Part shown: positions 1-64,000 of the stretch, piece by piece
How the letters are laid out: the number at the start of each line of letters is the position of its first letter
Numbering within the stretch: the stretch's first letter is position 1
NCBI GenBank assembly: GCA_000091205.1
Contig: AP006489.2
DNA length: 64,000 bases
Direction: 5' to 3' (one strand)
Origin: Cyanidioschyzon merolae
Lineage: Eukaryota
The notes under the pieces: generated by a model
What the model was told of the DNA's origin: nothing
Databases searched by the model: none
Seen by the model: only the letters and a program-made list of their open reading frames with translations
Made by a program: the position numbers and the translations under genes

Positions 1-333
1 TTATCTACGCTGCATATGGTACTGGCGTTGCGCGTTTGTTGCACAAGCGCCGAGTCGCCACAGAAGCAAAGGTCGCGTTTCATACTCGGTTGAACAGATC
101 AAGGCAAAGCTGGGTGTTTCCGTGGTTCGATGCGCATACGCTCGTTCCCAGTAAGTACGCAAACTGCCGAATAGCGAGCGTTGAGCGCGTGGCACCCTCT
201 TGCCGCGAATCACACATTTGATGAGGCATTGCACCATGCAGCACCGGACAGCGCGTCGAGCGCACATGTTTGTATCCTAGCGTCCGTTGAAAAAAACGAC
301 CATACCAGAGATATCATATAGGCAAGTGTGTGC

Positions 334-2691
334 TCACGCATGCTCCCGTGCAGCGTCTCCAGGCGGTGGCAGCAGCGGCGCTTTGGCGGCACTCGTGGAA
401 AGCAGCGCGGCAACCACGGTCACGTTGTCTTGAGTCTCTCGCTGTAATGCCTCCGTAACCAGGCGGCGTGCCAACAGACCAGGGACCTGCACAGTGCCTC
501 GGATGATTTTCGCTACTTCACCGACATCCATGACATCCCAGAGACCGTCGGTGGCAAGGATCAGGATATATTCTCGATCGGGCTGCAAATGCTGGATGTA
601 GAGCTCAGGTTCCGCAGTCAAATAGCGTTTGAGCGCAATGTCCCCGATCGCACGCGTAACCAGCGTAAGACCCTCAACTCGAAGCGTACCAGCGCTATCT
701 GCAAGGACCCGTGCGCCTTGTTCTTGAAGACGTGCACGTTCCTGTGAAGACGCTGTACAAGTTTGATCTAAAGTGACGAGGATAGGCACCAAGGCCGTAT
801 CGGGTTGCACTTCAAAGAGCACCGCCCTGGAGTCCCCGATATTTGCCACATATAACGTGCCGCTGTGCACCATCGCCACAAGTGCCGTGCTGCCAACAAG
901 TCCTCGCTTCCCGAGGGCCTGTGATGCGTCGTGCTGGGCGCACCACAGCGACCAGCACATATCCACGAAACAGAGAAGCTCGCGCAGCACTTGTTCGGGG
1001 CGCATTTGCGGGTTACGACCCAGCAGCCTCTGGAGAGCATCTGGAATCAGAGCCGCCGTAAAGTCAGCTGCCTCCACACCACCATGGCCATCGAAAACAC
1101 CCAGTATATGGGAACTGCCCCAACAGGCGAGTGCCGGTCCAGACTGGACAAGCTCTATTGACAATTGCAATGGAGATGCTACCAGGTGACGATCTTCCAT
1201 ACGATCTGGTCCACGACGACCCGACACGGCATACGCCTCCGCTTGCACCCGATCTGAGCGATCTACAGAGGCAGGTGAGCTGCTTCGGTCGAGACGTTGG
1301 CGGAAACCAGCAGGCGCGGCGCTTCCCGTATCGCTAAGCGGGAACGGGCGATGCGCAACGCTCTGAACCAGTTCATGCGCTATGGTGGTGATCTCGTGAG
1401 CGTCCTTTCCAAAGTACGAAGCGGCGAGCGCACTCGGATCGGTTTCAGAAACAAGGTCAGCACCGGTAGCCGCAGAGGCCTGACGAGTGCGCTCCGCTGG
1501 ACCTCTTGGGGTCTGCGATGCGTCCACCTCGTCGTCGCCGATGTGCGTTGCCCACGCAGCGCCAGCCAAGGCGCCCTCTGGGTTCTCCGCCAAGGTAGAA
1601 CGCAGTATCCTGACCGCTTTAAACGAGGAACGCTTCAGCTGGTCAACCAATGCAGCTAGTTCCTTCACCACAGCTGACATGGCAGGCCGTCTCGCAGGGT
1701 CCGCATCCCAACACCTTTCAATGAGTTCGCACAGGCGTTGACCCTCGCGACCTCCAAGTGCATCCACATCCAGTCTGGGTCGCAGGTGCTCGGTAACGAT
1801 AGCCGTTCGTAGCTGCAGCTCGTTGAAGCGTGTCTCCAGAACCGTGTGCAGCTCTGGCTCGGAAAGTTGTCGATCCACGTAAGGCACAGAGGCGGTGACT
1901 ATCTCATTCAGCGTGATACCGAACGCGTAGACATCGGATGCATACGTAGATCCCCAGCCTGAACGCTCCGCGCTCAGAAGCTCCGGCGCCATGTACACGG
2001 TCGTACCAACCATATGAGCAAGACGTCCGGCACTGGGTCCAACGGGCAAAGGCGTGCCTTCGGAATGCAGACGATGCTTTCCTTCGTTAGCTTGTCGAAT
2101 AGCATGCGCGCTTGACTCCCGTATGGATTCCGTGTTTGGTAGCGAGTGCGAGTTGCTCATGATGGCGAGTTCAAAGTCCGCGAGCAGGACGCGATCATCT
2201 TCCAAGAGCAAGTTGGCCGTTTTCACATCGCGGTGGATAACACCAAGCTCGTGCAGGTTCTGCAAGCCGATGGCGAGCTGCAACGCCCACTCGAGTCGCT
2301 GGAGAATGCTATGGGTACCGGGCGTTGTCCGTTTATGGAGGACATCGAAAACGCAGCCCCCAGAGCACCAGGGCGTCACCGTGCAGTAAAACGGGGGCGC
2401 TTCGCATACCGCTAACAGCGGCAGCAGACCCGCCGGCATGCTTACCTTCTCATCGCCACGCTGGACGCAAGTTCTCTGACGTGCACGCACTGTAACATAG
2501 TGCTGCAGGTGAACCTGAGAGTGAAAGCGTTCCAACGCTGCGCTGGATGTGATGCGTGGCTGCCTCACCGCGACCGCCAGACCGTCCAACGTACCGCGGT
2601 ACACAGCGGCACCGCTACCTATAGCCGCTGGGTCAGCGAGTGGTCCCAGCTCAGCGCGAGACACCTGACGAAGTTCGCTTACAATGGACAT
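334..2691 (-). CDS. Protein-kinase-like domain (probably a pseudokinase) fused to a C-terminal PP2C serine/threonine phosphatase; 785 aa, single ORF
   Basis: The N-terminal half has kinase subdomains: a Gly loop IGSGAAVYRG, HRDVKTANLLL, YMAPE. The VAIK lysine is replaced (AVAVRQ) and DFG reads DFE. The C-terminal half has the PP2C motifs LGVFDGHGG, ATDGLWDV and DNVTVV. Confidence 0.8.
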   Translation of the reverse strand: MSIVSELRQVSRAELGPLADPAAIGSGAAVYRGTLDGLAVAVRQPRITSSAALERFHSQVHLQHYVTVRARQRTCVQRGDEKVSMPAGLLPLLAVCEAPPFYCTVTPWCSGGCVFDVLHKRTTPGTHSILQRLEWALQLAIGLQNLHELGVIHRDVKTANLLLEDDRVLLADFELAIMSNSHSLPNTESIRESSAHAIRQANEGKHRLHSEGTPLPVGPSAGRLAHMVGTTVYMAPELLSAERSGWGSTYASDVYAFGITLNEIVTASVPYVDRQLSEPELHTVLETRFNELQLRTAIVTEHLRPRLDVDALGGREGQRLCELIERCWDADPARRPAMSAVVKELAALVDQLKRSSFKAVRILRSTLAENPEGALAGAAWATHIGDDEVDASQTPRGPAERTRQASAATGADLVSETDPSALAASYFGKDAHEITTIAHELVQSVAHRPFPLSDTGSAAPAGFRQRLDRSSSPASVDRSDRVQAEAYAVSGRRGPDRMEDRHLVASPLQLSIELVQSGPALACWGSSHILGVFDGHGGVEAADFTAALIPDALQRLLGRNPQMRPEQVLRELLCFVDMCWSLWCAQHDASQALGKRGLVGSTALVAMVHSGTLYVANIGDSRAVLFEVQPDTALVPILVTLDQTCTASSQERARLQEQGARVLADSAGTLRVEGLTLVTRAIGDIALKRYLTAEPELYIQHLQPDREYILILATDGLWDVMDVGEVAKIIRGTVQVPGLLARRLVTEALQRETQDNVTVVAALLSTSAAKAPLLPPPGDAAREHA

Positions 2692-2752
2692 TTGAAGCGT
2701 CTAGGTAACGCTAGTCACCTAAACTTCCAGCGATCCTGCCAAGAACGTCGGT

Positions 2753-2788
2753 AGGCAGGCAGGCTGGCTGGCTGGCTGGCTAGCTGGT
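2753..2788. repeat. (GGCT)n / (CAGG)n microsatellite
   Basis: The string ggcaggcaggctggctggctggctggctagctgg is visible directly. Confidence 0.9.
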
Positions 2789-3119
2789 AAACCACAACGC
2801 AGCATGCTGCAGTGCAAACGGATTCAAAGGGAACACTGACCTATCTACTCGCTATATCGCTGCGTTTCTATCTTATTCAGACCTTTTTTAGTGTGCAGCC
2901 TTGGCATTCGCACGGAAGCAAGAGGGGTTTACGAAATCCTACCTAGTTTTGCGATTCTCGGTCGTTTTAGCGGAGTTGTGCCTTGGATGCTTTGTCGCTG
3001 GAATTCGTTACGTTAAGGAAATGAAGGTGATTCGCGTCGCCGTCGAGCAAGAGCTCCTTCAATGATCGATATCGGGACTTCATGCATACGTACTAACCTC
3101 TATTTTTCTCCGTTGCTTC

Positions 3120-3650
3120 AGCGTACAACGTGCAAATCAGGCATGCTTGGAGGTTTCGACCTCTCTATTTAAGGCTTCTCGTGAGTGCAGCTAATAACGT
3201 CACTGGACTCACGCGGAAATAATTCTTGACGACACCGACCATCGATGACTTGTTCAACAGCTCACGTCAAAAGATCACTGAGCTAATCACGTCAAATACT
3301 CGATTCCGTTCGACGGACATATCACCCCGTCTTCATGAACATGGAAGAGACAGCATTCCACAGCGGCATGACACCTCGCCGGGTAATACGCTCGAAAGGC
3401 TACCGTCTCCTCTGTTTGTACGGAAATTCGCCATGGTCTTGGATTTGAGTCATCATAACGACTGCGTCCAATGGGCAGTGCGTCACCGAGTTGCACGAAG
3501 TAAGCGTCGACGGGTCGTAATCTATCGACTTGTTCTCCGATATGGATTTTGCTTTCCGTGCTCGTTTCATCATAAACAACATTACACTCCACATTTATTC
3601 CATCGAATGGGACAGCGTACGCTTTCATGAGCAGCGGACAGCGTACTCGC
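3120..3650 (-). mobile_element. TnpB/Fanzor-like relic (C-terminal half: RuvC-II-like core, Cys-rich remnant, degenerate RuvC-III, conserved 3' tail)
   Basis: The minus-strand ORF 3287..4198 contains ...RCPLLMKAYAVPFDGINVECNVVYDETSTESKIHIGEQVDRLRPV...ARCHAAVECCLFHVHEDGVICPSNGIEYLT-stop. This aligns residue by residue with ORFs at 30342, 42272, 53025 and 59999. The nucleotide tail after the stop (3300 down to about 3120) is conserved with the other copies, including the box caagcatgcctgatttgcacg at 3131..3149. Confidence 0.5.
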
Positions 3651-3699
3651 CGAGGAGGTTGCCCACAACAACAAGTCCACGATCTTATTGTATGGAACC

Positions 3700-4037
3700 A
3701 AGCGCGGAAACGGAGCAGCGGGCATTGGAGGAAACCCAAAGTATCTGTCAAGGGCATGTACCGGGTGATGAAGCAATTCTTGACGCGCCACAAGGCGGCG
3801 CCCGGAAGAGTAGATACGGTGGACATATGGGAACACATGACGACAACCATATATAACCGCTGCAAGCGGCACACCTGGCCAGTATACAAAGGAGATGGAA
3901 ATGCCAAGCGAAGCGTCGATGCCAATGATCGCCTGTACATGAAATGCGTTGACATGAACTGGAAGCGGCGAAACCGCGACTCGAACGCCGCCATCAACAT
4001 CTTTCGACTGCCGAATACGAATCTGGAAGTAAAGTGA
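3700..4037 (+). mobile_element. TnpB/Fanzor-like C-terminal fragment with canonical RuvC-III, inverted relative to the adjacent relic
   Basis: ORF 3627..4037 reads ...DTVDIWEHMTTTIYNRCKRH...RLYMKCVDMNWKRRNRDSNAAINIFRL. The D-x-NAA-x-NI signature with a preceding YM(K/E)(C/F)V block matches the fragments at 17511, 31308(-) and 51624. Confidence 0.45.
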
Positions 4038-4242
4038 GAGACCGACGTATTTAAAGCTTCAAAAACGAGAGAGAAAAAGCCGGCAAAGACTGGTGTTGAT
4101 GATAATGGGTAACGACGAAAACCTGAGCATGTAACTCCTCCGTGCAAGCGGGACACGTTCCATTTCATCATGATACGGACGTCGTCCATACGTCTCAATG
4201 AACGTAACAGATCCGTTCCGTTTCATGCTGACACTGGTGTCG

Positions 4243-4677
4243 TTAGCTTTGCCGGTCTTCCCGGGTTGCGGCAAAGGCGTTGGACGCGCCGGGCGTCTCC
4301 GGGGCCGCCCCGCGCGCTCGCAACTCCCAGACGGGTTCGTAAGGTCCCGCTCGGCGCCCTACGGATGCATGGGCGTTCTCGTCGTCCTCAGCACCGTTGG
4401 CGTACAAGCGTTCCGCGTCTTCTGGTGACAGGAGACGCGATCGAAAACATCGCACAAGCCGCCGCACCTTGCCCACGCACGAGTCCACCGTACCATTCAT
4501 GTAGTAGTACCGAAACTGGTACACTGGACTGTAGCAGAACCAGAGCGCATCCAAGTCAGGAACACAGCTCTCAGGTACTTTAGAACTGCTACGTTCTCCG
4601 GCCAGAGCAACGTCAGTGCGATGGCTTGTCTGGGAGTCGGCGGGCACAGCCGACGTTCGCGGCTCGGCGGCTGCCAT
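4243..4677 (-). CDS. Small twin Cx9C (CHCH-domain) protein, putative mitochondrial intermembrane-space protein
   Basis: The 144-aa ORF contains two C-x9-C motifs, C-VPDLDALWF-C and C-VGKVRRLVR-C, separated by 18 residues. No closer family assignment is possible. Confidence 0.35.
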   Translation of the reverse strand: MAAAEPRTSAVPADSQTSHRTDVALAGERSSSKVPESCVPDLDALWFCYSPVYQFRYYYMNGTVDSCVGKVRRLVRCFRSRLLSPEDAERLYANGAEDDENAHASVGRRAGPYEPVWELRARGAAPETPGASNAFAATREDRQS

Positions 4678-6072
4678 GATGAACTGCGACCCCAGATAAC
4701 GCCTACTCGTTGTTTTCTATCGCTGCGTTAGGTGCCGTAGCAGGTAAACGCAAGCGTCTATCTCGAGCAGCTCAAACGCGAGCAGTACCCACGAGGCATA
4801 GCAGCGGCTTGTGCACCATATCGCAAAAGCGTTTTTTCGTCTGGCAGTTGACGCCCGTGTGCAGCAAATGCGGGTGCGTTCGGCTTCGCACAACAGCTAT
4901 CCATTATTTTCCCAAATAATACATACATGTACAGTAAAATCGCATATGCGTGCCAGAGGTCCTGGTGTGCATGCGCATTTCTCTATGGCATGGGATGGGT
5001 GGCACGAACCGGACATCGCTCCATGTGTGCGCTCTCTCGAAGCATCTGGGTATGCATGCGGCATACCGCTCCAGATGCTCAGGTTCCACCCGCCGTGTTC
5101 ATCATTATCATCATCATTACCGTGAACGTGTTCTATACTTCCCATTGGAGATGATGGTTCGTTCACGTCATCTCCCTGGTGCCAGGCATGCTATGTGCGC
5201 TCACCGCAACGACTACGGCGCCGGTACGGACGCTGCTTGGCGACAGAACAAGCGCACGAACACGCTTCCAGCCGCTGTGGACACAAGCGTTTGGCGCACG
5301 AGCCGGTACGCGCACCCTCCGCAAGGCCTCTGGCATGCTGGTCGGCGTGTTCACGATAGCACCGCGCGGAGTTGCGCAGTGCGAACGAGACAATAGCGAT
5401 ACCAACGTGCTGCCTGCGATGCGCCGATGACATCGCCTACGCAGAGCGGCGACAAAGATGCAGGCGGCATAGCGCAGGCATCATCCAGAAACTATGTCGG
5501 TGGCAACGCAGCGAGCTGTCATCTCTTGCCCGCAACGAATGACTCGCCTTTCGCAAAACAGGTCCGCCGTCATCGATCCCTCCATGCAGCACTCGTGCGC
5601 GCAGGCGTCCGTGGACAACACACTGCAGTCCGGTACAAAAGCCTTGCTCCAAGCGCATCTATCCGCAGAAAAATTGACGCTTCGACTTGCTGCTGTGGAC
5701 GACGATACCACTGCCAGCGCCAGACGCGATGCAAGCGGACGTGACACCCTACAATTGACACCAGGCGCAAGCATGCACCCGTAAGCGATCCGGCTCCATT
5801 GGAAAACACAACCGATATGGCAACACGGTCGATAGCGACGATGCCCCTGCACTCGACGTATCGGCAATCCGGAGGTGCCTACACATCGACGGCAAGCCGG
5901 TCGACCGCTTGCGGCAAGCAGAAGCGCGGTTTCGGCAGGCACTAGGCACACACGATAGGACGTATGAAACGACCAGAATATCCGAGAAGAAGTATAGGGA
6001 ATGTAACTTGGAGGTAGGGTGTTTGATGGATACTTAAGCGTGCACTGAAAACCCCACAAAAAGAAAAGAAAA

Positions 6073-6615
6073 ATGCGCATAATCGGAGAACGCTACGAAA
6101 GCGCTTTGTCAATGAAAGAACATGAAGAGGCGCCGCTGCTGCCGCCGCAGCCAACGCACGGCGTCGACGTCGGGGCTCGCTGCACGGCTGCCGCTGGTAC
6201 CGTAGGTACGGGTGCTGCATACCCTGCGCTTCGCGTCTCCGAGCAAGTGGTGAACATGGCGCGGCTTTTTGAAGTGCCACCAGATAGTATCGCCGCTAAG
6301 AAGCGAGAGCACAACTGGTGGAACCGCACCGTTGACCAGTTAGAAGACTGGAAGGACTCGGTCACGGAGACCAAGTGGTACCAGCGCGTGGAGCGGGTTG
6401 CGTCTTCGGGCTACACCTTCGTAAGACGAGCGTTCGGTTTAGGCGGCCGCGTGGCCTGGATCAGTGCAACCAGCGCTTTGGTGCTTGTGGTTCCCCTGGT
6501 TTATGAAATTGATCGGGAGCTGGATGCAAACGCGGCAAGTTCTTCGGCCGCAGCCGCTGGGGGCAGCGGTGTTGGCAGCAGTAGCACCGCTGGCCGTCCC
6601 GCTGCGACTCGATGA
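6073..6615 (+). CDS. TOM22: TOM22-like mitochondrial import receptor subunit (start codon uncertain)
   Basis: The block YTFVRRAFGLGGRVAWISATSALVLVVPLVYEIDRELDAN resembles the conserved TOM22 transmembrane/IMS segment (AALWIGTTSFMILVLPVVFETEKLQ-type). The C-terminus is low-complexity. Confidence 0.45.
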   Translation: MRIIGERYESALSMKEHEEAPLLPPQPTHGVDVGARCTAAAGTVGTGAAYPALRVSEQVVNMARLFEVPPDSIAAKKREHNWWNRTVDQLEDWKDSVTETKWYQRVERVASSGYTFVRRAFGLGGRVAWISATSALVLVVPLVYEIDRELDANAASSSAAAAGGSGVGSSSTAGRPAATR

Positions 6616-9600
6616 GAGGCCTTCGCCCCCGCGGACCGCGACAGTGTTTGTGCTCCAGACCTGGTCAAGTGGTATTGATCGCCTGCGAGGTGTATTTGAC
6701 ACGAGCTGCCCCGAATAGCGGCCTGTAGGCATGGTGAAACAAGCGAACGTATTGGACCGCTACGCCGAGTCGTAACGTATAGAGGAGCTCGTTATGTGCT
6801 CGGCATCGAGAGTTCTGGAATACATGTATCATCATGATCTTTTTGACTTTGTTCGTCGTTGTCTCGCGGAGGTATTGGACAAAGGGAATGAATCCTGTCG
6901 ATAGGGGGAAACGCCGCGGAAAGAATTCATGCTGGGGCTGCTCGCTTGCGAAAAACTGGTTCACTCGCCCAAGTCAGTCATTCTGGCATTCAGCACGTAC
7001 TTGAACCGAGCTTCTCGTGGCGCTGATGCCGAACCTCTTGCACCCAAAACGGAACCTGTCGTTCTCTATTTAGACAAATGTCTGACTGGTTGTCCATACA
7101 TTCCCGTCCGTAATTTCTTTGTGAAAACCTCTCAAAGAAGCCACAGGACGCGACTTTTTCGTACTAAGGATACGAAAAGTGACGAAGAGGCACTGATGGA
7201 CATAGGGAGAAAACGTGCTTCTACGGGACTCCGTCACGCGTTGCACAGCACACGAACACTGTTGTACTGAAACGCAAACGCTTCCCACACAATGGACGAG
7301 TGTTCGTCGCCCTGGACGTTACGCGATTCGAGAAAAACGCTCGACCTGTATACGGTACTCAAAGAGGTTTAGAACGCTGTCCGTACAGAAGATGCAAGCG
7401 AGCATGACAACAATAAAAGTCCTAGCGGCTCTTCAATGGTGCAATCGCCTACATATCACCAGGCGGAGAGGATCAATCGACATCTCATTGTTCCTTGACG
7501 CGTGCTTCGTGGCTTCTCCTTCCTCGGTGCTGCTGTCCTACTCTCGGACAAGGTCGCCGTCCATCAAGTAAAAGCGGTCATGCGGCACCCGACATACGTT
7601 GGCGTTGAGCTGATCTTCGTACCAGCTTCTGCGTTCTGGTGCAATCCAGTCGAAAACAGCTTGTCTAGTGCGAAGCGCCGGTTTTCGCGCCCACGGATCA
7701 ATAGATTGGTCAGTTGCACCCACGACGCTGAAAGCTGCAGGATGCCACTGAGGATCGCGTAGCTTTCTAGTCGAGGAAGGCTCGCCTAGCACTCATCGCC
7801 TCGACGCACCTCGTCAAGCAAATGTGCGTAAGTTTCTCGGACACACGGCATCGAGCTGTCCTTTTTCCACTCGAATTTTCTGATGAAATTTCCCTGCGAC
7901 AGTACAACGGATATTCGTTAGAAAGCACGCAACTCGATCTGATGTAATGATCAGAGGTTTGGAGGCACACTTCCCAGCATACCTTCAGACGTGGACGCGT
8001 CACGTTGTCAATTGAGGTAAACGATACAGCACAGGTGTGAAAAATTATTGAACAAGACTCAAAAAGCAAATCCATTTGCAGGTCAATGTCGAGCGATTCA
8101 TGAGGTCTGTCTCGTGAGCGTTGTACGCTCAACTCGCTGGTCCAAGAAACTGAAGACTACTTCAAGCGGATTCCTTAGGTGTCTATAGAGGCGAGTGGCG
8201 AGCTGGTGATGAAGCGCTCGAAATGGCAGCGAGTTCGGAAGAAAAGTCATTCCAACAGCGACAGTCGCTTCAGACCGTCCAAGCACATCCTAGTGTGCTC
8301 GGTGCCGGGCCGACGGACGTCACCTGCAGAGCATGGTTCAGACGTCATGCCTGCCTTGCTTGCATCCTGCGCTACTGCGTTTCCCAGAGGAGAGCCATCC
8401 CGGGGGGAATCGGATTTCCTTCCAGCATCCGAGCGTCTTGGCCTGACCGAGCGTCCACTGGATATGGTCACCAGTTGTCGAGTCAAGACCCATGAGATCA
8501 CCGTTGACATTTGTTTGTAGTAGTGCATGGACTCCACAGTAGGTCATGGTAGGTCTCTGTGAGCAAGCATGAAGCATTCGAACAAGATCGTGATGAGTAT
8601 GGCCGTACATCGTTCATGGCTCCTGGGCTACCGCGAGGACCTGGAAAGAGGTTCGCATTGGCGGTCAGGATCGACGGAATATCCAACTGAATGCACTCTG
8701 TGAAGTATAGACCTGAGTTCAGCACCGACACTCATTCTCATCCGTCCTAAGTAGCTGGACGTACGTAGAGAGGTTTCGTGGCGAGCATGCGTTTCGAGTC
8801 CAAGAACATCGTTGCCGTCTTCGCAGCTCTGATTCAAGAGGATAGAGCCAACGACGTGCATAGAACGCCAATGATGCTGCTCAACTTCTCCAAGGCTCTC
8901 TCTGATCGAGATTCGAGTCTGATGGACGCAAGAAGCCACACCAGCTACTGCAGTGAATGCATTGTGACCATCTCGACGCCCTGAGTATCGTAACGGGCAG
9001 AGACGGGGGATGCGCTGTGCGCCTCGTTCAGAGCGTTCACGAGCATCCACAGAGCTCATACCGCAAAATTTTGGCGATAGTGGACGAAACCGTGTTGTCG
9101 TCGCCGACATTGTCGGTTGTGCGGAGGCAACAAGCGTGCATTCACCAATATCTTCAAAGAGCTGGAAAAACTGAAGCCCATAACTCGCGTCCTTGGGTTG
9201 CAGTCTACGGCGCCAGACATGCCGCTGTGCGCAAGGGCCGTACTCGTGCCTCTTCCGCCAGAGCGTACAACGAATTCAGGAATCGATTCTATACGATTTT
9301 CATCGATGATATCGTGATTCTATCCACGCATCACGAGCAAGCGTGCACAATGAAACAGGTGGAGAGGCAGCGCTTGCAACAGAGCCGGATGGATAACGTG
9401 GTGGTGTACCGTACGCTGACCGAATGCCAGATAGCGAGACGATCGAAAAAGAGCGGCTTGCTGGTATGTGATTCAACCAGAAAACACACGCGGACGCATT
9501 TCCTGTACCGAGACTTGACCACCACGATCAACCTTCGGAAACGTCTTGCGCTTCCACAGCATCTGGCGGCTTTTTTTCGACAAAGCTTTCAAGCGAATCG

Positions 9601-10483
9601 TTTGGTACTCTGTGTGGGCATTGGGCTAAAATGCGCAAGTCCTTCGATGAAAACATCAGTGCTCAGGAGCGAGGGCATTGAATCGTCGCTTGGACCACTG
9701 AACTGGGGTTTTACGCTTCAGCTACCCAGCAAGGCTGCTACTGGGCTCACAGACACCTGGAACACCTGTCCTTGGCCATCGATGAACGATATTGGTGTTC
9801 CATTATTCGATATTGCAGCGTGTGCACGCTTGAAACCAACGCTGCATTGTTTCGATATAGACAGGATTACCTAGGCGAACTGACCAGACTCTGTACTTAC
9901 AGCATCCACAAAGATCTGCATCGCAACGGCAGCTGCTGGTATGGACCGGACACCTGAATAGCGACGACGGCTCCCTAAACCGATGCCGTGCAGTGCTTAA
10001 CAGGGATGCTACTGGACCAGCGCTGTCACCGTCACGAACAAAGTTTGAAGACGTGAATCGTTTCGACGCTTGTCACGGAGTCGTTGCCGGTCGGTACCAT
10101 CGTTGTCGTCGTTCGCACAGACTTGGTGTTGATCAGAGTTCGCGCATGCTCCGATTGTGCCCGTGGAGGACTCGCCACATACGATGCAATTTCTGAGTGC
10201 AGATGTCATCAGTCCAGCCCATGGATATTGCAATGGTTTTTCATCGCGCACTGACCAGCCGATGAACAAGCGACACACTTCTGGACGTGAGCGCAGGGTC
10301 TCCAGCGAGCAACCGAACAGCTGACGCTCGGGCGCCGTCCAGCGCACTGCCACCAACGGTCATCTGGAGACGACGGCGTTTCCCGCAAATATTGCTGACT
10401 GTTGGAGCGGTCGTAGACCTTGCGAGCCAGTGTGTTTCATTTGCGGCTTTGCAGGGCGCTCTCTGCTTCTACACCAGCAGCAA

Positions 10484-12763
10484 TTACAATGACGTTCGCG
10501 AGTGCGGTAGAAGCAGCGCGTCCCGTAAGCACGCGGCACGCCACGCCGCCACCTGCGGAAACAGTTTGCTCACATGGGCGACAAAGTCCCGTGCCGTGCT
10601 CTCGCTCTCGAATACAAGGTCCAGCACCTGCGTAACATCCGAGCGCTGAATGAGCACACACCAGCCCTCATTGGTAGCAGACGTTGTCGGCTCGGGCTCG
10701 GTTAACTCCAGAATGTATTCGAGTGGAAGACCAAGTAGGGGCTGGAAGCCGCCACCTTCCAGCACCTCCCCTACGATGAGCATTTTGCTCTCGTTCTCGT
10801 CGGCCGCGCACAGGACACGCCTGCCCTCCAGTGAACAGTTAAAAACATCCGTCTGGGCTAGCGCCAAGGTCATCGTCTCCGCCGACTGTGTTGACCAGCG
10901 GCTCGGATCCGAACGCGCCAGATCGCACTTGTAAAGGGGCAGCAGGACGGCGTCCACGTCCGAGTAGGTATCGCTGTCGAGCGTTGCCTCGAGATACCCC
11001 AGAAAACAGGTCACCCGTTTGTATGCAGCGCTTGTCTCCGACGAATCAGCCGGTCGGGATGGGGTTCCAGTCTGTCTACGCGGCGCTTGAGCAGCTACAG
11101 CATGCGCTAGCATCCAGAGACTTGCGTCCGCGATCACATGCTCTCGACGCTGCACGCTGTCGAGCGCGTTCTCGTTCAGGGTGTTCGCTTCAGAGGGCGT
11201 CACCGACCCGAATCTCGATCGATAACGATCCCTGATGTGTTGGAGAAGATCATTGCACAGGCGCTGGCGGTCCTCCGCGTGAGCAAGCAGGCGTCCCAGA
11301 TCATTCGCGTAGGCTGGGTTCTGCTCCAGGCTGAGCTGGATATCCCCGATGCGTTCTCGGTAGAGCTGGACAATGGACGCATCGATTTGCGTGTGCTGTT
11401 CGGGGTCGTCAACTGCAAGGACAAGCCTCAATAAAACCATTTCAAGAGTGGTTGCTATACCACCCGCACCGTTGGTTTTCTCATCGAACACCGATCCCCA
11501 GAACGATCTCCCCGGGTCTAGCTGGATCCAGAGTTCGCCTTGGGGCACCGCTTCCAAGCGGTTGATGAGCGCCTCACGAGCCGCTATGCAAACGGGAACG
11601 CTCGCCGCATATGCCGTCAAGCATCGTAAACGAACGTGGTCAGCAATTCGATCAGCGTTCGAAGCACTTGCTTTGACGAAACGAGATAACAGCGCTGTAT
11701 AACGCTCGCTACGTACGAGAGTGGCGCAGCATTCAGAGCATACCAAGGCTGAGTGCCCACGTTCCAGAAAGAAAATGAAAAGTTGGACTGCGTCCGATAG
11801 CGTTAGATCCGAGCGATCACCATTCGCTGCTGCGACGAGCACCGGAGTCAGAAAATCGCTGCGCAACAGGTTCAAGAGCGTCAGCTGCACGAAAGGACCA
11901 GCCTGGTTCGCCAGTTCACCCAAGAACTCGTAGACGTCCTGGAGCTCGGCGGCTGCTCTCGCTTGATCCCCGTTGACGGAGACTGCCGCGATTGCAGCTT
12001 GTCCCAGATTGGCGATATAACGCCTAGAAAAACTATTTTTTTGCTCCATCTCTCGCGATAGAAAGCGATCGAGTGTCGGTGCATCTGCGCTTAAGCGGAC
12101 GAGTCCCAAGATCATACCATATGCTGCCGCACGCACCAGACGATCGTCGTTGTCCAGAAACTGTGTAGCAGCATTCAGGAGCGGGAAAGTGTTATCCTCT
12201 TCGCGAAAGACCAAGGGCAAAGAGGCAATGTCCAGGCGCAAGCAGACTGTGCGCAGGAGAGAGAGATAGCTCGGAAGGAGGTCCGAATCCACGTCAGCCT
12301 CTTTTCCTGTGGCAGAATGAGTAGCTTCCGTCTCTTGGAAAAGCGGTGCTGCCAGAACGACCTGACGTAGTGCGTCGTGCGCCAGCAGGTACGCCAACAG
12401 AAGCGGGTCGTGGATATTCCATAAAAGCATCGCTGCAGTCTGTAAAGCTTTGACACGGAGCGCTTGCTGCTTCGCATCGCCGGCTGGCTGAACAGCAAGC
12501 TCCAGAATGGCCGCCCAGCACTCGTTTTCCAGGAAAGCGGTGCGGCTTAGTTCTCGTTCTCGCGGCTCTGTCGACAGCACCAGTTCCACAAGCTCCCCGA
12601 GGGCGTCGAATCGAGCAACCACATCCATTTGACCCGCGTCCGAGACCAGCTGTGCGACTCGCTCTGCACGCTGAGCGACATTTTCCCGAGGTTGTAACCA
12701 GCTAGACCAGGAGCCACGCGGAGCTGCCTGCGCTCCCCTGGACTTGGTCGGTGTCATGTGCAC
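10484..12763 (-). CDS. CLEC16A: CLEC16A-like protein (FPL domain), 759 aa, single exon
   Basis: The N-terminal region aligns colinearly with human CLEC16A: ALQTAAMLLWNIHDPLLLAYLLAHDALRQVV...LLPSYLSLLRTVCLRLDIASLPLVF...FPLLNAATQFLDNDDRLVRAAAYGMILGLVRL against LQTLNILFENI...LYYLLSNNYVNSII...AYYISFLKTLSLKLNNHTVHFF...[32 protein letters not shown]. Confidence 0.8.
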   Translation of the reverse strand: MHMTPTKSRGAQAAPRGSWSSWLQPRENVAQRAERVAQLVSDAGQMDVVARFDALGELVELVLSTEPRERELSRTAFLENECWAAILELAVQPAGDAKQQALRVKALQTAAMLLWNIHDPLLLAYLLAHDALRQVVLAAPLFQETEATHSATGKEADVDSDLLPSYLSLLRTVCLRLDIASLPLVFREEDNTFPLLNAATQFLDNDDRLVRAAAYGMILGLVRLSADAPTLDRFLSREMEQKNSFSRRYIANLGQAAIAAVSVNGDQARAAAELQDVYEFLGELANQAGPFVQLTLLNLLRSDFLTPVLVAAANGDRSDLTLSDAVQLFIFFLERGHSALVCSECCATLVRSERYTALLSRFVKASASNADRIADHVRLRCLTAYAASVPVCIAAREALINRLEAVPQGELWIQLDPGRSFWGSVFDEKTNGAGGIATTLEMVLLRLVLAVDDPEQHTQIDASIVQLYRERIGDIQLSLEQNPAYANDLGRLLAHAEDRQRLCNDLLQHIRDRYRSRFGSVTPSEANTLNENALDSVQRREHVIADASLWMLAHAVAAQAPRRQTGTPSRPADSSETSAAYKRVTCFLGYLEATLDSDTYSDVDAVLLPLYKCDLARSDPSRWSTQSAETMTLALAQTDVFNCSLEGRRVLCAADENESKMLIVGEVLEGGGFQPLLGLPLEYILELTEPEPTTSATNEGWCVLIQRSDVTQVLDLVFESESTARDFVAHVSKLFPQVAAWRAACLRDALLLPHSRTSL

Positions 12764-14509
12764 CGAGCTATGTTTGCCTCTTGCGCTGGTCTGGGCGCGA
12801 AGCGAGCCCCGTTGAGCTTGGACGTCTCGAAGGCGTCACGATTGCTGTTGCTGTTGCTGCTGCTGGGAACGCAGTTCTCCCGAACGTCTCCAGGGGCAGT
12901 GGATACCAGCGACCGCTCAGTATCTGCCCCAGCGAGCGCTCAGCAGCGTCGCACGTCCGAAACGCTTGCGAACTTTTCTCTCGACTGGGCGCTGTTCGGA
13001 CTTTGCGCGTTCGCTTTCGCTGGGAGCGGGTGGAGGTGGCAGCCTAGTTTACACGGCGGCATGTAACGCTGGCGAGCACTCAAGCTGGACGCCCAGTCTT
13101 AGCACGTTGGGCGTCCAGCTCTTTTTTGATGGTTTCCAGGTAGCGGCGCTAGCGCTTCTTGGGCGTTCGCGCTTGCACCCGAGAGCGCCTGCGGCTGGGC
13201 GAGTGCTTCTTCGGACGTACCCTCCTGCTTGCCTGGCCTGGAACGATGCCACAAGTTGTGGATACCTGACGCAGGAACCCACCGGGGCCCTGTGCTGGGC
13301 TCGCATGGCAAGGCTACTCTGGAGACGCCCAGCGAAGCGTCAGTCGCCCGCTGCGGAACTAGAGTCGCGCGTGTAGCACGTGAAGACACCACGCTGGGGA
13401 CGCAGCCGTACGCTTGCACGGCCGTCTTGCAGTGAACCGCTGTTGAAGAGTTCCCGGGGGCGGCGCTTGCGCTGATCGTGCATAGAGCTGCGACTGACAA
13501 GCGATCCCAGACAGAGCGGCAGCAGTGGTGAGCGCTCACCGCCGCCCAGGCACGTATTGGCCCGTCACGCGTTCAGAACGTTTCCCTTGAATAGTGCGCA
13601 ACGGCTAGCTCGAATGACGGGACTAGGACGCTCTCGACCTCATCGGGAGCCTGGACGACGCTGTCGATTCTGGAAGGGCATAGTAATGAGGCTGGCGATT
13701 GCCCTGAGAGCGAACCTGGCATGACTGACTTGTGGTGAACGTTGCGCTCGTTTTTCGCCGCGCAGCATGCTTACGAAAGCTACATCCACGTGCCAGACGC
13801 ACCGACTTGTATAGACCGGTTGCAATCGTTGGTGAAATCTTCTGCCGATCGCTCACATGCATCTCACAAAACTATATCACCTGCAAAAAGCGTGATTGAT
13901 TGACGCTGCAAACAGCGCACGGGTCTCGGTCATCCAACGTGGACCGCGAAATAACCTCACAAATTGTCAATGGACGCTTACGTGAACAACGCATATCCCT
14001 GCAATGCGTGGTCACGAGTCGAGCAGGCAGCGCAGTGGGCCACGCGGAAGCGAATGCGCTCCCATCGCTCGTTCCCTGGCGATATGACCACATGACCAGC
14101 ACCTTTTTCGTTCTTCATATGTTTCCGTGTTTAACGTGCCGCATCTGAAGCGTTTTCCCTGAGACGACTTGGATCTGATGCGCAGGGACCTCGCACGACT
14201 TCGCCGCCGTGGAGTACCGACCAGAAGCGGCGCAGCGCATGAGTAGGCCATGCCGCGATTATGAAACTTTTTGTACAATCATGGATATTGTTCCTGAGGC
14301 CTCGAAGCACGTGCATCGAATACATGGCACATTCTAAACATCACAGTACAAAATTGTATGGCCGTCGGCGCGACGCGGACGCGTGTTCATACGCCGCAGC
14401 ACCTGGTCATCGCTTCTGTCGGATGATACGCTAGTCGACCGCGAAAGCTCCCGTATTGGCGCTCCGAACCTGCTACAATACGAGTTGCTCAGATAACCTA
14501 GTTCTGACC

Positions 14510-14863
14510 ATGAAGTACCTTGCTGCATATATGCTTCTCAAGTTGGGTGGAGCGGAGGAGGTTACTGCTGATGACATACGAAAAGTTGTCAGTGCTGCCG
14601 GCGCCGAGGTCGACGACGATCGAGTCGCTGCGCTACTCCAAGCGGTTAACGGACGATCCATCGACGAACTCGTCACTGAGGGCCGCTCTAAAATGGAGTC
14701 GGTTGCAGGGGTTGCTGTTGCGGCAGCGTCGGCAGCACCTGCGGCAGCCGCTGCTGGAGGCGGTGACAGCGGCGCTGCGGCAGCGTCAGCCGACAAAGGC
14801 GCAGCGAAAGAGGAACCCAAAGAGGAAAGCGACGAGGACCTTGGCTTTGGTTTGTTCGATTAA
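14510..14863 (+). CDS. RPLP2: 60S acidic ribosomal protein P2
   Basis: The protein runs [14 protein letters not shown]...(Ala/Gly hinge)...[18 protein letters not shown]-stop, which are the hallmark P-protein N- and C-termini. The ORF-track start at 14456 lies upstream of the true Met at 14510. Confidence 0.85.
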
Positions 14864-15343
14864 ACAGTTTGTTGTGAACGTCATCGTTGAAACTGTGCTG
14901 AACCTCACTAGCCTGGAGACGTTTTGAGGAGCGTTCGGCTCTGGCTTGCACGCGGAGCAACGGCGACGTTTCGCAAGGCACTGGGACCGCTGGCCTCCGT
15001 TTCGACCAAGCGTGCTACGGCGTCGTGGATGGCGTGCGCATGGCAACATTCATATGAATAGTTTACGGACTTGCTGGTGCGTTAGGCAAGATGAGGGTGT
15101 GCGGGCTTTCTTTGACGCTTCGTTGGAAGACGAATACATTCGCAGAGAAAGCTGCAAGTCGTTCGCGCCATCAGGTCGACGCTGCGGCCTGGTCGAAGAG
15201 ATGCGACCGGACAGCCATGCAACTGAACTGCACCAGCGGTTCCGCAGCACCCTTACCGCCAATGCAGATAGGGTGCCAGGCTTCTCGACGTCTATCGTTT
15301 GCAGGTGACGCATTGCCAATGCACCGCACAACGGAACCAGACA

Positions 15344-16228
15344 CTATAAACGATGCCGGTGCATCTTCAAGCGCCGTTTGGCAAGTTCCATACCCCACGG
15401 CCGATGCGTACACCAGAAACCATCGCCGGGTGCCCGCGGGATAACATGCACGTGCACGTGGGGCACGCTCTGACCAGCGCAACGCCCGTTATTGACGCCG
15501 ATGTTGTATCCGAAACGCTCCTGGGAGGAAACCGACGCTTCTACGCGCGTCACTGGTTCCTCTGTCGGTTCTCGTGCGCTCATTCGTTCAGAAAACGTTA
15601 GTCGGCTCGCGTCGGAAACCCGTCGGGTGAGGTAGACTTCACGAAGCACGACCTGGGCGACGTGGCGTGCCTGCGTAAACAACTCCGCGAGTTCCGACTC
15701 TGTGAGCGCGTCCATACTCGAAACGTGTCTCCGCGATATGACTAAACAGTGCCCGAGCGTCACAGGTGTCCGGTCCAGAATCGTAAGCGTTCGCGCACTC
15801 GCGTGCAGTGCAACGCAGTTCTCCAGAGTCAGGCAGCAGAACACACAGTCGACTTTCGAGGAGGAGTAGCTGTCTTCGGTGCTTAAGTCAATGTCGCCGC
15901 CGTCCGCTTGGTGCTGCAGTGCAACACGAATTCGGTGGACAAGGTTTTCATCGAGCAGCGGCCGCGGTTTCGTTCGGTCCCGCATCAGTCTTCCTAGACG
16001 CGAACAAACTGGCGGCGTGCTGTCGACCTCTGAACCAGTCGCAGCTGGCAGCGCCAAGCGCTGGAGATTTGCGCCGCAGCCCGGAATCGCACGAGATCCC
16101 CAGGCATGCGCTGGGCGTCTGCAGCTGGAGCGCAAGTCTGGGCTCCACGGAACGTTCAAGGCACTGGGGTTGCATGTGGTGGTGGTGGTGGTGGTGGTGG
16201 TTACCGACTGGTAGCAGGCGTGCAACAA
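15344..16228 (-). CDS. HIT-family (histidine triad) nucleotide hydrolase; N-terminal 130 aa of the ORF probably not coding, or separated by an intron
   Basis: Motifs DCVFCC...TPVTLGHCLVISRRHV...FGYNIGVNNGRCAGQSVPHVHVHVIPR match the HIT signature (CxFC start, HxHxHxx). An internal insertion of about 35 aa is present, and the (ACC)n tract at 16176..16200 encodes poly-Thr in the extended frame. Confidence 0.5.
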   Translation of the reverse strand: MLHACYQSVTTTTTTTTTCNPSALNVPWSPDLRSSCRRPAHAWGSRAIPGCGANLQRLALPAATGSEVDSTPPVCSRLGRLMRDRTKPRPLLDENLVHRIRVALQHQADGGDIDLSTEDSYSSSKVDCVFCCLTLENCVALHASARTLTILDRTPVTLGHCLVISRRHVSSMDALTESELAELFTQARHVAQVVLREVYLTRRVSDASRLTFSERMSAREPTEEPVTRVEASVSSQERFGYNIGVNNGRCAGQSVPHVHVHVIPRAPGDGFWCTHRPWGMELAKRRLKMHRHRL

Positions 16229-16500
16229 GTCCCGCGCCTTTCAGGTATGAATCATGTTGGAAGCGTGTCACGCTGCGTCACGCTTGAATGGACAGACGAT
16301 TCATGATGCGTCTTCAAGTGCGAACGATGGCACTCCTGCTCTGGCGTATAGCACGAGATCGGAATCACGATGCAATGTATTGTACAGATTGTAGACGAGT
16401 TGCTTCTAGGATGTATACGCTTTACGGAACAGTGCAAGGAGGACTGCAAGAATGCTTCAGGTCAGTCATAAAACAGTACGCAGATGATTTAGGAACTCTG

Positions 16501-16530
16501 AAAGAAAGAAAGAAAGAAAGAAAGAAAGAA
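16501..16530. repeat. (AAAG)n microsatellite; (TGG)n at 16176..16200 and a poly-G run at 16651..16661 lie nearby
   Basis: The runs are visible directly. Confidence 0.9.
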
Positions 16531-16949
16531 GTGTGTGCGATCGGCACCAGAAACTGGTATTGTGAAAGTGTGCCTGCGGTCAGTGGTAGAAGTAGCAGAA
16601 AACGACCCATTGATCACTCCAGGGAAAGCAAACGATACGATAGTAGACGCCGGGGGGGGGGGGTCTCTGTTTCTCAAAAGCTTGTTCTTTTTGTCCTGGT
16701 AACACGGGGCTCTGGTCACTAAAAAGCCCTAGTTCACGCACGGCTATCTTCCACCGAAATCGGAACTAGAGCGTTCCTGGAAAGTCACGACCCGTATGAA
16801 GCACGGACGTCGCTTTGCTTTTCCAGTTAATGAGACTCTCTTCGGACGAAACAGTCGTAGCGTCTATGGGTATTCGCGGAGCAGGGATCCCGTCGTAGGT
16901 ATACACGATCGTACTCGAAGAGAACGAGGGAATCATCATCTGTTCTAGG

Positions 16950-17350
16950 TGCAGTGGATTCATTTGGCAGGTCAGCTTTGGCTCGTAGAGAGGGTTCGTA
17001 CATCAGCACAAACCACTTTTTCGAAGACCTGAAGACTTCTCCCTGACGTCTGCCGACATGTTTCTATTGGAAAATTGTGGTATTTTACCGCTCTCTTTGC
17101 ATTCGAGCCTTTGCCGATTCTATCAGGGTAGAGCTGCTTTTCAATCCTGCGTACGCTTCGTGGTTGAATCCCGTTGAAGGAGTCGTTTCTATCGTGAAAC
17201 GCCATGGTCGCTGCACTGGGCGAATTGATGAAGCGTTCAGCATACGACGACACACGGGCGCACATCTCGACTTTCTTCCGCAAGTCCTTCTCGCCTCGCG
17301 AAGGTCCGAACCTGCGGCTTGCAACAGGTCCGTTCATTCGACGAAATAAA
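16950..17350 (+). mobile_element. Tc1/mariner (IS630-like DDE) transposase remnant
   Basis: ORF 17077..17349 reads ...AFADSIRVELLFNPAYASWLNPVEGVVSIVKR, matching the C-terminal signature of DDE_3 transposases (H-x-A...L-x-F-PPYSPDLNPIE-x-W). An upstream LLENCGILP is a possible frameshifted QxDNAxxH remnant. Confidence 0.45.
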
Positions 17351-17510
17351 GAATCCCATGGAGCGGTATGTGCACGCAAGTCGAGGATCCTGAAGCGCTG
17401 TTACCGCCGGATGCCGAAAGAAAACGACAAAATCCTCTTCTCGCCGACCATGGAGCGAAGCAGACCAAATGACGAAAAAGAAGAAGAACGGTTGAGATAG
17501 GCCAGAAAAC

Positions 17511-17807
17511 GTGTCCGCCCGACGGGACGATCACGAGACTTTGGTGACACCGAGGACACGAGTTGAACGAAGCCCTGCATTGGCGCGTACCACCAGAGGC
17601 AGTTCACGCGAGACGTTCACGAACCGAGGCGTTAACGCCACCATTAATATCAGACGTTGTGCGGTGCGGAATACGAGACCTGAGAAGTTTAGGCGATCTA
17701 ACTTTGTGGAGCAGCCTCTCAGGGTCGAAGTGTGCATGGAGAAGCTGAAGCCGATAGCACGCGCCCCGTCGAAAAAGGCTGAGAGACGTCTCCACATCAG
17801 GGGTTAG
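17511..17807 (+). mobile_element. TnpB/Fanzor-like C-terminal fragment
   Basis: ...TFTNRGVNATINIRRCAVRNTRPEKFRRSNFVEQPLRVEVCMEKLKPIARAPSKKAERRL aligns with 51624..51887 (MEFMNLDFNAAINIRRSAILKTGPAELTRANFVGQPVKVEFYKEQPKPISLEQSKKARRRL) and with 31676..31308 on the minus strand. Confidence 0.5.
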
Positions 17808-18812
17808 ATATTCAGTCTATGGATGTCAAAATCATAGCGTGTAATGGCGAAACAATCTTGTCGGCATTGGCGAGTTGGGATGAGGATCCGGTTCAGGGTA
17901 CGTTCAGCTCGACAACGCTGGACGAGTAACGGAACGTGTAAGTGAGCGCCAGTTTTCGCGGTGTATTCGGGTTATGCGGACGTGGACGCGCCACAAAGCT
18001 CACATGCACGTCGTCCCGTGCGCTATGATGCAGCAAAAGCACCATGTAAGGATGTCAACGGCGGACTAGGTCTGTCGCCGTACACTCTTCTGTGCAGGTT
18101 CGACTTGTGGCGGCGTCTCCGCTACGACAAATCAGTGACCGATTCGACTCCGTAGATCGGCACTGGTAACGTAGCTTTTGAAACAGGCCACTTTCTCAGA
18201 CCATCATGATGTACTGAGCGTTGACGAGCCGTCAGCGTGCCCACTCGAAATGAGGGACCAGTCAACCGGGCACCATGGCATCCACGCGACGCATTCCGCA
18301 TCGTGCCGTATTCCTGGCGGCGTTGGGCGTTCAGACACCTACACGACTTCATGTGCAGCGGTTTTACATATTCGTTTCGCGGATATGACGCACTGGAGTC
18401 GTCTGAGCTGCGTGCAGGTTCCGGTCGTCAGTGCCGCCTGACTCGAATTCAACAGTCCAGTGGTCTCGTACTAGGGAGCGCGTCCGCGCTCGTCTCGTGA
18501 CGACCTGCGGCATACGCAACGTCGACGTCGAGGGAAAAGCCCCAAACAAAGCTGCTACTTCAGGGCTCTGATATCGTGGCGCGCGGAAAGAAACGATATG
18601 AGTTTCACCATACGCCCTTGACCCTGGTAGGATTCCTGGTACCAGCACAACTAGCGACAGCATGCGTAGTTGCACGATTCGTAGCAACTGTTGCTCGAAC
18701 AGCATTCATCGTCGTCGAACGCCCGGTAGTAGTCACCGCAGCAGCACTCAGCGTAGTCGTTGTAGCAGGATATATAGTTGTGTGCTCGGCATCGGAAAAT
18801 CGGCGTGTGCTG

Positions 18813-20888
18813 CTAGCGCTCTAAATCAAAGAGAAGCCTCATGATTCGCTGCACTTGCTGGCGGGCTGTGCTCGCGGTAGCTCCCTGTTCCGCGTAGTGT
18901 CGCTCGAGTCGATGCATCGCATCAGGATCAAGGTGGATACCTTCGGCGCTCACAATGGCGAGGCACTCGGCCAAGGCCGGCCATAGAACAGCAGGAGCCT
19001 TGCAATGGGCACGAATCAGGGCACGAACGCCAATGTGGCTCGGGAGCACTGTCGTAGCTGCAATTTCGCCGTTTGCGAACACATGAAACAAGTCTAGCGC
19101 GGTACGAGCACGGTGCGTTCGGTCACTAGCAACGAGCAACGCATCTAGTATCGAGCGAAGCATCTGTGGTGTCAGTTTCTCTTGAATGGTCTCGTTCCTA
19201 CGCACATAGGTCTCGTAGATGGTAAAGGCGTAGTCCGCAAGACGCACCGCACGAGCGTTGTACGCGAGACCCCGGATTGCCGGAACGACGAGGCGCTGGG
19301 CATCTGGTAGGGTCCCTCGCAGGATCTGCAGCACTTGTGCGCCCTTGCCGTTGTAGGCAAACGCTTCAACCTCGGCGATGGGCAGAGCTTCCCGCGCTGG
19401 CGCTGGGCCGCGTTCTGAATCGGGGAGGGCGCTCCACCTGGACTGAATGCGAGGCAAGAACCGATCCGCAAGGCTAAAGAATTCCCTCCAAGAATGCCTT
19501 GATGCGTCAGGAAGTGATGACGGTCTCCAACGCGGATCTAGTCCACGAAAAAGAACCCGAAACGTGAAAGCGTCGGGTACGAGCCTTGCGAACCCTGCGT
19601 CATGCCTCGTCTCTTTGCCTAAGGCATACGGGCTAGGAACCCAGCGATCGTAAAACCCAAGCATTTCCTCAGTGCAGCCTCGGGTGCCGAGAAACTCCAG
19701 CATGATGTTCAATGTGCCTCTGTCTGGCTCTATTTGCCATTCCCGGCGGATACGCTCGAGAAAGCGTTCCAAGAAGCCTAACGGTTCGTCCTCGGTGATC
19801 GGATGCGGAAGCTGCCGACGCCGCCACGTCGGATAGAAAGGACCCCCTCGAGGTCCATTGCAGAGCCCGTCGAGCACCGTATTCAGGAGAACGATATCGG
19901 GACTACATTGATATCGCCGGCAAACGTCGAAGCACTCGTCCAGGTCCTGCGGCCAGCGCAGATACCCCAGCGCTTGAACACGACACTTCCACAGAGCGCT
20001 GTAGACCCCAAGGGAGAGTGCGGGAGCTGCTGCGTAGACCTGCTCCAGCGTGCGATACAGCCGGGTAACGGTCTCGGGTCGAAGCCAGCGGATCCATGGC
20101 GTCCAGCTGGCAAGCGCTTTCGCAAACGCGAGCTTGTCTGTTGGCTGTAATGCGCTCACGTCCCCAAAAGCGCTCGTACACCATTCGACGATATCCGAGA
20201 GCAGAGCCCCCGTCTGGCGATCATGTGGGACACTGGGCCAGGAAGCAAGCTTTGTCCGCACTGCAGCAGCGATCAGCGGGGCACGTCGATTCGCGTCGGG
20301 AGACCGGTTCTTCTCCCCAAACGGAACGCTTTCTGCCTGGCTGTGTCGAAGTGCTGCATGAAGGCTCTGGATGGTGTCGGAGTCTCGGATGGCTTGCAGC
20401 GCTCGGTGCAGGTCTGTAGCGCAGGAGTCCGGAGTATCCGCCGCTATCAGTGCCGCCTTCCGCAGTGCAGCACTGGCAAGCTCATTCGCCGACAGCGGCT
20501 GTTGTGAATGGCTGGAAACCAGACGACGACGACGACCTGGAGCATGTGTATGGAATCCGTCCAAAGTCGCTGCGTGTAGTTCAACGGCGCCGCTCTTCGA
20601 CAGCAGCTCCGGGTGCACCTGCAGTCCGCAGTTCGACAGCCAACAGCTAGCACGCTGTGGGCTCAAGGCACTACATGTCCCCGGTATTCGCTGGTAGTAC
20701 GGTTTCCAGTTAATGAAAGTAAAGTCCAGCGTGTGCAGTCGCAAACGAGCAGAAGAACGGTGCAGTTGCAACGCTTTCCCCAGCATATCGACGTCGACGT
20801 TGGAAGCAGTCGTTTCCGTGCCTCTAAAACTGTGAAACGCTGGGTTACCACTTGATGGCTCAAGACAGCGCTCTCTGCTTACTGCCAC
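18813..20888 (-). CDS. Helical-repeat (PPR-like) protein, 691 aa
   Basis: Several roughly 35-aa units resemble pentatricopeptide repeats, for example SPDIVLLNTVLDGLCNGPRGG, PDRGTLNIMLEFLGTRGCTEEMLGFYDRW and DAFTFRVLFRGL. No other domain is recognised. Confidence 0.4.
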   Translation of the reverse strand: MAVSRERCLEPSSGNPAFHSFRGTETTASNVDVDMLGKALQLHRSSARLRLHTLDFTFINWKPYYQRIPGTCSALSPQRASCWLSNCGLQVHPELLSKSGAVELHAATLDGFHTHAPGRRRRLVSSHSQQPLSANELASAALRKAALIAADTPDSCATDLHRALQAIRDSDTIQSLHAALRHSQAESVPFGEKNRSPDANRRAPLIAAAVRTKLASWPSVPHDRQTGALLSDIVEWCTSAFGDVSALQPTDKLAFAKALASWTPWIRWLRPETVTRLYRTLEQVYAAAPALSLGVYSALWKCRVQALGYLRWPQDLDECFDVCRRYQCSPDIVLLNTVLDGLCNGPRGGPFYPTWRRRQLPHPITEDEPLGFLERFLERIRREWQIEPDRGTLNIMLEFLGTRGCTEEMLGFYDRWVPSPYALGKETRHDAGFARLVPDAFTFRVLFRGLDPRWRPSSLPDASRHSWREFFSLADRFLPRIQSRWSALPDSERGPAPAREALPIAEVEAFAYNGKGAQVLQILRGTLPDAQRLVVPAIRGLAYNARAVRLADYAFTIYETYVRRNETIQEKLTPQMLRSILDALLVASDRTHRARTALDLFHVFANGEIAATTVLPSHIGVRALIRAHCKAPAVLWPALAECLAIVSAEGIHLDPDAMHRLERHYAEQGATASTARQQVQRIMRLLFDLER

Positions 20889-22364
20889 GGCCAGTCCAGG
20901 GGCAACGTTCCAAGCGGGACTTTTGTTTCTGCGGCTGTTCCAAAAGCCATGAAAGGAGAGTATCCAGTGGAGCTCGCAAATGAACGCATTGGCAGCGCGT
21001 CGTTCGTACCAACGAGGCCGAGCGCCACCAGCGACAACGTGTTGCTGCTCCTGAGACCGTGTGTTCGTGCTGCTGTTATTGTGCCTGGCAATGTAGCTGT
21101 TGCGGTGTCCAGCGACCTGGTGGTTGCATGGACCGAATGCGGTTAGCGGAAGCGCCAGGGTCCGGCTGCTGGGCTGCGGTGCACAAGACGAACCGGCCGA
21201 CTCGCTCGAGACTCGCGAGACGCGCTATTGCACCTGAAGTTGCTCCTACAGCACGGCAAACTTTACAAGACTCCCTGAGAGCGGTATCGTGTACTGGTGA
21301 AAGAGCAGCCAACTGCTGGTGCCGGGTCTAGCAGAGGCAGCGCTGAGCCCCTGTTGATGTGCGCGCCGCTTTTGAACACGGGAATCGTCCGTTAAGGCAC
21401 TCATGGAGAAGGGGCACCTGCTCCCCATCGCGTCCCACTGCTGGAACTTGAACCGCCATCGACCGACATTGCTGCGTCCCTAGCACGCTTTGTGTCCAGT
21501 TGCTTGTTCAGGGTAGCTTGCTACCGCAGCAGAATAGAACCTTCAGTCGGGAGCAGGTTTCCAGGTTGCGTCATTTTGGCTCACGCTTTCCCTAGCGTTC
21601 AGAACGCTGCAGCATCCCGTTGCTTGCCCCGCACGTACTGTGAAAGTATCACTCTCCGATGAAGGCATTGGTGCTTTCCAGGGCGCAAGGAGCTTTGGTG
21701 GGGTTCCATTCCCGCAGATGATACGGGAAGAGTCTCCATACACTTGAGGGAAAGAAGCGGCAGTCACCGTGGTCGAGGTCAGCGCCTCGATAGAGTCCTC
21801 GTATCCGAACGCGGAGCGTGCGATGCACCGCCCCGCCCCAAGGAAACGAATACGTTGGACCTGTTTTTCCATGGGCCACCTCGATGTGTCGTTTGTCCCG
21901 CATGCATGGTATCGCTCGCTCATGGGCGGGTGCACTGTCCACTGATATCTTCGCTGCACCGCAAACAAACAGCCCGCTGGCGTGATGTCCATAGCGGTCC
22001 GATGAACGCCAGCACAGCCAAGAGTGCACCGTTTCTGTGGCGTGTGTGTGTGTGTGTGCGTAATCGAAACAACAAACCGAGCGCTATCGGGTGCACGGAG
22101 CCTACCTGCTGCCGAAACATAATCCCCTACTCAGCTGCCGCCCGTTGTATGCTCTAGCCCTATACCGGTGCTCTTTGTTGAAATGAGACGCACCGGTACC
22201 GTGAGCATCGAGTCAGCGTTCCGGTGAATGCTCACCATAGCAACAGACTACGTCTCTAGTTTTGCAGGTAGCGCAGCGTTCGTCCGAGCAGAGAGTGCGC
22301 CCTCTCTGAACACCAACTTTGTCTTTTCCAGCCGCGGGGTGCGTCCCGTTCGGTTTTTTTAGTG

Positions 22365-23322
22365 AACTGGACTCGTGATTTGGACTAGCCGCGTTCGGAT
22401 ACACGAACACTGCAGGCTTATTATAGAGGAACTATCGGTAGTGCCTTTCCAGTCGCCATTGCAGCCAATACCGATCTCTACGCTCTCCGTGAATTAGACC
22501 CGTGATTCCAACCACACTCATTCGGATACTAGAACACTGCACGCTTGTTATAGAGGAACTATCGGTAGTGCCTTTCCAGTCGCCACCGCAGCCAATACCG
22601 ATCTCTACGCTCTCCGTGAATTAGACTCGTGATTCCAACCATACTCATTCGGATACTAGAACACTGCACGCTTGTTATAGAGGAACTATCGGTAGTGCCT
22701 TTCCAGTCGCCATTGCAGCCAATACCGATCTCTACGCTCTCCGTGAATTAGACTCGTGATTCCAACCATACTCATTCGGATACTAGAACACTGCAGGCTT
22801 ATTATAGAGGAACTATCGGTAGTGCCTTTCCAGTCGCCACCGCAGCCAATACCGATCTCTACGCTCTCCGTGAATTAGACCCGTGATTTCAACCATACTC
22901 ATTCGGATACTAGAACACTGCAGGCTTATTATAGAGGAACTATCGGTAGTGCCTTTCCAGTCGCCATTGCAGCCAATACCGATCTCTACGCTCTCCGTGA
23001 ATTAGACTCGTGATTCCAACCACACTCATTCGGATACTAGAACACTGCACGCTTGTTATAGAGGAACTATCGGTAGTGCCTTTCCAGTCGCCATTGCAGC
23101 CAATACCAATCTCTACGCTCTCCGTGAATTAGACCCGTGATTCCAACCACACTCATTCGGATACTAGAACACTGCACGCTTGTTATAGAGGAACTATCGG
23201 TAGTGCCTTTCCAGTCGCCATTGCAGCCAATACCGATCTCTACGCTCTCCGTGAATTAGACTCGTGATTCCAACCATACTCATTCGAATACTAGAACACT
23301 GCAGGCTTGTTATAGAGGAACC
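22365..23322. repeat. 127-bp tandem satellite, about 7.5 units
   Basis: The anchor gaattagac recurs at 22491, 22618 and 22745 (period 127). Units carry shuffled variant sites (cattgcag/caccgcag, cacact/catact, caggcttatt/cacgcttgtt, gacccg/gactcg). The ORF track shows no ORF of 60 aa or more across the array. Confidence 0.9.
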
Positions 23323-23424
23323 AGCTCTAGGTTCTTGGTACACACCTCAACCGCTTCCCTTATAGCTGCAACTGCATCATCGCGGCACTGGTGCTTCCGC
23401 TGAGAGCGCTCGCGTCCAGCGCGC

Positions 23425-24855
23425 ATGCCGGCGCCGCGGTGGGCTCGCCGGCCGCCCATCGCCACCCTGGAGCTTGCTCTTCGACCTCAGCTCAACGTGG
23501 CTTTCAGTGCCTGTTTCATGTTCGTGACTATCGGTATTGGGACGACTACCTTTCGCGAGCAGAAGCTCGATGTGCATCGTGCACTCAAAGCATCTCAACC
23601 CGCGTGGAACGTTGCCAACGTGCGTTTCCGGGTAGCGTGCGCTCCGTTTCGCAAGACGTCGTCGACGACGCGGTCTCGGCGAGCCGGCACCGCCGCCCTA
23701 CACGCCCGACTGAACCTGACTGAGCGCATTCCGGTGGCGGTCCTCGGTGCTACCGGTTCGGTTGGACAGCGTTTCGTGCAGCTGCTTGAGGGTCATCCCT
23801 GGTTCGAGGTAGTTGCTCTGGGCGCTTCGTCGCGTTCCGCGGGCCACAAGTACGGCGAGCAGGTGTCTTGGAAGCAGGCGACGCCCATACCCGCAGACAT
23901 GGCCGATATCGAGATATCGGAATGTGATCCGAATGAGGCTGCCTATCGGGACGTGAGGATCGTGTTCAGCGGACTAGACAACCAGATTGCTGGCGAGATC
24001 GAGACGCGTTTCGCGCAAGCCGGAAAAGCCGTCTTCTCGAACGCGAAGAACCACCGCATGGACCCGGACGTGCCTATCCTGATTCCTCCCGTCAACGCCT
24101 CACATATTGAAGCAGTGCGAACACAAGCGGTGTATCGTCAGAGTGGAGGTTTCATCGTCACCAACGCGAACTGCTCTACGACAGCGATGACTATCGGTCT
24201 GGCGCCTATATGGAAGAGCCCCGAGCTTGGCATTGAGACGATTGTGGTTAGCACCATGCAGGCCATTAGCGGTGCTGGGTACCCTGGGCTCAGCGGTATG
24301 GATATTCTTGACAACGTTGTTCCGTATATTGGTGCCGAGGAGGGCAAGATGGAAACCGAATCACTGAAAATTTATGGAGAATACCAGCCGACTCGAGGCT
24401 TCGTGCCTGCAGAGATCAATGTTTCGGCGATGTGCAATCGGGTACACGTGCTGGACGGGCACACTGAAGCGGTATCCATCAAAGTCCGGAATCGCGGCAA
24501 CCGGAGCAAGGAAGAACTGGCCCAAATGGTGATTCGAGCCATCCAAGAGTACCCGTCGACATCTCGCGATGTTTTTGGACTACCAAGCGGACCTGAACGC
24601 GACGTTGTCTACAATCAGGCACCAGATCGTCCGCAGCCGCGGCTTGATCGGAACCTGGGTAGAGGCTTTACGGTTACCGTAGGACGGGTGCGCCCCTGCA
24701 ATGTGCTCGACGTGAAATTGGCCTTGTGCGGACACAACACCATTGTCGGAGCCGCTGGTGGCAGTATCCTGAACGCCGAACTCGCTGTGGTGAAGAAACT
24801 CATCGCAAGCGTCGGTGTAGGTGCAACGGAGCATGGCGCAGCCGTTCGGCGTTGA
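23425..24855 (+). CDS. Aspartate-semialdehyde dehydrogenase (fungal/archaeal-type), with about 100-aa N-terminal extension
   Basis: VAVLGATGSVGQRFVQLLEGHPWFEVVALGASSRSAG (NAD(P)-binding), ...FIVTNANCSTTAMTIGLAPI (active-site Cys), ...SGAGYPG... The ORF is colinear with ASADH/Hom2 throughout. Confidence 0.85.
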   Translation: MPAPRWARRPPIATLELALRPQLNVAFSACFMFVTIGIGTTTFREQKLDVHRALKASQPAWNVANVRFRVACAPFRKTSSTTRSRRAGTAALHARLNLTERIPVAVLGATGSVGQRFVQLLEGHPWFEVVALGASSRSAGHKYGEQVSWKQATPIPADMADIEISECDPNEAAYRDVRIVFSGLDNQIAGEIETRFAQAGKAVFSNAKNHRMDPDVPILIPPVNASHIEAVRTQAVYRQSGGFIVTNANCSTTAMTIGLAPIWKSPELGIETIVVSTMQAISGAGYPGLSGMDILDNVVPYIGAEEGKMETESLKIYGEYQPTRGFVPAEINVSAMCNRVHVLDGHTEAVSIKVRNRGNRSKEELAQMVIRAIQEYPSTSRDVFGLPSGPERDVVYNQAPDRPQPRLDRNLGRGFTVTVGRVRPCNVLDVKLALCGHNTIVGAAGGSILNAELAVVKKLIASVGVGATEHGAAVRR

Positions 24856-25797
24856 GCGCTAGCGGGGAACTCGCCGTACACGTGATGGCGCGTAAACCTT
24901 TATCATCTACGCACCCTTTGGTTCTATGGATGGAACGTGCGCGCTCTGCGTTTACGTATCCTTAGATTGCAATATTCACAACGTCTGGGTGCATCCGGAG
25001 AAAAGCCGTCGCAACTGCAATGGCCAGTGAACGCCCCAGCGATAACCCAGAGACGTAAACAACGCGGCGATCAAGCATGCCGCTGGAAGCGCGCCGACCT
25101 TGCCCGGAAATCATCGCCTCTGCTGAGCAGGCATCAAACAGGCATCGTGGTGAAAGCCTCGTCCAGGCATCCGCGCCCTATGCGCTCTTTAGCACATATT
25201 CGTTGGCGCGTCTCATGCACGGCAAGGCTGTAGCGTCATTGGCTGTGTGTCTGGATGCTTCAAGCACTGTGGCACCACGCTGTCAGGTCATGAGAGGCTT
25301 ACGCAGCGGCTGCGACGCCAAGAACGCTCGCGCATTGCGTACGCACAGTCCTGTACGCAACGGTGCTTGGTCAGGAGCAATGCTGCTGGAGGTTTCATCC
25401 CGCTGCGTATTCAAAAGCAGGACCCGGAGTCTCAGTGCGCAACAAGTTCCCTATTGATCTGGGATCTGCTCAGCGAATGCGTCGACTGAAGACGCCTGTG
25501 TGTACCCAAGGAACGCACCGCATCGCACCACAGCATAGCATACCATGGCGTACCGAAGCGAACCTTGCATGCTGATCGATATCGGTTGCCGCGTCCAGGT
25601 CGAACGATGATTTCGATATTCCCTGGACAACGACAGACTTCGATCGGCTGTATGCGCAAAAGGCCACCTCAACAACCGACATGCACGCGCTGCCTCTGCA
25701 CACTGACCAGGGTGGCCATGGATTGGCCAAAGCGCTGCGATATGCGAATCACAGGCTCCGACACATCTTCATCAGCGACCGCATGTCGCGCAGTGCG

Positions 25798-26916
25798 TTA
25801 CGATTTAACGATTTGAACGACATCTTCGTCCTGAAGTACGTGATCTGCACCAACTTTCTGAGGAGAGAACTTCACAGACGAGCCCCAGACCCACGCGTAC
25901 CGCATCTGATCCAGCAACGACTTGTGGATTCGACGGCACAGTGCGCGTACGGTGCAGTGTTCGGGTGCATTGCGGAGCACAATAGGTGCGTCATAGTCCG
26001 GTATTTCGCCCTTGGGCTTGGTGTAGATGCGGATCAGGTCCAGCTTTTTCCACATCTCCTCGAGGAGTCCATCGAGATTCCAGCCCAGATGTCCACTTAT
26101 CGGCACATAGTCCTCAAGTCGGTCGTACAACTCAAGTTCCTCCATGCTCGTTGCGTCAATCTTATTTAGCACATAGAGCACCGGCACATAGACTCGATTC
26201 CCTTCCAGAACGTCGATGAGATCGTCGGGTGTCGCATCCTCCTTGAGCACGATTTCAGCATTGGGACAACGATACTCTTGGCATATGGTTCGGCAAAGCT
26301 CCAAATCGAGATGCGATGCCGGTCCCTGGAACAGGGTGGTCAGCGTGACTCCGCCGCGGTCTTTTCGACGCACCGCTATCCGCGGTCGCTGCTTCCCGAG
26401 TCGAATGCCGAACCCTTCAAGCTCGCGCTCGATGATGCGCTTGTGAACGACTGGCTTGGTCGCGTCCAGAACAATCATGATTAAATCACAGGAGCGTGCG
26501 ACCGCGATGACTTGCCGGCCCCTGCCGCGACCCTCCTTGGCCCCTTCGATGATGCCAGGCAGGTCGATGAGCTGGATTTTTGCACCCCGGTAAAAGATGT
26601 TCGATGGAATAGCAGTTAGCGTCGTGAACTCGTACGCAGCCACCTCGCTTTCCGTCTCGGTGAGCTTACTGAAGAGCGTGGACTTACCCACGGACGGGAA
26701 ACCGATCATGGCAACGCGTGCGTCACCGGTTCGAGCGACGTCGAAGCCTTCACCACCGCCACCGCCGCCGCTGGCTTTGGTGCTCTCGAGCAACAGTTCC
26801 CGCTTGAGCTTCGCAAGTCGGGACTTGAGACGGCATATATGACCCATGGTTGCTTTGTTCACCTGGGTTCGAGCCAGTTCATCCTCGATATCTTTGATTT
26901 TCTGCAGTGTCGCCAT
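25798..26916 (-). CDS. DRG: Developmentally regulated GTP-binding protein (DRG, Obg family with TGS domain)
   Basis: [23 protein letters not shown]...[10 protein letters not shown]...[15 protein letters not shown]...[38 protein letters not shown]...ends [10 protein letters not shown]. The ORF track extends 38 codons upstream of the true Met at 26916. Confidence 0.9.
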
Positions 26917-28701
26917 TGTTCCCCTACAGACTACACCGCCAGGGCCTGCGGCAACAAACGCGCTGTAGAGGCAGCGCGTTTCTCCACGGCGATATGCGAT
27001 ATTTGCCGCCGCGTCCACGCACTGCACCATTGCGTACCGGGAGGCGATGCCTCGAACTGACTGTGCTCGACGAGTGTGCGGTTGATATCGGTTGCTGGAG
27101 GCACAAATTTCGAATTATCGGGCGACAGGTCCACGATCCTACTCCAGGCAAGTGCGACTCGGCTTGTCCGCCTGGTCATTGTGGCCCAGAGCGCGAGCGA
27201 GCGCCACCTTCCGGCGCCTGTGAGGCTGCCTCGGCCCCGGTACCACGACGTATGCAAGTTCCCGAAACGAGGTCCTCTATGCTACTGGTTGTCCACGTGA
27301 TCAGTCGGTGCCTGTGACTGAGCCTTCTCGATGACATTCGCTCTCGTCGATCATATTTTCGTGCTTCGCAGCGGCGCGTGCAGGCGAACGCTGCGATCCG
27401 GTGCGGCAACCTTGCAAGCGCGAATGCCCTGCTCTTGATAATTCGATGCTTTGCACGCGCAAACGGGTTTGAGTCACAACTATCTGCATAGGATCATGAA
27501 AGACGAACCGGTGCAATGAGGCATTCAGGAACGGGCGCACGGGCCTCGGAGTACCGGCTCTGAGCGGGCGATGTCGACGAGCGCGTCGTCAATACGCGAT
27601 TGCGACCAACTTGGGGCCGCAGCAAGCATCAGCGGCCTCTCTGGCAACGCATCGACAACGAGACGAGAGACTGCTCACGTTAGACGTGCAACCTGATTCC
27701 ATCGAGGCCATGGGAATCGCCAGACTCGATACAGGGTTGCGGGGCACGGCCGTCGATTCGCCTGCAACGACATACGACGCTGTTGCTGTTGCCCGGGACC
27801 ATGCCATCTTCAGAGCGAGCGATCGACTTTGAGCGGGGCCCTCACATCCGACCAGCGAACAACGTGTCAAACTCTTGGACTGGAACGCTCGTTCTTCGTA
27901 GCAGGTAGAGCGAAGCGCGATGATAACCCATCTCTAACCATAAAGTACCCTGCTCGCGTGCACGTCGTTGTCGCTTTCCTCGATGGCTTCCCGAACGCAA
28001 CACGCAAGCGTCTTGCAGCATGCATCTCCGTAGAACGTCGCTATGTCGCGAACCGACACGCACAAGGGTATAGGAAAGCTGTTTAGCCGCTGTGCTGCAT
28101 CTGTTCCAGCGGTTTGAGCGCTACGGCGGACGCTCCAAGCACGAACTCGGCGCACGATAGAACGTACAAGACGACCAGTGCATCTGGATGGGAGTATCAG
28201 CAATGCAGCTTGGAGGCAGGGTGCAACAACATCATGGACGCTTTCCCGAAAGCCTATTCCCATCCGAATCGCACTCTGGAGTCCGTGATCGAAGGCAACG
28301 TTTTGCGATCGGACGCGCAGATCCTCAATCGCCGCGCATGCATGCTCGTGTTGCCATGCCGCGCAAGTGCATTGCGCTGGGGCGGCGAGGCGCGCTTCTG
28401 TAACTGTGGCACATTTGTCTAATACAGGCGACGCGCCCCCGCAGCAGCCGCAGCGACTGCATATCGGGTCGAGCGGGCGTGCAGGCATACGCCACGAACG
28501 CTGGCGCATGCTCGCGTGACTGCGGGCATTTTTCAAGGTCGACTGTCGGAACGTACCGTAGTGGAGCTGCACACGGGCGTACCTCTCACTTGTTTGAGTT
28601 AACTGTTTGAAAACATAGCGCGTAATTGATCAGAGAGGGGTTCGGAGAGAAAGAGGGGTGAAACGCTGTCCTGGGCGCTGAATTATTCGCAGCACGGACG
28701 A

Positions 28702-29694
28702 ATGAGCTTCGTAACAACTGGGCCCGGGGGCTTGCACGAACTCGTGCTACGCCGCGTTCGCGACCTGGGGAACGAAGCCACCATTCGTCGGGTTATTGAG
28801 GCGACAACCTCGGGAAAAGCGAATGACTATGCGCCTTACGCTCCTGAAGGGTCGAAAACGAGCGGTACGCTGCGGCTATTGCTCGCCGCGATTTGGAAGA
28901 GCTATCTGCGCAAGCTGCAGACCGACCCGGTGGTGACCAAGTCCATCTCTGCGGCGATAATCTCACTAGTATCTGACTTGCTCGCCTCTTCCCTTTCGGG
29001 TTCGAAACTTAGCTCGCGTTCGCTTCTGAACCAGTTCAGTATAGGCTTGGCTATTCGTGGCCCCATTGTACACTACTTCCATCAGTTTCTGGACCGTGTG
29101 GTGTTTGCGCGTGTCACCAACCAGACCCAAATCGCAGTGGTCATCGCAAAGGTCATTATCGATCAGTTCATTTTCTCGCCACCGTACAACGCGCTTTATT
29201 TCCTTATCATTGGACTGCTGGAGGATCGCTCGCTCGCCGAGATCGGCCGCAAGATTCGTCGCGAGCTCTGGGGCGTGATGAAAACGAACTGGATTGTCTG
29301 GACACCTGCGAACATCATTTCGTACTACGCCATCCCGTTGGAACTGCGGGTGTTATGGGGTAATTTGGTGGGTATTATTTGGACCGCTATATTGATTTCG
29401 AAAGTGCGCCGAGGAGGTGGGAGCAGTTCTACCAGTAACCAGAACAGCGGCGGTAGTGGCAGCGGCGACATGTCCGCGAACTCGAGCGGTCACGCTCGTA
29501 TCGGATCGTCGGAGCAACCCAATGATCAGAGCGGAACGCGTACCTACGCAAATGCTGCTGCAACGAGATCGAGTGTAGGCCTCAGGGCTGGCGACGCATC
29601 AGCAGCATCGGGCAAACATCGTCAACCTATTGCCGAGAACACGAACGATGTTGAGGAATCAGAACACCTGAATGACCATAATAAGTTTGAATAG
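28702..29694 (+). CDS. Mpv17/PMP22-family membrane protein with low-complexity C-terminal extension
   Basis: AAIWKSYLRKLQTDPVVTKSISAAIISLVSDLLAS...GPIVHYFHQFLDRV...WTPANIISYYAIPLELRVLWGNLVGIIWTAIL matches the Mpv17/PMP22 core. It is followed by a Ser/Gly/Asn-rich tail. Confidence 0.65.
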   Translation: MSFVTTGPGGLHELVLRRVRDLGNEATIRRVIEATTSGKANDYAPYAPEGSKTSGTLRLLLAAIWKSYLRKLQTDPVVTKSISAAIISLVSDLLASSLSGSKLSSRSLLNQFSIGLAIRGPIVHYFHQFLDRVVFARVTNQTQIAVVIAKVIIDQFIFSPPYNALYFLIIGLLEDRSLAEIGRKIRRELWGVMKTNWIVWTPANIISYYAIPLELRVLWGNLVGIIWTAILISKVRRGGGSSSTSNQNSGGSGSGDMSANSSGHARIGSSEQPNDQSGTRTYANAAATRSSVGLRAGDASAASGKHRQPIAENTNDVEESEHLNDHNKFE

Positions 29695-29791
29695 GAGGGT
29701 ACCAGCATAAATCCGGTTTGCTCTTGTTTCTTTTGCGTTCAAAGAATGCCTGTCAGCAGACAGGGCTTTGGATGAGAGACGCGCAGTAACG

Positions 29792-29809
29792 ACTACTACT
29801 ACTGCTACC

Positions 29810-29850
<41 letters not shown>
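29792..29850. repeat. (ACT)n then (GCT)n trinucleotide array in the intergenic region after the Mpv17-like gene
   Basis: actactactactgctaccactactactactgctgctgctgctgctgctgctgctgc is visible directly. Confidence 0.9.
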
Positions 29851-29853
<3 letters not shown>

Positions 29854-30025
29854 CACAGATTTGGTCACGACTCGACTCGGACCTGCTAGGTTGTTCGTGG
29901 ATGCGGCATGGAAGCGGGCACATTGGCACTGGAGCAGTGCGCTGCAGCCTGAACCCGCAGGCTGTGACACCCGCACCAGCGTGAAATTGAACAGGCTCGC
30001 GTACTTAACTAGGGCATACATACCA

Positions 30026-31311
30026 AAGGCCGTTCTCTTGCGACTGTCAAAAATACCAGCCTTTGCGGAGCGGTTTTCGCGACTGTTTCCTTTTCTTCTC
30101 TCTTATCTCCGGATTTCTATACGATGGTCTCTCGTTTCACCCCAGCTCTGATGTCAGCTGTTGAAGGAAGCGGATGGCAGTGCTCAAATCTCGATCTCAC
30201 TGATTCCGGCGGTTTTCGACGACTCCTATGCCCGGGCATAAGTTGCCCGTGATGCTTCCCGTGCCATTTTCATCTGCTTGGTTTACAGACCGGGTGCGCA
30301 TGTCAGAGCGATGACAAGCCCTATGGTGGTCAAGTGTTCCCGTGTGTCCACCGAGCCTCCGTCTTGTAAATTCGCTCTGTGACTCGTACAGGCTTGCTTC
30401 ATCGCTCGGCATGTGTCCAGGTGAGGTGTATCGGACGCTCATCTGGATACCCGACTCCGTCTCCGCCTCCATCTTCGCAAACCGAGGCACTCTCCTACGA
30501 TCACGCGCTTCTTCTGAGCGATCCTCTAGGCGAGTTTCCTGCCCGCTGCACGAGCCAGTGTGCGCTGCCTCATTTGATATACGACTTGTGGACCGTGATG
30601 GTGTACGTGATGAAACAAGTACCGGAAAGAATATCCAAGTTGGAGACCAAGTCGCGAAATTCGGATCCGTCTACCCACTTGCCATGCAAACCAGTGACGC
30701 ATTTTCCAGAGGAAGGGATCGCTGCGAAGCCTGCAGTCCCAGCTCGAGACACTTGACGATGCAAACACATGAGACGGGAGCTTCTTGGAACACATCCTTT
30801 GACAAGGTTCCAGCTGGTTCCGCATCTGGTTTCATCGGTGGCTGCAAAGAATGGAGCACTGGTGTTTCAAGCGGAATCGCTCATTTGAGGTGAGAATCTC
30901 AGTGAGGGTTCGGTATGGGTTTTTTTTTCGGAGGACCGGTCAAGGACTGACGTCGCATCGTTTCCTTTTTTCTATGGACCTATCAGCGCGGAGCGGAACG
31001 TCCACGAGTTACCGTGAATGAGAAAACACCAAAGACTCGAAGCATGTGTGATTTGAGCGTGCCTCACACACGAGAAGCGGACGATTATGGTATGTAACGA
31101 GTCATTGTTCGAGGACGTCCGGAATCATGGTTATTTCGCTGATATCATGAATGCCGGGGACAACGCGTCCATAGAGCGATTCCGACGAGCCGAGCGAGAT
31201 TCCCAAAAGCACCAAAGAATCCGTAGGGCTTTATTCCAGCACTTTGAATAACAAGGCTGTGCATCGAAACAATTTTCGAAAAGCGTTGTATACGAGAAAC
31301 AGTGCGACTAG
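30026..31311 (+). mobile_element. Non-autonomous TnpB/Fanzor-like element copy A (1.29 kb; RuvC-II-like core to degenerate RuvC-III plus conserved 3' tail and hairpin box)
   Basis: ORF 30342..30893 reads ...RRVSCPLHEPVCAASFDIRLVDRDGVRDETSTGKNIQVGDQVAKFG...TSDAFSRGRDRCEACS...GVSSGIAHLR-stop. It is about 98% identical at the nucleotide level over its whole length to 59686..60972. The unit begins tctcttgcgactgtcaaaaatacc and ends gtgcgactagttcag. Confidence 0.6.
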
Positions 31312-31676
31312 TTCAGTGTTACATTATTATCCGATACCAGTGTAGACTTCAAAGAAGCGTTTGTGATGTGTGATCTGTGAAACCGAAAAATGTCCTTTCC
31401 CATCGAGGGTAAATGTAGATCCACTTGCAGACGCGAGCCAGCCTTTTCTGACATGCCGACTGCTATCGGTTTAGGTTTCTCCTTGCAGACTTCGAGTATT
31501 AGACGCTGCACCATGGAGTTCGCTTGCGTCATCTCCTCGGATCTCGTCTTCAGCGTCACACAGTTTCTGGTATTCTCAGCAGCGTTGAAGTTTCGATTCA
31601 CGAACTCCATGTATTTCTCGCTGCTGCTCGTACTCATCAATGGAAGCATTCCCCGAACTTTTGCCCTCCGAGCCAC
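31308..31676 (-). mobile_element. TnpB/Fanzor-like C-terminal fragment (minus strand), abutting copy A
   Basis: MARRAKVRGMLPLMSTSSSEKYMEFVNRNFNAAENTRNC...QANSMVQRLILEVCKEKPKPIAVGMSEKAGSRLQV is colinear and roughly half identical to 51624..51887 (MEWRAKVPGLLALVSTSGGKKRMEFMNLDFNAAINIRRS...). Confidence 0.5.
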
Positions 31677-32095
31677 TTGCGTCTTGTCATTGTCCCGTGG
31701 GGCGAAGAGCTTTGCTCGCCCAGCGCCCGCTTCTTCTTCTTCTTCTTCGTTACTCGGCTATCTTCGCTCGACGGTCGAAGAGAAGGGCATGTATTCCCTT
31801 TGTTTCTGGCCTCCTGGATCCTCGCTTTCCATGTCGACACCTTTCCCTTGGATTTTTATTTCTTCAAATGAATGCACTTTGAATGTTTCTACTATAAAAG
31901 GCTAAAAAGCATTTGATGCCACGCACCTGGGCATGGAGCACAACTGAGCTGAAAGACCACAGCGAAGCAGCATCATCCTCCAGGCTGCTGGAACGCCGCT
32001 CTAGCCTTCAACACCTCATCTTCCTAGACGCTGCTTTTGCGGCAACCGCGGCTGCCGCATGACCTAACCATAGCTCATGTTCACTACCTCTCCGA

Positions 32096-33493
32096 ATGCC
32101 GAAGAATGGTCTCTCTTTAGGGAAAGTAGAAGCGGTTGCTGCTAGTCTGGACGTTCCCGAGGGCTACCACTGGCCGCACGAGGCCTTCCGTTCCCTCGAC
32201 GTTTTAACTCGGTGCCCGATCTGTGGGGAACACTTCCGCGCGCCTGTGCTGCTTGAGTGTGGCCACAGTTTCTGCAGCGAATGCATTCGTCGTGCGCTTG
32301 TTTATCGAAGCGAGTGCCCGCAGTGTCGAGCGCCCGCCAGTGCAGGGCAACTTCGTCGAAACCGTTTGGTTCAGGACGTTACAACCGCGTGGCAACAAGC
32401 ACGCGAATGCGTGCTAACCCGCTTTTCACCACAAGAGCACGCTGGGAATACGGAATGCCGGAGCTCGAAATTGGAAGCTTCGACTGAGAGCGGCCTCACG
32501 GTTCGAGAAAGAACCGAAGCAGCTTGCCCGGTGCGAGCGGCAGCGCTGACCGCACAAGTTGCGACTAGAGGTCGCGCTCGGAGCGCTCCTGTCCCGCCAG
32601 ACGAGCATACCGCAGCGGTATCAGCTGTTTGGACAGACAGACAACACCAGAATTGGGATGAAGCGGGTGTCTGTTGTGGAAATTGCGAGGAGTCGGCTTC
32701 CTCTGCAGTGTCAATGTCGAAGCGCACCGAACCCAGTCATCGATTCGAAAGAAGCGCTGAACGGGCGGGAGCCCAGCCTCCGAACGGAGGACTGAGCGGC
32801 ATTGCGGCTGTACCGCAGCCGCTTCCAGTGTTTCAGAAAACAGACGACATCTACGCGGAGGATTGGTCGGAGGCTGCTCCAACTCGGACGCCCGCCGCGT
32901 TGCCTGGTGAAGCTGCACGGGCAATGGAGCCGCGCCCACGAAACGATGCAGAGTCGACGGCGACAAGCGGTCACGCGTCGTTCACTCGACGGGCCTCGTG
33001 CGAGAGGATCCAGCAAAGAGACCATACCAAGTATGTCGAGTGCCCCATTTGCAATCGTGCATACCCGCCGGCTTTTATCCAGGTCCACGTGAATGAATGC
33101 CTGGATCAACTGGATGCCGTAGAGGCGAGCGGCTTTCCGGAAGCCGGATCTCGGGCTTTGGCCAAAGCCACCAACACGCTCGAAGACGAATATCCGATGC
33201 GGAAGATTCCCGAGGTTTGGTACGACGGCCTGACTGAACGTCGTCTCCGGGAAATGATTCGGGCGCTCGGCATGAAAGCTCCACCAGCGTGGCTCCGGAA
33301 TCGTCGTGGCCTCATTTACCTGCACCGCGAGTACGTCATTCGACATAATGCGGAGTGCGATGTGGAGCCGGTGACCGCGCGCAAACAGCGACGTAACATC
33401 TGCAGAGAGGTCGAGGAACTCGCCTGGTTCCAGATCGAGTCTGCGAGGCGACCCACACGACCAGAGGCAGCGCGTTCTTCGAATGCAACCTGA
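32096..33493 (+). CDS. RAD18: RAD18-type E3 ubiquitin ligase (RING + UBZ4 zinc finger + SAP domain)
   Basis: RING: CPICGEHFRAPVLLECGHSFCSECIRRALVYRSECPQCRAP. UBZ4: VECPICNRAYPPAFIQVHVNECLD. SAP: LTERRLREMIRALGMKAPPAWLRNRRGLIYLHREYVIRHNAECD (compare human QEFVHMYNAQCD). The domain order matches RAD18. Confidence 0.85.
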   Translation: MPKNGLSLGKVEAVAASLDVPEGYHWPHEAFRSLDVLTRCPICGEHFRAPVLLECGHSFCSECIRRALVYRSECPQCRAPASAGQLRRNRLVQDVTTAWQQARECVLTRFSPQEHAGNTECRSSKLEASTESGLTVRERTEAACPVRAAALTAQVATRGRARSAPVPPDEHTAAVSAVWTDRQHQNWDEAGVCCGNCEESASSAVSMSKRTEPSHRFERSAERAGAQPPNGGLSGIAAVPQPLPVFQKTDDIYAEDWSEAAPTRTPAALPGEAARAMEPRPRNDAESTATSGHASFTRRASCERIQQRDHTKYVECPICNRAYPPAFIQVHVNECLDQLDAVEASGFPEAGSRALAKATNTLEDEYPMRKIPEVWYDGLTERRLREMIRALGMKAPPAWLRNRRGLIYLHREYVIRHNAECDVEPVTARKQRRNICREVEELAWFQIESARRPTRPEAARSSNAT

Positions 33494-34713
33494 AAGCAGA
33501 CGCTTGCTTCGGGCGAGCGTGCTGTCAATGTGCACAGGCGTCGACGATGACGCCTATCGCGTTGCGCTGTGGTATTTTGAAGCATTGAGGCCACTGGAAT
33601 CGTTGTGAACAAGAAACGCTGACGACTTGGACAGATGCATGAGTCTCTTGCATGCTTGCATCGATTCGAGGTAGCTGTCATGCCACTGGGCTGTTTTCAT
33701 GGGAAGCACTGCGTGTCAGTCGTAGATTCTGATGCGTACAGGAGCGCGAGTGAAGCTCAAACTCCTTGCGAGATATTTTCGAACTTGGTTCGTTATACCC
33801 AGTTTTTCCTGTTGGTGCAGTTTGGTGCGAATGAAAAAGACCGAGGAGTCGGTGATGAACGGACGATGAGGCCCAAACGGGGCCAATTGCTGTTCGCGAT
33901 TCATTATTTATTAGAATACGCTACGCATAGGCATTTCGGAAGGGTAAAGTCTGTGCGTCCATCGATACACTGGAGCACCGATCTATTGCCCTTGCTTCTG
34001 CGCAGACCGCCCTCGATGCCACCTTCGCAGCAGTGTGTGTGTGTGTGTGTGTGCTCGTGCGCTACCTCGCGTCAACGCTCGCACATGCCCGTAAACGCTG
34101 TGCAATGTCTGTGTGTGTCTGCTCCGCGCTGCAGGTATAGGTGCGATAGCGAGCGCGCGTAGCAGGCACAGCACCCGGATGACCGCATCCACTGACTTGC
34201 TTCGCCAAAGAAAAGAACGAGTGACTGTCGTTCAGCACCTGGAGGTTCGTAAAACCCGACTCGTACCGCAGAATGGAAGCACGGATCGTCGTCGTTGCTG
34301 GGTATCGAACGTGTCTGGTGCTGCATCATAAATGCTTTCGTCGATAATGTTACGTATCGCGGACTCGGGCTCTCATGGCTCGTGGAAACGACCCTGTGCC
34401 CCCGAACAAAACGAACACAAACACTTCATCCGATCCGAACAGTTCCCCGCAACAGGCCGCGTACCATGCCTGGGAGCACAGCCCCGGTGCACATCGCCTC
34501 TTCAGCGCCCGTGCCGTCGAAATACCTGAACGAGACATGCAAGTCCCAGCCAGTCCAAGCCAGTTCTTCCTCTCACAAAAAGAAGATGCCCGGAAGAACT
34601 AGCGACTGTCGTTTCTGACCGACCGCCTCCGACCTGAAACAAAAACCCGCTATGGTCGCTCGTGGTGCTTGTGTTGGACCCTGCGCGATGTGCGCTTTCT
34701 CGCCAATGCATCG

Positions 34714-36189
34714 CTACGGAGCAGCAAAAGGCTCCGAATCATCGGGACCACGCCGATGCCACCTGTTTTGTGGATAGAGAAGCAGCGCCTGTCGATCCCA
34801 CGAAGCGATCATACCGGGTTTTGCTTCGTCCTTCCAGATCTCCGTCGAACACGGTGGCCTGATGCAGCGCACCAGCACCGTCTCGTTCACTGTTTCGTAC
34901 GAGTCTTCGAGGCCGTACCCGCTGTCCTGGATGAGCCAGTCTCCGGGTCGCCACAGCTGACTCGCGTGCCGCAGCGCACAGTTCTCTGGTCGGCCGACGC
35001 TAGCATAAAAGTTGAAACCAGGTGCTTCGTGGCGGTAATACACCGCCTGCTGCTGCTGCTGCTGCTGGCGGTTGCGTTGACCGTACCCATAACCGAGGCG
35101 AGCCATATGGTATCGCCAACATCCTTCGATGTGCCGCAACATGGCAGCCGGCGCCCGTTGTAGCGCTGGACTGCCCACGAAATGAACGGGGAAAAGCACC
35201 GACGCTCGACAGGGGTAGGTATGGGCGTAACGCAGGAGCAACTCTGGTGGAGCACTCGGGAACGCGGCATGCAGATACAGAAGGTGCCACAGAGCGGTCT
35301 GGTCTAGACTCGCTTGCGGCCACTGGGTGCCCAGTGCGATCCAGTTCCGCACAAATTGCAAGGATTCCGGTGTATTACGGAGGAGAAACGCTCCCGAGTT
35401 AATCTCGGGTCCATCGTGAACGACCACGTAGTGCTCTGGACTGATTCCTTGCAAGAACGTCTGGACCGGAATCGAAAAGTTCGTGATCACTGCATCCACA
35501 TCAACGTACATGAACCAGTCGTACGGAGCGTCTTGCTTCAGTAGACGCTCAAGTGCGAAGAGGCGATTGTAGTGCGGTGGTAGAGGTTGTCCTGGTTCGG
35601 CGTGTCGCTCGGGTGTCGCAGCGACCTTCAACCAGTGATACGGATAGGAATCGAGTAGAAAATCGACTGTCGCTGACCATTTCTTGGCGTAGAGAACTTT
35701 GTTCTGAACCGCGTACGCAAACCGTCGGGCATACGCTGCCGTTGTCGTGCTGAGGAGCGCCACCCGAGGCAGCTGGGTTTCGTGCCCAGCCCCAGGCCAA
35801 AGTGCTCTTGGAGTGCGTTTGCGCGTCAGGGAATAACTACTGCGACTGATGCCTAATTGACATCCTATCCAAGAGCCGATAAGACAACAGGCAACAACGA
35901 AGGCGACGGTCCGACCGACTCGACGGCGTAGGTGACGCTTCATTACCGCTTCAAGCGGCGACGCCTGGTAAGGAACAGCGGTCCCGGCGGTGTCGTTTTC
36001 TGTAGCACTGGGGTTGCAGGCGCCTCGATGCAGGCCGTGGAGGCGTCTAGTGTTGCCACTGGCACGTGTACGGTTTCCCGCAGGTTCAAGAGGCGTTCGT
36101 AAGGACCCGGTTCGTACGCCTACGAGTCCGCGAAAGCAGGACGTGTAACGGACACCAGCTCGAGCAGCAGAACGGACTTTAAGGGGCAA
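34714..36189 (-). CDS. Family GT34-like type-II membrane glycosyltransferase (galactosyl/xylosyl/mannosyl-transferase family)
   Basis: TM anchor TVAFVVACCLIGSWIG. Catalytic region: KVLYAKKW...DWFMYVDVDAVITNFSIP...HDGPEINSGAFLLRNTPESLQFVRNW. The true start is probably the internal Met (MKRHLRRR...) near 35943. Confidence 0.7.
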   Translation of the reverse strand: MPLKVRSAARAGVRYTSCFRGLVGVRTGSLRTPLEPAGNRTRASGNTRRLHGLHRGACNPSATENDTAGTAVPYQASPLEAVMKRHLRRRVGRTVAFVVACCLIGSWIGCQLGISRSSYSLTRKRTPRALWPGAGHETQLPRVALLSTTTAAYARRFAYAVQNKVLYAKKWSATVDFLLDSYPYHWLKVAATPERHAEPGQPLPPHYNRLFALERLLKQDAPYDWFMYVDVDAVITNFSIPVQTFLQGISPEHYVVVHDGPEINSGAFLLRNTPESLQFVRNWIALGTQWPQASLDQTALWHLLYLHAAFPSAPPELLLRYAHTYPCRASVLFPVHFVGSPALQRAPAAMLRHIEGCWRYHMARLGYGYGQRNRQQQQQQQAVYYRHEAPGFNFYASVGRPENCALRHASQLWRPGDWLIQDSGYGLEDSYETVNETVLVRCIRPPCSTEIWKDEAKPGMIASWDRQALLLYPQNRWHRRGPDDSEPFAAP

Positions 36190-37584
36190 CTTGATGCAGA
36201 GCGCAGTACGAATGAGCTGTACACGTTCAGTGGATCAGGCGGTGGGCGATCCTCTTGTGCGTTGCGAACCTGTTGTTGGAGGCGGCATGCTGCATGACGA
36301 CACGCTGATACGCCTGCACGAACAAGTGCCACGTCGCTTTTCCGCATGATATCAGAATCGATATCGATGCTTCTCGGTTCAGAGCTGTAGGTCATCGCGT
36401 GCGTCTGCTACCAATGTTAGTCGGTAGCGTTGGGTACGCGTAGTGCCACGATGTTGCTGCGACGTATGCAGCGCCGAGTTTCGTTTTTCGAGAACGAGGC
36501 GACCTCAGAGACGTTATCAGCAGCATCGATCCCGTTCACGAGCGCTACCGCCATACCTGACAAAAGGCTGATCACAGAAGAAGCAGAGGCCTGGTGATGC
36601 GACGCAATCCATCGTTGTCGACACAAACATGGCGTTTGTCCCGGCACCGAGTCTGGATATCCCGGATCTGCCACAGGACCCGGTCTTTAGCGCGTCAAAG
36701 ACAGGACGGTACGAGTTGTGGTAGCTCGTTGCGATCGAGCTGTTGTCGACACGCGTGCTTTACTAGACCTTGAGCATCCCCAGGAATGAAGTTGTAAATA
36801 CTGCATACCGACGATGCTGCGGTGTTATGGAGAAATTGAGGCACACGCCACTGGAAGCTGTGCAACATTCGAATGCATCTGCCTTGCGGATGCATTGTTG
36901 AGCGGTGGTCATGGCTCGTGGAACGCCATTCGCAGCGTCACATTGTTGCATCAAGAACTGCTCATGCAGAACCTTTTTCGCAGCACAAACGCTACGGTGG
37001 TATCTCGATTGTCGCCCATCTGTGGCCAGCTTGGCAGCCGCCCTACCGACTGATGACCGGAGCATTCGGGGCTTGCCCAGTGGAGCAGCAAGCGAACGTT
37101 TCCAGAGCGACACGTGGACACCCGAAGCGCGCGATCGATGTTGCTACGCTGTCGCTGCGTCTGTTTCTATACTATTTTTCCAATATAGGCCATGCTGGCC
37201 TGCTACAGCGTACAGGATGTGGTGAATCTGTGGATTAGCGGAGAATGCGCGGTTCAGCACGCCTACTAGATTCTTCAAGCCACGACACCGATGCCGGGCG
37301 CTTGCCCAGCACATGCAGGAATGCGAGCAGTTCGTCTATACACACACACACACACATACATACGCACGTGCTGCTTCAAGGATGCGGCCGCTTCTGCAGC
37401 GAGTTTCGCATCGTTGAGCGCGAACGAGCCGTCCGCGCAACTCGTTGCCGGCACGGGAAGCGCTGGCCCGAATGTTGTCGATGCCGCATTCATCAGGCTG
37501 AGGCCAGCGCCCCAGACTCGCATCCCAGGGCAAGTACGGGGCTTGTGCTCGCTCGCCCAGCAATCGTCGGGTGGATATAAGGCC

Positions 37585-39294
37585 TCAGATGACGGCCGAT
37601 GAACGCCGTGCCTTTCGGATGAGAGCGTGAAGTCGATTCTTCACCGCATTCTCTGAACGCCCCTTGAGTTTCGAAGCGATGAAGGCCCACGCTGGCCCGC
37701 GTCGCTCATACTCGCGCAGGATGATGAGATCCTCACGGGCACTAAAGGGCTCGTGCCGAATACTCGGATCCAAATAGTTCCGATATCGTTCACGGCAGCG
37801 GGCGGCAGTACGTCCCGGCAAGCGTGACGCGATCTGCGTCCACGGTATTCGCAGGCCCGACACAGAGACCTGGACATTGCCGTAGGCGTTTCGTGTAGGG
37901 TCGTATTCGCTATCGGGCTGATCATGATCATCATCTTCATGGGGCCAGAGTCCACGAGGTTCCCTATCCCGCGTCATGTGCGCACCAGTTCGCAGCGTGG
38001 ACAGATGCGCTTCCACAAGCTGGCGCAGACGATTGTCCTCCTCGGGGGTCCAGTCACGTCGCTTGCGGTTATCTTTCTCGATGCCGTTATTCAAGGGAAT
38101 GGAATCAGCGAGATATTCTTGCAAGGACGTGTCTATCGTCTGCTCCGTGCCCGGACTCGGCTTTGTTTTGAGCTTTTTTGCCGTCCGGGGATGATCTTCT
38201 CCGAAAGAATCGGGTTCGCCGCCAGCACCCGCGACGTCTCTTTTTAGCGACAAGCTCCGAGTCGGCATCGACGACGATGCCGAGACGTCCGCGGACGATG
38301 TTCTGCGCCCATGGTCGCTGCCTCCACGAGAAGCGCGCAACGCTTCCCATCCGATCGAATGGAGGACCTGCTGAACAGCGCTCGCATGAGAGGCCTCCAG
38401 GAGATGCGCGCAGAAGATGCAAACATTAGGCTGTTGTGTATCTGTCGATAGATCATCGAAGCAGGCGGGGCCAGCGCGCGCTATGGAACTCGTTTCCGAC
38501 AACGGAGTGCTGCGGGCGCGACACCAAGGCGTCGTCGTCGTCGTCGTCGAAGATGCTGACGGGTCGCTGCCCACACAGAACGGGCTCATGGCATCCAGGC
38601 GAGTTTGCGTGTCGAGGTGCACGGGCTGAGGTGTCACCGGCGAGAGCGCTGCTGAATGCGCCGCGGCGTTCGCAGCACCGACGAGGTCGCCTCCATCGAG
38701 CGAAGTATTTAACGGTGCACGCTTCCAGTTTGGATACCCTACACCTTTGAGGTCGTCTACTAAAATCGATGAGCATACGGAGTGCGTCCCGTGGTCGCTC
38801 TCCGACATCGTATCCTGACTAAGGCTCTCGATCGTGCCGGAAAGCGCCTCGGCAGTAAACCTGTGCAACCAGGTTTTCCACCCTTCGGTAAGACTATCGC
38901 TTGCGTACGAGAAACTAGAGTGCTCGTGTGGCTCAGGTCCAAGAAGCGGCAGCCAGTCAACAGGGATACAAGATAACTCGCTGGTACTCTGCTCCCCGGT
39001 TTCCGCACAAGTTGCCATAGAGCATAAAACTTCTAGTAGCCGATGAAGATATTTGGGTATGCCACTTGGCACGCAACGTACCAGAGAAAAAAAGCACGAA
39101 AATATCGTTGTGCTTTCGACTTTGTACACAAAACACCAACACAATTTATCACCTCGAGCAACCGTCGTATGGCTTCGTGAACCCGTCTGCATCGTCAGCT
39201 GTCCCCCGTCGTGCGGTACGTACCGCAAGCGTCTTGTCCCCGAATTCGCGGGCGCATCGAGCGCGCATCGAGTGCGGCGCGAGATCGAATGCAT
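37585..39294 (-). CDS. Myb-domain (R2R3-like) DNA-binding protein
   Basis: C-terminal tandem Myb repeats: WTPEEDNRLRQLVEAH... / WTQIASRLPGRTAARCRERYRNYLDPSIRHEPFSAREDLIILREYERRGPAWAFIASKLKGRSENAVKNRLHALIRKARR. The N-terminal two thirds is low-complexity. Confidence 0.7.
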   Translation of the reverse strand: MHSISRRTRCALDAPANSGTRRLRYVPHDGGQLTMQTGSRSHTTVARGDKLCWCFVYKVESTTIFSCFFSLVRCVPSGIPKYLHRLLEVLCSMATCAETGEQSTSELSCIPVDWLPLLGPEPHEHSSFSYASDSLTEGWKTWLHRFTAEALSGTIESLSQDTMSESDHGTHSVCSSILVDDLKGVGYPNWKRAPLNTSLDGGDLVGAANAAAHSAALSPVTPQPVHLDTQTRLDAMSPFCVGSDPSASSTTTTTTPWCRARSTPLSETSSIARAGPACFDDLSTDTQQPNVCIFCAHLLEASHASAVQQVLHSIGWEALRASRGGSDHGRRTSSADVSASSSMPTRSLSLKRDVAGAGGEPDSFGEDHPRTAKKLKTKPSPGTEQTIDTSLQEYLADSIPLNNGIEKDNRKRRDWTPEEDNRLRQLVEAHLSTLRTGAHMTRDREPRGLWPHEDDDHDQPDSEYDPTRNAYGNVQVSVSGLRIPWTQIASRLPGRTAARCRERYRNYLDPSIRHEPFSAREDLIILREYERRGPAWAFIASKLKGRSENAVKNRLHALIRKARRSSAVI

Positions 39295-39295
39295 C

Positions 39296-39452
39296 GCTGC
39301 GCCACGTCTGCCGATGAAAGACGCTCCCGTTGCAGCGCAAATTAGTCGATCCGCTGCCGAGTGGCGCCAGATCGCTGCGCCACGTCTGCCGATGAAAGAC
39401 GCTCCTGTTGCGGCGTAAATTAGTCGATCCGCTGCCGAGTGGCGCCAGATCG
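39296..39452. repeat. 2 x 78-bp tandem duplication immediately upstream of the Myb gene start codon
   Basis: gctgcgccacgtctgccgatgaaagacgctcc(c/t)gttgc(a/g)gcg(c/t)aaattagtcgatccgctgccgagtggcgccagatc occurs twice with period 78. Confidence 0.8.
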
Positions 39453-40006
39453 ACTAATCTGGACACGGACCCGGCGGCAAGCGGCGCACAGCGGCCGGCC
39501 AGTGATCGCGGATCGAGTGGCGTGCGTGTTTGCCCTTCGTGGACGCGGGCGACTGCGCAAGTGGACACGACACCTCCGTTCAACGGCAGTGCCGCGAATT
39601 TGGCGACGACGACGACGACGATTCGGGGATGAGCGTTCATTGATCGTATCGATGTGAGATGTATCATTTGATTCATGTGGAATCATAGAGTTCAAGATAT
39701 TTGGGGCGGAAGGTTTCAGATGGGTTCGGGTTTCTGTAAACGTTGGGATACGCGTTGCAGGGATACCGAGTGCTTGTAGCGTTGATCAACAGGGTGCTTG
39801 CGCACTCTTGCTTGTATAGGAGCGTGAGTTGGAGGCGTCGCACCGGTGGAGGCCAGTGACGGCGCCGACGGCACCGTTAGCATGGGGCAAGACCCGCGTC
39901 GGCGGGTCCCATTGGGTCGCGCAACTTTTCCGGGACGCACGACATACTTTACAAGAAAATTCTGTGCACAAACGGCATCATGTGTTTCTATTGCCAGTGG
40001 TAGGAG

Positions 40007-41560
40007 CTAAATCACGCCTTCGCGGAGCGGGGTGGTCGGCACCAGCGGTCGACCGGAGCCTGAAAGTCTACCTTGGCGGACGAGCTCCTCCATGCGTTGT
40101 CGCGCTTGCGTCCGGCATGAAATGTGTGCTCTGCGCCTGCTACCGTCGCTCAACAATGCTGCTTCGGTGCTTATAGGGTCGCTCTCCGTTGAACTGAAGT
40201 AGCCATCGACGGCCGATTCAAGTGAATCGCTGCGGCGGAGTCCAGTTGCTGATACGAGGTTCAGATCCGACATGTCTGCGCTCAGCGCACTGGTTTCCGA
40301 GTCTTCCCGCTGAGTTGGTAGAGATTCCGCGGACGGATCTCGCTTTCGGAATGCCGTCTGGATACGCTGCCAATTTGGTGGCTCGTCGGATGGCTGAACA
40401 CTGCCAGTCCATTCATGCACAAATTGGGTCCAGCCTGCAGAGCTCCAGCCTGACGCTTCCTCTACAGACTCAACGTGCAGGTCATATTCCAGAGATACTT
40501 CAGTTTCTTTGAGAACCTCGAGTGTTGGGGCTTGCGTCGCTGGATTCTGGGTGAGATGTTCAGGGCTCGCCTGTCGCCAGCATGGACTAGTCTGTTCATC
40601 GGCGAATGCCGCAGATGCTGCGACGCCCGGGCGTGATCCGCTAAGCCAGCCGCACAGCGTCTCCGTATCTGCACCCGTCTGGTTGCCACTGAACTTGGTC
40701 GACCAGGGCGAGGCCCAACCAGCCATTGCCGATGACGCACCGCAAGCGACCCGTGCTGGCCGCGGTTCGAATTTCGGCTCGATGCACGTATCCGCCTGAT
40801 TGAGCTCTCTCGCTAGCGACCAATCCCCGTCAACATGATGCTCTTGTGTCACGCGTTCAAGATCAAACGATAATGAAGGCAAGGGACATGTGGATCTCTT
40901 CATCGGGCAAGCTCGCTGCGCTGGAGCAGTCACTACTGTTCGCGTCCCTGAATCGTTTTCGGAGGTTGCTTGGCTCGGCGCTTCCGACACCACCGTATGA
41001 GCCTGGTCCGAGGGCGACACCGCGACTCGCGGGCAAACGCTTTGGCTTGGTGATCCCGCGACCGCTCGCCGACTCGTACCAGTGGCTCGCGCCTGCACCT
41101 GCTCGTTGCTCGAGCGGGTGTCCAGTGTGCTGCTGAGTGCACCACGTCGCAGTCGCTCCCGAGCTGCATCTTTTGCCGCCCTGCTTTTTGATTTTAGCCG
41201 CTCCTGATTTCTCGAATAGTAAAGCAGGTTGCGTGTGTACTGGTAAATTCTTTGCTCGTGAAGTTCGAGCCAGCGACGCTGTGCCTCGGACTCGTCTCCA
41301 CTCGGCAAACCGGTAATTCGCGCAATTTCCAATCGAAGAAAGCGCTTTCTCGGCTTGGTCAGGAGGACGCTTGCTGTGACGGCGTCTCGACTCTTGCTCT
41401 TTTCAGAGGAACGGTGCCAGTCGTCGGCGATCCAGTTGCGCACCTCCTGTTGGACAAGCTGTTTCACCACCCGGTGGTACTCTCGCCGCTGTAAGTTACC
41501 GCCTTTTGCGGTTATTTCCCTATACAAAGCATCGTGCTTGTGATCACTCTCATAACCCAT
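40007..41560 (-). CDS. Hypothetical protein, 517 aa, largely low-complexity; no recognised domain
   Basis: This is a long ORF on the minus strand with a basic N-terminal region (RWLELHEQRIYQYTRNLLYYSRNQERLKSKSRAAKDAARERLRR). It could be the spurious product of a GC-rich region. Confidence 0.3.
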   Translation of the reverse strand: MGYESDHKHDALYREITAKGGNLQRREYHRVVKQLVQQEVRNWIADDWHRSSEKSKSRDAVTASVLLTKPRKRFLRLEIARITGLPSGDESEAQRRWLELHEQRIYQYTRNLLYYSRNQERLKSKSRAAKDAARERLRRGALSSTLDTRSSNEQVQARATGTSRRAVAGSPSQSVCPRVAVSPSDQAHTVVSEAPSQATSENDSGTRTVVTAPAQRACPMKRSTCPLPSLSFDLERVTQEHHVDGDWSLARELNQADTCIEPKFEPRPARVACGASSAMAGWASPWSTKFSGNQTGADTETLCGWLSGSRPGVAASAAFADEQTSPCWRQASPEHLTQNPATQAPTLEVLKETEVSLEYDLHVESVEEASGWSSAGWTQFVHEWTGSVQPSDEPPNWQRIQTAFRKRDPSAESLPTQREDSETSALSADMSDLNLVSATGLRRSDSLESAVDGYFSSTESDPISTEAALLSDGSRRRAHISCRTQARQRMEELVRQGRLSGSGRPLVPTTPLREGVI

Positions 41561-42039
41561 GCGATGGACGCACTAGAAAGCGGACGGAACCTGACAGACC
41601 TTGCGCACAAGTCACACTTGTGTAAACAACCAACGTTCATGTGCGAGGAAGCATCTGGAGTATGTCACACGCGTCGTTACGCGCGTGCCGCTGTCGTCGG
41701 TGCCAGCGGGCCGGCGCATGCCTTGCTGCACCCGCCGCAGATGCGATACGCGTGTCTAATGATGACAGAACACGGAGCTGCTGCTTGCTCGGTACCTGCA
41801 CGTGGATTCTGTTTCAGAACTTGCTCTAGGCGGACATCATCGACATTTGGAGTGCAGCGATAAAGGCCTAGGGATTCAGACGTGGGTTAAGGGTTCTCGG
41901 TCTTCTGTTCGAGGTGGCTCGTTCGACGCCTCACCGCTGGAATGCTCTATCTGGTCAGCGACACGATGATTCGCTACGCTCTTGGACAGGAATGCATAAA
42001 CGATCCGATATATGGATCGAATGGATACGTATAAGCACC

Positions 42040-42757
42040 GATACCTCTACGCTGCCCACGAGTAGCATGCGTGAATCATGCATGCTTCAATGTTGCGATC
42101 TGTTTGCATGCGACTCATGGGCGCTGCAATATGCGGCGCTGGATCGACACGCAAACAACACGAAGGCGTCCTTTCATGCTTTGTTCTCAAAACTGCGGCC
42201 AAAAAGTTCATTGTACGTGTCGCGTCGAATGAGCAGTTGGTTTCGAAAGACAGATCCCCTTCTCTTTGCGGTCATCGACGAACGACGTTCCGCGGTAGCG
42301 CGACACATTTCACGGAATATGCTCGCAGAGGTTCCCGCTGCTTCTTTTTGCGTGCGAATGTGTCTTGCACTCGAACTTGAATCACTGCAACGATTGCTTC
42401 CAGTGGAGCATGCGTCGTCGCTTTGCGCGCGAACGGCGTCCAGACGGATCGAGGTGTCCCGACATGTTCTCCAATCTGGATTTTCATTCCGGTGCTTGTT
42501 TCGTAAATAACGACATTGCGTTCCGTAAATGCCCTGTCGAATCGAACAGCAGGCTCTGATGTGCGCAGCGGATAAAGCGTTCGCTCATGGGATCGTCCAG
42601 AAGACGCCCGTGATCGTACGATATGGAATGGGTCGCGAACCCAGAGCAGGATATCCCGGGAAGCCTCATGTACCCGCCAAGGGCATATCCCGAGCGATGG
42701 ACCGAGCGTACACGAGAAACAGAGCAACCCCCGGAAGAGGATGCATGGTGGACACAC
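42040..42757 (-). mobile_element. TnpB/Fanzor-like relic copy D (RuvC-II-like core plus downstream hairpin box)
   Basis: ORF 42272..42757(-) reads ...YPLRTSEPAVRFDRAFTERNVVIYETSTGMKIQIGEHVGTPRS..., aligning with the CPL..FD..VEC.VVYDETSTGK.I.IGEQV core. The box gaagcatgcatgattcacgcatgctactcg (reverse complement of 42061..42090) lies downstream. Confidence 0.45.
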
Positions 42758-43676
42758 CTGGGGACGCCTGACCGCAGTTCAGTGTCACCGCTTCGATAAT
42801 CTCCGCATATACCTTCGGTGCGACCTTCGCAGCGGTGCCCAAAATGTAGATCGCGTCTTTTGGCTGTGCATCAAGTTCAGCGACAACAGCCGAAAGCGGA
42901 AAAATCTGCACCTTATAGACGCTATCCATGCGCTTCGACCCATGACAACGAAGGTGAAGCGCACGGAGAGAATTTCGTGCAGTGAACCAGAAAGAACTGA
43001 TGGGAAAAGGAAGCAGTTGAAGAAGAAGTCTGCAAGAGCCGGAGTTGATAACCATAGGAACACAACAAAACCTGAGTACGTACATCCGAGCATGGCAAGT
43101 GGACCCATTTGCTTTTACACGTTCATATACGCATGTGTAGGCAGCTTGACGAAAGCGTCCCATGCTGGTGCCAACGCGGAAGCGCCCCGCGTGTGCGAGT
43201 TCCCGTTGATACTCAGCGCCCTTCAGGGTGCAGTCAGGAGCCCGGTGCACGCATGTCTGCGCAGACCCGTCAAATCCCAACCGACGAGACGTCATACACG
43301 AACTCCGAATGAAGTGCGCGTCCAACCGATGCGCTTCAAGGCACAGGAACGCGATTCCGTGTCCGAGCGGTGATCGTTGGTGTGTCGCATCGGGCGTCGC
43401 CGGCTGAGCTGGGCATTCGGAGAATCCATAGCCCTGGATCCAGCCTGCATTACCGTTGGTAGGACTGGCATGAGGCTGACGAAACGTTTTCATAGCTCGA
43501 GAGGAGCCATGGCGCTCGATTTCCCGGCTGAAGGCAGCAGCGCAGGCGCCCTCGCGAAATGGGCGCTCTCCATGCCGCGGGCGTCTGCCGCTCGACAACG
43601 AGATTCCTGGTAGACGAAACATGATATGTATCATATGCGACAATCATGAATCTTTCAGTCACCTGCGGACAGAGGC

Positions 43677-45065
43677 GTGTCACCGGCGACCGGCCCCATC
43701 GGAGCAGAGCTCAGATCGTACCTTCCCAACGAAACGGTGCGACTTCTCCGCATGAGCGTCTACAACCAGTTTGTGCCGTCAGTTGGAATCGAGAACCGTA
43801 CAAGTCTGCGTTATTTAACTGCGCACCATGTGCGGAACCTAGCGACGCAACCAGCTGTTCGACTTCGGCCCCGATTCCTCTCGGTGCGTAGAGTGGGTTG
43901 GGCGCGACCTCTACTGCGCCTCCGCAGCGAGGTTCCCGCCACCGTCCATGGCGCAGATATATACCATTCACCACTGTTTCGGAAGCACTGGCCATATGGT
44001 GAAGACTTGGACGATGAACCCCAGCACCCGGAGTGTCCTCACCGGGTAATCGTCATTGAACGTGCTTTACACGAGTCACAGTTACCGTTGCACTGGCACG
44101 AGGTTCCGCGTTTCCGGGAGCCGTTTGCCGCGAACTGCGCGAAACTGCTGAAAATAGTCGAGGCTAGCGGGCTCGAGGCTCTGGAAAAGGAGACGGAGGA
44201 TCCAGCTCTCGCGCGGGCTGTCCGAGCGGCCGCTGCGGTTCATTTTCTGGACCATATAGCGGAGATCCACCGCCTCGTCCATGTGCGCGGAGCTACTCGC
44301 ATCGACATGGATACATATTTGAGCGACGATACACTTGAAGTTGCCCTCATGGCTACTCGGGCTGCTTTGGAAGCCACCGACGCGGCACTGAAGGACCCGA
44401 GTCGCCTGGCTTTTGTGGTTTCGCGTCCGCCAGGACACCATGCTACCCGAGCAACCGCCATGGGCTTTTGTTTTCTGAGCAACGTCGCTATCGCCGCGCA
44501 TGAGGTTCTCAAACGCTCCGACAAGGGTGAATTCTCCAGACCAATAACCAGAATCGGTATTCTTGATTTCGATGTGCATCACGGGAACGGAACAGAGGAC
44601 TGCGTTCGACAGCAGGAACGGATCCGCTTCGTTTCACTGCACGAGCACCCGCAGTACCCCATGACTGGGGGGAATCCGAACGAACACGGTCCAAAACATA
44701 ACATCTGGAATTTTCCGCTACCTGCCGGGACCGATTGGCACAACGGCTATGCGGAAGCGTATGCCGAGGCGCTCAACCGGCTCTGCAGCGGTACGGATCG
44801 ATCGGATGTGGTTAGCGACCTCGACCTGGTGCTCGTCTCTGCTGGCTACGATGCACTGGCGAGTGATCCACTAGCTGGGTTGCATCTGAAACCATCAGAT
44901 TACAGTGAAATGGCTTTTCAGCTGATTCATCGACTCAAACCATCTACTCCCGTAGTCTTCTGCCTGGAAGGTGGATATGATCTCAACGCCATTGGTGAGG
45001 CCGTCTCCCAGACCATTCAAGGCGCGCTTCGAGCTCGTGCCGAACAGCCTCAGGCCGTCGTCTGA
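43677..45065 (+). CDS. Histone deacetylase-family protein (class II / HdaH/AcuC-like deacetylase domain)
   Basis: ...FVVSRPPGHHATRATAMGFCFLSNVAIAAHEV...IGILDFDVHHGNGTEDC...LEGGYD match the HDAC catalytic signatures (PPGHHA, D-x-H and the G-G-Y motif). Confidence 0.85.
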   Translation: MSPATGPIGAELRSYLPNETVRLLRMSVYNQFVPSVGIENRTSLRYLTAHHVRNLATQPAVRLRPRFLSVRRVGWARPLLRLRSEVPATVHGADIYHSPLFRKHWPYGEDLDDEPQHPECPHRVIVIERALHESQLPLHWHEVPRFREPFAANCAKLLKIVEASGLEALEKETEDPALARAVRAAAAVHFLDHIAEIHRLVHVRGATRIDMDTYLSDDTLEVALMATRAALEATDAALKDPSRLAFVVSRPPGHHATRATAMGFCFLSNVAIAAHEVLKRSDKGEFSRPITRIGILDFDVHHGNGTEDCVRQQERIRFVSLHEHPQYPMTGGNPNEHGPKHNIWNFPLPAGTDWHNGYAEAYAEALNRLCSGTDRSDVVSDLDLVLVSAGYDALASDPLAGLHLKPSDYSEMAFQLIHRLKPSTPVVFCLEGGYDLNAIGEAVSQTIQGALRARAEQPQAVV

Positions 45066-45922
45066 AGAGGTTCGCTCGAACAGCTCAGTAAAGGTAGCCT
45101 CGTTCAATCGTCTTGCTATGTTCGTGCTGCGCACGATGTCCTCGTTCACCTCAGAGCTGCGCACGGATGCGAATCTCAGCGCAACCGACCGATATTCAGC
45201 GAGAGAAGCACCAGTGCCGATGGTACGCTCCAGACTCGGAAGGTATCCACATGCTCCAGGAGAAAAATCTCCGACGTGAAAACAGAGCTGCGCAACGCCT
45301 CGAGTCACGTTTCGCATGCTAGGCTCGTCGCGAGGCCGCACCCGCACGTACTCAGCTTTCCCGGGTACTGTCTCCAGCGGGCAGCGACGAGCACGTACTG
45401 GTGCCGACGTCAGAACCGTGGAGCTTCACGACCCAATATGAGCAAATGCCGCAACCCCGCGCGCGCCAGCCACATGCCTCACGCACAACCGGATGCTTAG
45501 GTTCGCTTCGCAGACGCCGAGTCCGTCGTCAGCTCCAACGCTCTGCAGTTCAGGCCTGTGGTGCTGGTGCAGGCCGATCCGGGGTATGGCGGCGCAGTCG
45601 GGTTGCGGGAAGTAGTGCATCGCCCGTGCCAGTCGAATCCGGTACGCTGTATGGAGGCTCTGCCGCTGACGACAAGGCTCGTGCGCGACTACGCCGAATA
45701 TCTGACCACAGATGGTGAAAAGAGTCGTAGTCCCTTTCCATCGGTCGATTGCAAATGCCCCTAGCGGTTCACCTGGTTCAATGCACAAGTGATCTTGCAC
45801 CATAGAACATCCAGTGCCACTGCAGTCGTGTTAAGCAGCCACCATCACCATCATCATCGAGGTCTTGACTCGGAGCCTCAATCCTGTTCGTGTCTCCAGA
45901 ACAGGCACCCACACAGGTGCGA

Positions 45923-48718
45923 TCAGACGGACTCTCCGCGCCGATGCCGCGAAGCATTCGCCGTCGAGTCCTCGGTCAGATGTTGCGCTTGCAGTCGAGC
46001 CTCGAGCCTTGAGAGCTCGCGCTTCTCCAAGAGGTCCCTGATCACTGCAGCGAGCTCAAAATCCAACTGTGCAGCAGCTTCATGCATGTGCGTACGAAGC
46101 TGCTCATCGTCCAAGGCGCCAAGACCCGCCGGTAACCTGCCCCCGAGGCCCATTTTCGAACTGGTCTTCTCTCGTTTCAGATAGGGTTCATGCTTCGCAA
46201 GAATCGAACGCGGCTCCATTCCATATTTCGCGTTGTAGGCTGCTTGTATAGCTCGCCGTCTTTCGGTTTCTGAGATCGCTCGCTGCATCGAGTCCGTCAG
46301 CGTATCCGCGTAGAGCGTCACGGTGCCGGCTACGTGGCGCGCCGCACGCCCCATTGTCTGAATGAGTGCGGTCTCGCTTCGGAGGAATCCTTCCTTGTCC
46401 GCGTCGAGAATGGCCACCAGACTGACCTGAGGGAGGTCAAGGCCTTCCCGAAGAAGGTTCACGCCGACGATCACGTCACAGCTTTCTGTGCCAAGGGCTG
46501 AGAGCACCTCTACCCGCTCCAGAGCGTTCAGTTCGGAATGCAAGTAGCTGACCCTGAAGCGCTGTTCGCGGAGGTAACGGCAGAGTTCTTCAGCCATTCT
46601 CTTCGTTAGGGTGGTAATCAGGGCTTTCTCTCCTCGCTGTACTCTTTGGCGAAGCGAAGCGGCTAGGTGTTCGATCTGGCCCCGGGTAGGGTGCACCTGA
46701 ATCCGCGGATCAAGCACATGCGTCGGGCGAATCAACAACTCCGCCAGGGCACCGTCGGCGAGACACAGTTCGAATGGGCCCGGTGTAGCTGAAACAAACA
46801 CGCAGCGATGGACCTTGGTCCAGAACTCTGACTCACGAAGCGGTCGATTCTCCAGAGCGCTCGGTAGACGAAAACCGTAACGTACCAGGTTTTCCTTGCG
46901 TGCGCGATCTCCATGGTACATACCCCGTATCTGCGGAACCATAACATGGCTCTCATCGATGATGAGTAACCATTCGGGGGGAAAGTAGTCCAGTAGGCAC
47001 TCGGGTGGTACATCTGGTGCCCTGCCCGAGAGGTGCATGGCATAGTTCTCGATTCCCGAACAGTAGCCGTGTTCGCGCAACAGCTCAAGGTCCTGGGTCG
47101 TGCGTCGCTCCAGACGCTCGGCCGCGTGGTGCTGCCCTCGCTCGCGGAGCCGTTTGCAGCGGCTTTGTAGTTCAGCGGCGATAGCCTGGAGCGCCCGCTC
47201 GCGCTCCTCCTTGGGCGTCACGAAGTGCCGAGCGGGATACAAGGTCACATGGGAGCTGTATTCCACATCCGCTCCCGTTTCGCGATCCACATACCTGAGT
47301 TCGACAATTTGATGATCCTGTACATCGATGCGGAGTAATAGCTCCCGCTCATCCCACGACGGTAGCGAAACCTCCACCGCCGTATCCCTGATCCGAAACG
47401 TACCCGGATCGCGGGGATCGGCTCTGCGTTCGTAGAGCATGGCCTCCAGTTGTAAAACGATCTCGTCGAGACTGCAGACATCACCGAGTTTAAGGCTTGT
47501 CGCTGCTCGAAGGTACGTTGACGGCATGCCGAGGCCGTAGATGCACGATACTGACGAGACGATGATCACATCGGGGCGCTCGAACAGGGCGCGCGTGGCA
47601 GCATGGCGATAACGATCAATGTCCTTATTGATGCTTGCCGACTTTTCGATGTACGTGTCTGTGGCACTGTTGTAGGCCTCTGGCAGGTAAAAATCATAAT
47701 AGCTCACGAAAAACTCGACTGCATTCGATGGGAAGAATCCCCTCAGCTCACGATACAGTTGTGCTGCGAGCGTCTTGTTCGGTGCGAGTACCAGGGTTGG
47801 TCGTCCGTATTGCGCGATCACATTTGCGATAACGAAGGTTTTGCCAGTGCCCGTAGCGCCTTTAAGGACCTGGAATCGTTTCGAGGGCAAACGATCTACG
47901 AGGCACTGAATGGCTGCAGGTTGATCAGCGGCAGGTGTGTAGGGCGCGACCAGCTGGAAACGCTGATCAGGCAGTCGCGCAAAATGCTCTGCCAGTGTCT
48001 CCTGCTCTGCGCTTCTGCGAGGCGATATCGAAACGTCTGCGGGTATCGGTAGAATTTTGGTCAATGGAACAATTTGATCTGCGTCGTCGGAATAGCGGAA
48101 GATGTGCCAGCCGTGCTGTTCGAGGTGTTGTTGAGCGTCCGCGTCCAGTCGCCCGCGTCGAAGCAGCAGCGCCAGTTGTGTACAGAGTCGCCACATCACT
48201 GCATGCCGTGCAACAAGTCGCTCTGCGTCGGGTCTTTTCAGTGGCAGCTTGCGTTCTATGACAATGACCGCCATACTATCGTCCAAGTACAGTTTCATTG
48301 ATCGGGAGAAGCGAGCGTTTTTGGTGATCGCGTGCTCCGCACTCCCATTGCACACCTCTTGTACGAAGCGAACAAGTCGCTCAAATGGAGGCCGCTGCTC
48401 GGTCGCCACACGCGGATCCAAGGGACGCCCGTGTGCAGTTGCTGCAAGCACCGCTCGGCTCGCATCGTTCGTTGCGTTGCAGACGAGCGTCAGCGAAGGC
48501 CAGCGCCCGGCGCCGTTGGCGAGCAAGCGCATCACGACTGGGCCGTGGAACACCCCACCACCGATCCGCAAACGACACAAACATCCCGCGTTCCTCGCTA
48601 AACCTGACCTGCATAATCCTAAATTCCCTATGAGGAACATACACGCAAGCGCGTCAAAGCACAGACGAGAAGAGTTCAACACAGACACACACTCGACAGA
48701 GTTCACGCTGGTGCGCAA
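45923..48718 (-). CDS. uvrB: UvrB (bacterial-type excinuclease ABC subunit B) with 230-aa N-terminal extension
   Basis: The ORF is colinear with bacterial UvrB from about residue 230 to the end, with long identical blocks: VLKGATGTGKTFVIANVIAQYGRPTLVLAPNKTLAAQLYRELRGFFPSNAVEFFVSYYDFYLPEAY, TLTKRMAEELCRYL, LLREGLDLPQVSLVAILDADKEGFLRSETALIQTMGRAAR, and a C-terminal UVR domain (LDFELAAVIRDLLEKRE). Confidence 0.9.
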   Translation of the reverse strand: MRTSVNSVECVSVLNSSRLCFDALACMFLIGNLGLCRSGLARNAGCLCRLRIGGGVFHGPVVMRLLANGAGRWPSLTLVCNATNDASRAVLAATAHGRPLDPRVATEQRPPFERLVRFVQEVCNGSAEHAITKNARFSRSMKLYLDDSMAVIVIERKLPLKRPDAERLVARHAVMWRLCTQLALLLRRGRLDADAQQHLEQHGWHIFRYSDDADQIVPLTKILPIPADVSISPRRSAEQETLAEHFARLPDQRFQLVAPYTPAADQPAAIQCLVDRLPSKRFQVLKGATGTGKTFVIANVIAQYGRPTLVLAPNKTLAAQLYRELRGFFPSNAVEFFVSYYDFYLPEAYNSATDTYIEKSASINKDIDRYRHAATRALFERPDVIIVSSVSCIYGLGMPSTYLRAATSLKLGDVCSLDEIVLQLEAMLYERRADPRDPGTFRIRDTAVEVSLPSWDERELLLRIDVQDHQIVELRYVDRETGADVEYSSHVTLYPARHFVTPKEERERALQAIAAELQSRCKRLRERGQHHAAERLERRTTQDLELLREHGYCSGIENYAMHLSGRAPDVPPECLLDYFPPEWLLIIDESHVMVPQIRGMYHGDRARKENLVRYGFRLPSALENRPLRESEFWTKVHRCVFVSATPGPFELCLADGALAELLIRPTHVLDPRIQVHPTRGQIEHLAASLRQRVQRGEKALITTLTKRMAEELCRYLREQRFRVSYLHSELNALERVEVLSALGTESCDVIVGVNLLREGLDLPQVSLVAILDADKEGFLRSETALIQTMGRAARHVAGTVTLYADTLTDSMQRAISETERRRAIQAAYNAKYGMEPRSILAKHEPYLKREKTSSKMGLGGRLPAGLGALDDEQLRTHMHEAAAQLDFELAAVIRDLLEKRELSRLEARLQAQHLTEDSTANASRHRRGESV

Positions 48719-49704
48719 CTGTCATGTCCGCCTGCCAACGGATTACAGGAGCGCGCTCCTTTGACGGGCGATTTGCTTTGCGTTTTCTCTCGGCGATCAA
48801 AAGTTTACTTTGACCATGCATCCCAGATTGCGGGATGCGTATTGGCTTTCGGAAAAGCGTCCTTAGGGCTGCGCAACACTACCAAGTTCCATGACGTAGA
48901 CTTGCATTCGGATGTACTGGACGTTTAGTACGTTCTATCGTGTGCCGAGTGCCTGCATTACTGCACCAGCCGTATCGCATATGCCTCTGTTACGGATCCA
49001 GCACGGAGACGGAACGGCTTTGCCATAGAACAGAGGGCGTCGGCTCGAGGTATGATTCATTCAACATGGAATCGGGATTCATTAGCCTGCTGGGAGCGTG
49101 CAAGCTGCGCAGACACACATGCTGCCTGCGACAGCGCGAAGCGACATACGAGGCGGATACCACGCCGACCAGGGCGATGCCCAGACGCAGCCTGTCCGCT
49201 GGCAGTCCCAGATTACACTGCGTTCCGGATGAGCTGCTGACATTTCCCTACAGGACTCGCCACTCGCGAGGGCATCGTGCACTAGCCCGATAGACTCGTC
49301 CGGCTCGCGGAACTTTCTGCCTAGAAAGAAGAGTTTCGAGGATACGGAAAGCGTTTCCCCCTCCTAGCGTTCTTCGTAGTGGGGGCGGGAAATCTTTATC
49401 TCGTTGCTGGTGAATCTTGAGTCTCTGTTCTTTGCCCTGAATAGCGCGCTCGATACGTGCGCCTTTATATTTGGCAGGAATTGAACATGTCCTGCTTCTC
49501 ATCGTTGAAGAGAAGCGCAATCCTGATCATTATCGTGTTGCAGCAAGGTGCAATGTGGATTTGCATGAAAGTCGTCGCAAAGTATAGTTGTGTATCTCAA
49601 TTGGGTTTCAATCTTTACATTTGTGGATTCAAGTGCTTTTTCGCTGTGTATAACAAAAACGTTCAAAGTGCGTTCTCTTTTGCAAAAGGAAAGAAAGGAA
49701 AGTT

Positions 49705-51887
49705 ATGGAAGTAGAAGTGGAGGATCCTGCAGGCCTGGTGTCGGCGGCTGCCGCAGAGAACAAAAAACATTTCCGGCACCATAGGAACGGGAAAAGACGA
49801 AGAATCAACGGGAACGAGGGAGGGCGGACGTCAGACGCCGCACGAAAAACGACACTACGACGAGATGTTCGTGAAAGCTTTTCTTTCAAGCCGTATCGAG
49901 GATCCCTACAAGCAACCGTTGCAAGAGGTCATCAGAAACCCTGTCGAATCATATTCCAGGAGTGCTCAAATCTCCTGTTTAGGACTGATGCATATGACGA
50001 GGGAGATGTATCGCGGCGTGACGCGCATAGAAAGAGTCGAGGTTCCGGAGGAATTTTCTAACGAGACCTTCATCCGCCACTTGATGCTTGGCACGGGGGA
50101 AACCTCGAAGAGAAATGAGCGAGCGCATGACGTACAGGAAAATGACACCGAATTCCGCTTCAACGGTACTCGATACAAGTATGACGGGGACATTCACACC
50201 TACGGGGCGATCTAGTACCCCAGGATCCTGAGGAACCCCATGATCGTAAACTTCGACCGCATCATGATACGCTCCGTCTTTGCACTGTAACCGGGCCTCT
50301 CTCGCAAAGGGATATGGGCTATCGTCGATGGCATCACGAACGATAGTGACAATGAAGAGGAGACCGAATTCGCCGAAAAGAAGGCATCACCCGGGAGCAT
50401 GAATGAAGCTTCTGTGCTCCGTGCGGCTCTTCGAGAGCACCGTACGGGTTGGCGTTAGCCAATCCTGCAGCAAAGGTATCAGAGATGAAAAGAGATGCTA
50501 TCCCCTCATCCTGCGCTATTTCGTGTTCCTGAACCGAGAGCTCGAACGCAAGGCGGAGATGGAGCTGGATGTGGAAGCAAGTGAAAAGTCGGTGAAACGG
50601 AAGGCTGCGCTTCTGAAGAGGCGCTTCAACCTCGTTCTGGAATGCAAAAGCAAGTCGCGCTTTGTGGCTAGCGATTCCAGATTCCTTCGCTGCTCCAAGG
50701 AGATCTGTCCGAAATTCGATGTTCATAACAAGGAATTCACGGGAGAAAAACGGTGAGACTCATCGGAAGAATATCTTCGATTTCAAACGTCTCAAAACGA
50801 GCAAGAAAAAGGTATTCACGGTGACGATCGACAGCGATGGGGTATCCATATGTGTACATTATCGGCGGTTGAAGGCGGATCGTCCAATTGTGCCTTCGGC
50901 TTCGCCCGCGGCGAGGCACGAAGAAAACACGGAGGCGGGCCCTGGATCGTATAACCCCCAGAAGAACGACATCGTGGCAGGCGCAGACCCCGGGAACACG
51001 TATATCATAACCATCGCAGTGCCCAGGGGTGCGAAAGATGGTATTGCTGGCGGCTTGCGTCAGAAAGCCATGAGTCTTTTAAAGCACTCAAAAGCGAGAT
51101 ATTACCGAGAGTCTAGGATAATTCATGCGAGGAAAAAAGTGTGACGTAGAATGCAGCCGGGAAGGCGCACCTGGAGGCGATCAGCCAGGTGACGGGCCGC
51201 CGAGCGGACTCTGAAGCTTTTCAGGAATTCATGAAAACTCATGCTGCTCACTAGGAGGAGCTGTGGAGAGATTACGCAAAGCTCCGGTTGGCTCGTCAGC
51301 GTATGAATCTCTACTGTGGGAAGCAACATGCGTTCGCCAACTTTTTCAATGAGTTGAGCGCCCTGGAGGAGGACGAGAGTCAAACGCTCGTAGTAGCATA
51401 CGAAGCAGGGCGCTCGATGAATCAAAAACGGAGCATACCCGCTCCGTAAACCACAGCGTACAAGGAGTGTGCACAGTGTTTTGTCATAATACCGATAGAT
51501 GAGTTCCGAACGTCATATACGGACCATGAACGGGGGTATACACTTCACCGGGTCGAGATGGAAAAGTGCCAGAGGAGCCCTGTGAAGATATAGAAAAGTA
51601 AGGAGAGCTGACAGAAGAGCAAAATGGAATGGAGGGCGAAAGTTCCAGGGCTACTTGCACTGGTGAGTACAAGCGGTGGCAAGAAACGTATGGAGTTTAT
51701 GAATCTTGACTTTAACGCCGCTATCAATATCAGACGAAGTGCGATTCTGAAGACGGGACCTGCAGAGCTGACGAGAGCCAACTTTGTGGGGCAGCCAGTC
51801 AAAGTCGAGTTTTACAAGGAACAGCCGAAGCCGATATCACTCGAGCAGTCGAAAAAGGCTCGGAGGCGTCTACGCGTCGGTGTATAG
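49705..51887 (+). pseudogene. Fuller-length TnpB/Fanzor-like RuvC nuclease gene, frameshifted (at least 4 frame changes)
   Basis: On one strand, in canonical order: a basic NLS-like N-terminus (KKHFRHHRNGKRRRINGNEGGR, ORF 49705..); Ruv[21 protein letters not shown] (Asp codon at 50986; compare Cas12/TnpB GIDRGERNLIYITVI); a RuvC-II-like block ...EEDESQTLVVAYEAGRS (about 51370); a zinc-ribbon remnant KECAQCFVIIPIDEFRTSYT (about 51480..51516); and RuvC-III MEFMNLDFNAAINIRRS (Asp codon at 51708). The GC content is visibly lower than in flanking host genes. Confidence 0.55.
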
Positions 51888-53024
51888 ACATATACGCTCT
51901 GGGTCTCACGGAAGCAAATGCAACGATGCGCTGTCCATTGGCGATACGCTGCACGCGTTTCAGGCAACGAAGGTCGCTGCTGTGAGTCACGGCAGCATCG
52001 ATGCCCACGAGAAAGGCAGTTCGATGCAACAACCTCACACCACACAGGATCGTTCTCTGCGGACAAGGCGAATCGTTCACACTGCTGCTCGGTGCCGGAT
52101 TGGCTTCAGATGCCGGCGATGATCTCTCCTCGTTCATCAGCGTCGACAGCAATCCGAGTCGCCCCGAGTCCGGGCACTGAATCGATGCAACTGTGGCGCA
52201 ACCATGTCAGATACTGTGTCGCGTTAGCCGTGAAGCCCGAACATGCAGTCATGTATGTGATGGTCTGCATCCAGTGACTGCAGCACTGCATCGGGGCGCT
52301 TTCGGGGCGTGCACAGGTGCCTCTGGGTCGATGATCCTGGCGAGCGGCGAGACGTCCGCGAGCATCCTCGCAGCGAAACAATGGTGATAGATGCGTCATC
52401 CTCGCATGGCTGCGTCCTCGCGAATAGCGTCGAGCGCGCTTGCCATGAGGCTTACCAGCATCGACCGAACAGACCAAAATCCCCAGAGGAAGGTACGGTC
52501 AAGGGCCCACGGGAAGCATTGGTGGTAGAATGCGGGCTGATGATTGATTCCCTCGATGCCGATACGCATCGCACGCGGAGGAACTCCATATCAAATGAAA
52601 CGATCCAAGTTTTCGTCACGTGAGCGAAAAGTGCAACAGGCTCGCATCGTCGGGCATACACGCTCAAGTTTGCGTCGCTTCCTGGTGTCATGAACAACAG
52701 CGTTCGTATGCGTTTTCTGAGATTGCTTCTTTTTCCTCTCTCATATTTCCGGCTTCAAACTACGTCGGTCTCTATTGTCCATCCAGGCTCTGTTGCCAGC
52801 AGTCGAATGACGTTCTTAGCCGCGGAAACGTTCCGATTTCGCTGCTTGCCGCTGTTGTCGACGCATTTCAAGTAACGGCGGTCGTTGCGATCCATGGTTC
52901 GATGGCCAGTTTCATCTTCTCTCTACACAGCCTCGGAGCGCCTTTTGTGGCGGCCAAACTTGGCAGTGATCAGGCGTTCTCGAATGTCCGCTAAACCTCC
53001 TGCTCCTCGTACGGGCGCCGCTCT

Positions 53025-53700
53025 GTGGCACGAGAATGCATGCTTCGCCTCTCAGCACATGCACTTGACGAACGCAGGAGGCTACCCTCGATGTCTGTCT
53101 CCGGTTTCCGCGCCCGACGGTATACACCGGGATCACAGGCTTCCTGTTGGCGAACTCCGCAAAGCGCTCTCTGTCCGTTGAACGCGCCTGCGAACACTGT
53201 TCCAATCGATGAAGGATGTGTGGAATGCGAAATTCTCCTAGATGAAACAACTACAGGAAAGAAAATCTTGGCTGTAGAACAAGTCGATAGATTTCGATCC
53301 GCTGACGTTTTTTAGGTAAAAAACGGTAACGCATGCTCCACTGGAAAGCATCGCTGCGGTGGTTCAAGTTCGAGTCCAGGACATTTTTCCGTGCAAACAC
53401 GAGAAACGGGAGCCTCCTTGAGCACACCCTTTGACAAGTACCATGATGCTGTCGATCGCCGCGTTCTCGATGGCTACTAAGAACCGAGGATTTGTGTTTC
53501 AAACGGAATCGCTTGTTTCAGGTGAGAATCTCAGTGAATTTTCGGTACGAGGGTACGACCTAGCCGTCAATGGATAACGTGGCGCTTTTTTCATCGTCAA
53601 TCTAGAGGCACAGAGCGCTGCGCCCTCGAGTTGCCTTTGTACAGAAAGTTCGAGAACTTGAAGCATGTGTGATTTGAGCATGCTACTCGAAATGACCGAA
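53025..53700 (+). mobile_element. TnpB/Fanzor-like relic copy C (RuvC-II-like core plus conserved tail and hairpin box)
   Basis: ORF 53025..53315 reads ...LCPLNAPANTVPIDEGCVECEILLDETTTGKKILAVEQVDRFRSADVF. The tail gtgtttcaaacggaatcgcttgtttcaggtgagaatctcagtga (53497..53540) and the box gaagcatgtgtgatttgagcatgctactcg (53660..53692) are shared with copies A, B, D and 1. Confidence 0.5.
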
Positions 53701-54845
53701 AAAAATCGAGGCTTGACAGTTTAAACTGGATCGTAATACTGGTCAATTTACGAACCTGTGTGCGACAGCGCCGCGAATCCTATTCATGCTGATGTCATAA
53801 CGAATTCCAGCAGAAGAAGCGTTGAACGGGTCACGCAGAGAACAAGATCATAAATCCTAAAACAACATATGGATCTGCACGCCCCTATTGCTGCACCACG
53901 AACATGGAGGCTGTCTATGTAAAAAATTTGGAAGAAAATCAAACAGCAGGAGCAGAGCGAACACTTCCGAGTTCCCTTTTCATCTGACAAATGGGTAAAC
54001 GAGGAAACAAATGCGGTTCCGCGACGGGCGCACCAATCGATCCTGACCCTGCGACGTACACCGCCGCGAGATACGTTTTGTTTTCCGGTGCACGATCGAT
54101 GATCCTGACTCTAAGAATCCCTCTGAAACCGCAGTTGCTGTCGGCAGTTCGGGAAACGACCGCTGTATCCCTCCAGGCCCTTGTCCATTTCACTGACGCT
54201 GGGACGGTCTATCCGTCAGAGATACGCTCTAGAGGGATCGAGTGAGCCGCCAGATGCCGAGCTTGCATAGGCGCTCGCAACAACGCAGCATTCGCCAACT
54301 CTCTGCATGCTCATCTGGGGATAGGATCGCTCTGCGGTGCCTGCATACCGGCATCGGGTCAAGCAGCATAATACGGTGCTTGCACTTGTCCATGACAATC
54401 ATTCAGCGTGCTCATCGATTCTACGCGATCGATGTTTTGGAAAGAGCGCTCGTTTTCATTCTGGTTTCTGATGCGCACAACCGGAGCCTTTGATCGACCT
54501 GGAAACAGTAGATCCTCGACAGCGTGGATCTGCGACAAAACGTCTCCTGGGCAATACTCGCGTTTTACCGTTGCTTGTGTCGCGTTATACCTGAATGCTG
54601 CCGTGCGCCAGCGTTCATGCGTCGGGACATTGCGGCGCTGGAGACCGCATTCTGTACAGCATCAGTTCGATGAATCGAACGACATGTTCCCAGATGCACG
54701 AGTGCTGGCGCGTACCCGGCACCAGGGCGCCATCTCAACGCAGGCGAATGCTCCGGATCCCGAACGAGAGCGAAGACATATCAGAGTCCGTCCAGTTTTG
54801 CGTTGCATCACGCAGCACGTCGGCAGCATATCCTCGAGTACATCC

Positions 54846-55541
54846 AAGTCGGCGTTATTCTGGCATGTCTTATTCAGACGAACCCGGATGCACCTCTCGC
54901 CTGGTGACTTTGCTTACGATACTAGCGGATACAAGTCGGCGTTATTCTGGTATGTCTTATTCAGACGAACCCGGATGCACCTCTCGCCTGGTGTCTTTGC
55001 TCACGATACTAGCGGATACAAGTCGGCGTTATTCTGGTATGTCTTATTCAGACGAACCCGGATGCACCTCTCGCCTGGTGACTTTGCTTACGATACTAGC
55101 GGATACAAGTCGGCGTTATTCTGGCATGTCTTATTCAGACGAACCCGGATGCACCTCTCGCCTGGTGACTTTGCTCACGATACTAGCGGATACAAGTCGG
55201 CGTTATTCTGGTATGTCTTATTCAGACGAACCCGGATGCACCTCTCGCCTGGTGACTTTGCTCACGATACTAGCGGATACAAGTCGGCGTTATTCTGGTA
55301 TGTCTTATTCAGACGAACCCGGATGCACCTCTCGCCTGGTGACTTTGCTCACGATACTAGCGGATACAAGTCGGCGTTATTCTGGTATGTCTTATTCAGA
55401 CGAACCCGGATGCACCTCTCGCCTGGTGACTTTGCTCACGATACTAGCGGATACAAGTCGGCGTTATTCTGGTATGTCTTATTCAGACGAACCCGGATGC
55501 ACCTCTCGCCTGGTGACTTTGCTCACGAGACTAGCGGATAC
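54846..55541. repeat. 87-bp (29-codon) minisatellite, 8 near-identical units
   Basis: Units start at 54846, 54933 and so on up to 55455 (period exactly 87), with only 3 variable sites (ggcatg/ggtatg, tgactt/tgtctt, gcttac/gctcac). Two plus-strand frames stay open through the array, giving ORFs of 412 and 428 aa. Confidence 0.9.
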
Positions 55542-56248
55542 CGCCGTGCAGCACGCCTCCGGGTCGCCACACATGATATGCCCGTTAGAACAGGGCTCTC
55601 TGGCCGGGAAACACAGACTTGTTTCGGCGCTGCGACTGCTGCTTGAAGGTGCTCCCCCGTGGCCCAAACGAACTTCCTGTGGCAGTCCCATACCACGCAT
55701 CGCGCCTTGCTACCGGGTGTCAGGTCCAGCACCGCTCTCAGGGCCTCCGCTTACCTCACGACGCTCTTCTCGAACTGGTTTCGAGCTGCATGCACGCTGT
55801 TTTCCGAAACGCTTTTCTAACGAGTTCCGCAGGCGCCGTGTGTCCCGCTGCGTGTTCGCATGCGACTGTCACCAGAAGTAGCGCCCGCGTTCGAAAAAGG
55901 ACAAAAGACTTTCGTTCGCCTGGTTGCCTATCGCCGCAAAAGCGATATCACACATATCCGTCTACACCATGCGCTGTATATACTTGTTCGTCGCGTTCAT
56001 CTCCGGTTTCAGTGCTACGAACACTGGTTGAAAAGGCGGTAAGCGCTAGCCGCAGCTGGCGTCAAGCGCGTGGGTTGGGGTCGGCGCGCCTTCGCCCCAG
56101 GCTCCATCGACACCGTTTGCGGAGGCGACGACGCTTTGGAGCGCTGGACGTGACGGGTATCGTTTCTGTTATCTTTCGTAACGCCACGCTGGAAGCGAGT
56201 AAATAGTGTTGTTCTGGGGGAGTGCTGTGGAACTTGCCGGTGGTTCAC

Positions 56249-56853
56249 ATGTCTGCACCTAGTGCGGGCCCAAGTGAACGCGCGAACCATGTGGCGACAA
56301 CTTCTCGAGCGTCGCGACTCCGACTGCTAGCTGACCTGCGCGACATGCAGCAAGACCCGCCGGAGGGCTGCTCCGCGTCTCCGTACTGCGAAGATAGTAA
56401 GTTTTGGATAGAATGAGTGCGTCGAGCGTCTTGGCTCACGAAGATGCGCGACTCGGTTTTGAACACGAGACTAACCACTTGGTTGAACGCTCAGACTTGT
56501 ATACCTGGGGTGCAACTATCATCGGTCCCGAGGACAGTGAATGGGAAAATGCGGTGCTTACGCTGAAGCTGACGTTCCCAGAGCAGTATCCTGAGAAACC
56601 ACCACGAGTTCGCTTTACATGTGAGATGTTCCATCCGAACGTGTACCACGATGGCAACGTATGCTTGTCTCTTCTCAGCGAGAACTGGTCGGCTGCATAT
56701 AGTGTATCCAGTATCCTGATCGCAATCCGGAGCTTGCTAACGGATCCGAACCCAAACTCGCCCGCGAATCCCGAAGCTGCACATCTATTCTCAATGGACT
56801 ACAATGATTACAAGCGGCGGGTGCGGCGAATTGCCCAAAAATCTCTAGAATGA
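56249..56853 (+). CDS. RAD6: RAD6/UBC2-type ubiquitin-conjugating enzyme E2, two exons: 56249..56396 and 56495..56853
   Basis: Exon 1: MSAPSAGPSERANHVATTSRASRLRLLADLRDMQQDPPEGCSASPYCED. Exon 2: NLYTWGATIIGPEDSEWENAVLTLKLTFPEQYPEKPPRVRFTCEMFHPNVYHDGNVCLSLLSENWSAAYSVSSILIAIRSLLTDPNPNSPANPEAA... The spliced product (168 aa) is colinear with yeast/human RAD6/UBE2A, and the junction reconstitutes the EDN(I)LTW motif. Confidence 0.85.
56397..56494 (+). other. Spliceosomal intron (98 nt, phase 1) of the RAD6/UBC2 gene
   Basis: The 5' splice site is GAT A|GTAAGT at 56397 and the 3' splice site is gctcag|AC ending at 56494. Joining the exons restores the frame and the conserved E2 sequence. Confidence 0.8.
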
Positions 56854-58350
56854 GGCGCCCCTCTCTTCGTCTCTCCTGAAAACGAGTATATCCGCAGTGA
56901 GTGGCGCAGTACGTCTGTTTTCCAAAGTGTCTGCGGGTTTGTCCGGCCCCAGCTTGTGATGGGATGGAGCGGAGCTCGCACGCGAGCATCAGAAACGAAC
57001 ACGGGTGTTAAGAGTGGATCCCGGCATCACCATCATCATCATCGTCGTCGTCATACCGAGCGGACAGCAGTTCTTTACTGCTGGTACTAGAGCATGCCCA
57101 TTGCAGCGCGAAGGAAATATTGCGCGTGCACTGCAGTAGCGCGGTTTCCGTTGACGGCACGACGCCAGCGCGGCGAGCGCACACGGAACCCTCCAGCACG
57201 ATAGGGCGCACGGCAGCTAGTTGGCTGCAGGTCGTGTCGGGAGCGAGGCGTTGCGGGAACCGGTGTTTGAAGCAGCAACGCAGCGCCTTCGCTCGTGCAT
57301 GCTGAGCGGCTTTGCCCGCTGCAGAGATGCCCCGCTTACGGAACTTTGTTCGTCGATCAAACGCATTTCTACCGCTGGAAGTTTTCTGTTTACTGCGCGC
57401 GACTCAAAAAAATGCTCATGTATAGGACATCGGGACAAAAGAGCGGCTTTGAAAGCTTTCTTGGATGTATTCGGGGCCTCCGGTCTGTGTGGATGCCATT
57501 GCTGTTCGCGATGACTGCTTGCTTCATCAGCGCGTAAAGTGTTCCCATGTACAGCACGGAGAGCAGTTCGGAACCGTACGAGAAGCGCAAGTATTCCCCG
57601 TCGATTCCTGTGCTGGTCAACGTCATAGTGCCTGGCCCTGGATACATTTGTTGGTACCCAGCGCTGCTAGAGTGAGGTCATCGCCTTCATCTTGCTGACT
57701 TGGTCATGTCCATGGAAGCGGCGCTCTCAGCGCTGCTCCTGGACTGGATCACGATTCGGCGCCTCCATCACACCAAGACGCTGCATGAAAGATCGGCACA
57801 AAGTGACTGTGAGGCGGTCGCATCGGAGAAGATTCTCAGAGCGTTGGCGAGGTTACACTACCGCGCACACCCGTGATGTCTAGTTCCGGCTGCAGCGGCC
57901 TCGCTTTTTTTCAGGGAACACTTTACATCCAGTGCGAGATCGACTGCGAATCCAGTATTACCGGACAAAGCAATCGGGATCAAATGATGAAAGCAATGCC
58001 CATTGTAGCTAGACGGATTCAGATATACTCAAATCCTGCGTGAGAAAGACGTCCCTTCGCAAAACACACGGCACCATGAATGACCGAAACAACGCGCGTT
58101 GTAGCCGGATGGATACCAACATGCTCAAGTCCTGTGTGAGACGGTTTCCATCTGGGGCCAAAGAGGCCCTGAATGACGCACTCAACCGTTTTCAATGAAC
58201 GGGGCACCCAGCTTTGACGCAGGGACGCCTCGCCCCGACCGCATGGCACCTGGGTGTAAACGTTAACGCCAACAACGGGAACAACAACGGCGCACGTATC
58301 ATCACACGAGCAGTACTCGTTCGCACTGAAAACAGCTACAGGAAGGCTAT

Positions 58351-59391
58351 TTATGCAAAGACTCGCAGGCGGCTCGTGTCTATCCAAGGATTGATACCGC
58401 TCCGACGTGCTTCATCGGCCAGCTCGAGCTCGTCCTGATCCATACGCAAGACGTAGAGCAACGGCTCAGCGGGAAGCAGGGAAACTACAACGTCAACAAC
58501 GCAACCGTGCATCACGGGTGCCTGCTGCAGCACAACACCCAGACGTTCGTGGAGCGCGCCCTGCGCCAGCGCTTTGTTCCGGATGACGACAAGGTCACCG
58601 GCCTGATACCGCGGTATCCACGATTTGTCCATGGAGTGCAGCACTTGTGCAGGCATGTGCTGGGCTGCAAGCCTCGTCGCTCTGGTAGGAGGCGGGTTCC
58701 ATGAATCGAATTCCATTACAAGACGCTGGACGTCGACAATGTCTCGTTCCGACTCGCAGACTGCCGACTGGGCGACGTGCGCTTCCGCAGCTGTGACGCT
58801 ACTCCTCGCGACCTGAGGGAGGTTGGTACCCAAACGGCGCTCATGGAGCTCCAGGATGCTCTTATTCGAAAGCGGAATTCCGGGGGCCTTTGATACGTTG
58901 CCATGAACGGTGTCTTGGATGGAGACGAGCCAAACACGCTCCGGCTGCAGACGAACGACTGCGCTGGTATGCGGCGACGTTTCTCCTTCTGATACGAAAA
59001 CTACTCGGTCTGGACAATGGGCCAAGAGCCACTGCAAGAAGCGTCGGAGACTTTGCCAGCGCGTAGCGTGAAGCCGCACGTGTCTAGGGTCCTGAGTGAC
59101 GTAGTCATACACTTTCGTTGCCTGCACGCGTCGGTCTGGAAACTGAGACGTCCGACTGAGCTGAGCGAGTGCCAGCAAGAACTGGGAAAAAAAGCGTTCC
59201 GAGAAAAGCGCACGACAGGCACTTTCATTGCCAGCTAGAGCAATGACGCGCTCCTGGTGTGCTCGACCCGCCTGGTGGGTGTCCAGCGCTCGTTGGTCGC
59301 GGAACTGTCGTTCACACACCTGGCAGTAGAGTCGCAGTGCGGGCTTTGCCTGGCTCCGCAAACGCCGTGCGATCGCTCTAGGTGTCGACAT
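58351..59391 (-). CDS. KIN17: KIN17-like DNA/RNA-binding protein (C2H2 zinc finger + winged-helix + C-terminal SH3/KOW-like region)
   Basis: MSTPRAIARRLRSQAKPALRLYCQVCERQFRDQRALDTHQAGRAHQER aligns with human KIN17 TPKAIANRIKSKGLQKLRWYCQMCQKQCRDENGFKCH...SESHQRQ. ...KVYDYVTQDPRHVRLHATRWQSLRRFLQWL aligns with VYNEYISHREHIHMNATQWETLTDFTKWL. Confidence 0.75.
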   Translation of the reverse strand: MSTPRAIARRLRSQAKPALRLYCQVCERQFRDQRALDTHQAGRAHQERVIALAGNESACRALFSERFFSQFLLALAQLSRTSQFPDRRVQATKVYDYVTQDPRHVRLHATRWQSLRRFLQWLLAHCPDRVVFVSEGETSPHTSAVVRLQPERVWLVSIQDTVHGNVSKAPGIPLSNKSILELHERRLGTNLPQVARSSVTAAEAHVAQSAVCESERDIVDVQRLVMEFDSWNPPPTRATRLAAQHMPAQVLHSMDKSWIPRYQAGDLVVIRNKALAQGALHERLGVVLQQAPVMHGCVVDVVVSLLPAEPLLYVLRMDQDELELADEARRSGINPWIDTSRLRVFA

Positions 59392-59685
59392 GGTCCATGC
59401 TTTTCAAACGGCGCTCTTGCTGCGTCTTGAACCGCCGTTCTGCGGCCTGATGTAAGCGCTTCGTAGTCCAAGGGGACGTGCAGGATACGCAACTGCGTCG
59501 ACCTAACGACGTCGCGTTGGGTGAAGGTCCCCGTAGCTGCGTAGCTGTGGCCGGCTATGCGCGGCCAGGCGAAGCGCAAGTCCTTCCCTAGGAGGCCAGC
59601 AGTTTGATCAACTTGTATCGCCTGTACCGTACGATACGCTAATGAAACCGGTTAACTTTGCGAACTCGGGTGTGCATGCTATAGT

Positions 59686-60972
59686 TTGAGTCTCTTGCGA
59701 CTGTCAAAAATACCAGCCTTTGCGGAGCGGTTTTCGCGACTGTTTCCTTTTCCTCTCTCTTATCTCCGGATTTCCATACGATGGTCTCTCGTTTCACCCC
59801 AGCTCTGATGTCAGCTGTCGAAGGAAGCGGATGGCAGTGCTCAAATCTCGATCTCACTGATTTCGGCGGTTTTCGACGACTCCTATGCCCGGGCATAAGT
59901 TGCCCGTGATGCTTCCCGTGCCATTTTCATCTGCTTGGTTTACAGACCGGGTGCGCATGTCAGAGCGATGACAAGCCCTATGGTGGTCAAGTGTTCCCGT
60001 GTGTCCACCGAGCCTCCGTCTTCTAAATTCGCTCTGTGACTCGTACAGGCTTGCTTCATCGCTCGGCATGTGTCCAGGTGAGGTGTATCGGACGCTCATC
60101 TGGATACCCGACTCCGTCTCCGCCTCCATCTTCGCAAACCGAGGCACTCTCCTACGATCACGCGCTTCTTCTGAGCGATCCTCTAGGCGAGTTTCCTGCC
60201 CGCTGCACGAGCCAGTCTGCGCTGCCTCATTTGATATACGACTTGTGGACCGTGATGGTGTACGTGACGAAACAAGTACCGAAAAGAATATCCAAGTTGG
60301 AGACCAAGTCGCGAAATTCGGATCCGTCTACCCACTTGCCATGCAAACCAGTGACGCATTTTCCAGAGGAAGGGATCGCTGCGAAGCCTGCAGTCCCAGC
60401 TCGAGACACTTGACGATGCAAACACATGAGACGGGAGCTTCTTGGAACACATCCTTTGACAAGGTTCCAGCTGGTTCCGCATCGGGGTTTCATCGGTGGC
60501 TGCAAAGAATGGAGCACTGGTGTTTCAAACGGAATCGCTCATTTGAGGTGAGAATCTCAGTGAGGGTTCGGTATGGGTTTTTTTCGGAGGACCGGTCAAG
60601 GACTGACGTCGCATCGTTTCCTTTTCTCTATGAATCTATCAGCGCGGAGCGGAACGTCCACGAGTTACCGTGAATGAGAAAACACCAAAGACTCGAAGCA
60701 TGTGTGATTTGAGCGTGCCTCACACACGAGAAGCGGACGATTATGGTATGTAACGAGTCATTGTTCGAGGACGTCCGGAATCATGTTTATTTCGCTGATA
60801 TCATGAACGCCGGGGACAACGCGTCCATAGAGCGATTCCGACAAGCCGAGCGAGATTCCCAAAAGCACCAAAGAATCCGTAGGGCTTTATTCCAGCACTT
60901 TGAATAACAAGGCTGTGCATCGAAACAATTTTCGAAAAGCGTTGTATACGAGAAACAGTGCGACTAGTTCAG
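59686..60972 (+). mobile_element. Non-autonomous TnpB/Fanzor-like element copy B (about 98% identical to copy A at 30026..31311)
   Basis: Same termini and internal sequence as copy A. ORF 59999..60673 is identical to A's ORF except for a few substitutions (for example GKN to EKN) and a +1 insertion near 60483 (gcatcggggtttcatc against gcatctggtttcatc) that shifts the C-terminal frame. Confidence 0.6.
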
Positions 60973-61189
60973 CCTTCTAGTTTCATCGAAGACGAATGCG
61001 TCGTAAGCACTGATGCTGGACAGCATTGCTGCCGCTGCAGCACTCTTTGTCTACGTATCGTCCACTGAATAATCAGTTCGTGTGCAGACGGAGTGCTCAG
61101 GCCGCTCAGTGTCGCAGCCTAAGTTGCTCCGTTTGCGTTTCATCGTAAACTGGTTCGCAGACCGCTAGAGCCGCACCTGCTATCGGGTT

Positions 61190-62851
61190 TTGTTGGGCTG
61201 GCAACCAGAGCTTCGCGAAAGCCACGCACTAGGGTTGCTGCGTTTTGGCGAAGCGTTACGCAGCCTGGTGCAGCGACCAGTGCAACGTATGCCTCTGAAC
61301 CCAGGTGCGTCTGTTGCGGTGATTGGCGCTGGTGCTGCCGGACTAGTGGCAGTACGGATCTTTCGTGACGCGGGTTTCCGCGTGACTGCATTCGAGTGCA
61401 GCGAAACCGTCGGCGGCACTTGGAACTACCAAGATGTTGCGAACGAGCCTGACCTAGCACGGGCCGCAAGCCGCAGACTCGAGTCGACAACGACGACAGA
61501 GACGCCATCTTCGGAGGTTTTCAGGCAGGTGCCAGAACAGACGACTAGGCTCGCTGCACTGCCGCCGGTGCAGTCGTCTATCTACGCGGGTCTGCGAACG
61601 AACTTGCCCAGGCAAGTTATGCAGTTTTCCGATGCTCCGTTTCCAGAGCATTTGCCTTCATTCATAGGCCATCGCGATGTTCAGCGCTATATGGTAGACT
61701 ATGCTCGACGACACAACCTGGAGCGCCACATACGCTTCGGTGTCTGGGTGCAGCGCGTGCAGCCGGTCTCGAACGACGTTTGGAGTCGCTACCTGGTGAC
61801 GTTCTCGTCCTCGAAAAGCCCGGAGGCATGCACACAAGCATTCGATGCTGTTTGCGTCTGCAACGGGCACTACAGCGTGCCACAAATACCTGCTGAGCCG
61901 TACTCAGAGCCTGCGGATGGCACGGAGTACATTCCTGGTCTCACTGACGGAACATTTTGTCCTGGTGTTGTGCGGCACAGTCATTACTATCGGGATGCAG
62001 AAAAGTATCGCGATTTGCGGGTAATCTGCTTAGGAGCTGGTCCCTCCGGAGTGGATATCAGTCTAGAGATCGCTGAATATGCCAGAAAACCTGTCTATCT
62101 CTCGTGTCGAGCGGTGAAGCAAATGCCCTCAGATAGCGCCACGGAGCAGTACGGAGTTCTCCAGGTACCGCGACTTGTCGCTGTCATTGGTCCACGCACC
62201 GTGCAACTCGCGGACGGCAGCATTCTGCACGACATTGACGTGATCATGCTTTGCACCGGCTATCGATACTCGTTTCCGTTTCTGACCGAAGCGTGCGGTA
62301 TATCGGTGACGCTGCAGGGACGTGTCGTCACGCCGCTCTACCGCCATCTGATTCCAGTGTCCAGGTGGACGCTACCGCTCATAGGTATACCATATGCGGT
62401 GGTACCGTTTCCATTGTTTGAATTCCAGGCTCGTTATGTAGCTGCGGTCTTCCAAGGTCGCGTCCAGTTGCCGGAAATGAACGCAATGCAGGCTGCGATT
62501 CTAGAAGAGAAACAGGTGCAGCAAAGCTTTGGGTTACAGGCAAAACATTTTCATCGACTCGGTGATCGCCAGTGGGCCTACAACCGCGAGCTTGCGGATG
62601 CTGTTGGAGTCAAGGGACCGACCTTGGCCGTTCAGTCTGTGTACAACGATGCAGGCACACATCGGAAACTCGATCCGAAACATTATCGAGAGCGCGAATA
62701 TCGTATATTTGGTGACGGCCCAGAGGACTGGGAAGTACAGAGCCCGGCGATGGTACAGCTGGATGCGAAATCCAGTAAGAAGGGAAAGCATCCAACCAGG
62801 TCGAAAGAAGCAGCTATTGAGACAAGCGCTGAGTTTTCCGCTGGACTCTAA
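61190..62851 (+). CDS. Flavin-containing monooxygenase (FMO family)
   Basis: FAD site VAVIGAGAAGLVAVRIF...FECSETVGGTWNY; FMO-identifying motif FCPGVVRHSHYYRD (FxGxxxHxxxY/F); NADPH site VICLGAGPSGVDISLEI; ...MLCTGY. The true start is probably the internal Met at 61289. Confidence 0.8.
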   Translation: MLGWQPELRESHALGLLRFGEALRSLVQRPVQRMPLNPGASVAVIGAGAAGLVAVRIFRDAGFRVTAFECSETVGGTWNYQDVANEPDLARAASRRLESTTTTETPSSEVFRQVPEQTTRLAALPPVQSSIYAGLRTNLPRQVMQFSDAPFPEHLPSFIGHRDVQRYMVDYARRHNLERHIRFGVWVQRVQPVSNDVWSRYLVTFSSSKSPEACTQAFDAVCVCNGHYSVPQIPAEPYSEPADGTEYIPGLTDGTFCPGVVRHSHYYRDAEKYRDLRVICLGAGPSGVDISLEIAEYARKPVYLSCRAVKQMPSDSATEQYGVLQVPRLVAVIGPRTVQLADGSILHDIDVIMLCTGYRYSFPFLTEACGISVTLQGRVVTPLYRHLIPVSRWTLPLIGIPYAVVPFPLFEFQARYVAAVFQGRVQLPEMNAMQAAILEEKQVQQSFGLQAKHFHRLGDRQWAYNRELADAVGVKGPTLAVQSVYNDAGTHRKLDPKHYREREYRIFGDGPEDWEVQSPAMVQLDAKSSKKGKHPTRSKEAAIETSAEFSAGL

Positions 62852-64000
62852 CGCGATGTCGCTTTTCCAGGTAGAACCACGTAAGAACGATGAATCGCGA
62901 CTCTTGATTCATCCTTGAGATAGCCGCACATACGGATTGTGTCTTTTTTTCGGTATTGCCCTGGGATCGTAGGTGACGGTCTCGTGTTCTTCCAATATCA
63001 AATGAGATGCCCATGCTCATACCGCTCGAGCAGATGCCAATGCGTGGTGCGTCTCACTACAGACACAATATCGAATGAAAGCTCCACTCTTGTACGATTA
63101 CAGAAGATGACATAGCGTGTTGCGTTCCACTAGAGACGTGAAGCCTCCGTTATTGTGCGGTAGCCGTCTGGCGGCGCTCGCTTCGTCCATTCATCAGCAA
63201 ACTTCATCTTGGGGCATTCGCACTTGATTCCTGCGTTTCGGGGAGCGATATCGAGGTAACAGGTGGCTCGAATAGACGTTTTCCGTCTTGAAGCCGGAGC
63301 CGAAGGTCGTGCGGAGGTCCGGAAGGAAGCCAACGCGACACCGGTTACGCCGAATTTGCGAACATGTTCCGAGTCTGTACGCTGGAAACCTGAACCATTG
63401 GCAACGATGACTGCCTTCTTTCAAACATGAAGCCATAATCGGGGAAAGTCGCCGGCCCTTGTGCGAGAATGGCAGCCCAACGAGCGCCTTCGACTTTGGC
63501 AGTGCGTCCATCATCATAGATTGTCAAGTTGCGGCCAGTGTTCCGCTGGTAGCGCAGACCTAGGATCTGGTTCACGTCGCTACCACTGCGTATGCACGGT
63601 GTTCGGTGACTCGCTCTCGACGCATAGCTTGTAATCCCCGAATCCCTGCAGCGTCTTGCTTCTGGAACATTTACGCCTAGGCACTGGAAGGACGAGTTGT
63701 TTCGTAGAGCACACCGGCGTCTTGTATTTGGAAACTTTACCCCTATGTACTGGAAAGATGAGCAGGCCGTTCGTGTCGATTGGCTACTAGTCGTCTAGAA
63801 ACACATGCTAGTCCTGTTCGGGCTTCGAACCTGGTGCTCGCGGAGGCGCTGTCCGCGAGTCAGGTCGTTTTCGTTTTGGACGCCTTTCCCTCGATGAGTC
63901 CAAAACTTCATCAAATAGCGCACGGGACTCGGGGTCCTTTTCTGCCTCTGACGCAATTCGTGCAGTTATGGTCGTAAAGAGTATTCCGAAGAAGACGATG

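Follow-up and report, generated by a model that had tools for sequence, protein, structure and literature searches.

A VTC3-like kinase–PP2C fusion protein of Cyanidioschyzon merolae with arginine at the β3 lysine position

VITAMIN C DEFECTIVE 3 (VTC3, At2g40860), called 'Protein kinase and PP2C-like domain-containing protein' in UniProt, carries a kinase domain and a PP2C domain on one polypeptide (kinase::PP2C). The fusion was published for Arabidopsis in 2013, and a further source lists it for green plants and red algae (PMC11066809). Loss of VTC3 lowers ascorbate in Arabidopsis and in moss, and the protein does not act via VTC2 (PMC11066809, PMC10069634); that VTC3 acts positively on ascorbate levels in light or heat is known only from mutants of Arabidopsis and Physcomitrium (PMC11066809). 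In the literature, with Conklin et al. 2013 (J Exp Bot 64:2793) known to us at second hand, we found no source that links VTC3 to the term 'pseudokinase'.

Kinase folds and PP2C domains are paired in other systems as well. One is the pairing of clade A PP2Cs with SnRK2 kinases (HAB1-SnRK2.6, PDB 3UJG). The PP2C domain of the C. merolae protein described here belongs to the same subfamily by similarity, HAB1 being its top PDB match both by sequence and by fold, and clade A PP2Cs such as HAB1 act on a Ser/Thr kinase fold through the activation loop of the kinase. There, the two partners are separate proteins under PYR/PYL-ABA receptors, whereas in C. merolae they are covalently tethered. In TAK1-TAB1, too, a TKL kinase fold is paired with a fold of the PP2C type and one partner is catalytically degenerate, but the roles are mirrored: the active partner is the kinase TAK1, TAB1 is a pseudophosphatase, and the two are separate polypeptides. 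KAPP consists of an FHA-type kinase-interaction domain, a PP2C domain and a membrane anchor, without a kinase fold. A preliminary description of the locus had found the C. merolae protein reminiscent of KAPP-type PP2Cs, though distinct from them, and in both a PP2C catalytic domain is joined to a kinase-engaging module. However, Pfam (E ≤ 0.01) reported only kinase and PP2C families in the C. merolae protein and no FHA domain, and a KAPP relationship was rejected on this ground.

The kinase fold itself is comparable to KSR1 and KSR2, which are TKL/RAF-like kinases; B-Raf is the best match of the C. merolae domain in both sequence and structure. The KSR proteins have Arg in place of the β3 Lys but keep the catalytic Asp, the Asn and the DFG Asp. 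Despite its β3 Arg, KSR2 binds ATP-Mg and is weakly active, phosphorylating MEK1 weakly (PMC4718504). Unlike the C. merolae protein, KSR proteins have no phosphatase domain, keep the DFG Gly and possess the CA1–CA4 regions for RAF/MEK scaffolding. The resemblance is functional only, and orthology is unsupported in that C. merolae lacks the region N-terminal to the kinase domain.

The reading frame and its VTC3 relatives

We analysed a window of 64,000 nucleotides of C. merolae nuclear DNA (contig AP006489.2). The complete coding sequence of the putative VTC3 orthologue occupies positions 334–2,691 on the minus strand, to which all coordinates below refer, and comprises 785 amino acids followed by a stop codon at 334–336. 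Translation placed an in-frame stop four codons upstream of M1. As the preliminary description, which gave no strand, had stated, the 785 residues are encoded in one continuous frame; it has no internal stops, and the protein was 100% identical to BAM79627.1/XP_005535913.1 of C. merolae 10D, annotated as "protein phosphatase 2C, with protein kinase domain". Pfam assigned Pkinase/PK_Tyr_Ser-Thr and PP2C to this same ORF. All motifs quoted earlier were recovered by translation, namely AVAVRQ (residues 39–44), HRDVKTANLLL (153–163), DFE (172–174) and APE (235–237) in the kinase half, and GVFDGHGG (531–538), DGLWDV (715–720) and DNVTVV (755–760) in the PP2C half. A chance ORF is excluded, because an identical protein has been deposited and more than 50 full-length orthologues of the kinase::PP2C protein were found.

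That the fusion is a gene-model artefact, arising from two adjacent genes for a kinase and a PP2C or from an unrecognised intron or frameshift, would suit the 130-residue linker between the domains, which is poorly conserved and mostly disordered. Nevertheless, we consider this explanation extremely improbable. The frame is continuous and stop-free and the deposited 10D protein is identical; the linker contains a confident, clade-conserved helix; and the more than 50 orthologues, which come from genome as well as transcriptome data (MMETSP and EukProt transcripts among them), have both domains on one polypeptide, with those of 620–775 aa collinear over 94–98%. The MMETSP taxon id of P0390 (87120) resolved to a fungus; this id was judged unreliable or truncated and was left out. 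The architecture had been called unusual at the outset, which can no longer be maintained: it is that of the known VTC3 family, as listed in PMC11066809, and BAM79627.1 is annotated with exactly such domains. The C. merolae gene is otherwise ordinary and was annotated earlier, and its architecture is no discovery.

By sequence comparison, we assign the C. merolae protein as an orthologue of VTC3. When a profile search was run against 1.84 billion proteins, collinear kinase and PP2C proteins of Drosera, Chlorokybus and Pedinophyceae ranked directly after the red-algal set. The Drosera protein (P0097), close homologues of which carry the names 'VITAMIN C DEFECTIVE 3' and 'protein kinase and PP2C-like domain-containing protein', matched profile positions 21–644 in a single stretch with 531 bits. 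BLASTP between the C. merolae and Drosera proteins gave 35% identity in each domain (E values of 7e-48 and 3e-35), again collinear. Both the red-algal and the green proteins have an N-terminal TKL-like kinase fold and a C-terminal PP2C domain in collinear order on one chain, a long activation segment, the motifs MVGT..YMAPE, HTVLE and LRP, a degenerate Gly-rich loop, and canonical HRD..N, DFG Asp and PP2C metal-binding residues. In contrast with green VTC3, the red-algal proteins have Arg rather than Lys at β3 and D-x-[DE] rather than DFG, DGHGG rather than DGHRG in the PP2C domain with a 2-residue insertion preceding RMED, and neither the N-terminal extension nor the 'C[IV]RGCC' motif. In the Cyanidiophyceae, the inserts and the linker are also longer (785 aa versus about 657 aa).

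Some of these differences could be explained by an independent, convergent fusion, in which a TKL kinase and a PP2C were joined separately into a protein of unrelated function that is not a VTC3 orthologue. The per-domain identity to plant VTC3 of only about 35%, the unlike PP2C motifs, the missing N-terminal extension that is conserved in the green proteins, and the lack of VTC2 in rhodophytes (PMC4396506) are all in keeping with such an origin. Even so, we judge it improbable, since red and green proteins agree in domain order and spacing, both share traits absent from generic kinases (a long activation segment that ends in P-[ST]-x-G...MVGT, HTVLE, LRP and a short Gly-rich loop), the best non-red full-length matches among the 1.84 billion proteins are green VTC3, and VTC3 is already listed in red algae in PMC11066809. 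A bacterial origin was also rejected, as every named relative is a eukaryotic alga or a plant and the window is C. merolae nuclear DNA. Copies in JGI metagenomes carry the automatic name 'PrpC'.

Active-site residues of the kinase-fold domain

The kinase-fold domain, of the TKL/RAF-MLK-like type, spans 1,642–2,640 (residues about 18–350) and was detected by Pfam Pkinase/PK_Tyr_Ser-Thr with E values of 2e-24 and 5e-23 in two stretches with an insert between them. Its best PDB sequence matches were B-Raf and MAP3K12, and its PDB hits are generic RAF/MLK kinase domains with approximately 20–30% identity. In a HMMER alignment, R43 (2,563–2,565) of AVAVRQ lies opposite the Lys of the B-Raf VAVK, so that the replacement of the VAIK Lys proposed earlier stands. 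The β3 position is Arg in all 50 of 50 red-algal orthologues, whereas it is Lys in 113 of 120 land-plant VTC3 clusters. Opposite the Glu of the B-Raf FKNEV, at the αC Glu position, C. merolae has Gln (Q59; 2,515–2,517); Glu is present there in 47 red-algal sequences, and Gln occurs only in the Cyanidioschyzon/Cyanidiococcus group. The Gly-rich loop of C. merolae has two residues too few and no third Gly; in some orthologues the loop is degenerate ('STPNARVF'). The only invariant residues of the N-lobe are R43, I47, S49, L53, R55 and F56. A conserved Lys elsewhere in β3 would, by the preliminary description, have made the domain an active kinase, but the red-algal alignment contained no conserved compensating Lys in the N-lobe or the Gly-rich loop. 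Considering that the Gly-rich loop has no Lys and the N-lobe no invariant one, a WNK-like alternative catalytic Lys, whether in that loop or at another N-lobe site, is ruled out.

The catalytic loop HRDVKTAN (residues 153–160; 2,212–2,235) is fully canonical in a residue census: no red-algal or land-plant member departs from its H, R, D, K and N. DFE (172–174; 2,170–2,178), noted before as a changed DFG, lies opposite the DFG of B-Raf. Its third position is Asp in 47, Glu in 5 and Gly in none of 52 red-algal sequences, in contrast with Gly in 118 of 120 land plants. Of the two residues that had been expected to be lost on alignment with canonical kinases, the β3 Lys is indeed gone, but the DFG Asp is not: D172 is retained, as is the HRD Asp D155, and both are invariant. 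Together with the catalytic-loop Lys and Asn and the APE motif, the two Asp residues are invariant in 51–54 red-algal sequences. A strict coupling of the Lys-to-Arg change with the acidic replacement of the DFG Gly, through a possible Arg-acid ion pair, was not supported as a rule, as several non-red lineages pair Lys with DFD, DLD or DFE.

From DFx to APE, the activation segment of C. merolae comprises 66 residues as compared with 44–45 in most relatives, which bears out the long insert reported before; that of B-Raf has 30. The insert (residues 177–217; 2,041–2,163) is predicted to be disordered (pLDDT 28–44), is weakly conserved and exceeds that of Florideophyceae or land plants by approximately 20 residues. 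The end of the segment, GPSAGRLAHMVGTTVYMAPE (218–237; 1,981–2,040), is conserved in the alignment, with G218, P219, S220, G222, R223, L224, M227, V228, G229, T230, Y233, P236 and E237 invariant in red algae and MVGT..YMAPE common to the red-algal proteins and green VTC3. Further downstream, the family signature HTVLE (282–286; 1,834–1,848) lies within PELHTVLETRFNE, and H282, T283, V284 and L285 are invariant over red, green and Ancoracysta sequences; AF2 confidence is low at these residues. The family motifs P-[ST]-x-G..MVGT..YMAPE, VP[YF]xD..HTVLE and LRP, all present in C. merolae, were derived in this analysis from the red/green/Ancoracysta alignment and do not represent a published definition. 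Through Gly203 of Drosera VTC3, the vtc3-1 mutation (G202E) can tentatively be mapped to the invariant Gly of MVGT.

In the alignments, the kinase domain is more conserved than the PP2C domain, with 48–51% and 37% identity, respectively, between C. merolae and red algae outside the Cyanidiophyceae. In a simple NJ tree, which carries no bootstrap support, the red-algal clade was monophyletic and contained only Arg at β3, and the nearest outgroups had Lys; Hibiscus VTC3 carries Arg independently ('VAARKP'). The one point that may be unreported is that Lys changed to Arg a single time, anciently, on the red-algal stem. The VTC3 kinase domain with Arg and a non-Gly DFG has probably been kept across red algae for more than 1 billion years, and under tighter constraint than the PP2C domain attached to it.

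The PP2C domain, linker and predicted structure

The PP2C/PPM phosphatase domain (residues 481–765; 397–1,251) was matched by Pfam PP2C over residues 497–757 with an E value of 9.5e-39 and a score of 134 bits, the cutoff being 20.3. The metal-binding signature is intact, as the preliminary description had maintained, with RMED (497–500), DGHGG (534–538), GDSR (619–622), DGLWD (715–719) and DN (755–756) all present, and E499, D500, D534, G535, D620, D715, D719, D755 and N756 are invariant across the family. The PP2C half is therefore predicted to be active. Its PDB sequence matches were HAB1, OsPP2C50 and PPM1K. In Foldseek, the best structural match was chain B of the SnRK2.6-HAB1 complex and PPM1K gave TMt values of 0.85–0.87, while the kinase fold matched BRAF, RIPK2 and CTR1 with TMt up to 0.86.

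The interdomain linker (residues 351–480; 1,252–1,641) is mostly disordered, with pLDDT below 50 for 357–416 and 448–479 and one confident helix at 419–446 (pLDDT 87–89 for about 420–445). Its identity to red algae outside the Cyanidiophyceae is 10%. Both domains are folded in the AF2 model. The packing of the domains is not settled by this model because its pTM is 0.48.

Kinase activity and proposed function

Since the β3 Lys is Arg and the DFG Gly is acidic in the red-algal clade, the kinase half counts, on its residues, as a pseudokinase by the bioinformatic definition, under which at least one of the VAIK Lys, HRD Asp and DFG Asp is missing. The Lys-to-Arg change at β3 is also the classical kinase-dead substitution. 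To call the domain catalytically dead, as was done at first, nevertheless overreaches, given the invariant HRD Asp, catalytic Lys and Asn, DFG Asp and APE and the closest precedent, KSR2, which is weakly active (PMC4718504). The invariance of D155, K157, N160 and D172 across red algae resembles the pattern of an active enzyme and not that of a pure scaffold.

Taken further, this pattern could mean that the protein is a bifunctional enzyme with an active atypical Ser/Thr kinase, in which Arg43, possibly with the acid at DFG+2, replaces the β3 Lys; such an enzyme would phosphorylate and dephosphorylate its targets or itself, as first proposed for plant VTC3. Along with the invariant catalytic residues, the higher conservation of the kinase domain relative to PP2C argues for it. 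The family ancestor was probably active because green-lineage orthologues keep the Lys and DFG, the independent Arg in Hibiscus suggests that Arg is tolerated in the VTC3 family, and KSR2 phosphorylates MEK1, though weakly, with its β3 Arg (PMC4718504). In C. merolae, however, the αC Glu partner is also gone (Q59), the Gly-rich loop is two residues short, without its third Gly, and is degenerate in some orthologues, and kinase activity of VTC3 has never been reported (PMC10069634). We therefore regard a bifunctional enzyme as rather unlikely.

We somewhat favour the reading in which the C. merolae protein is a VTC3 orthologue with the PP2C domain as its main output and a kinase half that is either a KSR-like pseudokinase or an atypical kinase of very low activity. 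VTC3 itself is a signalling protein of two domains, conserved among photosynthetic eukaryotes, with an N-terminal TKL-type kinase fold tethered to a C-terminal PP2C domain. The kinase-fold domain, which would bind nucleotide if it is KSR-like, may dock partners, gate the tethered phosphatase, or both. Gating may use the invariant activation-segment sites Ser220 and Thr230, which the PP2C domain could dephosphorylate in cis, a step modelled on PP2Cs that act on SnRK2 kinases in trans.

The C. merolae protein is probably cytosolic, because its kinase domain starts at about residue 18 and the N-terminal extension is absent; green orthologues have 20–60 extra N-terminal residues. Arabidopsis VTC3 has been reported to be chloroplastic, and a cytosolic assignment is at odds with this report unless localisation varies by lineage. 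By homology with VTC3 of plants and moss, the C. merolae protein probably controls the ascorbate pool in response to light or stress. Rhodophytes lack VTC2 (PMC4396506), and any role in ascorbate would therefore bypass VTC2/GGP.

If the kinase domain is non-catalytic or uses an unconventional Arg mechanism, the core function of VTC3 needs no conventional phosphotransfer. We tentatively suggest, at somewhat less than even confidence, that the conserved core function could be pseudokinase-gated phosphatase signalling without conventional phosphotransfer and independent of VTC2/GGP. Homologous recombination is routine in C. merolae. The red-algal orthologues amount to a natural mutagenesis experiment: the β3 Lys was replaced in every species, whereas the fusion was kept along with the catalytic loop and the phosphatase site. 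If the suggested core function is true, work on how plant VTC3 controls ascorbate would be redirected.

Gene architecture and relationship to VTC3

Translation of the minus strand at 334..2691 yielded a single 785-aa ORF that ends in a stop codon at 334-336; four codons before its initiator Met lies another stop in the same frame. The preliminary description had treated this stretch as one gene while allowing that it might be two, and the single ORF bears out one gene. The motifs quoted there (AVAVRQ, HRDVKTANLLL, DFE, APE, GVFDGHGG, DGLWDV and DNVTVV) were all recovered at their places in the translation. In Pfam, the kinase domain was matched by Pkinase (E 2.4e-24) and PK_Tyr_Ser-Thr (E 5.1e-23), with an insert dividing the match into two stretches. 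The PP2C match covers residues 497-757 and scores 134 bits (cutoff 20.3; E 9.5e-39). The DFE-to-APE segment of the C. merolae protein has 66 residues, compared with 44-45 in most relatives; the corresponding DFG-to-APE segment of B-Raf has 30.

All 785 residues are identical to BAM79627.1/XP_005535913.1 of Cyanidioschyzon merolae strain 10D, annotated as "protein phosphatase 2C, with protein kinase domain". The window is accordingly nuclear DNA of C. merolae, with which its GC content of 52-59% and its far-apart, apparently intron-free ORFs agree. A word-indexed search returned 53 strong relatives, all 53 with both kinase and PP2C, and the named ones are red algae (Cyanidiococcus, Cyanidium, Gracilaria, Gracilariopsis, Agarophyton, Porphyridium, Pyropia, Compsopogon and Purpureofilum). 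In UniProt, several are called "Protein kinase and PP2C-like domain-containing protein", as is At2g40860 (VITAMIN C DEFECTIVE 3, VTC3) of Arabidopsis; Arabidopsis and moss lacking VTC3 retain about 35-50% of the wild-type ascorbate level (PMC12675267). We queried 1.84 billion representative proteins with a profile of 16 red-algal sequences; the matches ranking next below the red-algal set were full-length and single-stretch, about 640-820 aa, and included the land plant Drosera rotundifolia, the streptophyte alga Chlorokybus and a chlorophyte of the Pedinophyceae. The Drosera protein, used as query, retrieved hundreds of land-plant proteins named "protein kinase and PP2C-like domain-containing protein", including two Hibiscus entries named "VITAMIN C DEFECTIVE 3". 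By BLASTP, C. merolae and Drosera VTC3 are collinear, with 35% identity in both the kinase (E 7e-48) and PP2C (E 3e-35) domains. Red and green proteins also share features not found in generic kinases, namely a long activation segment ending P-[ST]-x-G...MVGT..YMAPE, a VP[YF]xD...HTVLE motif, an LRP motif and a Gly-rich loop two residues short of GxGxxGxV. From these sequence comparisons, we concluded that this gene is the VTC3 orthologue of C. merolae; the red-algal fusion is unlikely to have arisen independently of VTC3. The architecture had been called unusual, but it is that of VTC3, and neither the gene nor its architecture or family is new.

Full-length collinear kinase and PP2C proteins were also seen in transcriptomes of non-Archaeplastida protists, where prey contamination is possible: Ancoracysta twista of the Provora (P0096), the diplonemid Lacrimia lanifica (P0142) and two MMETSP transcripts (P0109 and P0390). 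The diplonemid copies have VRD or LRD in place of HRD.

Active-site residues across the family

In HMMER alignments, R43, Q59 and DFE lie opposite the VAVK Lys, αC Glu and DFG of B-Raf, respectively. The C. merolae kinase fold is thus without the β3 Lys, αC Glu and DFG Gly, but its catalytic loop is complete and its Mg-binding Asp is in place. At the β3 position, all 50 non-gap red-algal sequences have Arg, while land plants have Lys in 113 and Arg in 7, all Hibiscus. The third DFG position is Asp in 47 red-algal sequences, Glu in 5 and Gly in none, compared with Gly in 118/120 land plants. Glu is kept at the αC position in 47 red-algal sequences, with Gln in 3 (Cyanidioschyzon/Cyanidiococcus only); land plants have 99 Glu and 21 Gln. 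HRD, the catalytic-loop Lys and Asn, and the P and E of APE are invariant in both groups, and the DFG Asp is invariant in red algae and present in 118 of 120 land plants. Since family alignments contain no conserved alternative Lys in the N-lobe or Gly-rich loop, a WNK-type rescue is excluded, and the loss of the β3 Lys claimed in the preliminary description holds.

In a neighbour-joining tree of 43 full-length members, built without bootstrap support, red algae form a single clade with only Arg at the β3 position. Lys occupies that position in each of the closest outgroups (Ancoracysta, an MMETSP sequence and the green clade), which indicates that Lys was replaced by Arg once, on the stem of the red algae. 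Compared with red algae outside the Cyanidiophyceae, C. merolae is identical at 48% of positions in the N-lobe, 51% in the C-lobe, 37% in the PP2C domain and 10% in the linker. Judged at the sequence level, the kinase domain of red-algal VTC3 is not decaying and is strongly constrained. The Hibiscus proteins (P0319, P0320, P0323, P0324, P0332, P0341 and P0347; 7/120 land-plant clusters) have β3 Arg within VAARKP and keep DFG, and their Arg is a second, recent and independent change within the family.

The PP2C motifs are all present, RMED (497-500), DGHGG (534-538), GDSR (619-622), DGLWD (715-719) and DN (755-756), and their acidic residues do not vary across 54 red-algal and 120 land-plant sequences. 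Among solved structures, HAB1, OsPP2C50 and PPM1K come closest in both sequence and fold (TM-scores up to 0.87), and the phosphatase is predicted to be active. The Gly-rich loop is shortened and degenerate in all VTC3 proteins, including those keeping the Lys; in land plants it reads G-S-E-S-V-V-Y, with Glu for the second Gly in 118/120. Land-plant PP2C domains have DGHRG rather than DGHGG. Even plant VTC3 is therefore no textbook kinase.

Predicted structure, localisation and mechanism

In an AF2 model built from a 16-sequence alignment (mean pLDDT 69, pTM 0.48), both domains fold with confidence, and disorder is predicted for residues 180-228, the insert of the activation segment, and for most linker residues (357-416 and 448-479). 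Amid this disorder, a linker helix at about residues 419-446 (1354-1437, minus strand) is confident at pLDDT 87-89; it is conserved in Cyanidiophyceae (P.AL...YF), absent from other red algae and could serve this clade for docking or autoinhibition. The segment PELHTVLETRFNE (1819-1857, minus strand; residues 279-291), the best-conserved motif of the family, holds the longest invariant run of the red-algal alignment, and its HTVL is also invariant among green and Ancoracysta sequences. It was modelled at low confidence (pLDDT about 44-45) and may be a binding motif folding only on a partner. In Foldseek, the N-terminal half resembled TKL kinases (BRAF, RIPK2, CTR1 and TGFBR1) and the C-terminal half PP2Cs; the top match was the SnRK2.6-HAB1 structure, and no solved chain among the matches spans both halves.

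Because the red-algal proteins begin directly at the kinase domain, without the 20-60 additional N-terminal residues of green ones, the C. merolae protein is probably not plastid-targeted, in contrast with Arabidopsis VTC3, reported as chloroplastic (PMC12675267). The N-terminal 30-60 residues of streptophyte VTC3 (P0097, P0319 and P0100) contain MG...C[IV]RGCC.S, conserved from Chlorokybus to angiosperms and missing from red-algal proteins. Transit peptides do not typically look like this motif, which might instead be acylated, an odd feature for a reportedly chloroplastic protein. VTC2 is absent from rhodophytes (PMC4396506) but VTC3 is retained, in keeping with the 2025 result that VTC3 works by a route other than VTC2/GGP (PMC12675267).

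The comparison with KAPP drawn in the preliminary description is a poor one, given that KAPP has an FHA-type interaction domain and no kinase fold and that Pfam finds no FHA domain in the 785-aa protein. The best precedent is the RAF-family pseudokinase KSR2, which likewise has Arg at the β3 position and can nonetheless bind ATP-Mg by way of its conserved Asn and Asp, with weak activity (PMC4718504). With that precedent and with the catalytic loop and Mg-binding Asp intact, the description of the kinase as catalytically dead is not established. We lean towards a nucleotide-binding pseudokinase or very weak atypical kinase, which would recruit partners and/or gate the tethered PP2C, the latter supplying the catalytic output. 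A bifunctional protein with both kinase and phosphatase active is less likely. S220 and T230 of the activation segment are candidate phospho-switch sites, which PP2C could reset in cis in analogy with PP2C-SnRK2 complexes. Neither residue varies among red algae. T230 is likewise unchanged throughout the red/green/Ancoracysta alignment, where the green members shown have Ser or Thr at the S220 position.

Neighbouring genes and significance

A 931-aa ORF at 45923-48718 (minus strand) of this eukaryotic nuclear window carries the full bacterial-type UvrB set in Pfam (ResIII/DEAD, UvrB_inter, Helicase_C, UvrB and UVR), following an N-terminal extension some 260 residues long; it may encode an organelle-targeted excinuclease subunit of endosymbiotic origin. 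Other annotated ORFs encode an FPL-domain protein (10484-12763, minus), an aspartate-semialdehyde-dehydrogenase-like protein (23425-24855, plus), an Obg/DRG-type GTPase with a TGS domain (25798-27030, minus), a RING-finger protein (32096-33493, plus), a Myb protein (37585-39294, minus) and an FMO-like monooxygenase (61190-62851, plus), and these six have no apparent functional link to the VTC3 gene. Pfam gave no match for ORFs 18813-20888 and 40007-41560.

No link of VTC3 with the term "pseudokinase" was found in the literature searched, the primary 2013 VTC3 paper lying outside that search. The Lys-to-Arg and DFG-to-D-x-[DE] changes, present in all sampled red algae and not in the green lineage, may be unreported. 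Taken together, the red-algal Lys-to-Arg pattern would not surprise specialists and is a modest, useful lead on the mechanism of VTC3.

Follow-up and report, generated by a model that had tools for sequence, protein, structure and literature searches.

Documented cases of Fanzor1 genes carried by Mariner/Tc1 elements come from oomycetes, algal viruses and animals. The elements described are PUl-1 and PUl-2 of Pythium ultimum, PGv-1 of Phaeocystis globosa virus and HMa-1 (PMC3627910), and associations between Mariner/Tc1 and Fanzor1c have been reported too (PMC10530073). Cyanidioschyzon merolae has a published Fanzor1 family of its own, CMe-1A/CMe-1 (Bao & Jurka 2013, Mobile DNA 4:12, PMC3627910). 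As published, CMe-1A is a 3169-bp element in ~150 copies, without terminal inverted repeats (TIRs), transposase or determined TSD, and its classification was given as unknown (PMC3627910). Here, we analyzed a 64,000-nt stretch of C. merolae 10D chromosome 7 (the window), in which a Fanzor1 remnant of this family lies directly behind a transposase remnant. The features of this tandem, referred to as c17, are as follows:

16277..17846, + strand: whole candidate composite unit c17, collinear with a chromosome 11 paralogue (locus L020, 9003-10446)
16379..17302, + strand: IS630/Tc1/mariner-type (DDE_3) transposase pseudogene (tblastn of the stitched protein; Pfam and NCBIfam matches)
16500..16530, no strand: (GAAA)n microsatellite in the transposase remnant (TRF, 7.8 copies, 100% match)
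16652..16663, no strand: run of 12 G in the transposase remnant (read directly from the sequence)
16829..16831, + strand: first catalytic Asp position, now AAT (Asn), motif FPVNET (codons checked)
17070..17072, + strand: second catalytic Asp position, now GAA (Glu), motif FLLENC (codons checked)
17176..17178, + strand: catalytic Glu, motif NPVE, 35 codons past the second Asp position
17283..17367, + strand: piece homologous to CMe-1A just 5' of the Fanzor start codon (consensus ~828-905) and junction with the transposase (MAFFT)
17368..17501, + strand: Fanzor1 N-terminus remnant, CMe-1 aa 1 to ~45 (blastn; tblastn for aa 1-21)
17502..17807, + strand: Fanzor1 C-terminus remnant, CMe-1 aa 629-728, with stop TAG at 17805-17807 (tblastn, blastn)
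17808..17846, + strand: 3' tail, common to the chromosome 11 copy and weaker in two solo Fanzor copies of the window, c31 and c50 (alignment)

We consider it fairly probable that 16277-17846 is a fossil composite DNA transposon, in which a DD34E transposase was followed by a Fanzor1 of the CMe-1 lineage. Co-orientation of transposase and Fanzor1 in one repeated unit, as in composites of the PUl-1/PGv-1 type, is present in c17, in the chromosome 11 copy and in a second tandem of the window (c7). Compared to PUl-1 (sequence in the PMC3627910 supplement), c17 has the matching order of transposase and then Fanzor1, on one strand and with a short spacer, and the two transposases belong to the same superfamily (blastp E=4e-4). 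Likewise, the CMe-1 family and the Mariner-borne Fanzor1 of Pythium PUl-1 are matched by hhalign with 85.8% probability (E=5.4e-6). PUl-1 differs in that its ORFs are intact and it has TIRs of 24 bp with TA TSDs, whereas the C. merolae relics are pseudogenes in which no TIR or TSD was detected; it is also DD45E by count from its sequence, whereas the C. merolae relics are DD34E. In addition, the Fanzor part in c17 is cut to ~150 codons, unlike that of PUl-1-type composites.

The transposase pseudogene of c17 is broken by at least three frameshifts and several stops, and runs from an HTH-like N-terminus through to the C-terminus. Within ORF 17077..17349, the + strand encodes the peptide AFADSIRVELLFNPAYASWLNPVEGVVSIVKR. 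Relative to the curated Pfam DDE_3 (PF13358) cut-off of 28.6 bits, frame +1 alone scored 36.3 bits (E=6.4e-09), the frameshift-corrected translation 44.8 bits (E=1.5e-11) and a longer stitch 43.6 bits (E=3.4e-11). Against the NCBIfam IS630 transposase model (NF033545) the match was E=1.1e-10, with a score of 41.5 bits that is far under the bacterial equivalog cut-off of 100. With one frameshift allowed for, the distance from 17070 to 17176 is 35 codons, i.e., DD34E spacing. What c17 shares with the IS630/Tc1 DD34E transposases is the DDE_3 domain, the C-terminal '...LLF.P.Y...LNPVE' motif and the DD34E spacing; it differs from them by its triad, now N/E/E, its broken reading frame and the lack of detected TIRs or TA TSD. 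A first-pass annotation, made from the letters of the window alone, had called a Tc1/mariner-like transposase remnant here, and the Pfam match of the corrected translation together with the spacing bears this out; the remnant had been placed from 16950, and its start is in fact near 16379, within a repeated unit of ~16277-17846. The HTH-like pattern at 16379-16490 was recognized by eye only, and N-terminal HTH searches gave weak scores (HTH_23 E=0.14, TyrR HTH E=0.082). No sequence-level relative of the c17 transposase was found in the PDB, and a word-indexed protein search with its stitched sequence returned no match. A profile built from three transposase remnants matched solely ORFs from the two known loci (c17 and chromosome 11), and a metagenome scan with the c17 transposase recovered only the orthologous locus, at 98%.

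The first-pass annotation had further described an AT-richer island flanked by (AAAG)n and poly-G microsatellites. Both repeats, the (GAAA)7.8 tract and the 12-G run, lie inside the transposase remnant, in its N-terminal half. The direction of the compositional difference was right, with a GC content of 0.504 in the c17 block against 0.555 in the window; its size is only modest.

Downstream of the transposase, ~17283-17846 is a CMe-1A copy with an internal deletion, which joins a piece of 5' UTR to CMe-1 aa 1-45 and aa 629-728. The fragment at 17511..17807 that had been called Fanzor-like is a genuine Fanzor1 remnant: in tblastn, the published CMe-1 protein matched this ORF over aa 629-728 with 44% identity (E=1.3e-19). 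At the nucleotide level, blastn aligned CMe-1A consensus 916-969 to 17378-17431 at 78%, and consensus 2906-3091 to the C-terminal part at 70.6% across 187 nt; overall, the Fanzor part is 71-78% identical to segments of the CMe-1A consensus. It differs from published CMe-1A in being a short form with an internal deletion, fused to the 3' side of a DD34E transposase remnant, in a 3' tail unlike that of the published consensus, and in belonging to an older stratum: over the 3'-terminal 200 nt its identity is 57-70%, versus 80-84% among standard copies. The left limit of the CMe-1A-derived DNA is uncertain and falls at ~17283-17333, so that the gap to the transposase remnant is below 100 nt and not the ~200 nt first given. 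The RuvC-III 'RD' is mutated to RG (NRGVNATINI, CGA GGC at 17625-17630; consensus NRDFNAAINI), and the regions of the RuvC-I Asp (GxDPG), RuvC-II and the [TS][TS]/zinc finger are deleted; the RuvC-I Asp and the [TS][TS]/zinc finger are kept in c50 and the family consensus. Neither the 98-aa Fanzor ORF of c17 nor the stitched c50 protein matched Pfam, PF07282 (OrfB_Zn_ribbon) was weak on the CMe-1 consensus (E=0.51), and sequence and profile searches of the PDB with the Fanzor part gave no match. An intact homologue modelled with AlphaFold2 on a shallow alignment reached a pLDDT of 32.8, too low for the model to be usable. An Rfam search for a guide (omega) RNA at the 3' end returned no match, and RNAalifold on ten 3' ends gave a weak consensus of -9.7 kcal/mol for an omega-RNA-like structure, with little covariation. 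Elsewhere in the window, a tblastn match of the Fanzor fragment at 1398-1601 proved spurious, as it sits within a kinase-PP2C fusion ORF.

The same arrangement, a transposase remnant and then a CMe-1 piece collinear with c17, was found in L014, L015 and L020. The L020 locus is on chromosome 11, with acetyl-CoA synthetase on one side and SerRS on the other: CMK096C (BAM80484) and SerRS (BAM80485) are the proteins with which its neighbours cluster, and BAM80483 is identical to the DLH protein of this locus. L020 comes from the same metagenome sample as L004, the 98% orthologue of c17. In a global alignment, c17 and L020 were 65.4% identical over 1424 nt, and blastn aligned c17 16342-17225 to L020 9066-9916 at 66% and c17 17576-17791 to L020 10177-10392 at 73%. 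The flanks of the two loci share no homology. The chromosome 11 transposase keeps D/D/E (SVDHT, LLDT), though it is frameshifted and contains stops. The number of c17-type unit copies found is two only. Both share the same junction: homology to CMe-1A starts near consensus 828 in each, with a match to consensus 868-897 in the chromosome 11 copy (p<=0.002). This shared junction suggests that the two parts were joined a single time and that the product was then duplicated. A Tc1-like element residing inside a longer CMe-1A 5' region was not borne out, as neither copy has CMe-1A homology upstream; for a possible derivation of CMe-1A consensus 636-828 from the transposase 3' end, comparison gave a single 23-nt match in c17 (p ~0.008) and none in the chromosome 11 copy.

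The window holds two further CMe-1A copies:

31388..31957, - strand: c31, solo CMe-1 short form with the same internal deletion and without transposase (blastn, tblastn, alignment)
48799..51935, + strand: c50, near full-length CMe-1A pseudogene without transposase (consensus 9-3092)

The c50 segment 48799-51881 is 79.5% identical to the CMe-1A consensus. In c31, more of the CMe-1A 5' UTR is retained than in c17 (consensus from ~793), and c17 17333-17390 aligns to c31 31872-31816 at 74% (E=2.5e-5). No transposase adjoins c31, c50 or any of five independent metagenomic CMe-1A loci. The comparison with other copies proposed in the first-pass annotation is thus divided, with these loci unlinked and the chromosome 11 copy linked. 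These data bear on the possibility that CMe-1-type elements favour a site just 3' of this transposase gene, e.g., a target motif in the Tc1-like 3' region, such that linkage recurs without one mobile unit. TnpB/Fanzor elements have sequence-specific target requirements, which would suit such a preference, as would the fact that two Fanzor lineages, c7-type and CMe-1-type, occupy the same relative position. A role in homing has also been discussed (PMC10530073). However, collinearity of c17 with the chromosome 11 copy extends across one common junction, so that this linkage has a single origin and was copied afterwards, and 0 of roughly 10 other CMe-1A insertions examined adjoin transposase sequence; we regard target preference as improbable.

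The boundaries of c17, taken from its alignment with L020, are fixed only to within ~20 nt. The TA-flanked TIRs that had been anticipated around the element were searched for and none was significant: a repeat search and blastn-short over 15.5-19 kb and 6-10.5 kb gave chance-level matches only, local alignment of end against end in c17 and L020 did not exceed shuffled sequence (p>0.1), and TA was not found on both sides of the alignment-derived boundaries of c17 and L020. A 'TIR' that seemed by eye to pair the CMe-1A 5' end with the 3' tails of the copies in the window failed a shuffle test and was dropped. At a divergence of ~35%, decay masks TIRs of 20-30 bp in single copies. The 6-mer CACGCT, present at both c17 ends, is no more than suggestive. 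On its 3' side, the unit ends where CMe-1-type elements end, as seen also in the solo copies c31 and c50, and no separate Tc1-like 3' TIR is visible there.

These properties of the ends could be accommodated by a nested or adjacent insertion of an unrelated CMe-1 short form and a Tc1-like element, or truncation of one by the other, in a TE-tolerant intergenic region, with a small segmental duplication or ectopic repair subsequently carrying the pair to chromosome 11, and the two never forming one functional transposon. The pair is not enclosed by TIRs or a TSD, its 3' end is simply a CMe-1-type 3' end, the deletion-derivative Fanzor piece occurs solo too (c31), and TE debris is concentrated in certain intergenic regions of C. 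merolae, e.g., the TE-N2_CMe fragments at 5934-6018 and 28049-28311 of the window. Such an origin is nonetheless unlikely in our assessment. Homology between c17 and the chromosome 11 copy stops at the end of the 3' tail (17808..17846), and on both sides it ends at element ends and not at arbitrary points. Moreover, the same order and strand in the independently diverged c7 tandem would have to be a coincidence; by a rough estimate, the chance that both DDE_3 remnants would lie at most 200 nt upstream of a co-oriented Fanzor is <1e-3. The c7 tandem consists of:

7303..7759, + strand: very divergent DDE_3 transposase remnant c7 (Pfam, NCBIfam)
7926..9589, + strand: divergent, stop-ridden, nearly full-length Fanzor1 pseudogene directly downstream of c7 and co-oriented with it (tblastn with CMe-1)

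The c7 transposase is also frameshifted and contains stops. All three residues of its D/D/E triad remain (D 7315-7317, D 7547-7549, E 7652-7654), and the 35 codons from 7547 to 7652 correspond to DD34E spacing. It matched NCBIfam IS630 with E=1.3e-6 and Pfam DDE_3 with E=2.6e-5 and 24.6 bits, which is under the cut-off of 28.6. In tblastn, two segments of CMe-1 matched the downstream pseudogene, aa 131-558 at 24% (E=3e-13) and aa 491-697 at 31% (E=9e-20). Amino acid identity is 34% between the c7 and c17 transposases and 24-31% between the 7926-9589 Fanzor and CMe-1. Both members of the pair are thus about equally far from their c17/CMe-1 counterparts, the pattern expected if the pair diverged while linked. 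Both of the DDE_3 remnants in the 64 kb window (2/2) lie directly upstream of Fanzor sequence on the same strand. A chance juxtaposition of two dead fragments that are biologically unconnected would fit a window that is rich in TE debris and a family in which most Fanzor copies are solo; the recurrence of the arrangement, in the collinear chromosome 11 paralogue and in the c7 tandem, makes this very improbable.

On the preferred reading of c17 as a fossil composite transposon, we infer that the pair moved as a unit by means of the Tc1-like transposase. The proposal in the first-pass annotation of a composite carrying a nuclease as cargo is strengthened to this extent by the chromosome 11 paralogue with its unrelated flanks and by the c7 tandem, and has the ends against it, where no significant TIRs or TA TSD were seen. 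The element would have comprised an IS630/Tc1/mariner-type (DD34E) transposase gene and, within ~70 nt, a co-oriented Fanzor1-derived sequence, and in a live element the whole unit would have been moved by the transposase through cut-and-paste excision and re-insertion. The Fanzor1 cargo would be an RNA-guided RuvC nuclease and, by analogy with TnpB, probably aided persistence by cutting empty donor sites, which would then be repaired from a transposon-bearing copy. The Fanzor of c17 is a short form made of a 5' UTR piece, ~45 N-terminal codons and ~100 C-terminal codons; the c17-type composite may at no time have contained a full-length Fanzor, and its 'cargo nuclease' may therefore have been non-functional from the outset. 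The composite would have been copied to at least one other chromosome and then have decayed neutrally to ~65% identity between copies, through frameshifts, stops, and D to N, D to E and RD to RG changes, and the microsatellite and the G-run would have grown inside c17 during this decay. Today the c17 element does nothing.

More tentatively, CMe-1A itself could descend from a DD34E Tc1/mariner-type transposon with a Fanzor1 cargo, a possibility to which we give less than even weight. The last traces of this autonomous ancestor would then be the relics on chromosome 11 and, in the window, at 7.3-9.6 kb and 16.3-17.85 kb, and CMe-1A would be a derivative that has shed the transposase and acquired TE-N2_CMe in place of its 5' end. 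To that extent, the present loci offer a first hint of the transposase superfamily once associated with the unclassified CMe-1A. Since Fanzor1 in Mariner/Tc1 elements and the CMe-1A family are both already known, the finding adds a case and not a concept, and c17 is probably a dead, largely ordinary composite element. None of the copies here is functional, and they are therefore of no direct use for genome-editing discovery. Two observations have a bearing beyond the composite itself. An internally deleted short form of Fanzor persisted and was copied. In addition, the annotated 'hypothetical protein' CMG116C (ORF 8957-9874, identical to BAM79630) overlies the C-terminal half of the 7926-9589 pseudogene, and this annotated gene is a decayed Fanzor fragment.

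Eight long ORFs in the window are identical to annotated C. merolae 10D proteins (BAM79630-BAM79646, CYME_CMG116C and CYME_CMG130C among them), which places the window (GC 0.555) on chromosome 7 of the intron-poor red alga. The peptide that the first-pass annotation had quoted as the C-terminus of a Tc1/mariner-like transposase is present inside ORF 17077..17349, and the single plus-strand frame that contains it matches Pfam DDE_3 alone (E=6.4e-09). Once corrected for frameshifts, the translation scored 44.8 bits against Pfam DDE_3 (E=1.5e-11), over the curated cut-off of 28.6 bits, which confirms a transposase. A longer stitch from 16379 to 17302 scored 43.6 bits against the same profile and matched NCBIfam 'IS630 family transposase' with E=1.1e-10. 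The remnant is essentially full length, running for ~308 codons from an HTH-like N-terminus to the C-terminus, and its true start lies ~570 nt further upstream than had been annotated; in the profile search of the stitch the N-terminal HTH gave only a non-significant match to HTH_23 (E=0.14). It carries at least three frameshifts and several stops; catalytic position 3 lies 35 codons after position 2, giving DD34E spacing. Two microsatellites that had been read as flanks of the element both proved internal to this remnant:

16379-17302 (+), transposase remnant of the composite unit c17 (Pfam DDE_3, NCBIfam IS630)
16500-16530, (GAAA)7.8 array inside the remnant
16652-16663, run of 12 G inside the remnant
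16829-16831 (+), catalytic position 1, reads N
17070-17072 (+), catalytic position 2, reads E
17176-17178 (+), catalytic position 3, reads E

The left end of c17 is directly abutted by a (GTG)8.7 microsatellite (16176-16201), which belongs to the 5′ coding part of ORF 15344-16228 (-) and encodes a threonine run there; judged by eye, the HVHVHVIP motif of this ORF suggests a histidine-triad (HIT) protein.

The Fanzor-like fragment, ORF 17511..17807, had no match in Pfam, and has paralogues within the window at 51633-51878 and 31709-31422. The stitched translation of the 50-kb copy (c50), used as query, retrieved 155 homologues from hot-spring metagenomes, 50-62% identical to it. CMe-1A, the Fanzor1 family of C. 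merolae (Bao & Jurka 2013, PMC3627910), has a consensus of 3169 bp and ~150 copies, each ~80% identical to it; the family is described without TIRs, with TSD not determined, no transposase listed and classification unknown, and its 5′ 635 bp are in common with TE-N2_CMe, a separate element to which that paper assigns the CMe-1A 5′ part (PMC3627910). Both this consensus and the CMe-1 protein (734 aa), as given in the supplement of that paper (PMC3627910), were mapped onto the window. In c17, 17378-17431 matches consensus 916-969 at 78% and 17615-17800 matches consensus 2906-3091 at 71%, and at the protein level CMe-1 aa 1-21 and aa 629-728 were recovered (E=1.3e-19). The fragment is therefore a genuine Fanzor1 remnant, as had been proposed, and it comes from a published family. 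Its RuvC-III 'RD' motif now reads RG (17625-17630), and deletion has removed its RuvC-I, RuvC-II and zinc-finger regions. As an independent test at the family level, a profile of intact CMe-1 homologues was aligned by hhalign with the Fanzor1 of PUl-1, a published Pythium Mariner element, giving 85.8% and E=5.4e-6 over the RuvC-II/'DE[FY]RTS' region. The Pfam Cas12f1-like TNB domain reached only E=0.51 in the CMe-1 family, PDB sequence and profile searches with the Fanzor sequences gave no match, and an AlphaFold model of a CMe-1-type Fanzor had a pLDDT of 32.8.

Several further features of the family were observed. In metagenomic CMe-1A copies (L007 1506-1809, L001 8540-8618 and relatives) the consensus 2117-2196 segment is repeated in tandem, up to five times in some, yielding 'KHEEKKEA...QEV.DND' blocks just 5′ of the RuvC-I motif in predicted proteins (e.g., P0001 and P0006). 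Although the family was described without TIRs, consensus 5-14 and 3098-3107 form an exact 10-nt inverted match: GACAAAACGT lies near the 5′ end, and its partner ACGTTTTGTC overlaps the Fanzor stop codon. Extended by eye the match covers ~20/24 nt (score p ~0.007 versus shuffles, uncorrected for ~30 tests), and after it come ~60 nt that include a GC hairpin and a T-run. The match was not significant in the CMe-1A copies of the window. Two TE-N2_CMe-type pieces, 5934-6018 (-) and 28049-28311 (-), match solely the first 250 nt of the consensus, at 87% and 75% identity.

Two other CMe-1A-type copies lie in the window, neither with a transposase alongside:

31957-31808 (-), c31, matching consensus 790-936
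31680-31517 (-), c31, matching consensus 2828-2994
31388-31957 (-), whole extent of c31, a solo CMe-1 short form ~140 bp upstream of the start of a RING-finger gene (32096)
48799-51935 (+), c50, a near full-length CMe-1A copy, of which 48799-51881 is 79.5% identical to consensus 9-3092

c50 has several stops and frameshifts, keeps a 19-residue stretch and NLDFNAAINIRR, and departs from the published consensus past position 3092. c17 aligns collinearly with c31 across the deletion junction (17333-17390 with 31872-31816, and 17409-17781 with 31814-31439), so both descend from one internally deleted 'short form' made up of a 5′ UTR piece, ~45 N-terminal codons and ~100 C-terminal codons. This suggests that the deleted derivative was itself copied. 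Within the CMe-1A 5′ UTR, c31 reaches back to ~consensus 793; homology in c17 begins near consensus 828 (~17283-17314), directly behind the transposase remnant. At their 3′ ends c17, c31 and c50 have a common tail, unlike that of the published consensus. Over the 3′ 200 nt, the identity of these three and of a composite on chromosome 11 with standard CMe-1A copies, and among themselves, is only 57-70%, whereas the standard copies are 80-84% alike; the four are therefore older strata than the main CMe-1A burst. No evidence of a conserved 3′ RNA structure was found at the Fanzor ends. On the 5′ side of the junction, 17247-17270 (+) holds a 23-nt match (21 identities) to consensus 682-704 (p ~0.008 versus shuffles) that is missing from the chromosome 11 copy; the 5′ region of CMe-1A may have common ancestry with the 3′ end of the transposase, or the match may be chance.

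The chromosome 11 copy emerged when the metagenomic loci were searched by tblastn with the stitched transposase. The match lies in L014/L015, loci collected for a CMe-1A copy 9 kb away; downstream of this transposase remnant, and co-oriented with it, comes a C-terminal piece of CMe-1 (aa 616-729). In L020, a longer locus of the same place, the unit has an acetyl-CoA synthetase gene on one side and seryl-tRNA synthetase on the other; the neighbour proteins there cluster with or equal C. merolae CMK096C (BAM80484), BAM80483 and BAM80485, and the place is chromosome 11. The two units are collinear from ~16277 to 17846 of the window, and have nothing in common in their flanks; local alignments cover 902 nt at 66% and 216 nt at 73%, and a global one gives 65.4% over 1424 nt. 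The alignment spans the transposase/Fanzor junction, the junction segment by itself being marginal (p=0.058), and the 5′ UTR piece of the chromosome 11 copy matches the CMe-1A consensus with p<=0.002. This copy keeps D/D/E, yet is frameshifted too. Since L004, a 98% identical orthologue of c17, and L020 come from one metagenome sample, both copies coexist in C. merolae-like genomes. Where the homology stops, c17 has the hexamer CACGCT (16277-16282) and its reverse complement AGCGTG (17841-17846), mirrored imperfectly in the chromosome 11 copy (CACGCTA / CAACGATA); these are suggestive of eroded termini, without statistical support.

A second, independent tandem was resolved by a tblastn of CMe-1 against the whole window, which gave plus-strand matches at 7926-9176 (aa 131-558) and 8966-9589 (aa 491-697), with 24-31% identity (E=3e-13 and 9e-20):

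7303-7759 (+), c7, a transposase remnant (NCBIfam IS630 E=1.3e-6; Pfam DDE_3 24.6 bits, below cut-off)
7926-9589 (+), divergent Fanzor1 pseudogene

c7 keeps D/D/E with DD34E spacing, and the pseudogene, stop-ridden and nearly full length, starts 166 nt downstream. CMG116C (BAM79630, 'hypothetical protein', 305 aa; 8957-9874 +) is the ORF left on its C-terminal half, with 31% identity to CMe-1 aa 491-697 and 'YRDLTTTINLRK' kept, and is probably not a real host gene. Relative to c17/CMe-1, the transposase and Fanzor parts of the c7 tandem have diverged to a similar degree (34% and 24-31% aa identity), a pattern that linked divergence would give.

Thus, both DDE_3 remnants in the 64 kb lie directly upstream of Fanzor sequence and are co-oriented, in the same gene order as in PUl-1. 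The earlier proposal of a composite element with the nuclease as cargo gains from the c7 tandem and from the paralogous whole unit on chromosome 11, and loses on its structural side: around c17 no inverted repeats above chance and no flanking TA duplications at the inferred ends were detected, end-versus-end alignments of the unit were not significant against shuffle controls, and c31 and c50 are solo, as are the elements of five metagenomic CMe-1A loci, independent of one another, which have no DDE_3 gene or remnant beside them. The main rival is insertion of one element beside the other followed by passive duplication; it keeps some likelihood, since the pair lies within no TIR or TSD and the unit simply ends, on its 3′ side, as CMe-1-type elements do, but it would have to take the c7 tandem for coincidence. 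On balance we somewhat favour the reading that DD34E Tc1/IS630-type transposons with Fanzor1 on board were once present in C. merolae. From family knowledge, the DDE transposase of the living element would have moved it by cut-and-paste, and Fanzor would have acted as an RNA-guided nuclease favouring its retention. Under the transposon reading, c7 would be an old, nearly complete relic, while a later derivative, its Fanzor part by then reduced to the short form, would survive as two diverged copies, c17 and the one on chromosome 11. All copies are now dead.

That Mariner/Tc1 elements can carry Fanzor1 was described in 2013 (PMC3627910), a broad survey has since confirmed it (PMC10530073), and the CMe-1A family itself is already published. 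New, as far as the literature searched shows, are the relics that tie an ITm-type transposase to the Fanzor1 lineage of C. merolae, the second, divergent Fanzor pseudogene beneath CMG116C, and the short-form derivative. A weak tblastn match of the Fanzor fragment at 1398-1601 was rejected as spurious; it falls inside ORF 334-2691 (-), the 785-aa translation of which looks by eye like a fusion of an N-terminal protein kinase and a C-terminal PP2C-type phosphatase.

Follow-up and report, generated by a model that had tools for sequence, protein, structure and literature searches.

Internally deleted relatives of Tc1/mariner-Fanzor1 transposons probably account for a dispersed repeat family in Cyanidioschyzon merolae

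Fanzor1 proteins are TnpB-like RNA-guided nucleases of eukaryotes, and the genome of Cyanidioschyzon merolae is known for very few transposons. CMe-1A is the sole Fanzor1 family listed for C. merolae (PMC3627910). It has a 3169-bp consensus (Bao & Jurka 2013, Mobile DNA 4:12; PMC3627910) and ∼150 copies about 70-80% identical to this consensus, it shares its 5' region with TE-N2_CMe, and its classification was called unknown (Bao & Jurka 2013, PMC3627910). Tc/mariner elements with Fanzor1 are represented by PUl-1 from Pythium ultimum and PGv-1 from Phaeocystis globosa virus, and the Fanzor1 motif was given as D-X(125-275)-[TS][TS]-X-X-[C4 zinc finger]-X(5-50)-RD (Bao & Jurka 2013, PMC3627910). 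In Fanzors RuvC-II is rearranged: Gly or Pro takes the place of the canonical Glu, and an alternative Glu follows ∼45 residues later (Jiang et al. 2023, PMC10530073).

We analysed a 64-kb window of C. merolae 10D (the whole stretch of 64,000 nucleotides), in which encoded proteins are identical to BAM79637.1 and BAM79638.1 of this strain. It contains about 11 decaying Fanzor/TnpB-related pieces. An earlier note on this DNA had described them as one dispersed family; the repeats are indeed present at all places that it listed but, judged by their sequences, are separate families, CMe-1A and a second one that we call family A. It is very likely that family A consists of internally deleted Tc1/mariner elements with a Fanzor1 gene, while the other RuvC-III fragments belong to CMe-1A. 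The window would then hold what is left of three or more lineages of composite DNA transposons, each with a Tc1/mariner-type DDE_3 transposase gene followed by a Fanzor1 gene on the same strand. This element type, mariner-Fanzor, is already known; for C. merolae, family A and the link to a transposase appear to be undescribed. The features of the five family-A copies are as follows.

29966..31345 (-): copy A, 1380 bp, enclosing the interval 30026-31311 of the earlier note
about 31325-30531 (-): copy A, transposase remnant
30819-30851 (-): copy A, D1 motif FFAATDETRCG
30573-30617 (-): copy A, D2 region CFITYTITVHKS
about 30560-30585: copy A, deletion junction
30585-30074 (-): copy A, Fanzor1 C-terminal remnant
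30167-30196 (-): copy A, RuvC-III DRDLSTAIRF
31317-31345 and 29966-29995: copy A, terminal inverted repeats, decayed
59621..61000 (-): copy B, with transposase remnant at 60716-60188
60242-59731 (-): copy B, Fanzor1 C-terminal remnant, with RuvC-III remnant at 59824-59853
52616..53997 (-): copy C, with transposase remnant at 53758-53163 and Fanzor1 C-terminal remnant at 53217-52788
52800-52838 (-): copy C, RuvC-III, drifted to NRNVSAAKNVIRL
41744..43120 (+): copy D, with transposase remnant at 41992-42583 and Fanzor1 C-terminal remnant at 42532-43025
2807..4183 (+): copy E, the best preserved
3062-3649 (+): copy E, transposase remnant, with FIINNITLHIYSIEWDSV at 3566-3619
about 3600-3620: copy E, junction
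3598-4058 (+): copy E, Fanzor1 C-terminal remnant, containing the ORF 3627-4037 with a zinc-finger remnant
3972-4007 (+): copy E, RuvC-III NRDSNAAINIFR

Like PUl-1 and PGv-1, family A belongs to a type with a mariner-type transposase and Fanzor1 between inverted repeats, a likeness of layout. Full-length Tc/mariner-Fanzor1 members measure about 3.4-3.8 kb, and the intact relative found here has 3478 bp with TA at both junctions, whereas the window copies are 1.38-kb internal-deletion derivatives in which both genes are truncated and decayed. As in other non-autonomous DNA transposons with internal deletions, the termini are kept, the middle is lost and amplification followed the deletion, as one junction is found in eight copies; in contrast to typical MITEs, family A is much longer (1.38 kb) and still holds recognisable pieces of two genes. 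With bacterial TnpB (IS200/IS605, IS607; OMEGA) it shares a homologous C-terminal half of RuvC and zinc ribbon (PF07282), and the relative P0095 gives a weak match to the NCBIfam model guided_TnpB. Unlike bacterial TnpB, these elements have a eukaryotic host, a long N-terminal region, a DDE transposase instead of TnpA as partner and, like every Fanzor (PMC10530073), a RuvC-II in which Gly stands for the Glu and a later Glu is the alternative.

Since a word-indexed protein search with frameshift-corrected alignment gave no matches, an exhaustive search was needed to place the Fanzor half. With HMMER the ORF at 3627-4037(+) retrieved 92 proteins at E<=1e-3, including intact ones of 376-756 aa. 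These intact relatives carry the Pfam TNB domain PF07282 (P0095, 34.1 bits at a cut-off of 26.3) and the motifs LDPGRVNLY, GYGTG, VWEY.TTQKCHRC and RNRDFNAAINI, they show homology to the CMe-1 family (hhalign 98.1%, E 7.5e-14), and their HMM finds each of the five copies, always on the strand opposite to that read in the earlier note. The ORF of copy E alone matches PF07282 with 20.6 bits, which is under the threshold. A family-A consensus, built on four independent lineages, matched the Fanzor1-like relatives with 148.9 bits, a BLASTP E of 3e-25 and an hhalign probability of 99.9% (E 2.6e-32). The nearest intact Fanzor proteins are about 33% identical to family A and come from partly virus-like metagenome contigs; PDB sequence searches found nothing.

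The Fanzor part of family A begins at profile column ∼536, downstream of RuvC-I (LDPG, at ∼column 425), and therefore the first Asp of the Fanzor motif is deleted. Of the complete Fanzor1 motif, which is present in the intact relatives, family A has TT..C, the second Cys pair and RD partly left. The rearranged RuvC-II is seen in the relatives (GYGTG, then VWEY about 42 residues on), in the family-A consensus (VYGVGRG ... VDTREH) and in CMe-1 (AYGAG ... VDEF). The RuvC-III Asp is kept in copy E and in copies A and B (DRDLSTAIRF in both), while the motif drifted in copies C (NRNVSAAKNV) and D, as pseudogenes would.

P0167, the closest multi-copy intact relative, sits in an element of 3478 bp that occurs with 99.5-100% identity in at least five different contexts, and a gene for a 317-aa DDE_3 protein lies 72 nt upstream of it. 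This protein matches copy C in tblastn (E 3e-6) and the family-A consensus in blastp (E 2e-16, 29% identity, residues 51-227), with an alignment that spans AIDETAF and FIKNNITFHKS. In a profile-profile comparison (hhalign) the transposase half reached 97.2% against DDE_3 (E 4e-11). In Pfam the consensus scores below the DDE_3 threshold (15 bits, E 0.022), and the putative assignment to a transposase is based on comparison with specific relatives. The D, D, E/D triad is incomplete: the consensus retains D1 (DET), most copies have drifted at D2 and show N or K there, and the third residue falls in the deleted segment. We rejected a reading of the 5' half as the Fanzor RuvC-I region ('SIDG' as RuvC-I, 'RFRLKH' as the following helix), because hhalign finds no Fanzor signal in frame 1 to the left of YRMGQRT (0.3%, compared to 99.9% to the right) and frame 2 is DDE_3.

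When the termini of all five copies (ten ends) are aligned with the two of the 3478-bp element, they form a single imperfect inverted repeat of ∼30 nt with the pattern TA-CAC...(A/G)AA..G.AACA. An automatic search for inverted repeats did not report the family-A termini, which are decayed. TA is found at about 4 of the 10 window-copy ends and single-base variants (GA, TG, GT) at others, while intact relatives show C-TA[element]TA-G at 3 of 3 complete junction pairs; at a fourth locus the left junction is available. Helitron-like ends (TC...CTAG) were considered and rejected.

In the arrangement that we propose for family A, the 5' inverted repeat would be followed by transposase residues ∼1-230 with the first two catalytic motifs, a deletion of ∼2.1 kb, the last ∼165 residues of Fanzor1 and the 3' inverted repeat. 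The retained Fanzor1 part would comprise the RuvC-II-equivalent GYG.G region, the alternative Glu, the zinc-finger remnant, RuvC-III and a basic tail, the deletion having taken the third catalytic residue of the transposase and the RuvC-I Asp of Fanzor. The shortened element probably spread after the deletion, mobilised in trans (cut-and-paste) by an autonomous relative, and the copies would since have decayed neutrally to about 65-70% identity. Copy A (30033-31315) is about 70-72% identical to 53241-53547, 3479-3654 and 42387-42502 (E 1e-33 to 2e-10). Because the catalytic residues are deleted and in-frame stops and frameshifts are present in all window copies, the family-A copies encode nothing functional; none of them has an intact ORF for an RNA-guided nuclease. 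The 3' end of family A is no more conserved than the remaining element, and there were no Rfam matches in any family across the whole window.

The earlier note had read the (+) frame of copy A as the sense frame of a TnpB/Fanzor core, with a RuvC-II block and a replaced RuvC-III Asp, representing a catalytically rearranged lineage. With ORFs of 183, 224 and 303 aa this frame is rather open, and by eye it looks conserved. A rearranged RuvC-II does characterise the Fanzor class (PMC10530073), but the known rearrangement affects the RuvC-II Glu and not the RuvC-III Asp. In the (+) frame hhalign gave 0.16% and 0.07% against the two Fanzor families and BLASTP an E of 4.8, while the opposite strand of the same DNA matches DDE_3 (97.2%) and Fanzor (99.9%), so that this reading is refuted and has next to no probability left; the sense strand of all five core copies is the opposite one. 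The core copies had also been aligned with the RuvC-II block of the 49.7-51.9 kb copy, to which they are not homologous (no match by protein, profile or consensus). The shared block (30570-30653(+) in copy A, 3527-3613(-) in copy E) is base for base the opposite strand of the DDE_3 motif DL.S.(L/M)DF..G.CFI.NNI.FHKS.IEWDSV, and what was called a 'RuvC-II-like block' is the antisense of the region around the second catalytic Asp of the transposase. Likewise, the alleged RuvC-III ends with a stop three codons later (GVSSGIAHLR at 30861-30890(+), PSNGIEYLT at 3290-3316(-)) are antisense transposase sequence just upstream of the first catalytic motif. Frame-specific conservative substitution could not be reproduced, since conservation is equal in all six frames: with per-frame conservation and codon-position periodicity as a stand-in for dN/dS, the amino-acid identity between copies is 33-35% in each of the six frames, and there is no 3-base periodicity. 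No frame shows a coding signal, since the copies appear to have diverged neutrally. By codon usage the supposed sense frame ranks fourth of six, in a scoring that does not separate the true sense from the codon-aligned antisense. The absence of homology to RuvC-II/III and the equal conservation of both strands are the two outcomes that the earlier note itself had named as contrary to its claim.

Two further explanations concern how family A arose and how copies A and B became so similar. Mariner and Fanzor fragments might have been joined by chance, e.g. by nested insertion and truncation, and then duplicated as a block; C. merolae material yielded no full-length progenitor of family A, and transposon relics in the window do adjoin, such as the CMe-1A fragment that abuts copy A. 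However, the two halves lie on the same strand in the order of intact elements, the DDE_3 protein with the best match is encoded next to the multi-copy Fanzor relative that matches best, and family A is bounded on either side by matching inverted repeats that resemble those of the intact element. The length fits one deletion of the 3478-bp element (3478 bp minus an inferred ∼2064 bp gives about 1414 bp; about 1380 bp is observed), and the same junction and length occur in all five window copies and in three more on other Cyanidiales-like contigs, which makes eight copies at unrelated loci with a common junction. We therefore regard a chance joining as quite improbable. Copies A and B are 98.5% identical over about 1284 nt (30033-31315 and 59691-60972). 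A recent transposition of the 1.3-kb element, which would mean that a source of transposase is still active in C. merolae, could explain a tract with sharp boundaries that covers 93% of the element, and the homology of the flanks past the tract is weak, with A-left against B-left not significant. Yet 67 nt and 30 nt remain between the tract and the element termini, as these are set by the other copies and by the inverted repeats of the intact element. In these outer parts either copy can still be aligned to the family (HSP 52650-52810 / 59666-59825), but A and B are no closer to each other than any two members. In the flanks A-left against C-left is the one comparison that is individually significant, its score being reached by 0 of 300 shuffles, and in JGI metagenomes a scan with 22-mers turned up no more near-identical copies, the matches being orthologues of A, B and C only. 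While a recent transposition is thus unlikely, the confinement of the 98.5% identity to the element interior points to ectopic gene conversion between A and B over 1283 bp, a reading that depends on the weak flank homology.

The remaining relics of the window are CMe-1A pieces, a DDE_3 relic with CMe-1A-like pieces and a third relic.

48799-51881 (+): CMe-1A copy, near full-length, frameshifted (consensus 9-3092, 79.5% over 3104 nt)
31517-31957 (-): CMe-1A internal-deletion derivative abutting copy A (consensus 790-936 joined to 2828-2994)
28049-28311 (-): CMe-1A 5' fragment, 75% to the 5' 253 bp of the consensus
5934-6018 (-): small CMe-1A piece
about 16865-17262 (+): DDE_3 relic (Pfam 37.3 bits, cut-off 28.6)
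17378-17431 (consensus 916-969) and 17615-17800 (consensus 2906-3091) (+): CMe-1A-like Fanzor pieces
7502..9631 (+): third relic, far more diverged and not in the list of the earlier note
7502-7696 (+): third relic, DDE_3 remnant (Pfam 23.2 bits at 7534-7693)
7720-9631 (+): third relic, nearly full-length Fanzor1 pseudogene directly after the DDE_3 remnant

The copy at 48799-51881 shows the motifs GADPG (RuvC-I), VVAYEAG and DFNAAINIRR (RuvC-III). It and the fragments at 17.4-17.8, 31.5-31.96, 28.05-28.31 and 5.93-6.02 kb belong to CMe-1A, with about 70-80% identity to its consensus. The four C-terminal RuvC-III fragments of the earlier note proved to be real TnpB/Fanzor C-termini: in tblastn the 49.7-51.9 kb copy matches 31416-31685(-) with an E of 3e-18 and 17553-17798(+) with an E of 7e-15, and the ORF at 3627-4037(+) matches PF07282. 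The fragment at 3700-4037(+) is not separate from the core copy at 3120-3650, as had been thought, but the 3' half of copy E on the same (+) strand. The derivative at 31517-31957 corresponds to the fragment previously placed at 31308-31676(-). Altogether, the picture of a window littered with decaying Fanzor/TnpB relics stands in general, but not in its specifics of frame, RuvC-II and RuvC-III.

CMe-1A and family A share one genome, and the Fanzor part of family A is a distant homologue (hhalign 98.1% via intact relatives), but the two show no detectable DNA or HMM similarity. The CMe-1A consensus did not match the five core copies in blastn (word size 7, E<=0.01), nor did an HMM of the CMe-1 family from 38 sequences or the protein of the 49.7-51.9 kb copy. 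A direct comparison of family A with the CMe-1 family by hhalign gave a weak match in RuvC-II alone (E 0.036), and the link is visible solely via the intact intermediates. Family A has a DDE_3 remnant and inverted repeats and CMe-1A neither; no DDE_3 trace was found in the CMe-1A consensus. Transposase relics nevertheless lie directly 5' of the CMe-1A-like Fanzor pieces at 17.4-17.8 kb, which follow about 20 nt past the stop of the DDE_3 relic, and of the third-lineage Fanzor pseudogene, and a DDE_3 gene is also located upstream of P0036, an intact CMe-1-related Fanzor. These transposase relics and the identical gene order in an intact relative suggest a Tc1/mariner-Fanzor1 descent for CMe-1A. 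An inverted-repeat search around the relics at 7.5-9.6 kb and 16.9-17.8 kb gave one tentative pair of termini (6434-6449 / 9968-9983). We propose, with the chances evenly balanced, that C. merolae has a second Fanzor1 family, represented only by ∼1.4-kb derivatives in which two-thirds of a Tc1/mariner transposase are joined to the final quarter of Fanzor1, and that CMe-1A too comes from a Tc1/mariner-Fanzor1 element, maybe of giant-virus-like origin.

Our analysis corrects a tempting misreading, since what looked like a Fanzor lineage with a replaced RuvC-III aspartate is only antisense transposase sequence. For GC-rich genomes this calls for caution, as the antisense of a decayed gene remains open and appears conserved. 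It also provides a plausible assignment to the Tc1/mariner superfamily for C. merolae Fanzor elements that were unclassified in 2013, and it adds a second Fanzor-derived repeat family to the genome of this organism, a modest gain.

When the ends of all copies of the repeat, here called family A, were aligned with those of an intact relative, a common inverted repeat emerged, decayed and some 30 nt long, with TA or a form of TA changed at one base before it. This alignment fixed the limits of five family A elements (copies A to E), each about 1380 bp long with inverted-repeat ends:

2807-4183, (+), element E
29966-31345, (-), element A
41744-43120, (+), element D
52616-53997, (-), element C
59621-61000, (-), element B

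Copy A matches copy B (59691-60972) with 98.5% identity over 1284 nt and pieces of copies C (53.2-53.7 kb), D (42.3-42.8 kb) and E (3.4-3.9 kb) with about 70%, confirming the dispersed repeat described in the earlier note. That note took the (+) frame of copy A as the TnpB/Fanzor sense frame, arguing that one frame was conserved and the other strand radically changed. A per-frame check of conservation gave no coding signal. Substitutions between the copies had no 3-base periodicity and amino acid identity was 33-35% in all six frames, so the copies diverged neutrally, an outcome that the note itself had named as refuting its reading; in the family A consensus the true frame and the antisense frames are nearly open alike. 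Judged from these alignments, the sense strand is not decidable from divergence between copies and is settled by external homology.

On the (+) strand of copy E, opposite to the earlier choice, the ORF 3627-4037 reads ...VDTVDIWEHMTTTIYNRCKRH...YMKCVDMNWKRRNRDSNAAINIFR and has a sub-threshold match to Pfam TNB. Searched exhaustively with HMMER, 1.84 billion representatives yielded 92 proteins matching this ORF at E<=1e-3. The intact ones among them (376-756 aa) carry a TNB domain over the Pfam cut-off and all Fanzor1 motifs; hhalign shows them to be homologues of the CMe-1 family (98.1%, E 7.5e-14). An HMM from five intact relatives matched all five window copies, each on the strand opposite to the one chosen earlier. 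The frameshift-corrected consensus scored 148.9 bits (BLASTP E 3e-25 against the intact relative P0126; hhalign 99.9%), while the earlier frame gave no Fanzor signal (BLASTP E 4.8; hhalign probability 0.16% and 0.07%).

Among intact relatives present in several copies, P0167 (765 aa) is the closest. Its gene belongs to a 3478-bp element found with 99.5-100% identity in five or more contexts, in each of which a transposase gene (317 aa, Pfam DDE_3, Tc1/mariner-IS630) is located 72 nt upstream of the Fanzor gene on the same strand. The ends are imperfect inverted repeats with TA at the sequenced junctions, and this DDE_3 plus Fanzor1 element is apparently active. Since the complete junctions (metagenome contigs L016-L021) read C-TA[element]TA-G, they suggest CTAG as its target. 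On these contigs the neighboring genes (ankyrin repeats, lipase, DNA polymerase A, Skp1) resemble those of giant viruses or protists. On two further contigs (L009, L015) other intact Fanzor relatives of family A adjoin Peptidase_S74-containing giant ORFs, an RNA ligase, an ATG8-like gene and a UvrD helicase, a mix which suggests large DNA viruses.

The 5' half of family A was considered as a Fanzor RuvC-I region and this was ruled out, frame 1 left of the motif YRMGQRT having no Fanzor signal (0.3%). Right of it the signal is 99.9% (E 1.9e-34, profile columns 536-673), and this split therefore places the transposase/Fanzor junction at about 30560-30585 in copy A and about 3600-3620 in copy E. 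Profile-profile comparison of the 5' half with DDE_3 gave 97.2% (E 4e-11). Frame 2 of the consensus aligned with residues 51-227 of the 317-aa transposase (29% identity, E 2e-16), spanning the first (AIDETAF vs AIDETGF) and second catalytic motif (FIKNNITFHKS vs LMDNIAFHKS), and a further match of the transposase (53693-53214, E 3e-6) falls within copy C, on the strand of its Fanzor part.

These assignments relocate the motifs of the earlier note. Its RuvC-II-like block (30570-30653(+) in A, 3527-3613(-) in E) comprises the same bases as DL.S.LDF.SG.CFI.NNI.FHKS.IEWDSV on the opposite strand, the region of the second catalytic Asp of the transposase. GVSSGIAHLR (30861-30890(+)), read as a degenerate RuvC-III, is antisense just upstream of the first catalytic motif, FFAATDETRCG at 30819-30851(-) in copy A. 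True RuvC-III remnants are found elsewhere:

3972-4007, (+), copy E, NRDSNAAINIFR
30167-30196, (-), copy A, DRDLSTAIRF
52800-52838, (-), copy C, NRNVSAAKNVIRL
59824-59853, (-), copy B, DRDLSTAIRF

Replacement of the RuvC-III Asp is not borne out, as the true remnants keep it in three of five copies and the rest simply drifted. In Fanzors, which are RNA-guided nucleases, Gly or Pro stands in place of the RuvC-II Glu, and some 45 residues further on comes an alternative Glu (Jiang et al. 2023, PMC10530073). Precisely this pattern is present in the two C. merolae lineages as well as in their relatives (AYGAG...VDEF; GYGTG...VWEY); therefore the sole rearrangement here is the published class-wide one, in RuvC-II and not in RuvC-III. 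The repeats do exist and are related to Fanzor, but their striking RuvC-II/III reading is an artefact of reading the transposase antisense.

The halves of family A are homologous to transposase and Fanzor, with strand, order, junction and termini in common. Three more copies, on other Cyanidiales-like contigs with flanking eukaryotic genes, are alignable across the same junction. A 3478-bp element stripped of residues ~229-317 of the transposase, the spacer and residues ~1-575 of Fanzor would measure about 1414 bp, near the observed ~1380 bp. We propose that a single internal deletion gave rise to a non-autonomous element, that an autonomous relative may have mobilised it in trans, and that all copies would have decayed neutrally after their spread. 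Because the deletion takes out the Fanzor RuvC-I Asp and the third catalytic residue of the transposase, none of the copies can be active. With family A, a known element type (Tc1/mariner-Fanzor1) gains a new member, a dead one.

Copies A and B, 29.6 kb apart, are otherwise old (~70%) members; their 98.5% tract (30033-31315 / 59691-60972, 1283 bp) falls short of the termini by 67 nt and 30 nt, and outside it they still align to family A, not especially to each other. A scan of metagenomes for one conserved 22-mer found orthologues of A, B and C only. We favor ectopic gene conversion over recent transposition with moderate confidence, because the flank evidence is weak.

The window is eukaryotic in character, with few introns and a G+C content of about 55%. 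Three of its ORFs match database proteins exactly, two being annotated in C. merolae 10D (BAM79637.1, BAM79638.1). The repeats are intergenic among ordinary host genes (kinase-PP2C, PPR protein, aspartate-semialdehyde dehydrogenase, UvrB-like, FMO-like). The UvrB-type gene, a 931-aa ORF at 45923-48718(-), carries the full bacterial-type set of domains within a eukaryotic nuclear genome; presumably this repair gene came from an organelle. About nine copies of a 127-bp unit (93-94% identity) form a tandem array at 22235-23423, just upstream of the aspartate-semialdehyde dehydrogenase gene. A second array at 54755-55663 (87-bp unit of 29 codons, about ten copies, 97-98% identity) probably encodes a repetitive protein, because it lies within long overlapping ORFs (54408-55881). 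A GCN/ACN triplet run at 29768-29930 (poly-Ala/Thr or poly-Ser by frame) adjoins the 3' end of copy A and has 21-mers in common with 35047-35067.

G, the fuller copy (49.7-51.9 kb), is a TnpB/Fanzor-like gene broken by frameshifts, in which the motifs GADPG, VVAYEAG and DFNAAINIRR occur. Its reconstructed protein retrieved 38 relatives of 370-750 aa and, in the window, C-terminal fragments at 31416-31685(-) and 17553-17798(+) and a very divergent copy at 8969-9589(+). The family of G is already published as CMe-1A, and in this part so is the finding: a C. merolae Fanzor1 family whose roughly 150 copies each share about 80% identity with a consensus of 3169 bp, with a 734-aa Fanzor1 protein, without inverted repeats and of unknown classification (Bao & Jurka 2013, PMC3627910). 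The consensus, taken from the supplementary file of that study, aligned with:

48799-51881, (+), copy G, consensus positions 9-3092, 79.5% identity
31517-31680 and 31808-31957, (-), internal-deletion derivative
17378-17431 and 17615-17800, (+), internal-deletion derivative
28049-28311 and 5934-6018, (-), isolated 5' fragments

This 5' region is common to a separate ~635-bp element, TE-N2_CMe (Bao & Jurka 2013, PMC3627910). The relation of the core copies to G drawn in the earlier note found no support in the window, where copies A-E were matched neither by the G protein nor by the CMe-1A consensus or an HMM of the 38 relatives.

Two other Fanzor relics are immediately preceded by matches to the 317-aa transposase (16894-17211, 7505-7654). 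The transposase relic at 16865-17262(+) is better preserved than any other in the window: its Pfam DDE_3 score of 37.3 bits exceeds the threshold, and its ...NPVEG... motif is kept. It lies directly upstream of a CMe-1A-like fragment (17.4-17.8 kb) on the same strand, with about 20 nt from stop to Fanzor start. A third, very diverged relic absent from the earlier list (7502-9631(+)) consists of a DDE_3 remnant (23.2 bits) and, directly after it on the same strand, a nearly full-length, highly diverged Fanzor1 pseudogene (7720-9607(+), HMM of the 38 G relatives). A 16-nt inverted pair (6434-6449 / 9968-9983, 88% complementary, 3550 bp from end to end) may represent its termini or may be a chance match. 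Upstream of P0036, an intact Fanzor related to CMe-1, there is likewise a DDE_3 gene, which matches both window relics (E 1.6e-13, 1.6e-11).

No transposase trace was found in the CMe-1A consensus. Because DDE_3 lies directly upstream of Fanzor in two window relics and upstream of it at P0036, the data suggest, without proving it, that CMe-1A branched off as a non-autonomous form from Tc1/mariner-Fanzor1 elements, a type already described in other organisms and viruses (Bao & Jurka 2013, PMC3627910). The transposase relic at 16865-17262, with its stop so near a CMe-1A-like Fanzor start, hints at such a derivation for the "unclassified" CMe-1A family.

Follow-up and report, generated by a model that had tools for sequence, protein, structure and literature searches.

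According to reviews of organelle repair, nucleotide excision repair is seemingly absent from organelles (PMC6981420), and a paper of 2024 holds UvrABC genes to be missing from all eukaryotes (PMC11228841). How, then, does the nuclear genome of Cyanidioschyzon merolae come to encode a UvrB of bacterial type, in the midst of genes that are eukaryotic in type? An earlier note on the stretch of DNA analysed here (64,000 nucleotides, in the following called the window) had answered with a probable horizontal acquisition. The evidence assembled here points to a different history, in which the gene came from the ancestor of the plastid, and to a product whose N-terminal region and UvrA-binding domain differ from those of bacterial UvrBs.

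A nuclear gene for a complete UvrB

The locus holds an uninterrupted open reading frame of 931 codons (45923..48718) on the minus strand, on which all parts of the gene described below are also found, if the count begins at a TTG, as the bacterial code allows. Under eukaryotic rules the frame starts at the ATG at 48640. The complete, intron-free coding sequence spans 45923..48640, with 905 amino acids encoded by 45926..48640 and the stop codon at 45923..45925. It matches GenBank exactly: the 905-residue product is identical in sequence to BAM79644.1 / XP_005535930.1 / UniProt M1V7B4, named "excinuclease ABC subunit B" in GenBank and assigned to locus CMG133C of C. merolae 10D. CMG133C is the UvrB gene long annotated in GenBank, and the gene itself is not new. 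The locus tag is also given in the supplement of PMC13353863, together with RNA-seq values of ~14-33 per sample; going by these published values, CMG133C is transcribed.

The 26 in-frame codons between the TTG and the ATG (48641..48718) are an artefact of applying bacterial rules for start codons, as judged from these rules and from the starts of the orthologues, and are most likely 5′ UTR. In the alignment, the Met encoded by the ATG also opens the orthologous proteins, and in three species the residues from the annotated ATG onwards read MF[LIV][IL]G; the Cyanidium N terminus, as annotated, is without the MF start. That this motif is kept at the ATG in three species argues against a missing upstream exon, which had been suggested before. 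A second in-frame Met is present at residue 37 (MRLLANGAGRW).

Both equivalog models of UvrB are matched above their curated cut-offs, NF003673 with 858.1 bits (cut-off 743) and TIGR00631 with 846.8 bits (cut-off 750.1), each over ORF residues 253-899 and from profile position 1 to ~650. The crystallised UvrB 2fdc aligns end to end with ORF residues 252-897 (E 3.5e-211), and Pfam recognises ResIII/DEAD, UvrB_inter, Helicase_C, UvrB and UVR domains in the frame. Taken together, Pfam, the equivalog models, the structure alignment and the motifs place the UvrB core, consisting of domains 1a, 2, 1b and 3, at residues 227-815 of the protein (46196..47962). Domain 2 (UvrB_inter), the UvrA-binding domain, lies within it at residues 378-470 (47231..47509; PF17757, 51.2 bits, cut-off 22.9). 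The SF2 motifs are intact, with a Walker A motif GATGTGKT from residue 261, a Walker B motif DESH at 562 and a motif VI GRAAR at 764, and the helicase motifs fall in invariant columns common with cyanobacteria. The aromatic-rich, damage-verifying beta-hairpin reads FVSYYDFYLPEAY at 311, compared with YFVSYYDYYQPEAY in Bacillus caldotenax, with one Tyr-to-Phe change. At the C terminus follows the UVR domain, the UvrC-binding helical hairpin (residues 846-873, 46022..46105; PF02151, 27.4 bits, cut-off 21.5), with the motif FELAAVIRD at residue 861. According to the alignment, the tail beyond it (residues 874-905, 45926..46021) is found in the Cyanidioschyzon/Cyanidiococcus clade and missing from Cyanidium and cyanobacteria. 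By equivalog scores, full-length structure alignment and intact defining motifs CMG133C is a UvrB, and the earlier note was right to describe it as a complete bacterial-type protein, alignable from end to end and with a C-terminal UVR domain.

The N-terminal extension and the divergence of domain 2

Ahead of the core are 226 residues if counted from the ATG and 252 if counted from the TTG, in good agreement with the addition of ~230 residues noticed before. Residues 1 to ~80 (48401..48640) make up a presequence that was delimited by its composition and low conservation. It is basic and acid-poor, with 6 R+K against 1 D+E in the first 60 residues and D59 as the first acidic residue; it is poorly conserved in the alignment, and the AF2 pLDDT of its visible end is <50. 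These features, together with the conserved MF start, make the organelle-targeting signal proposed in the earlier note plausible and suggest that the presequence is a probable transit peptide for an organelle, the plastid.

A basic, acid-poor presequence suits mitochondrial signals as well, and the protein may go to mitochondria or to both organelles, not to the plastid alone. Dual targeting is common among plant organellar DNA-maintenance proteins, many of which enter both compartments, and the in-frame Met37 could give an alternative N terminus. We nevertheless regard a mitochondrial or dual destination as unlikely. The ancestry of CMG133C is cyanobacterial, as set out below, and its named homologues are confined to plastid-bearing lineages. 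The conserved MF start also speaks for the plastid; an N-terminal Phe is reportedly characteristic of the transit peptides of red algae and glaucophytes.

The presequence is followed by a conserved alpha/beta domain, the N-domain (residues ~85-195, 48056..48388), which is specific to algal UvrBs. It carries the conserved motif RSMxlY ... RK ... DAER and is common to red-lineage algal UvrBs (hhalign probability 86%, same predicted fold); bacterial UvrBs are without it. Sequence and profile searches of Pfam, NCBIfam, PHROGs and PDB with the N-domain gave no credible match, and CagY was rejected as a relative, its match being without any significant matched stretch. The N-terminal 151 residues alone found no match among 5.8 billion proteins, not even themselves, and this negative is uninformative.

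The predicted fold of the N-domain resembles that of restriction endonucleases (PD-(D/E)xK-type), with a possible alpha-beta-beta-beta-alpha-beta core, an assignment that is tentative because STAS-domain proteins score almost equally. With the NucS/EndoMS nuclease domain, AF1548 and type II restriction endonucleases it has 6-15% identity, which amounts to no sequence similarity. It is tempting to see an active nuclease in the DD...ERK of the C. merolae protein, but this was rejected: the acidic residues are unconserved in Cyanidium and other algae, ERK reads ARR, VRK, NRK, NKK or DRK in the homologues, and only a basic residue and the following DAER-like motif are conserved at that site. A conserved catalytic D ... 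(D/E)xK was not found in the N-domain homologues. Because the Glu and Asp positions vary, the N-domain is not placed in the PD-(D/E)xK superfamily; it would at most have a similar fold. A linker of low predicted order with a short conserved helix, LaeHFaqlP, connects it to the core (residues 196-226, 47963..48055).

The second peculiarity is in domain 2. Across the whole algal clade this domain is unusually diverged, more than in any sampled bacterial phylum: its identity to the cyanobacterial consensus is 26-27%, compared with 46-53% for distant bacterial phyla, and per-domain identities show the remaining domains of algal UvrB to be as conserved as in bacteria. CMG133C has kept R405, R416 and R437, the equivalents of R183, R194 and R213 of B. 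caldotenax, which do not vary among 19 cyanobacteria and hardly vary among 43 other prokaryotes. We take these arginines to be UvrA contacts (reportedly so in Truglio et al. 2004 and in PDB 3FPN/3UWX). They are lost in algal UvrBs outside the Cyanidiophyceae, and the Pyropia-type and Cladosiphon homologues have no Pfam match to UvrB_inter or UVR. A drift of this kind would fit a changed or lost partnership with UvrA. The divergence of domain 2 and the division of the N-terminal extension into presequence and N-domain are the only points here that may be new.

Which partners are available to the protein? The window contains neither uvrA nor uvrC, as had been stated before: none was found by Pfam among 21 ORFs of >=200 amino acids (three further ORFs overlapping scanned genes were left out). 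uvrC is annotated elsewhere, as CML058C in C. merolae and with orthologues in Cyanidiococcus and Cyanidium (by annotation, in the supplement of PMC13353863). No UvrA turned up in the ~40% of the gene table of C. merolae that was covered, nor in roughly similar shares, as estimated, of the tables of two other Cyanidiophyceae; the entries for "excinuclease" or "UvrA" in the covered rows of these three tables are UvrB and UvrC only. In the literature full text and supplementary gene tables covered, likewise, CMG133C (UvrB) and CML058C (UvrC) were the only ones found. Coming from partial gene tables, the negative for UvrA is weak.

From these observations it could be argued that the algal protein has been repurposed and is independent of UvrA, having UvrC as its only partner or serving in some other DNA transaction, and, as part of the same proposal, that the N-domain with its nuclease-like fold supplies DNA loading, recognition or partner binding. 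The clade-wide divergence specific to domain 2, the loss of otherwise invariant arginines outside the Cyanidiophyceae, the homologues without UvrB_inter or UVR matches and the conservation of the N-domain across red-lineage UvrBs are all in line with such a change of function, as is the lack of UvrA entries in the covered parts of the gene tables. As an account of CMG133C we consider it doubtful as a whole, and prefer an organellar UvrB that works in excision repair.

Origin of the gene

CMG133C protein and an algal profile were used for searches among 5.8 billion proteins. The top matches are algal, with the algal proteins slightly interleaved in the profile search; the named bacteria that come next are all cyanobacterial, with one exception labelled Gracilibacteria. 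The named algal homologues are from Porphyridium, Agarophyton, Pyropia, Cladosiphon, Prymnesium, Aureoumbra and Pycnococcus, plastid-bearing lineages throughout. A neighbour-joining tree was built from 100 taxa and 589 columns; it is distance-based with simple corrections and is without Gloeobacter and Gloeomargarita. Its 19 algal UvrBs group in a single clade (bootstrap 100 / 97.5). This clade takes in red algae, a green prasinophyte (Pycnococcus), a brown alga, a pelagophyte and a haptophyte, and N-terminal extensions are present in it. Together with 19 cyanobacteria the algae again form a clade, with bootstrap values of 78.5 / 86.5 that give moderate support to the cyanobacterial link; the algae are sister to the sampled cyanobacteria and not nested inside them. 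Over the 589 trimmed core columns, identity to cyanobacteria is 55-59%, just a few points higher than to other phyla (50-55%).

An algal clade beside the cyanobacteria, combined with cyanobacterial matches, is what marks endosymbiotic gene transfer. In a survey of 76 cyanobacterial genomes, uvrABCD belonged to the core genes of all of them (PMC5101192), so the endosymbiont very probably carried uvrB. It is likely that CMG133C stems from endosymbiotic gene transfer from the plastid ancestor, followed by vertical descent, and we include import into the organelle and a role in repair in this explanation. The gene would have moved from the primary plastid ancestor to the nucleus, been inherited vertically since, and then been passed on to lineages with red-derived plastids.

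The position of the algal clade next to, rather than within, the sampled cyanobacteria, at moderate bootstrap, and the single green-lineage representative named so far would also agree with an ancient transfer that was not endosymbiotic, from a free-living cyanobacterium to an early alga with later spread by secondary endosymbioses. The two histories are hard to separate. The transfer from a free-living donor is less parsimonious, however, as red and green algae in one clade imply an acquisition before their divergence, at about the time of plastid origin, when the endosymbiont very probably had a uvrB of its own. We regard it as improbable and retain the plastid ancestor as donor.

This bears on what the earlier note had concluded. 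The bacterial type of the protein and its eukaryotic nuclear locus stand, but not the part of the probable horizontal acquisition that made it an unusual, lineage-specific event. A recent or lineage-specific transfer from bacteria into Cyanidioschyzon or the Cyanidiophyceae, later domesticated, could point to the bacterial type of the protein, to the lack of UvrA, UvrB and UvrC in flowering plants (PMC6981420) and to the ~1% of HGT-derived genes for which the Cyanidiophyceae are known (PMC6629376). It could also point to identities: UvrB of the Cyanidiophyceae is closer to cyanobacterial (55-59%) than to other red-algal UvrBs (48-50%). The latter is explained by the short branches of the Cyanidiophyceae in the tree. 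This reading is already contradicted and is very improbable. The algal sequences form a single clade with other reds, a green alga and red-plastid lineages (bootstrap 98-100) and have a common N-domain that bacteria are without; synteny is kept across genera, and the composition is fully host-like. Neither patchiness in a single lineage nor odd composition nor nesting within a donor group was found for CMG133C, and it does not occur in the covered part of the HGT supplement to Cho et al. 2023. The earlier note had itself named a broad vertical eukaryotic UvrB clade as a finding that would overturn it; such a clade exists and includes CMG133C (bootstrap 97.5-100), so that its proposal falls on its own terms.

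As noted before, the genes around CMG133C are eukaryotic in type: an HDAC-type deacetylase (43677..45065; PF00850), a RING/RAD18-like protein (32096..33493), a split E2/UBC gene that is RAD6-like (56222..56853) and KIN17 (58351..59391). A Myb protein is also among the neighbours in the window. A TnpB/Fanzor-like reading of broken ORFs at 50.6-51.9 kb was discarded; it had two short motifs only, and Pfam and PDB were unsupportive. The host-like composition and codon style described earlier are borne out by a GC of 0.575, a GC3 of 0.62 and an RSCU correlation of r = 0.82 with the other genes of the window. The block KIN17 - E2 (RAD6-like) - UvrB - HDAC is kept in Cyanidium caldarium, in Cyanidiococcus and in two JGI environmental contigs, one of which, from a metagenome, matches at 99% identity with the same neighbours, and collinearity across Cyanidiophyceae genera extends over ~40 kb. 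That a bacterial contaminant contig was joined to a eukaryotic scaffold, the chimeric assembly that the earlier note had allowed for, has nothing in its favour except the bacterial-type sequence and can practically be dismissed, given the same gene and locus order in these four other, independent assemblies, the host-like codon usage, the transcription of the gene and its eukaryote-specific N-terminal extension.

Probable role in organelles and comparison with known systems

The function of CMG133C may be pictured as follows. The presequence, which is basic, acid-poor and begins with MF, would direct the import of the 905-residue precursor into an organelle, most likely the plastid. On organelle DNA the mature protein would act as the ATP-dependent damage-verification helicase of excision repair of the UvrABC type: the beta-hairpin would be inserted at the lesion, and for dual incision the UVR domain would recruit UvrC (CML058C). 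The activities predicted for CMG133C are ATP-dependent recognition of damage and support of incision by UvrC. The N-domain is most probably a non-catalytic DNA- or protein-binding module on a nuclease-like scaffold.

There is a coherent, cyanobacterium-derived UvrB clade that reaches from red algae to several lineages with red-derived plastids and includes at least one green alga, and uvrC is annotated in the Cyanidiophyceae. The algal clade and the annotated uvrC make excision repair of plastid DNA directly testable in C. merolae, which has been described as genetically tractable. A bolder idea is that algal organelles run a remodelled excision repair, in which UvrB gained an N-domain of nuclease fold and its UvrA-binding domain drifted; we give it a small chance of being right. 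Its extension, that UvrB, UvrC and the N-domain make up a reduced pathway with no canonical UvrA for search and loading, we consider rather unlikely too. If true, remodelled organellar repair would contradict the statement of PMC11228841 that no eukaryote has UvrABC genes. The N-domain and the divergence specific to domain 2 may hint at the way in which a bacterial machine of three components was reduced once it had moved into a eukaryote.

Among the closest known systems is UvrB of cyanobacteria and other bacteria, such as that of B. caldotenax (PDB 2fdc/1d9z). The whole core of 650 residues is collinear with CMG133C, local BLASTP identity to cyanobacterial UvrB is 53-56%, and helicase motifs, beta-hairpin, domain 2 and UVR domain are all present. 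Unlike bacterial UvrB, CMG133C is encoded in the nucleus and has a presequence of ~80 residues, an extra domain of ~110 residues and a C-terminal tail of 30 residues. The algal clade of CMG133C also holds the UvrBs of Porphyridium purpureum (KAA8495736.1), Pyropia vietnamensis, Agarophyton chilense, Cladosiphon okamuranus, Prymnesium parvum (KAL1510864.1), Aureoumbra lagunensis and Pycnococcus provasolii (XRB01906.1). Compared with these, the UvrBs of the Cyanidiophyceae are the slowest-evolving and most bacterial-like. In them the arginines presumed to contact UvrA are retained, and UvrB_inter and UVR domains can still be detected; in the other algae, whose insertions and extensions are longer and unrelated, these features are mostly lost or blurred.

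Bacterial excision-repair genes are also at work outside Bacteria in mesophilic archaea (Halobacteriales, Methanosarcinales), which have UvrABC genes of bacterial origin (PMC1564403). The archaeal case is one of ordinary horizontal transfer, with a complete set of uvrA, uvrB and uvrC and with neither targeting sequence nor added domain, whereas in C. merolae the route would be endosymbiotic and the set may be incomplete. Plants offer a parallel in TRCF, the homologue of Mfd, which is of endosymbiotic type, nucleus-encoded, organelle-targeted and associated with excision repair (PMC6981420, PMC11228841). Flowering plants keep TRCF without UvrA, UvrB and UvrC; C. merolae, in contrast, keeps UvrB and, by annotation, UvrC.

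The UvrB gene and its nuclear locus

CMG133C, the UvrB gene of C. merolae, lies in a single unbroken ORF at 45923..48718 (−), which has 931 codons if TTG is counted as a bacterial start codon. Translation from the first ATG, at 48640, yields a product of 905 aa that is 100% identical to BAM79644.1 / XP_005535930.1 / UniProt M1V7B4. BAM79644.1 is titled 'excinuclease ABC subunit B [Cyanidioschyzon merolae strain 10D]', and the locus tag CMG133C is found in a supplementary table (PMC13353863). Therefore, the window is nuclear DNA of C. merolae and the gene is already annotated; the 584,452-bp record bearing BAM79644.1 is taken to be chromosome 7, given its length and the prefix CMG of the locus tag. 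Gene and name are already public, so the headline of the earlier note, a bacterial-type UvrB among eukaryotic genes, is no discovery.

The description itself was correct. Judged by its sequence, CMG133C is a complete UvrB: both NCBIfam UvrB equivalog models are matched over the whole profile and above their cut-offs (858 bits versus 743; 847 versus 750), and 646 residues align with the crystal sequence of Bacillus caldotenax UvrB (E 3.5e-211). The Pfam domains are ResIII/DEAD, UvrB_inter, Helicase_C, UvrB and UVR. Its intact motifs comprise Walker A (GATGTGKT), Walker B (DESH), motif VI (GRAAR), the aromatic beta-hairpin (FVSYYDFYLPEAY) and the UVR motif (FELAAVIRD). CMG133C is also transcribed: the supplementary table (PMC13353863) lists RNA-seq values of ~14-33 per sample, in its own units.

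The neighbourhood is indeed eukaryotic, with genes for an HDAC-family deacetylase, a RING/RAD18-like protein, a Myb protein, KIN17, an FMO, a kinase-PP2C fusion, a DRG GTPase and Mpv17. The RAD6-like E2/UBC gene (56222..56853, +) is split over two overlapping ORFs in different frames: its first coding part is in 56222..56416 ('...LLADLRDMQQDPPEGCSASP') and its second in 56404..56853, which contains the HPN motif. This frame switch is therefore ascribed to a short intron around 56.4 kb, which confirms the intron described before. GC content (0.575), GC3 (0.62) and codon usage of CMG133C (RSCU r = 0.82 versus other genes, top of the 13 genes tested) are indistinguishable from those of its neighbours, as the host-like composition noted earlier implied.

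The gene order KIN17 - E2 - UvrB - HDAC is also present in Cyanidium caldarium, and ~40 kb including the flanking genes are collinear between Cyanidioschyzon and Cyanidium. One JGI contig has the order E2 - UvrB - HDAC; two shorter contigs, the 99%-identical JGI contig and the Cyanidiococcus-type contig, have the HDAC-UvrB adjacency only. The UvrB locus is genuinely nuclear and old. Contamination or a chimeric assembly is excluded by the same neighbours in other assemblies, the host-like codon usage and the transcription.

Several genes with domains of DNA-damage-related types are grouped here: a RAD18-like RING and zinc-finger gene (32096..33493), UvrB (45926..48640), the RAD6-like E2 and KIN17 (58351..59391). 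The KIN17 - E2 - UvrB adjacency is common to Cyanidioschyzon and Cyanidium (L002, the C. caldarium locus, 7759..12496). In genomes so compact and collinear the grouping may be due to chance, or it may reflect shared regulation.

Between UvrB and E2 there are ~7.5 kb (48719..56221) with no convincing gene; the gap in C. caldarium is only ~0.5 kb (L002 9479..10001). In the 7.5-kb stretch of C. merolae, an 87-bp unit is repeated 8 times in tandem, almost perfectly, at 54845..55541 (98% matches); this gives rise to long spurious ORFs in two frames (54408..55646, 54595..55881). Three broken ORFs at 50662..51887 (+) carry short RuvC-like motifs recalling TnpB/Fanzor, one of them NLDFNAAINIRRSAI. At the level of a motif impression, this suggests a decayed transposon gene within the insertion, but a relationship of these ORFs to TnpB/Fanzor found no support in sequence searches of Pfam and PDB.

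Origin of the gene

A search of 5.8 billion proteins with CMG133C gave four Cyanidiophyceae proteins as best matches (99, 66, 71 and 58% identity). Among the other 116 of the best 120 matches, the named bacteria were all cyanobacterial (53-56% identity) except for one labelled 'Candidatus Gracilibacteria bacterium' (P0059, 670 aa, 53% identity), probably from a cyanobacterial contig that was mis-binned. The HMM built from 19 algal homologues gave the same taxonomic picture. When 1.84 billion cluster representatives were scanned exhaustively with HMMER, many UvrB proteins appeared whose N-terminal offsets were long, and those that could be named were all algal. Homologues are found in red algae (Porphyridium purpureum, Agarophyton chilense, Pyropia vietnamensis), a brown alga (Cladosiphon okamuranus), a pelagophyte (Aureoumbra lagunensis), a haptophyte (Prymnesium parvum) and a green prasinophyte (Pycnococcus provasolii), plus one MMETSP transcript.

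For phylogeny, 80 prokaryotic UvrB loci were fetched across many phyla and 48 of them entered a neighbour-joining tree of 100 sequences (589 trimmed core columns, 200 bootstraps, two distance corrections). All 19 algal UvrBs form a single clade (bootstrap 100 / 97.5%). This clade groups with the 19 cyanobacteria, all other phyla lying outside (78.5 / 86.5%), a link that is moderately supported in a distance-based tree lacking Gloeobacter and Gloeomargarita. The Cyanidiophyceae have the shortest branches within the algal clade and, because of this, share more identity with cyanobacteria (55-59%) than with other red algae (48-50%). On these sequence data, the pattern is as expected for a gene of the plastid ancestor that moved into the nucleus and was then passed on by vertical descent and secondary endosymbioses. 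uvrABCD are core genes in 76 of 76 surveyed cyanobacterial genomes (PMC5101192), and uvrB was therefore very probably present in the endosymbiont. The 'horizontal acquisition' proposed in the earlier note should thus read 'endosymbiotic gene transfer': CMG133C falls inside a broad, vertically inherited eukaryotic UvrB clade next to the cyanobacteria, which is what the earlier note had itself named as a refutation of its reading.

Several algal UvrBs are about twice as long as the bacterial protein: P0326 (Pycnococcus, 1333 aa), P0164 (1335 aa), P0168 (1401 aa) and P0174 (Prymnesium, 1194 aa). In some, the additions are large and C-terminal, not N-terminal, and some have a second DEAH-like motif, examples being DEAHASALL in Prymnesium and Aureoumbra and DEAHGYANS in Pycnococcus. 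Such proteins may be fusions to a further module, helicase-like or of some other kind.

The two-part N-terminal extension

The N-terminal region, put at about 230 aa before, measures 226 residues from the ATG to the UvrB core. Residues 1 to ~80 are poorly conserved, basic and nearly acid-free; the first acidic residue is D59, and the first 60 residues have 6 R+K versus 1 D+E. In three species of the Cyanidioschyzon clade the protein starts with MFLIG, MFILG or MFVIG. This conserved MF start at the annotated ATG argues against the missing upstream exon that had been considered. Phe at position 2 is a feature of red-algal plastid transit peptides, and together with the composition it would fit such a peptide.

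The second part, the N-domain (residues ~85-195), is conserved in all four Cyanidiophyceae sequences, with the pattern 'RS[MW]x[LV]Y ... [RK]K ... DAER'. AlphaFold2 predicted, from a shallow alignment, a compact alpha/beta domain (pLDDT ~88) with the order alpha-beta-beta-beta-alpha-alpha-beta-alpha-beta-beta. An HMM of it gave weak but always collinear matches before the core in Pyropia-type, Porphyridium, Cladosiphon and MMETSP proteins (9-15 bits versus <=5 bits for unrelated sequences), and profile-profile comparison with other algae gave 85.7% probability (E 5.5e-6, 71 columns). A second model, from Bangiales-type and Cladosiphon sequences only, had essentially the same order (pLDDT ~80), the first strand being a single bridge residue only. 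Pycnococcus, the sole green homologue, does not have the domain. No matching family was found in Pfam, NCBIfam, PHROG or PDB sequences; a word-indexed search with a 151-aa N-terminal query returned zero matches, missing even the 99%-identical protein P0001, and its negative does not mean absence. We conclude that the N-domain is a lineage-specific module that red-lineage algae gained early on.

Among known folds, the predicted structure most resembles that of restriction endonucleases (PD-(D/E)xK), with modest scores and STAS domains close. A catalytic PD-(D/E)xK site was rejected, IERK in C. merolae being replaced by ARR, VRK, NRK, NKK or DRK elsewhere; the domain is probably non-catalytic.

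Partners, proposed function and known systems

As the earlier note stated, uvrA and uvrC are absent from the 64 kb of the window. CML058C, elsewhere in the genome, is annotated as 'excinuclease ABC subunit C' and has orthologues in Cyanidiococcus and Cyanidium (supplementary tables, PMC13353863); a UvrC partner is thus annotated. 'Excinuclease ABC subunit A' has no entry in the C. merolae table through CML009C (1,998 of 5,022 rows), nor in similar shares of two related Cyanidiophyceae tables. This is weak evidence: had UvrA been present, all three would have missed it by chance roughly 1 time in 5.

Domain 2 of UvrB (UvrB_inter, residues 378-470) contains three arginines (R183, R194 and R213 in B. 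caldotenax) that we take to be the UvrA-binding surface. They are invariant in 19 of 19 cyanobacteria and 42-43 of 43 other prokaryotes, kept in all four Cyanidiophyceae and variously replaced in other algae. Identity of domain 2 to the cyanobacterial consensus is 26-27% in the Cyanidioschyzon clade and 44% in Cyanidium, versus 46-53% in Firmicutes, Proteobacteria, Chloroflexi, Actinobacteria and Bacteroidota; domains 1a, 1b and 3 reach the level of conservation seen in these phyla. In Pyropia-type and Cladosiphon UvrBs the UvrB_inter and UVR Pfam matches are gone. Thus, the UvrA interface is under altered constraint in algae, which would fit either a co-diverged UvrA or loss of UvrA, and the evidence on the partnership points both ways. 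The main alternative to the function proposed below would be a remodelled UvrB-UvrC pathway without UvrA, with loading taken over by the N-domain; the divergence of domain 2 speaks for it, and we consider it unlikely.

The analysis establishes the identity of the protein, the integrity of its motifs, its synteny, transcription and ancestry, and the two parts of its extension; as the most likely function we propose an organellar one. The precursor would enter the plastid, and possibly mitochondria as well. Mature UvrB would then verify damage as the helicase of a bacterial-type excision pathway that acts on organelle DNA, and hand over to UvrC via its UVR domain, and the N-domain may add a further DNA or protein contact.

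A full-text literature search found no paper on UvrB, UvrC or CMG133C/CML058C in algae, and the algal UvrB clade, the conserved N-domain and the divergence of domain 2 appear to be undescribed in the literature searched. C. merolae is genetically tractable according to the literature, which makes these questions testable there. Flowering plants do not have UvrA, UvrB or UvrC and excision repair is seemingly absent from organelles (review, PMC6981420); according to a 2024 paper, 'all eukaryotes lack UvrABC genes' (PMC11228841).
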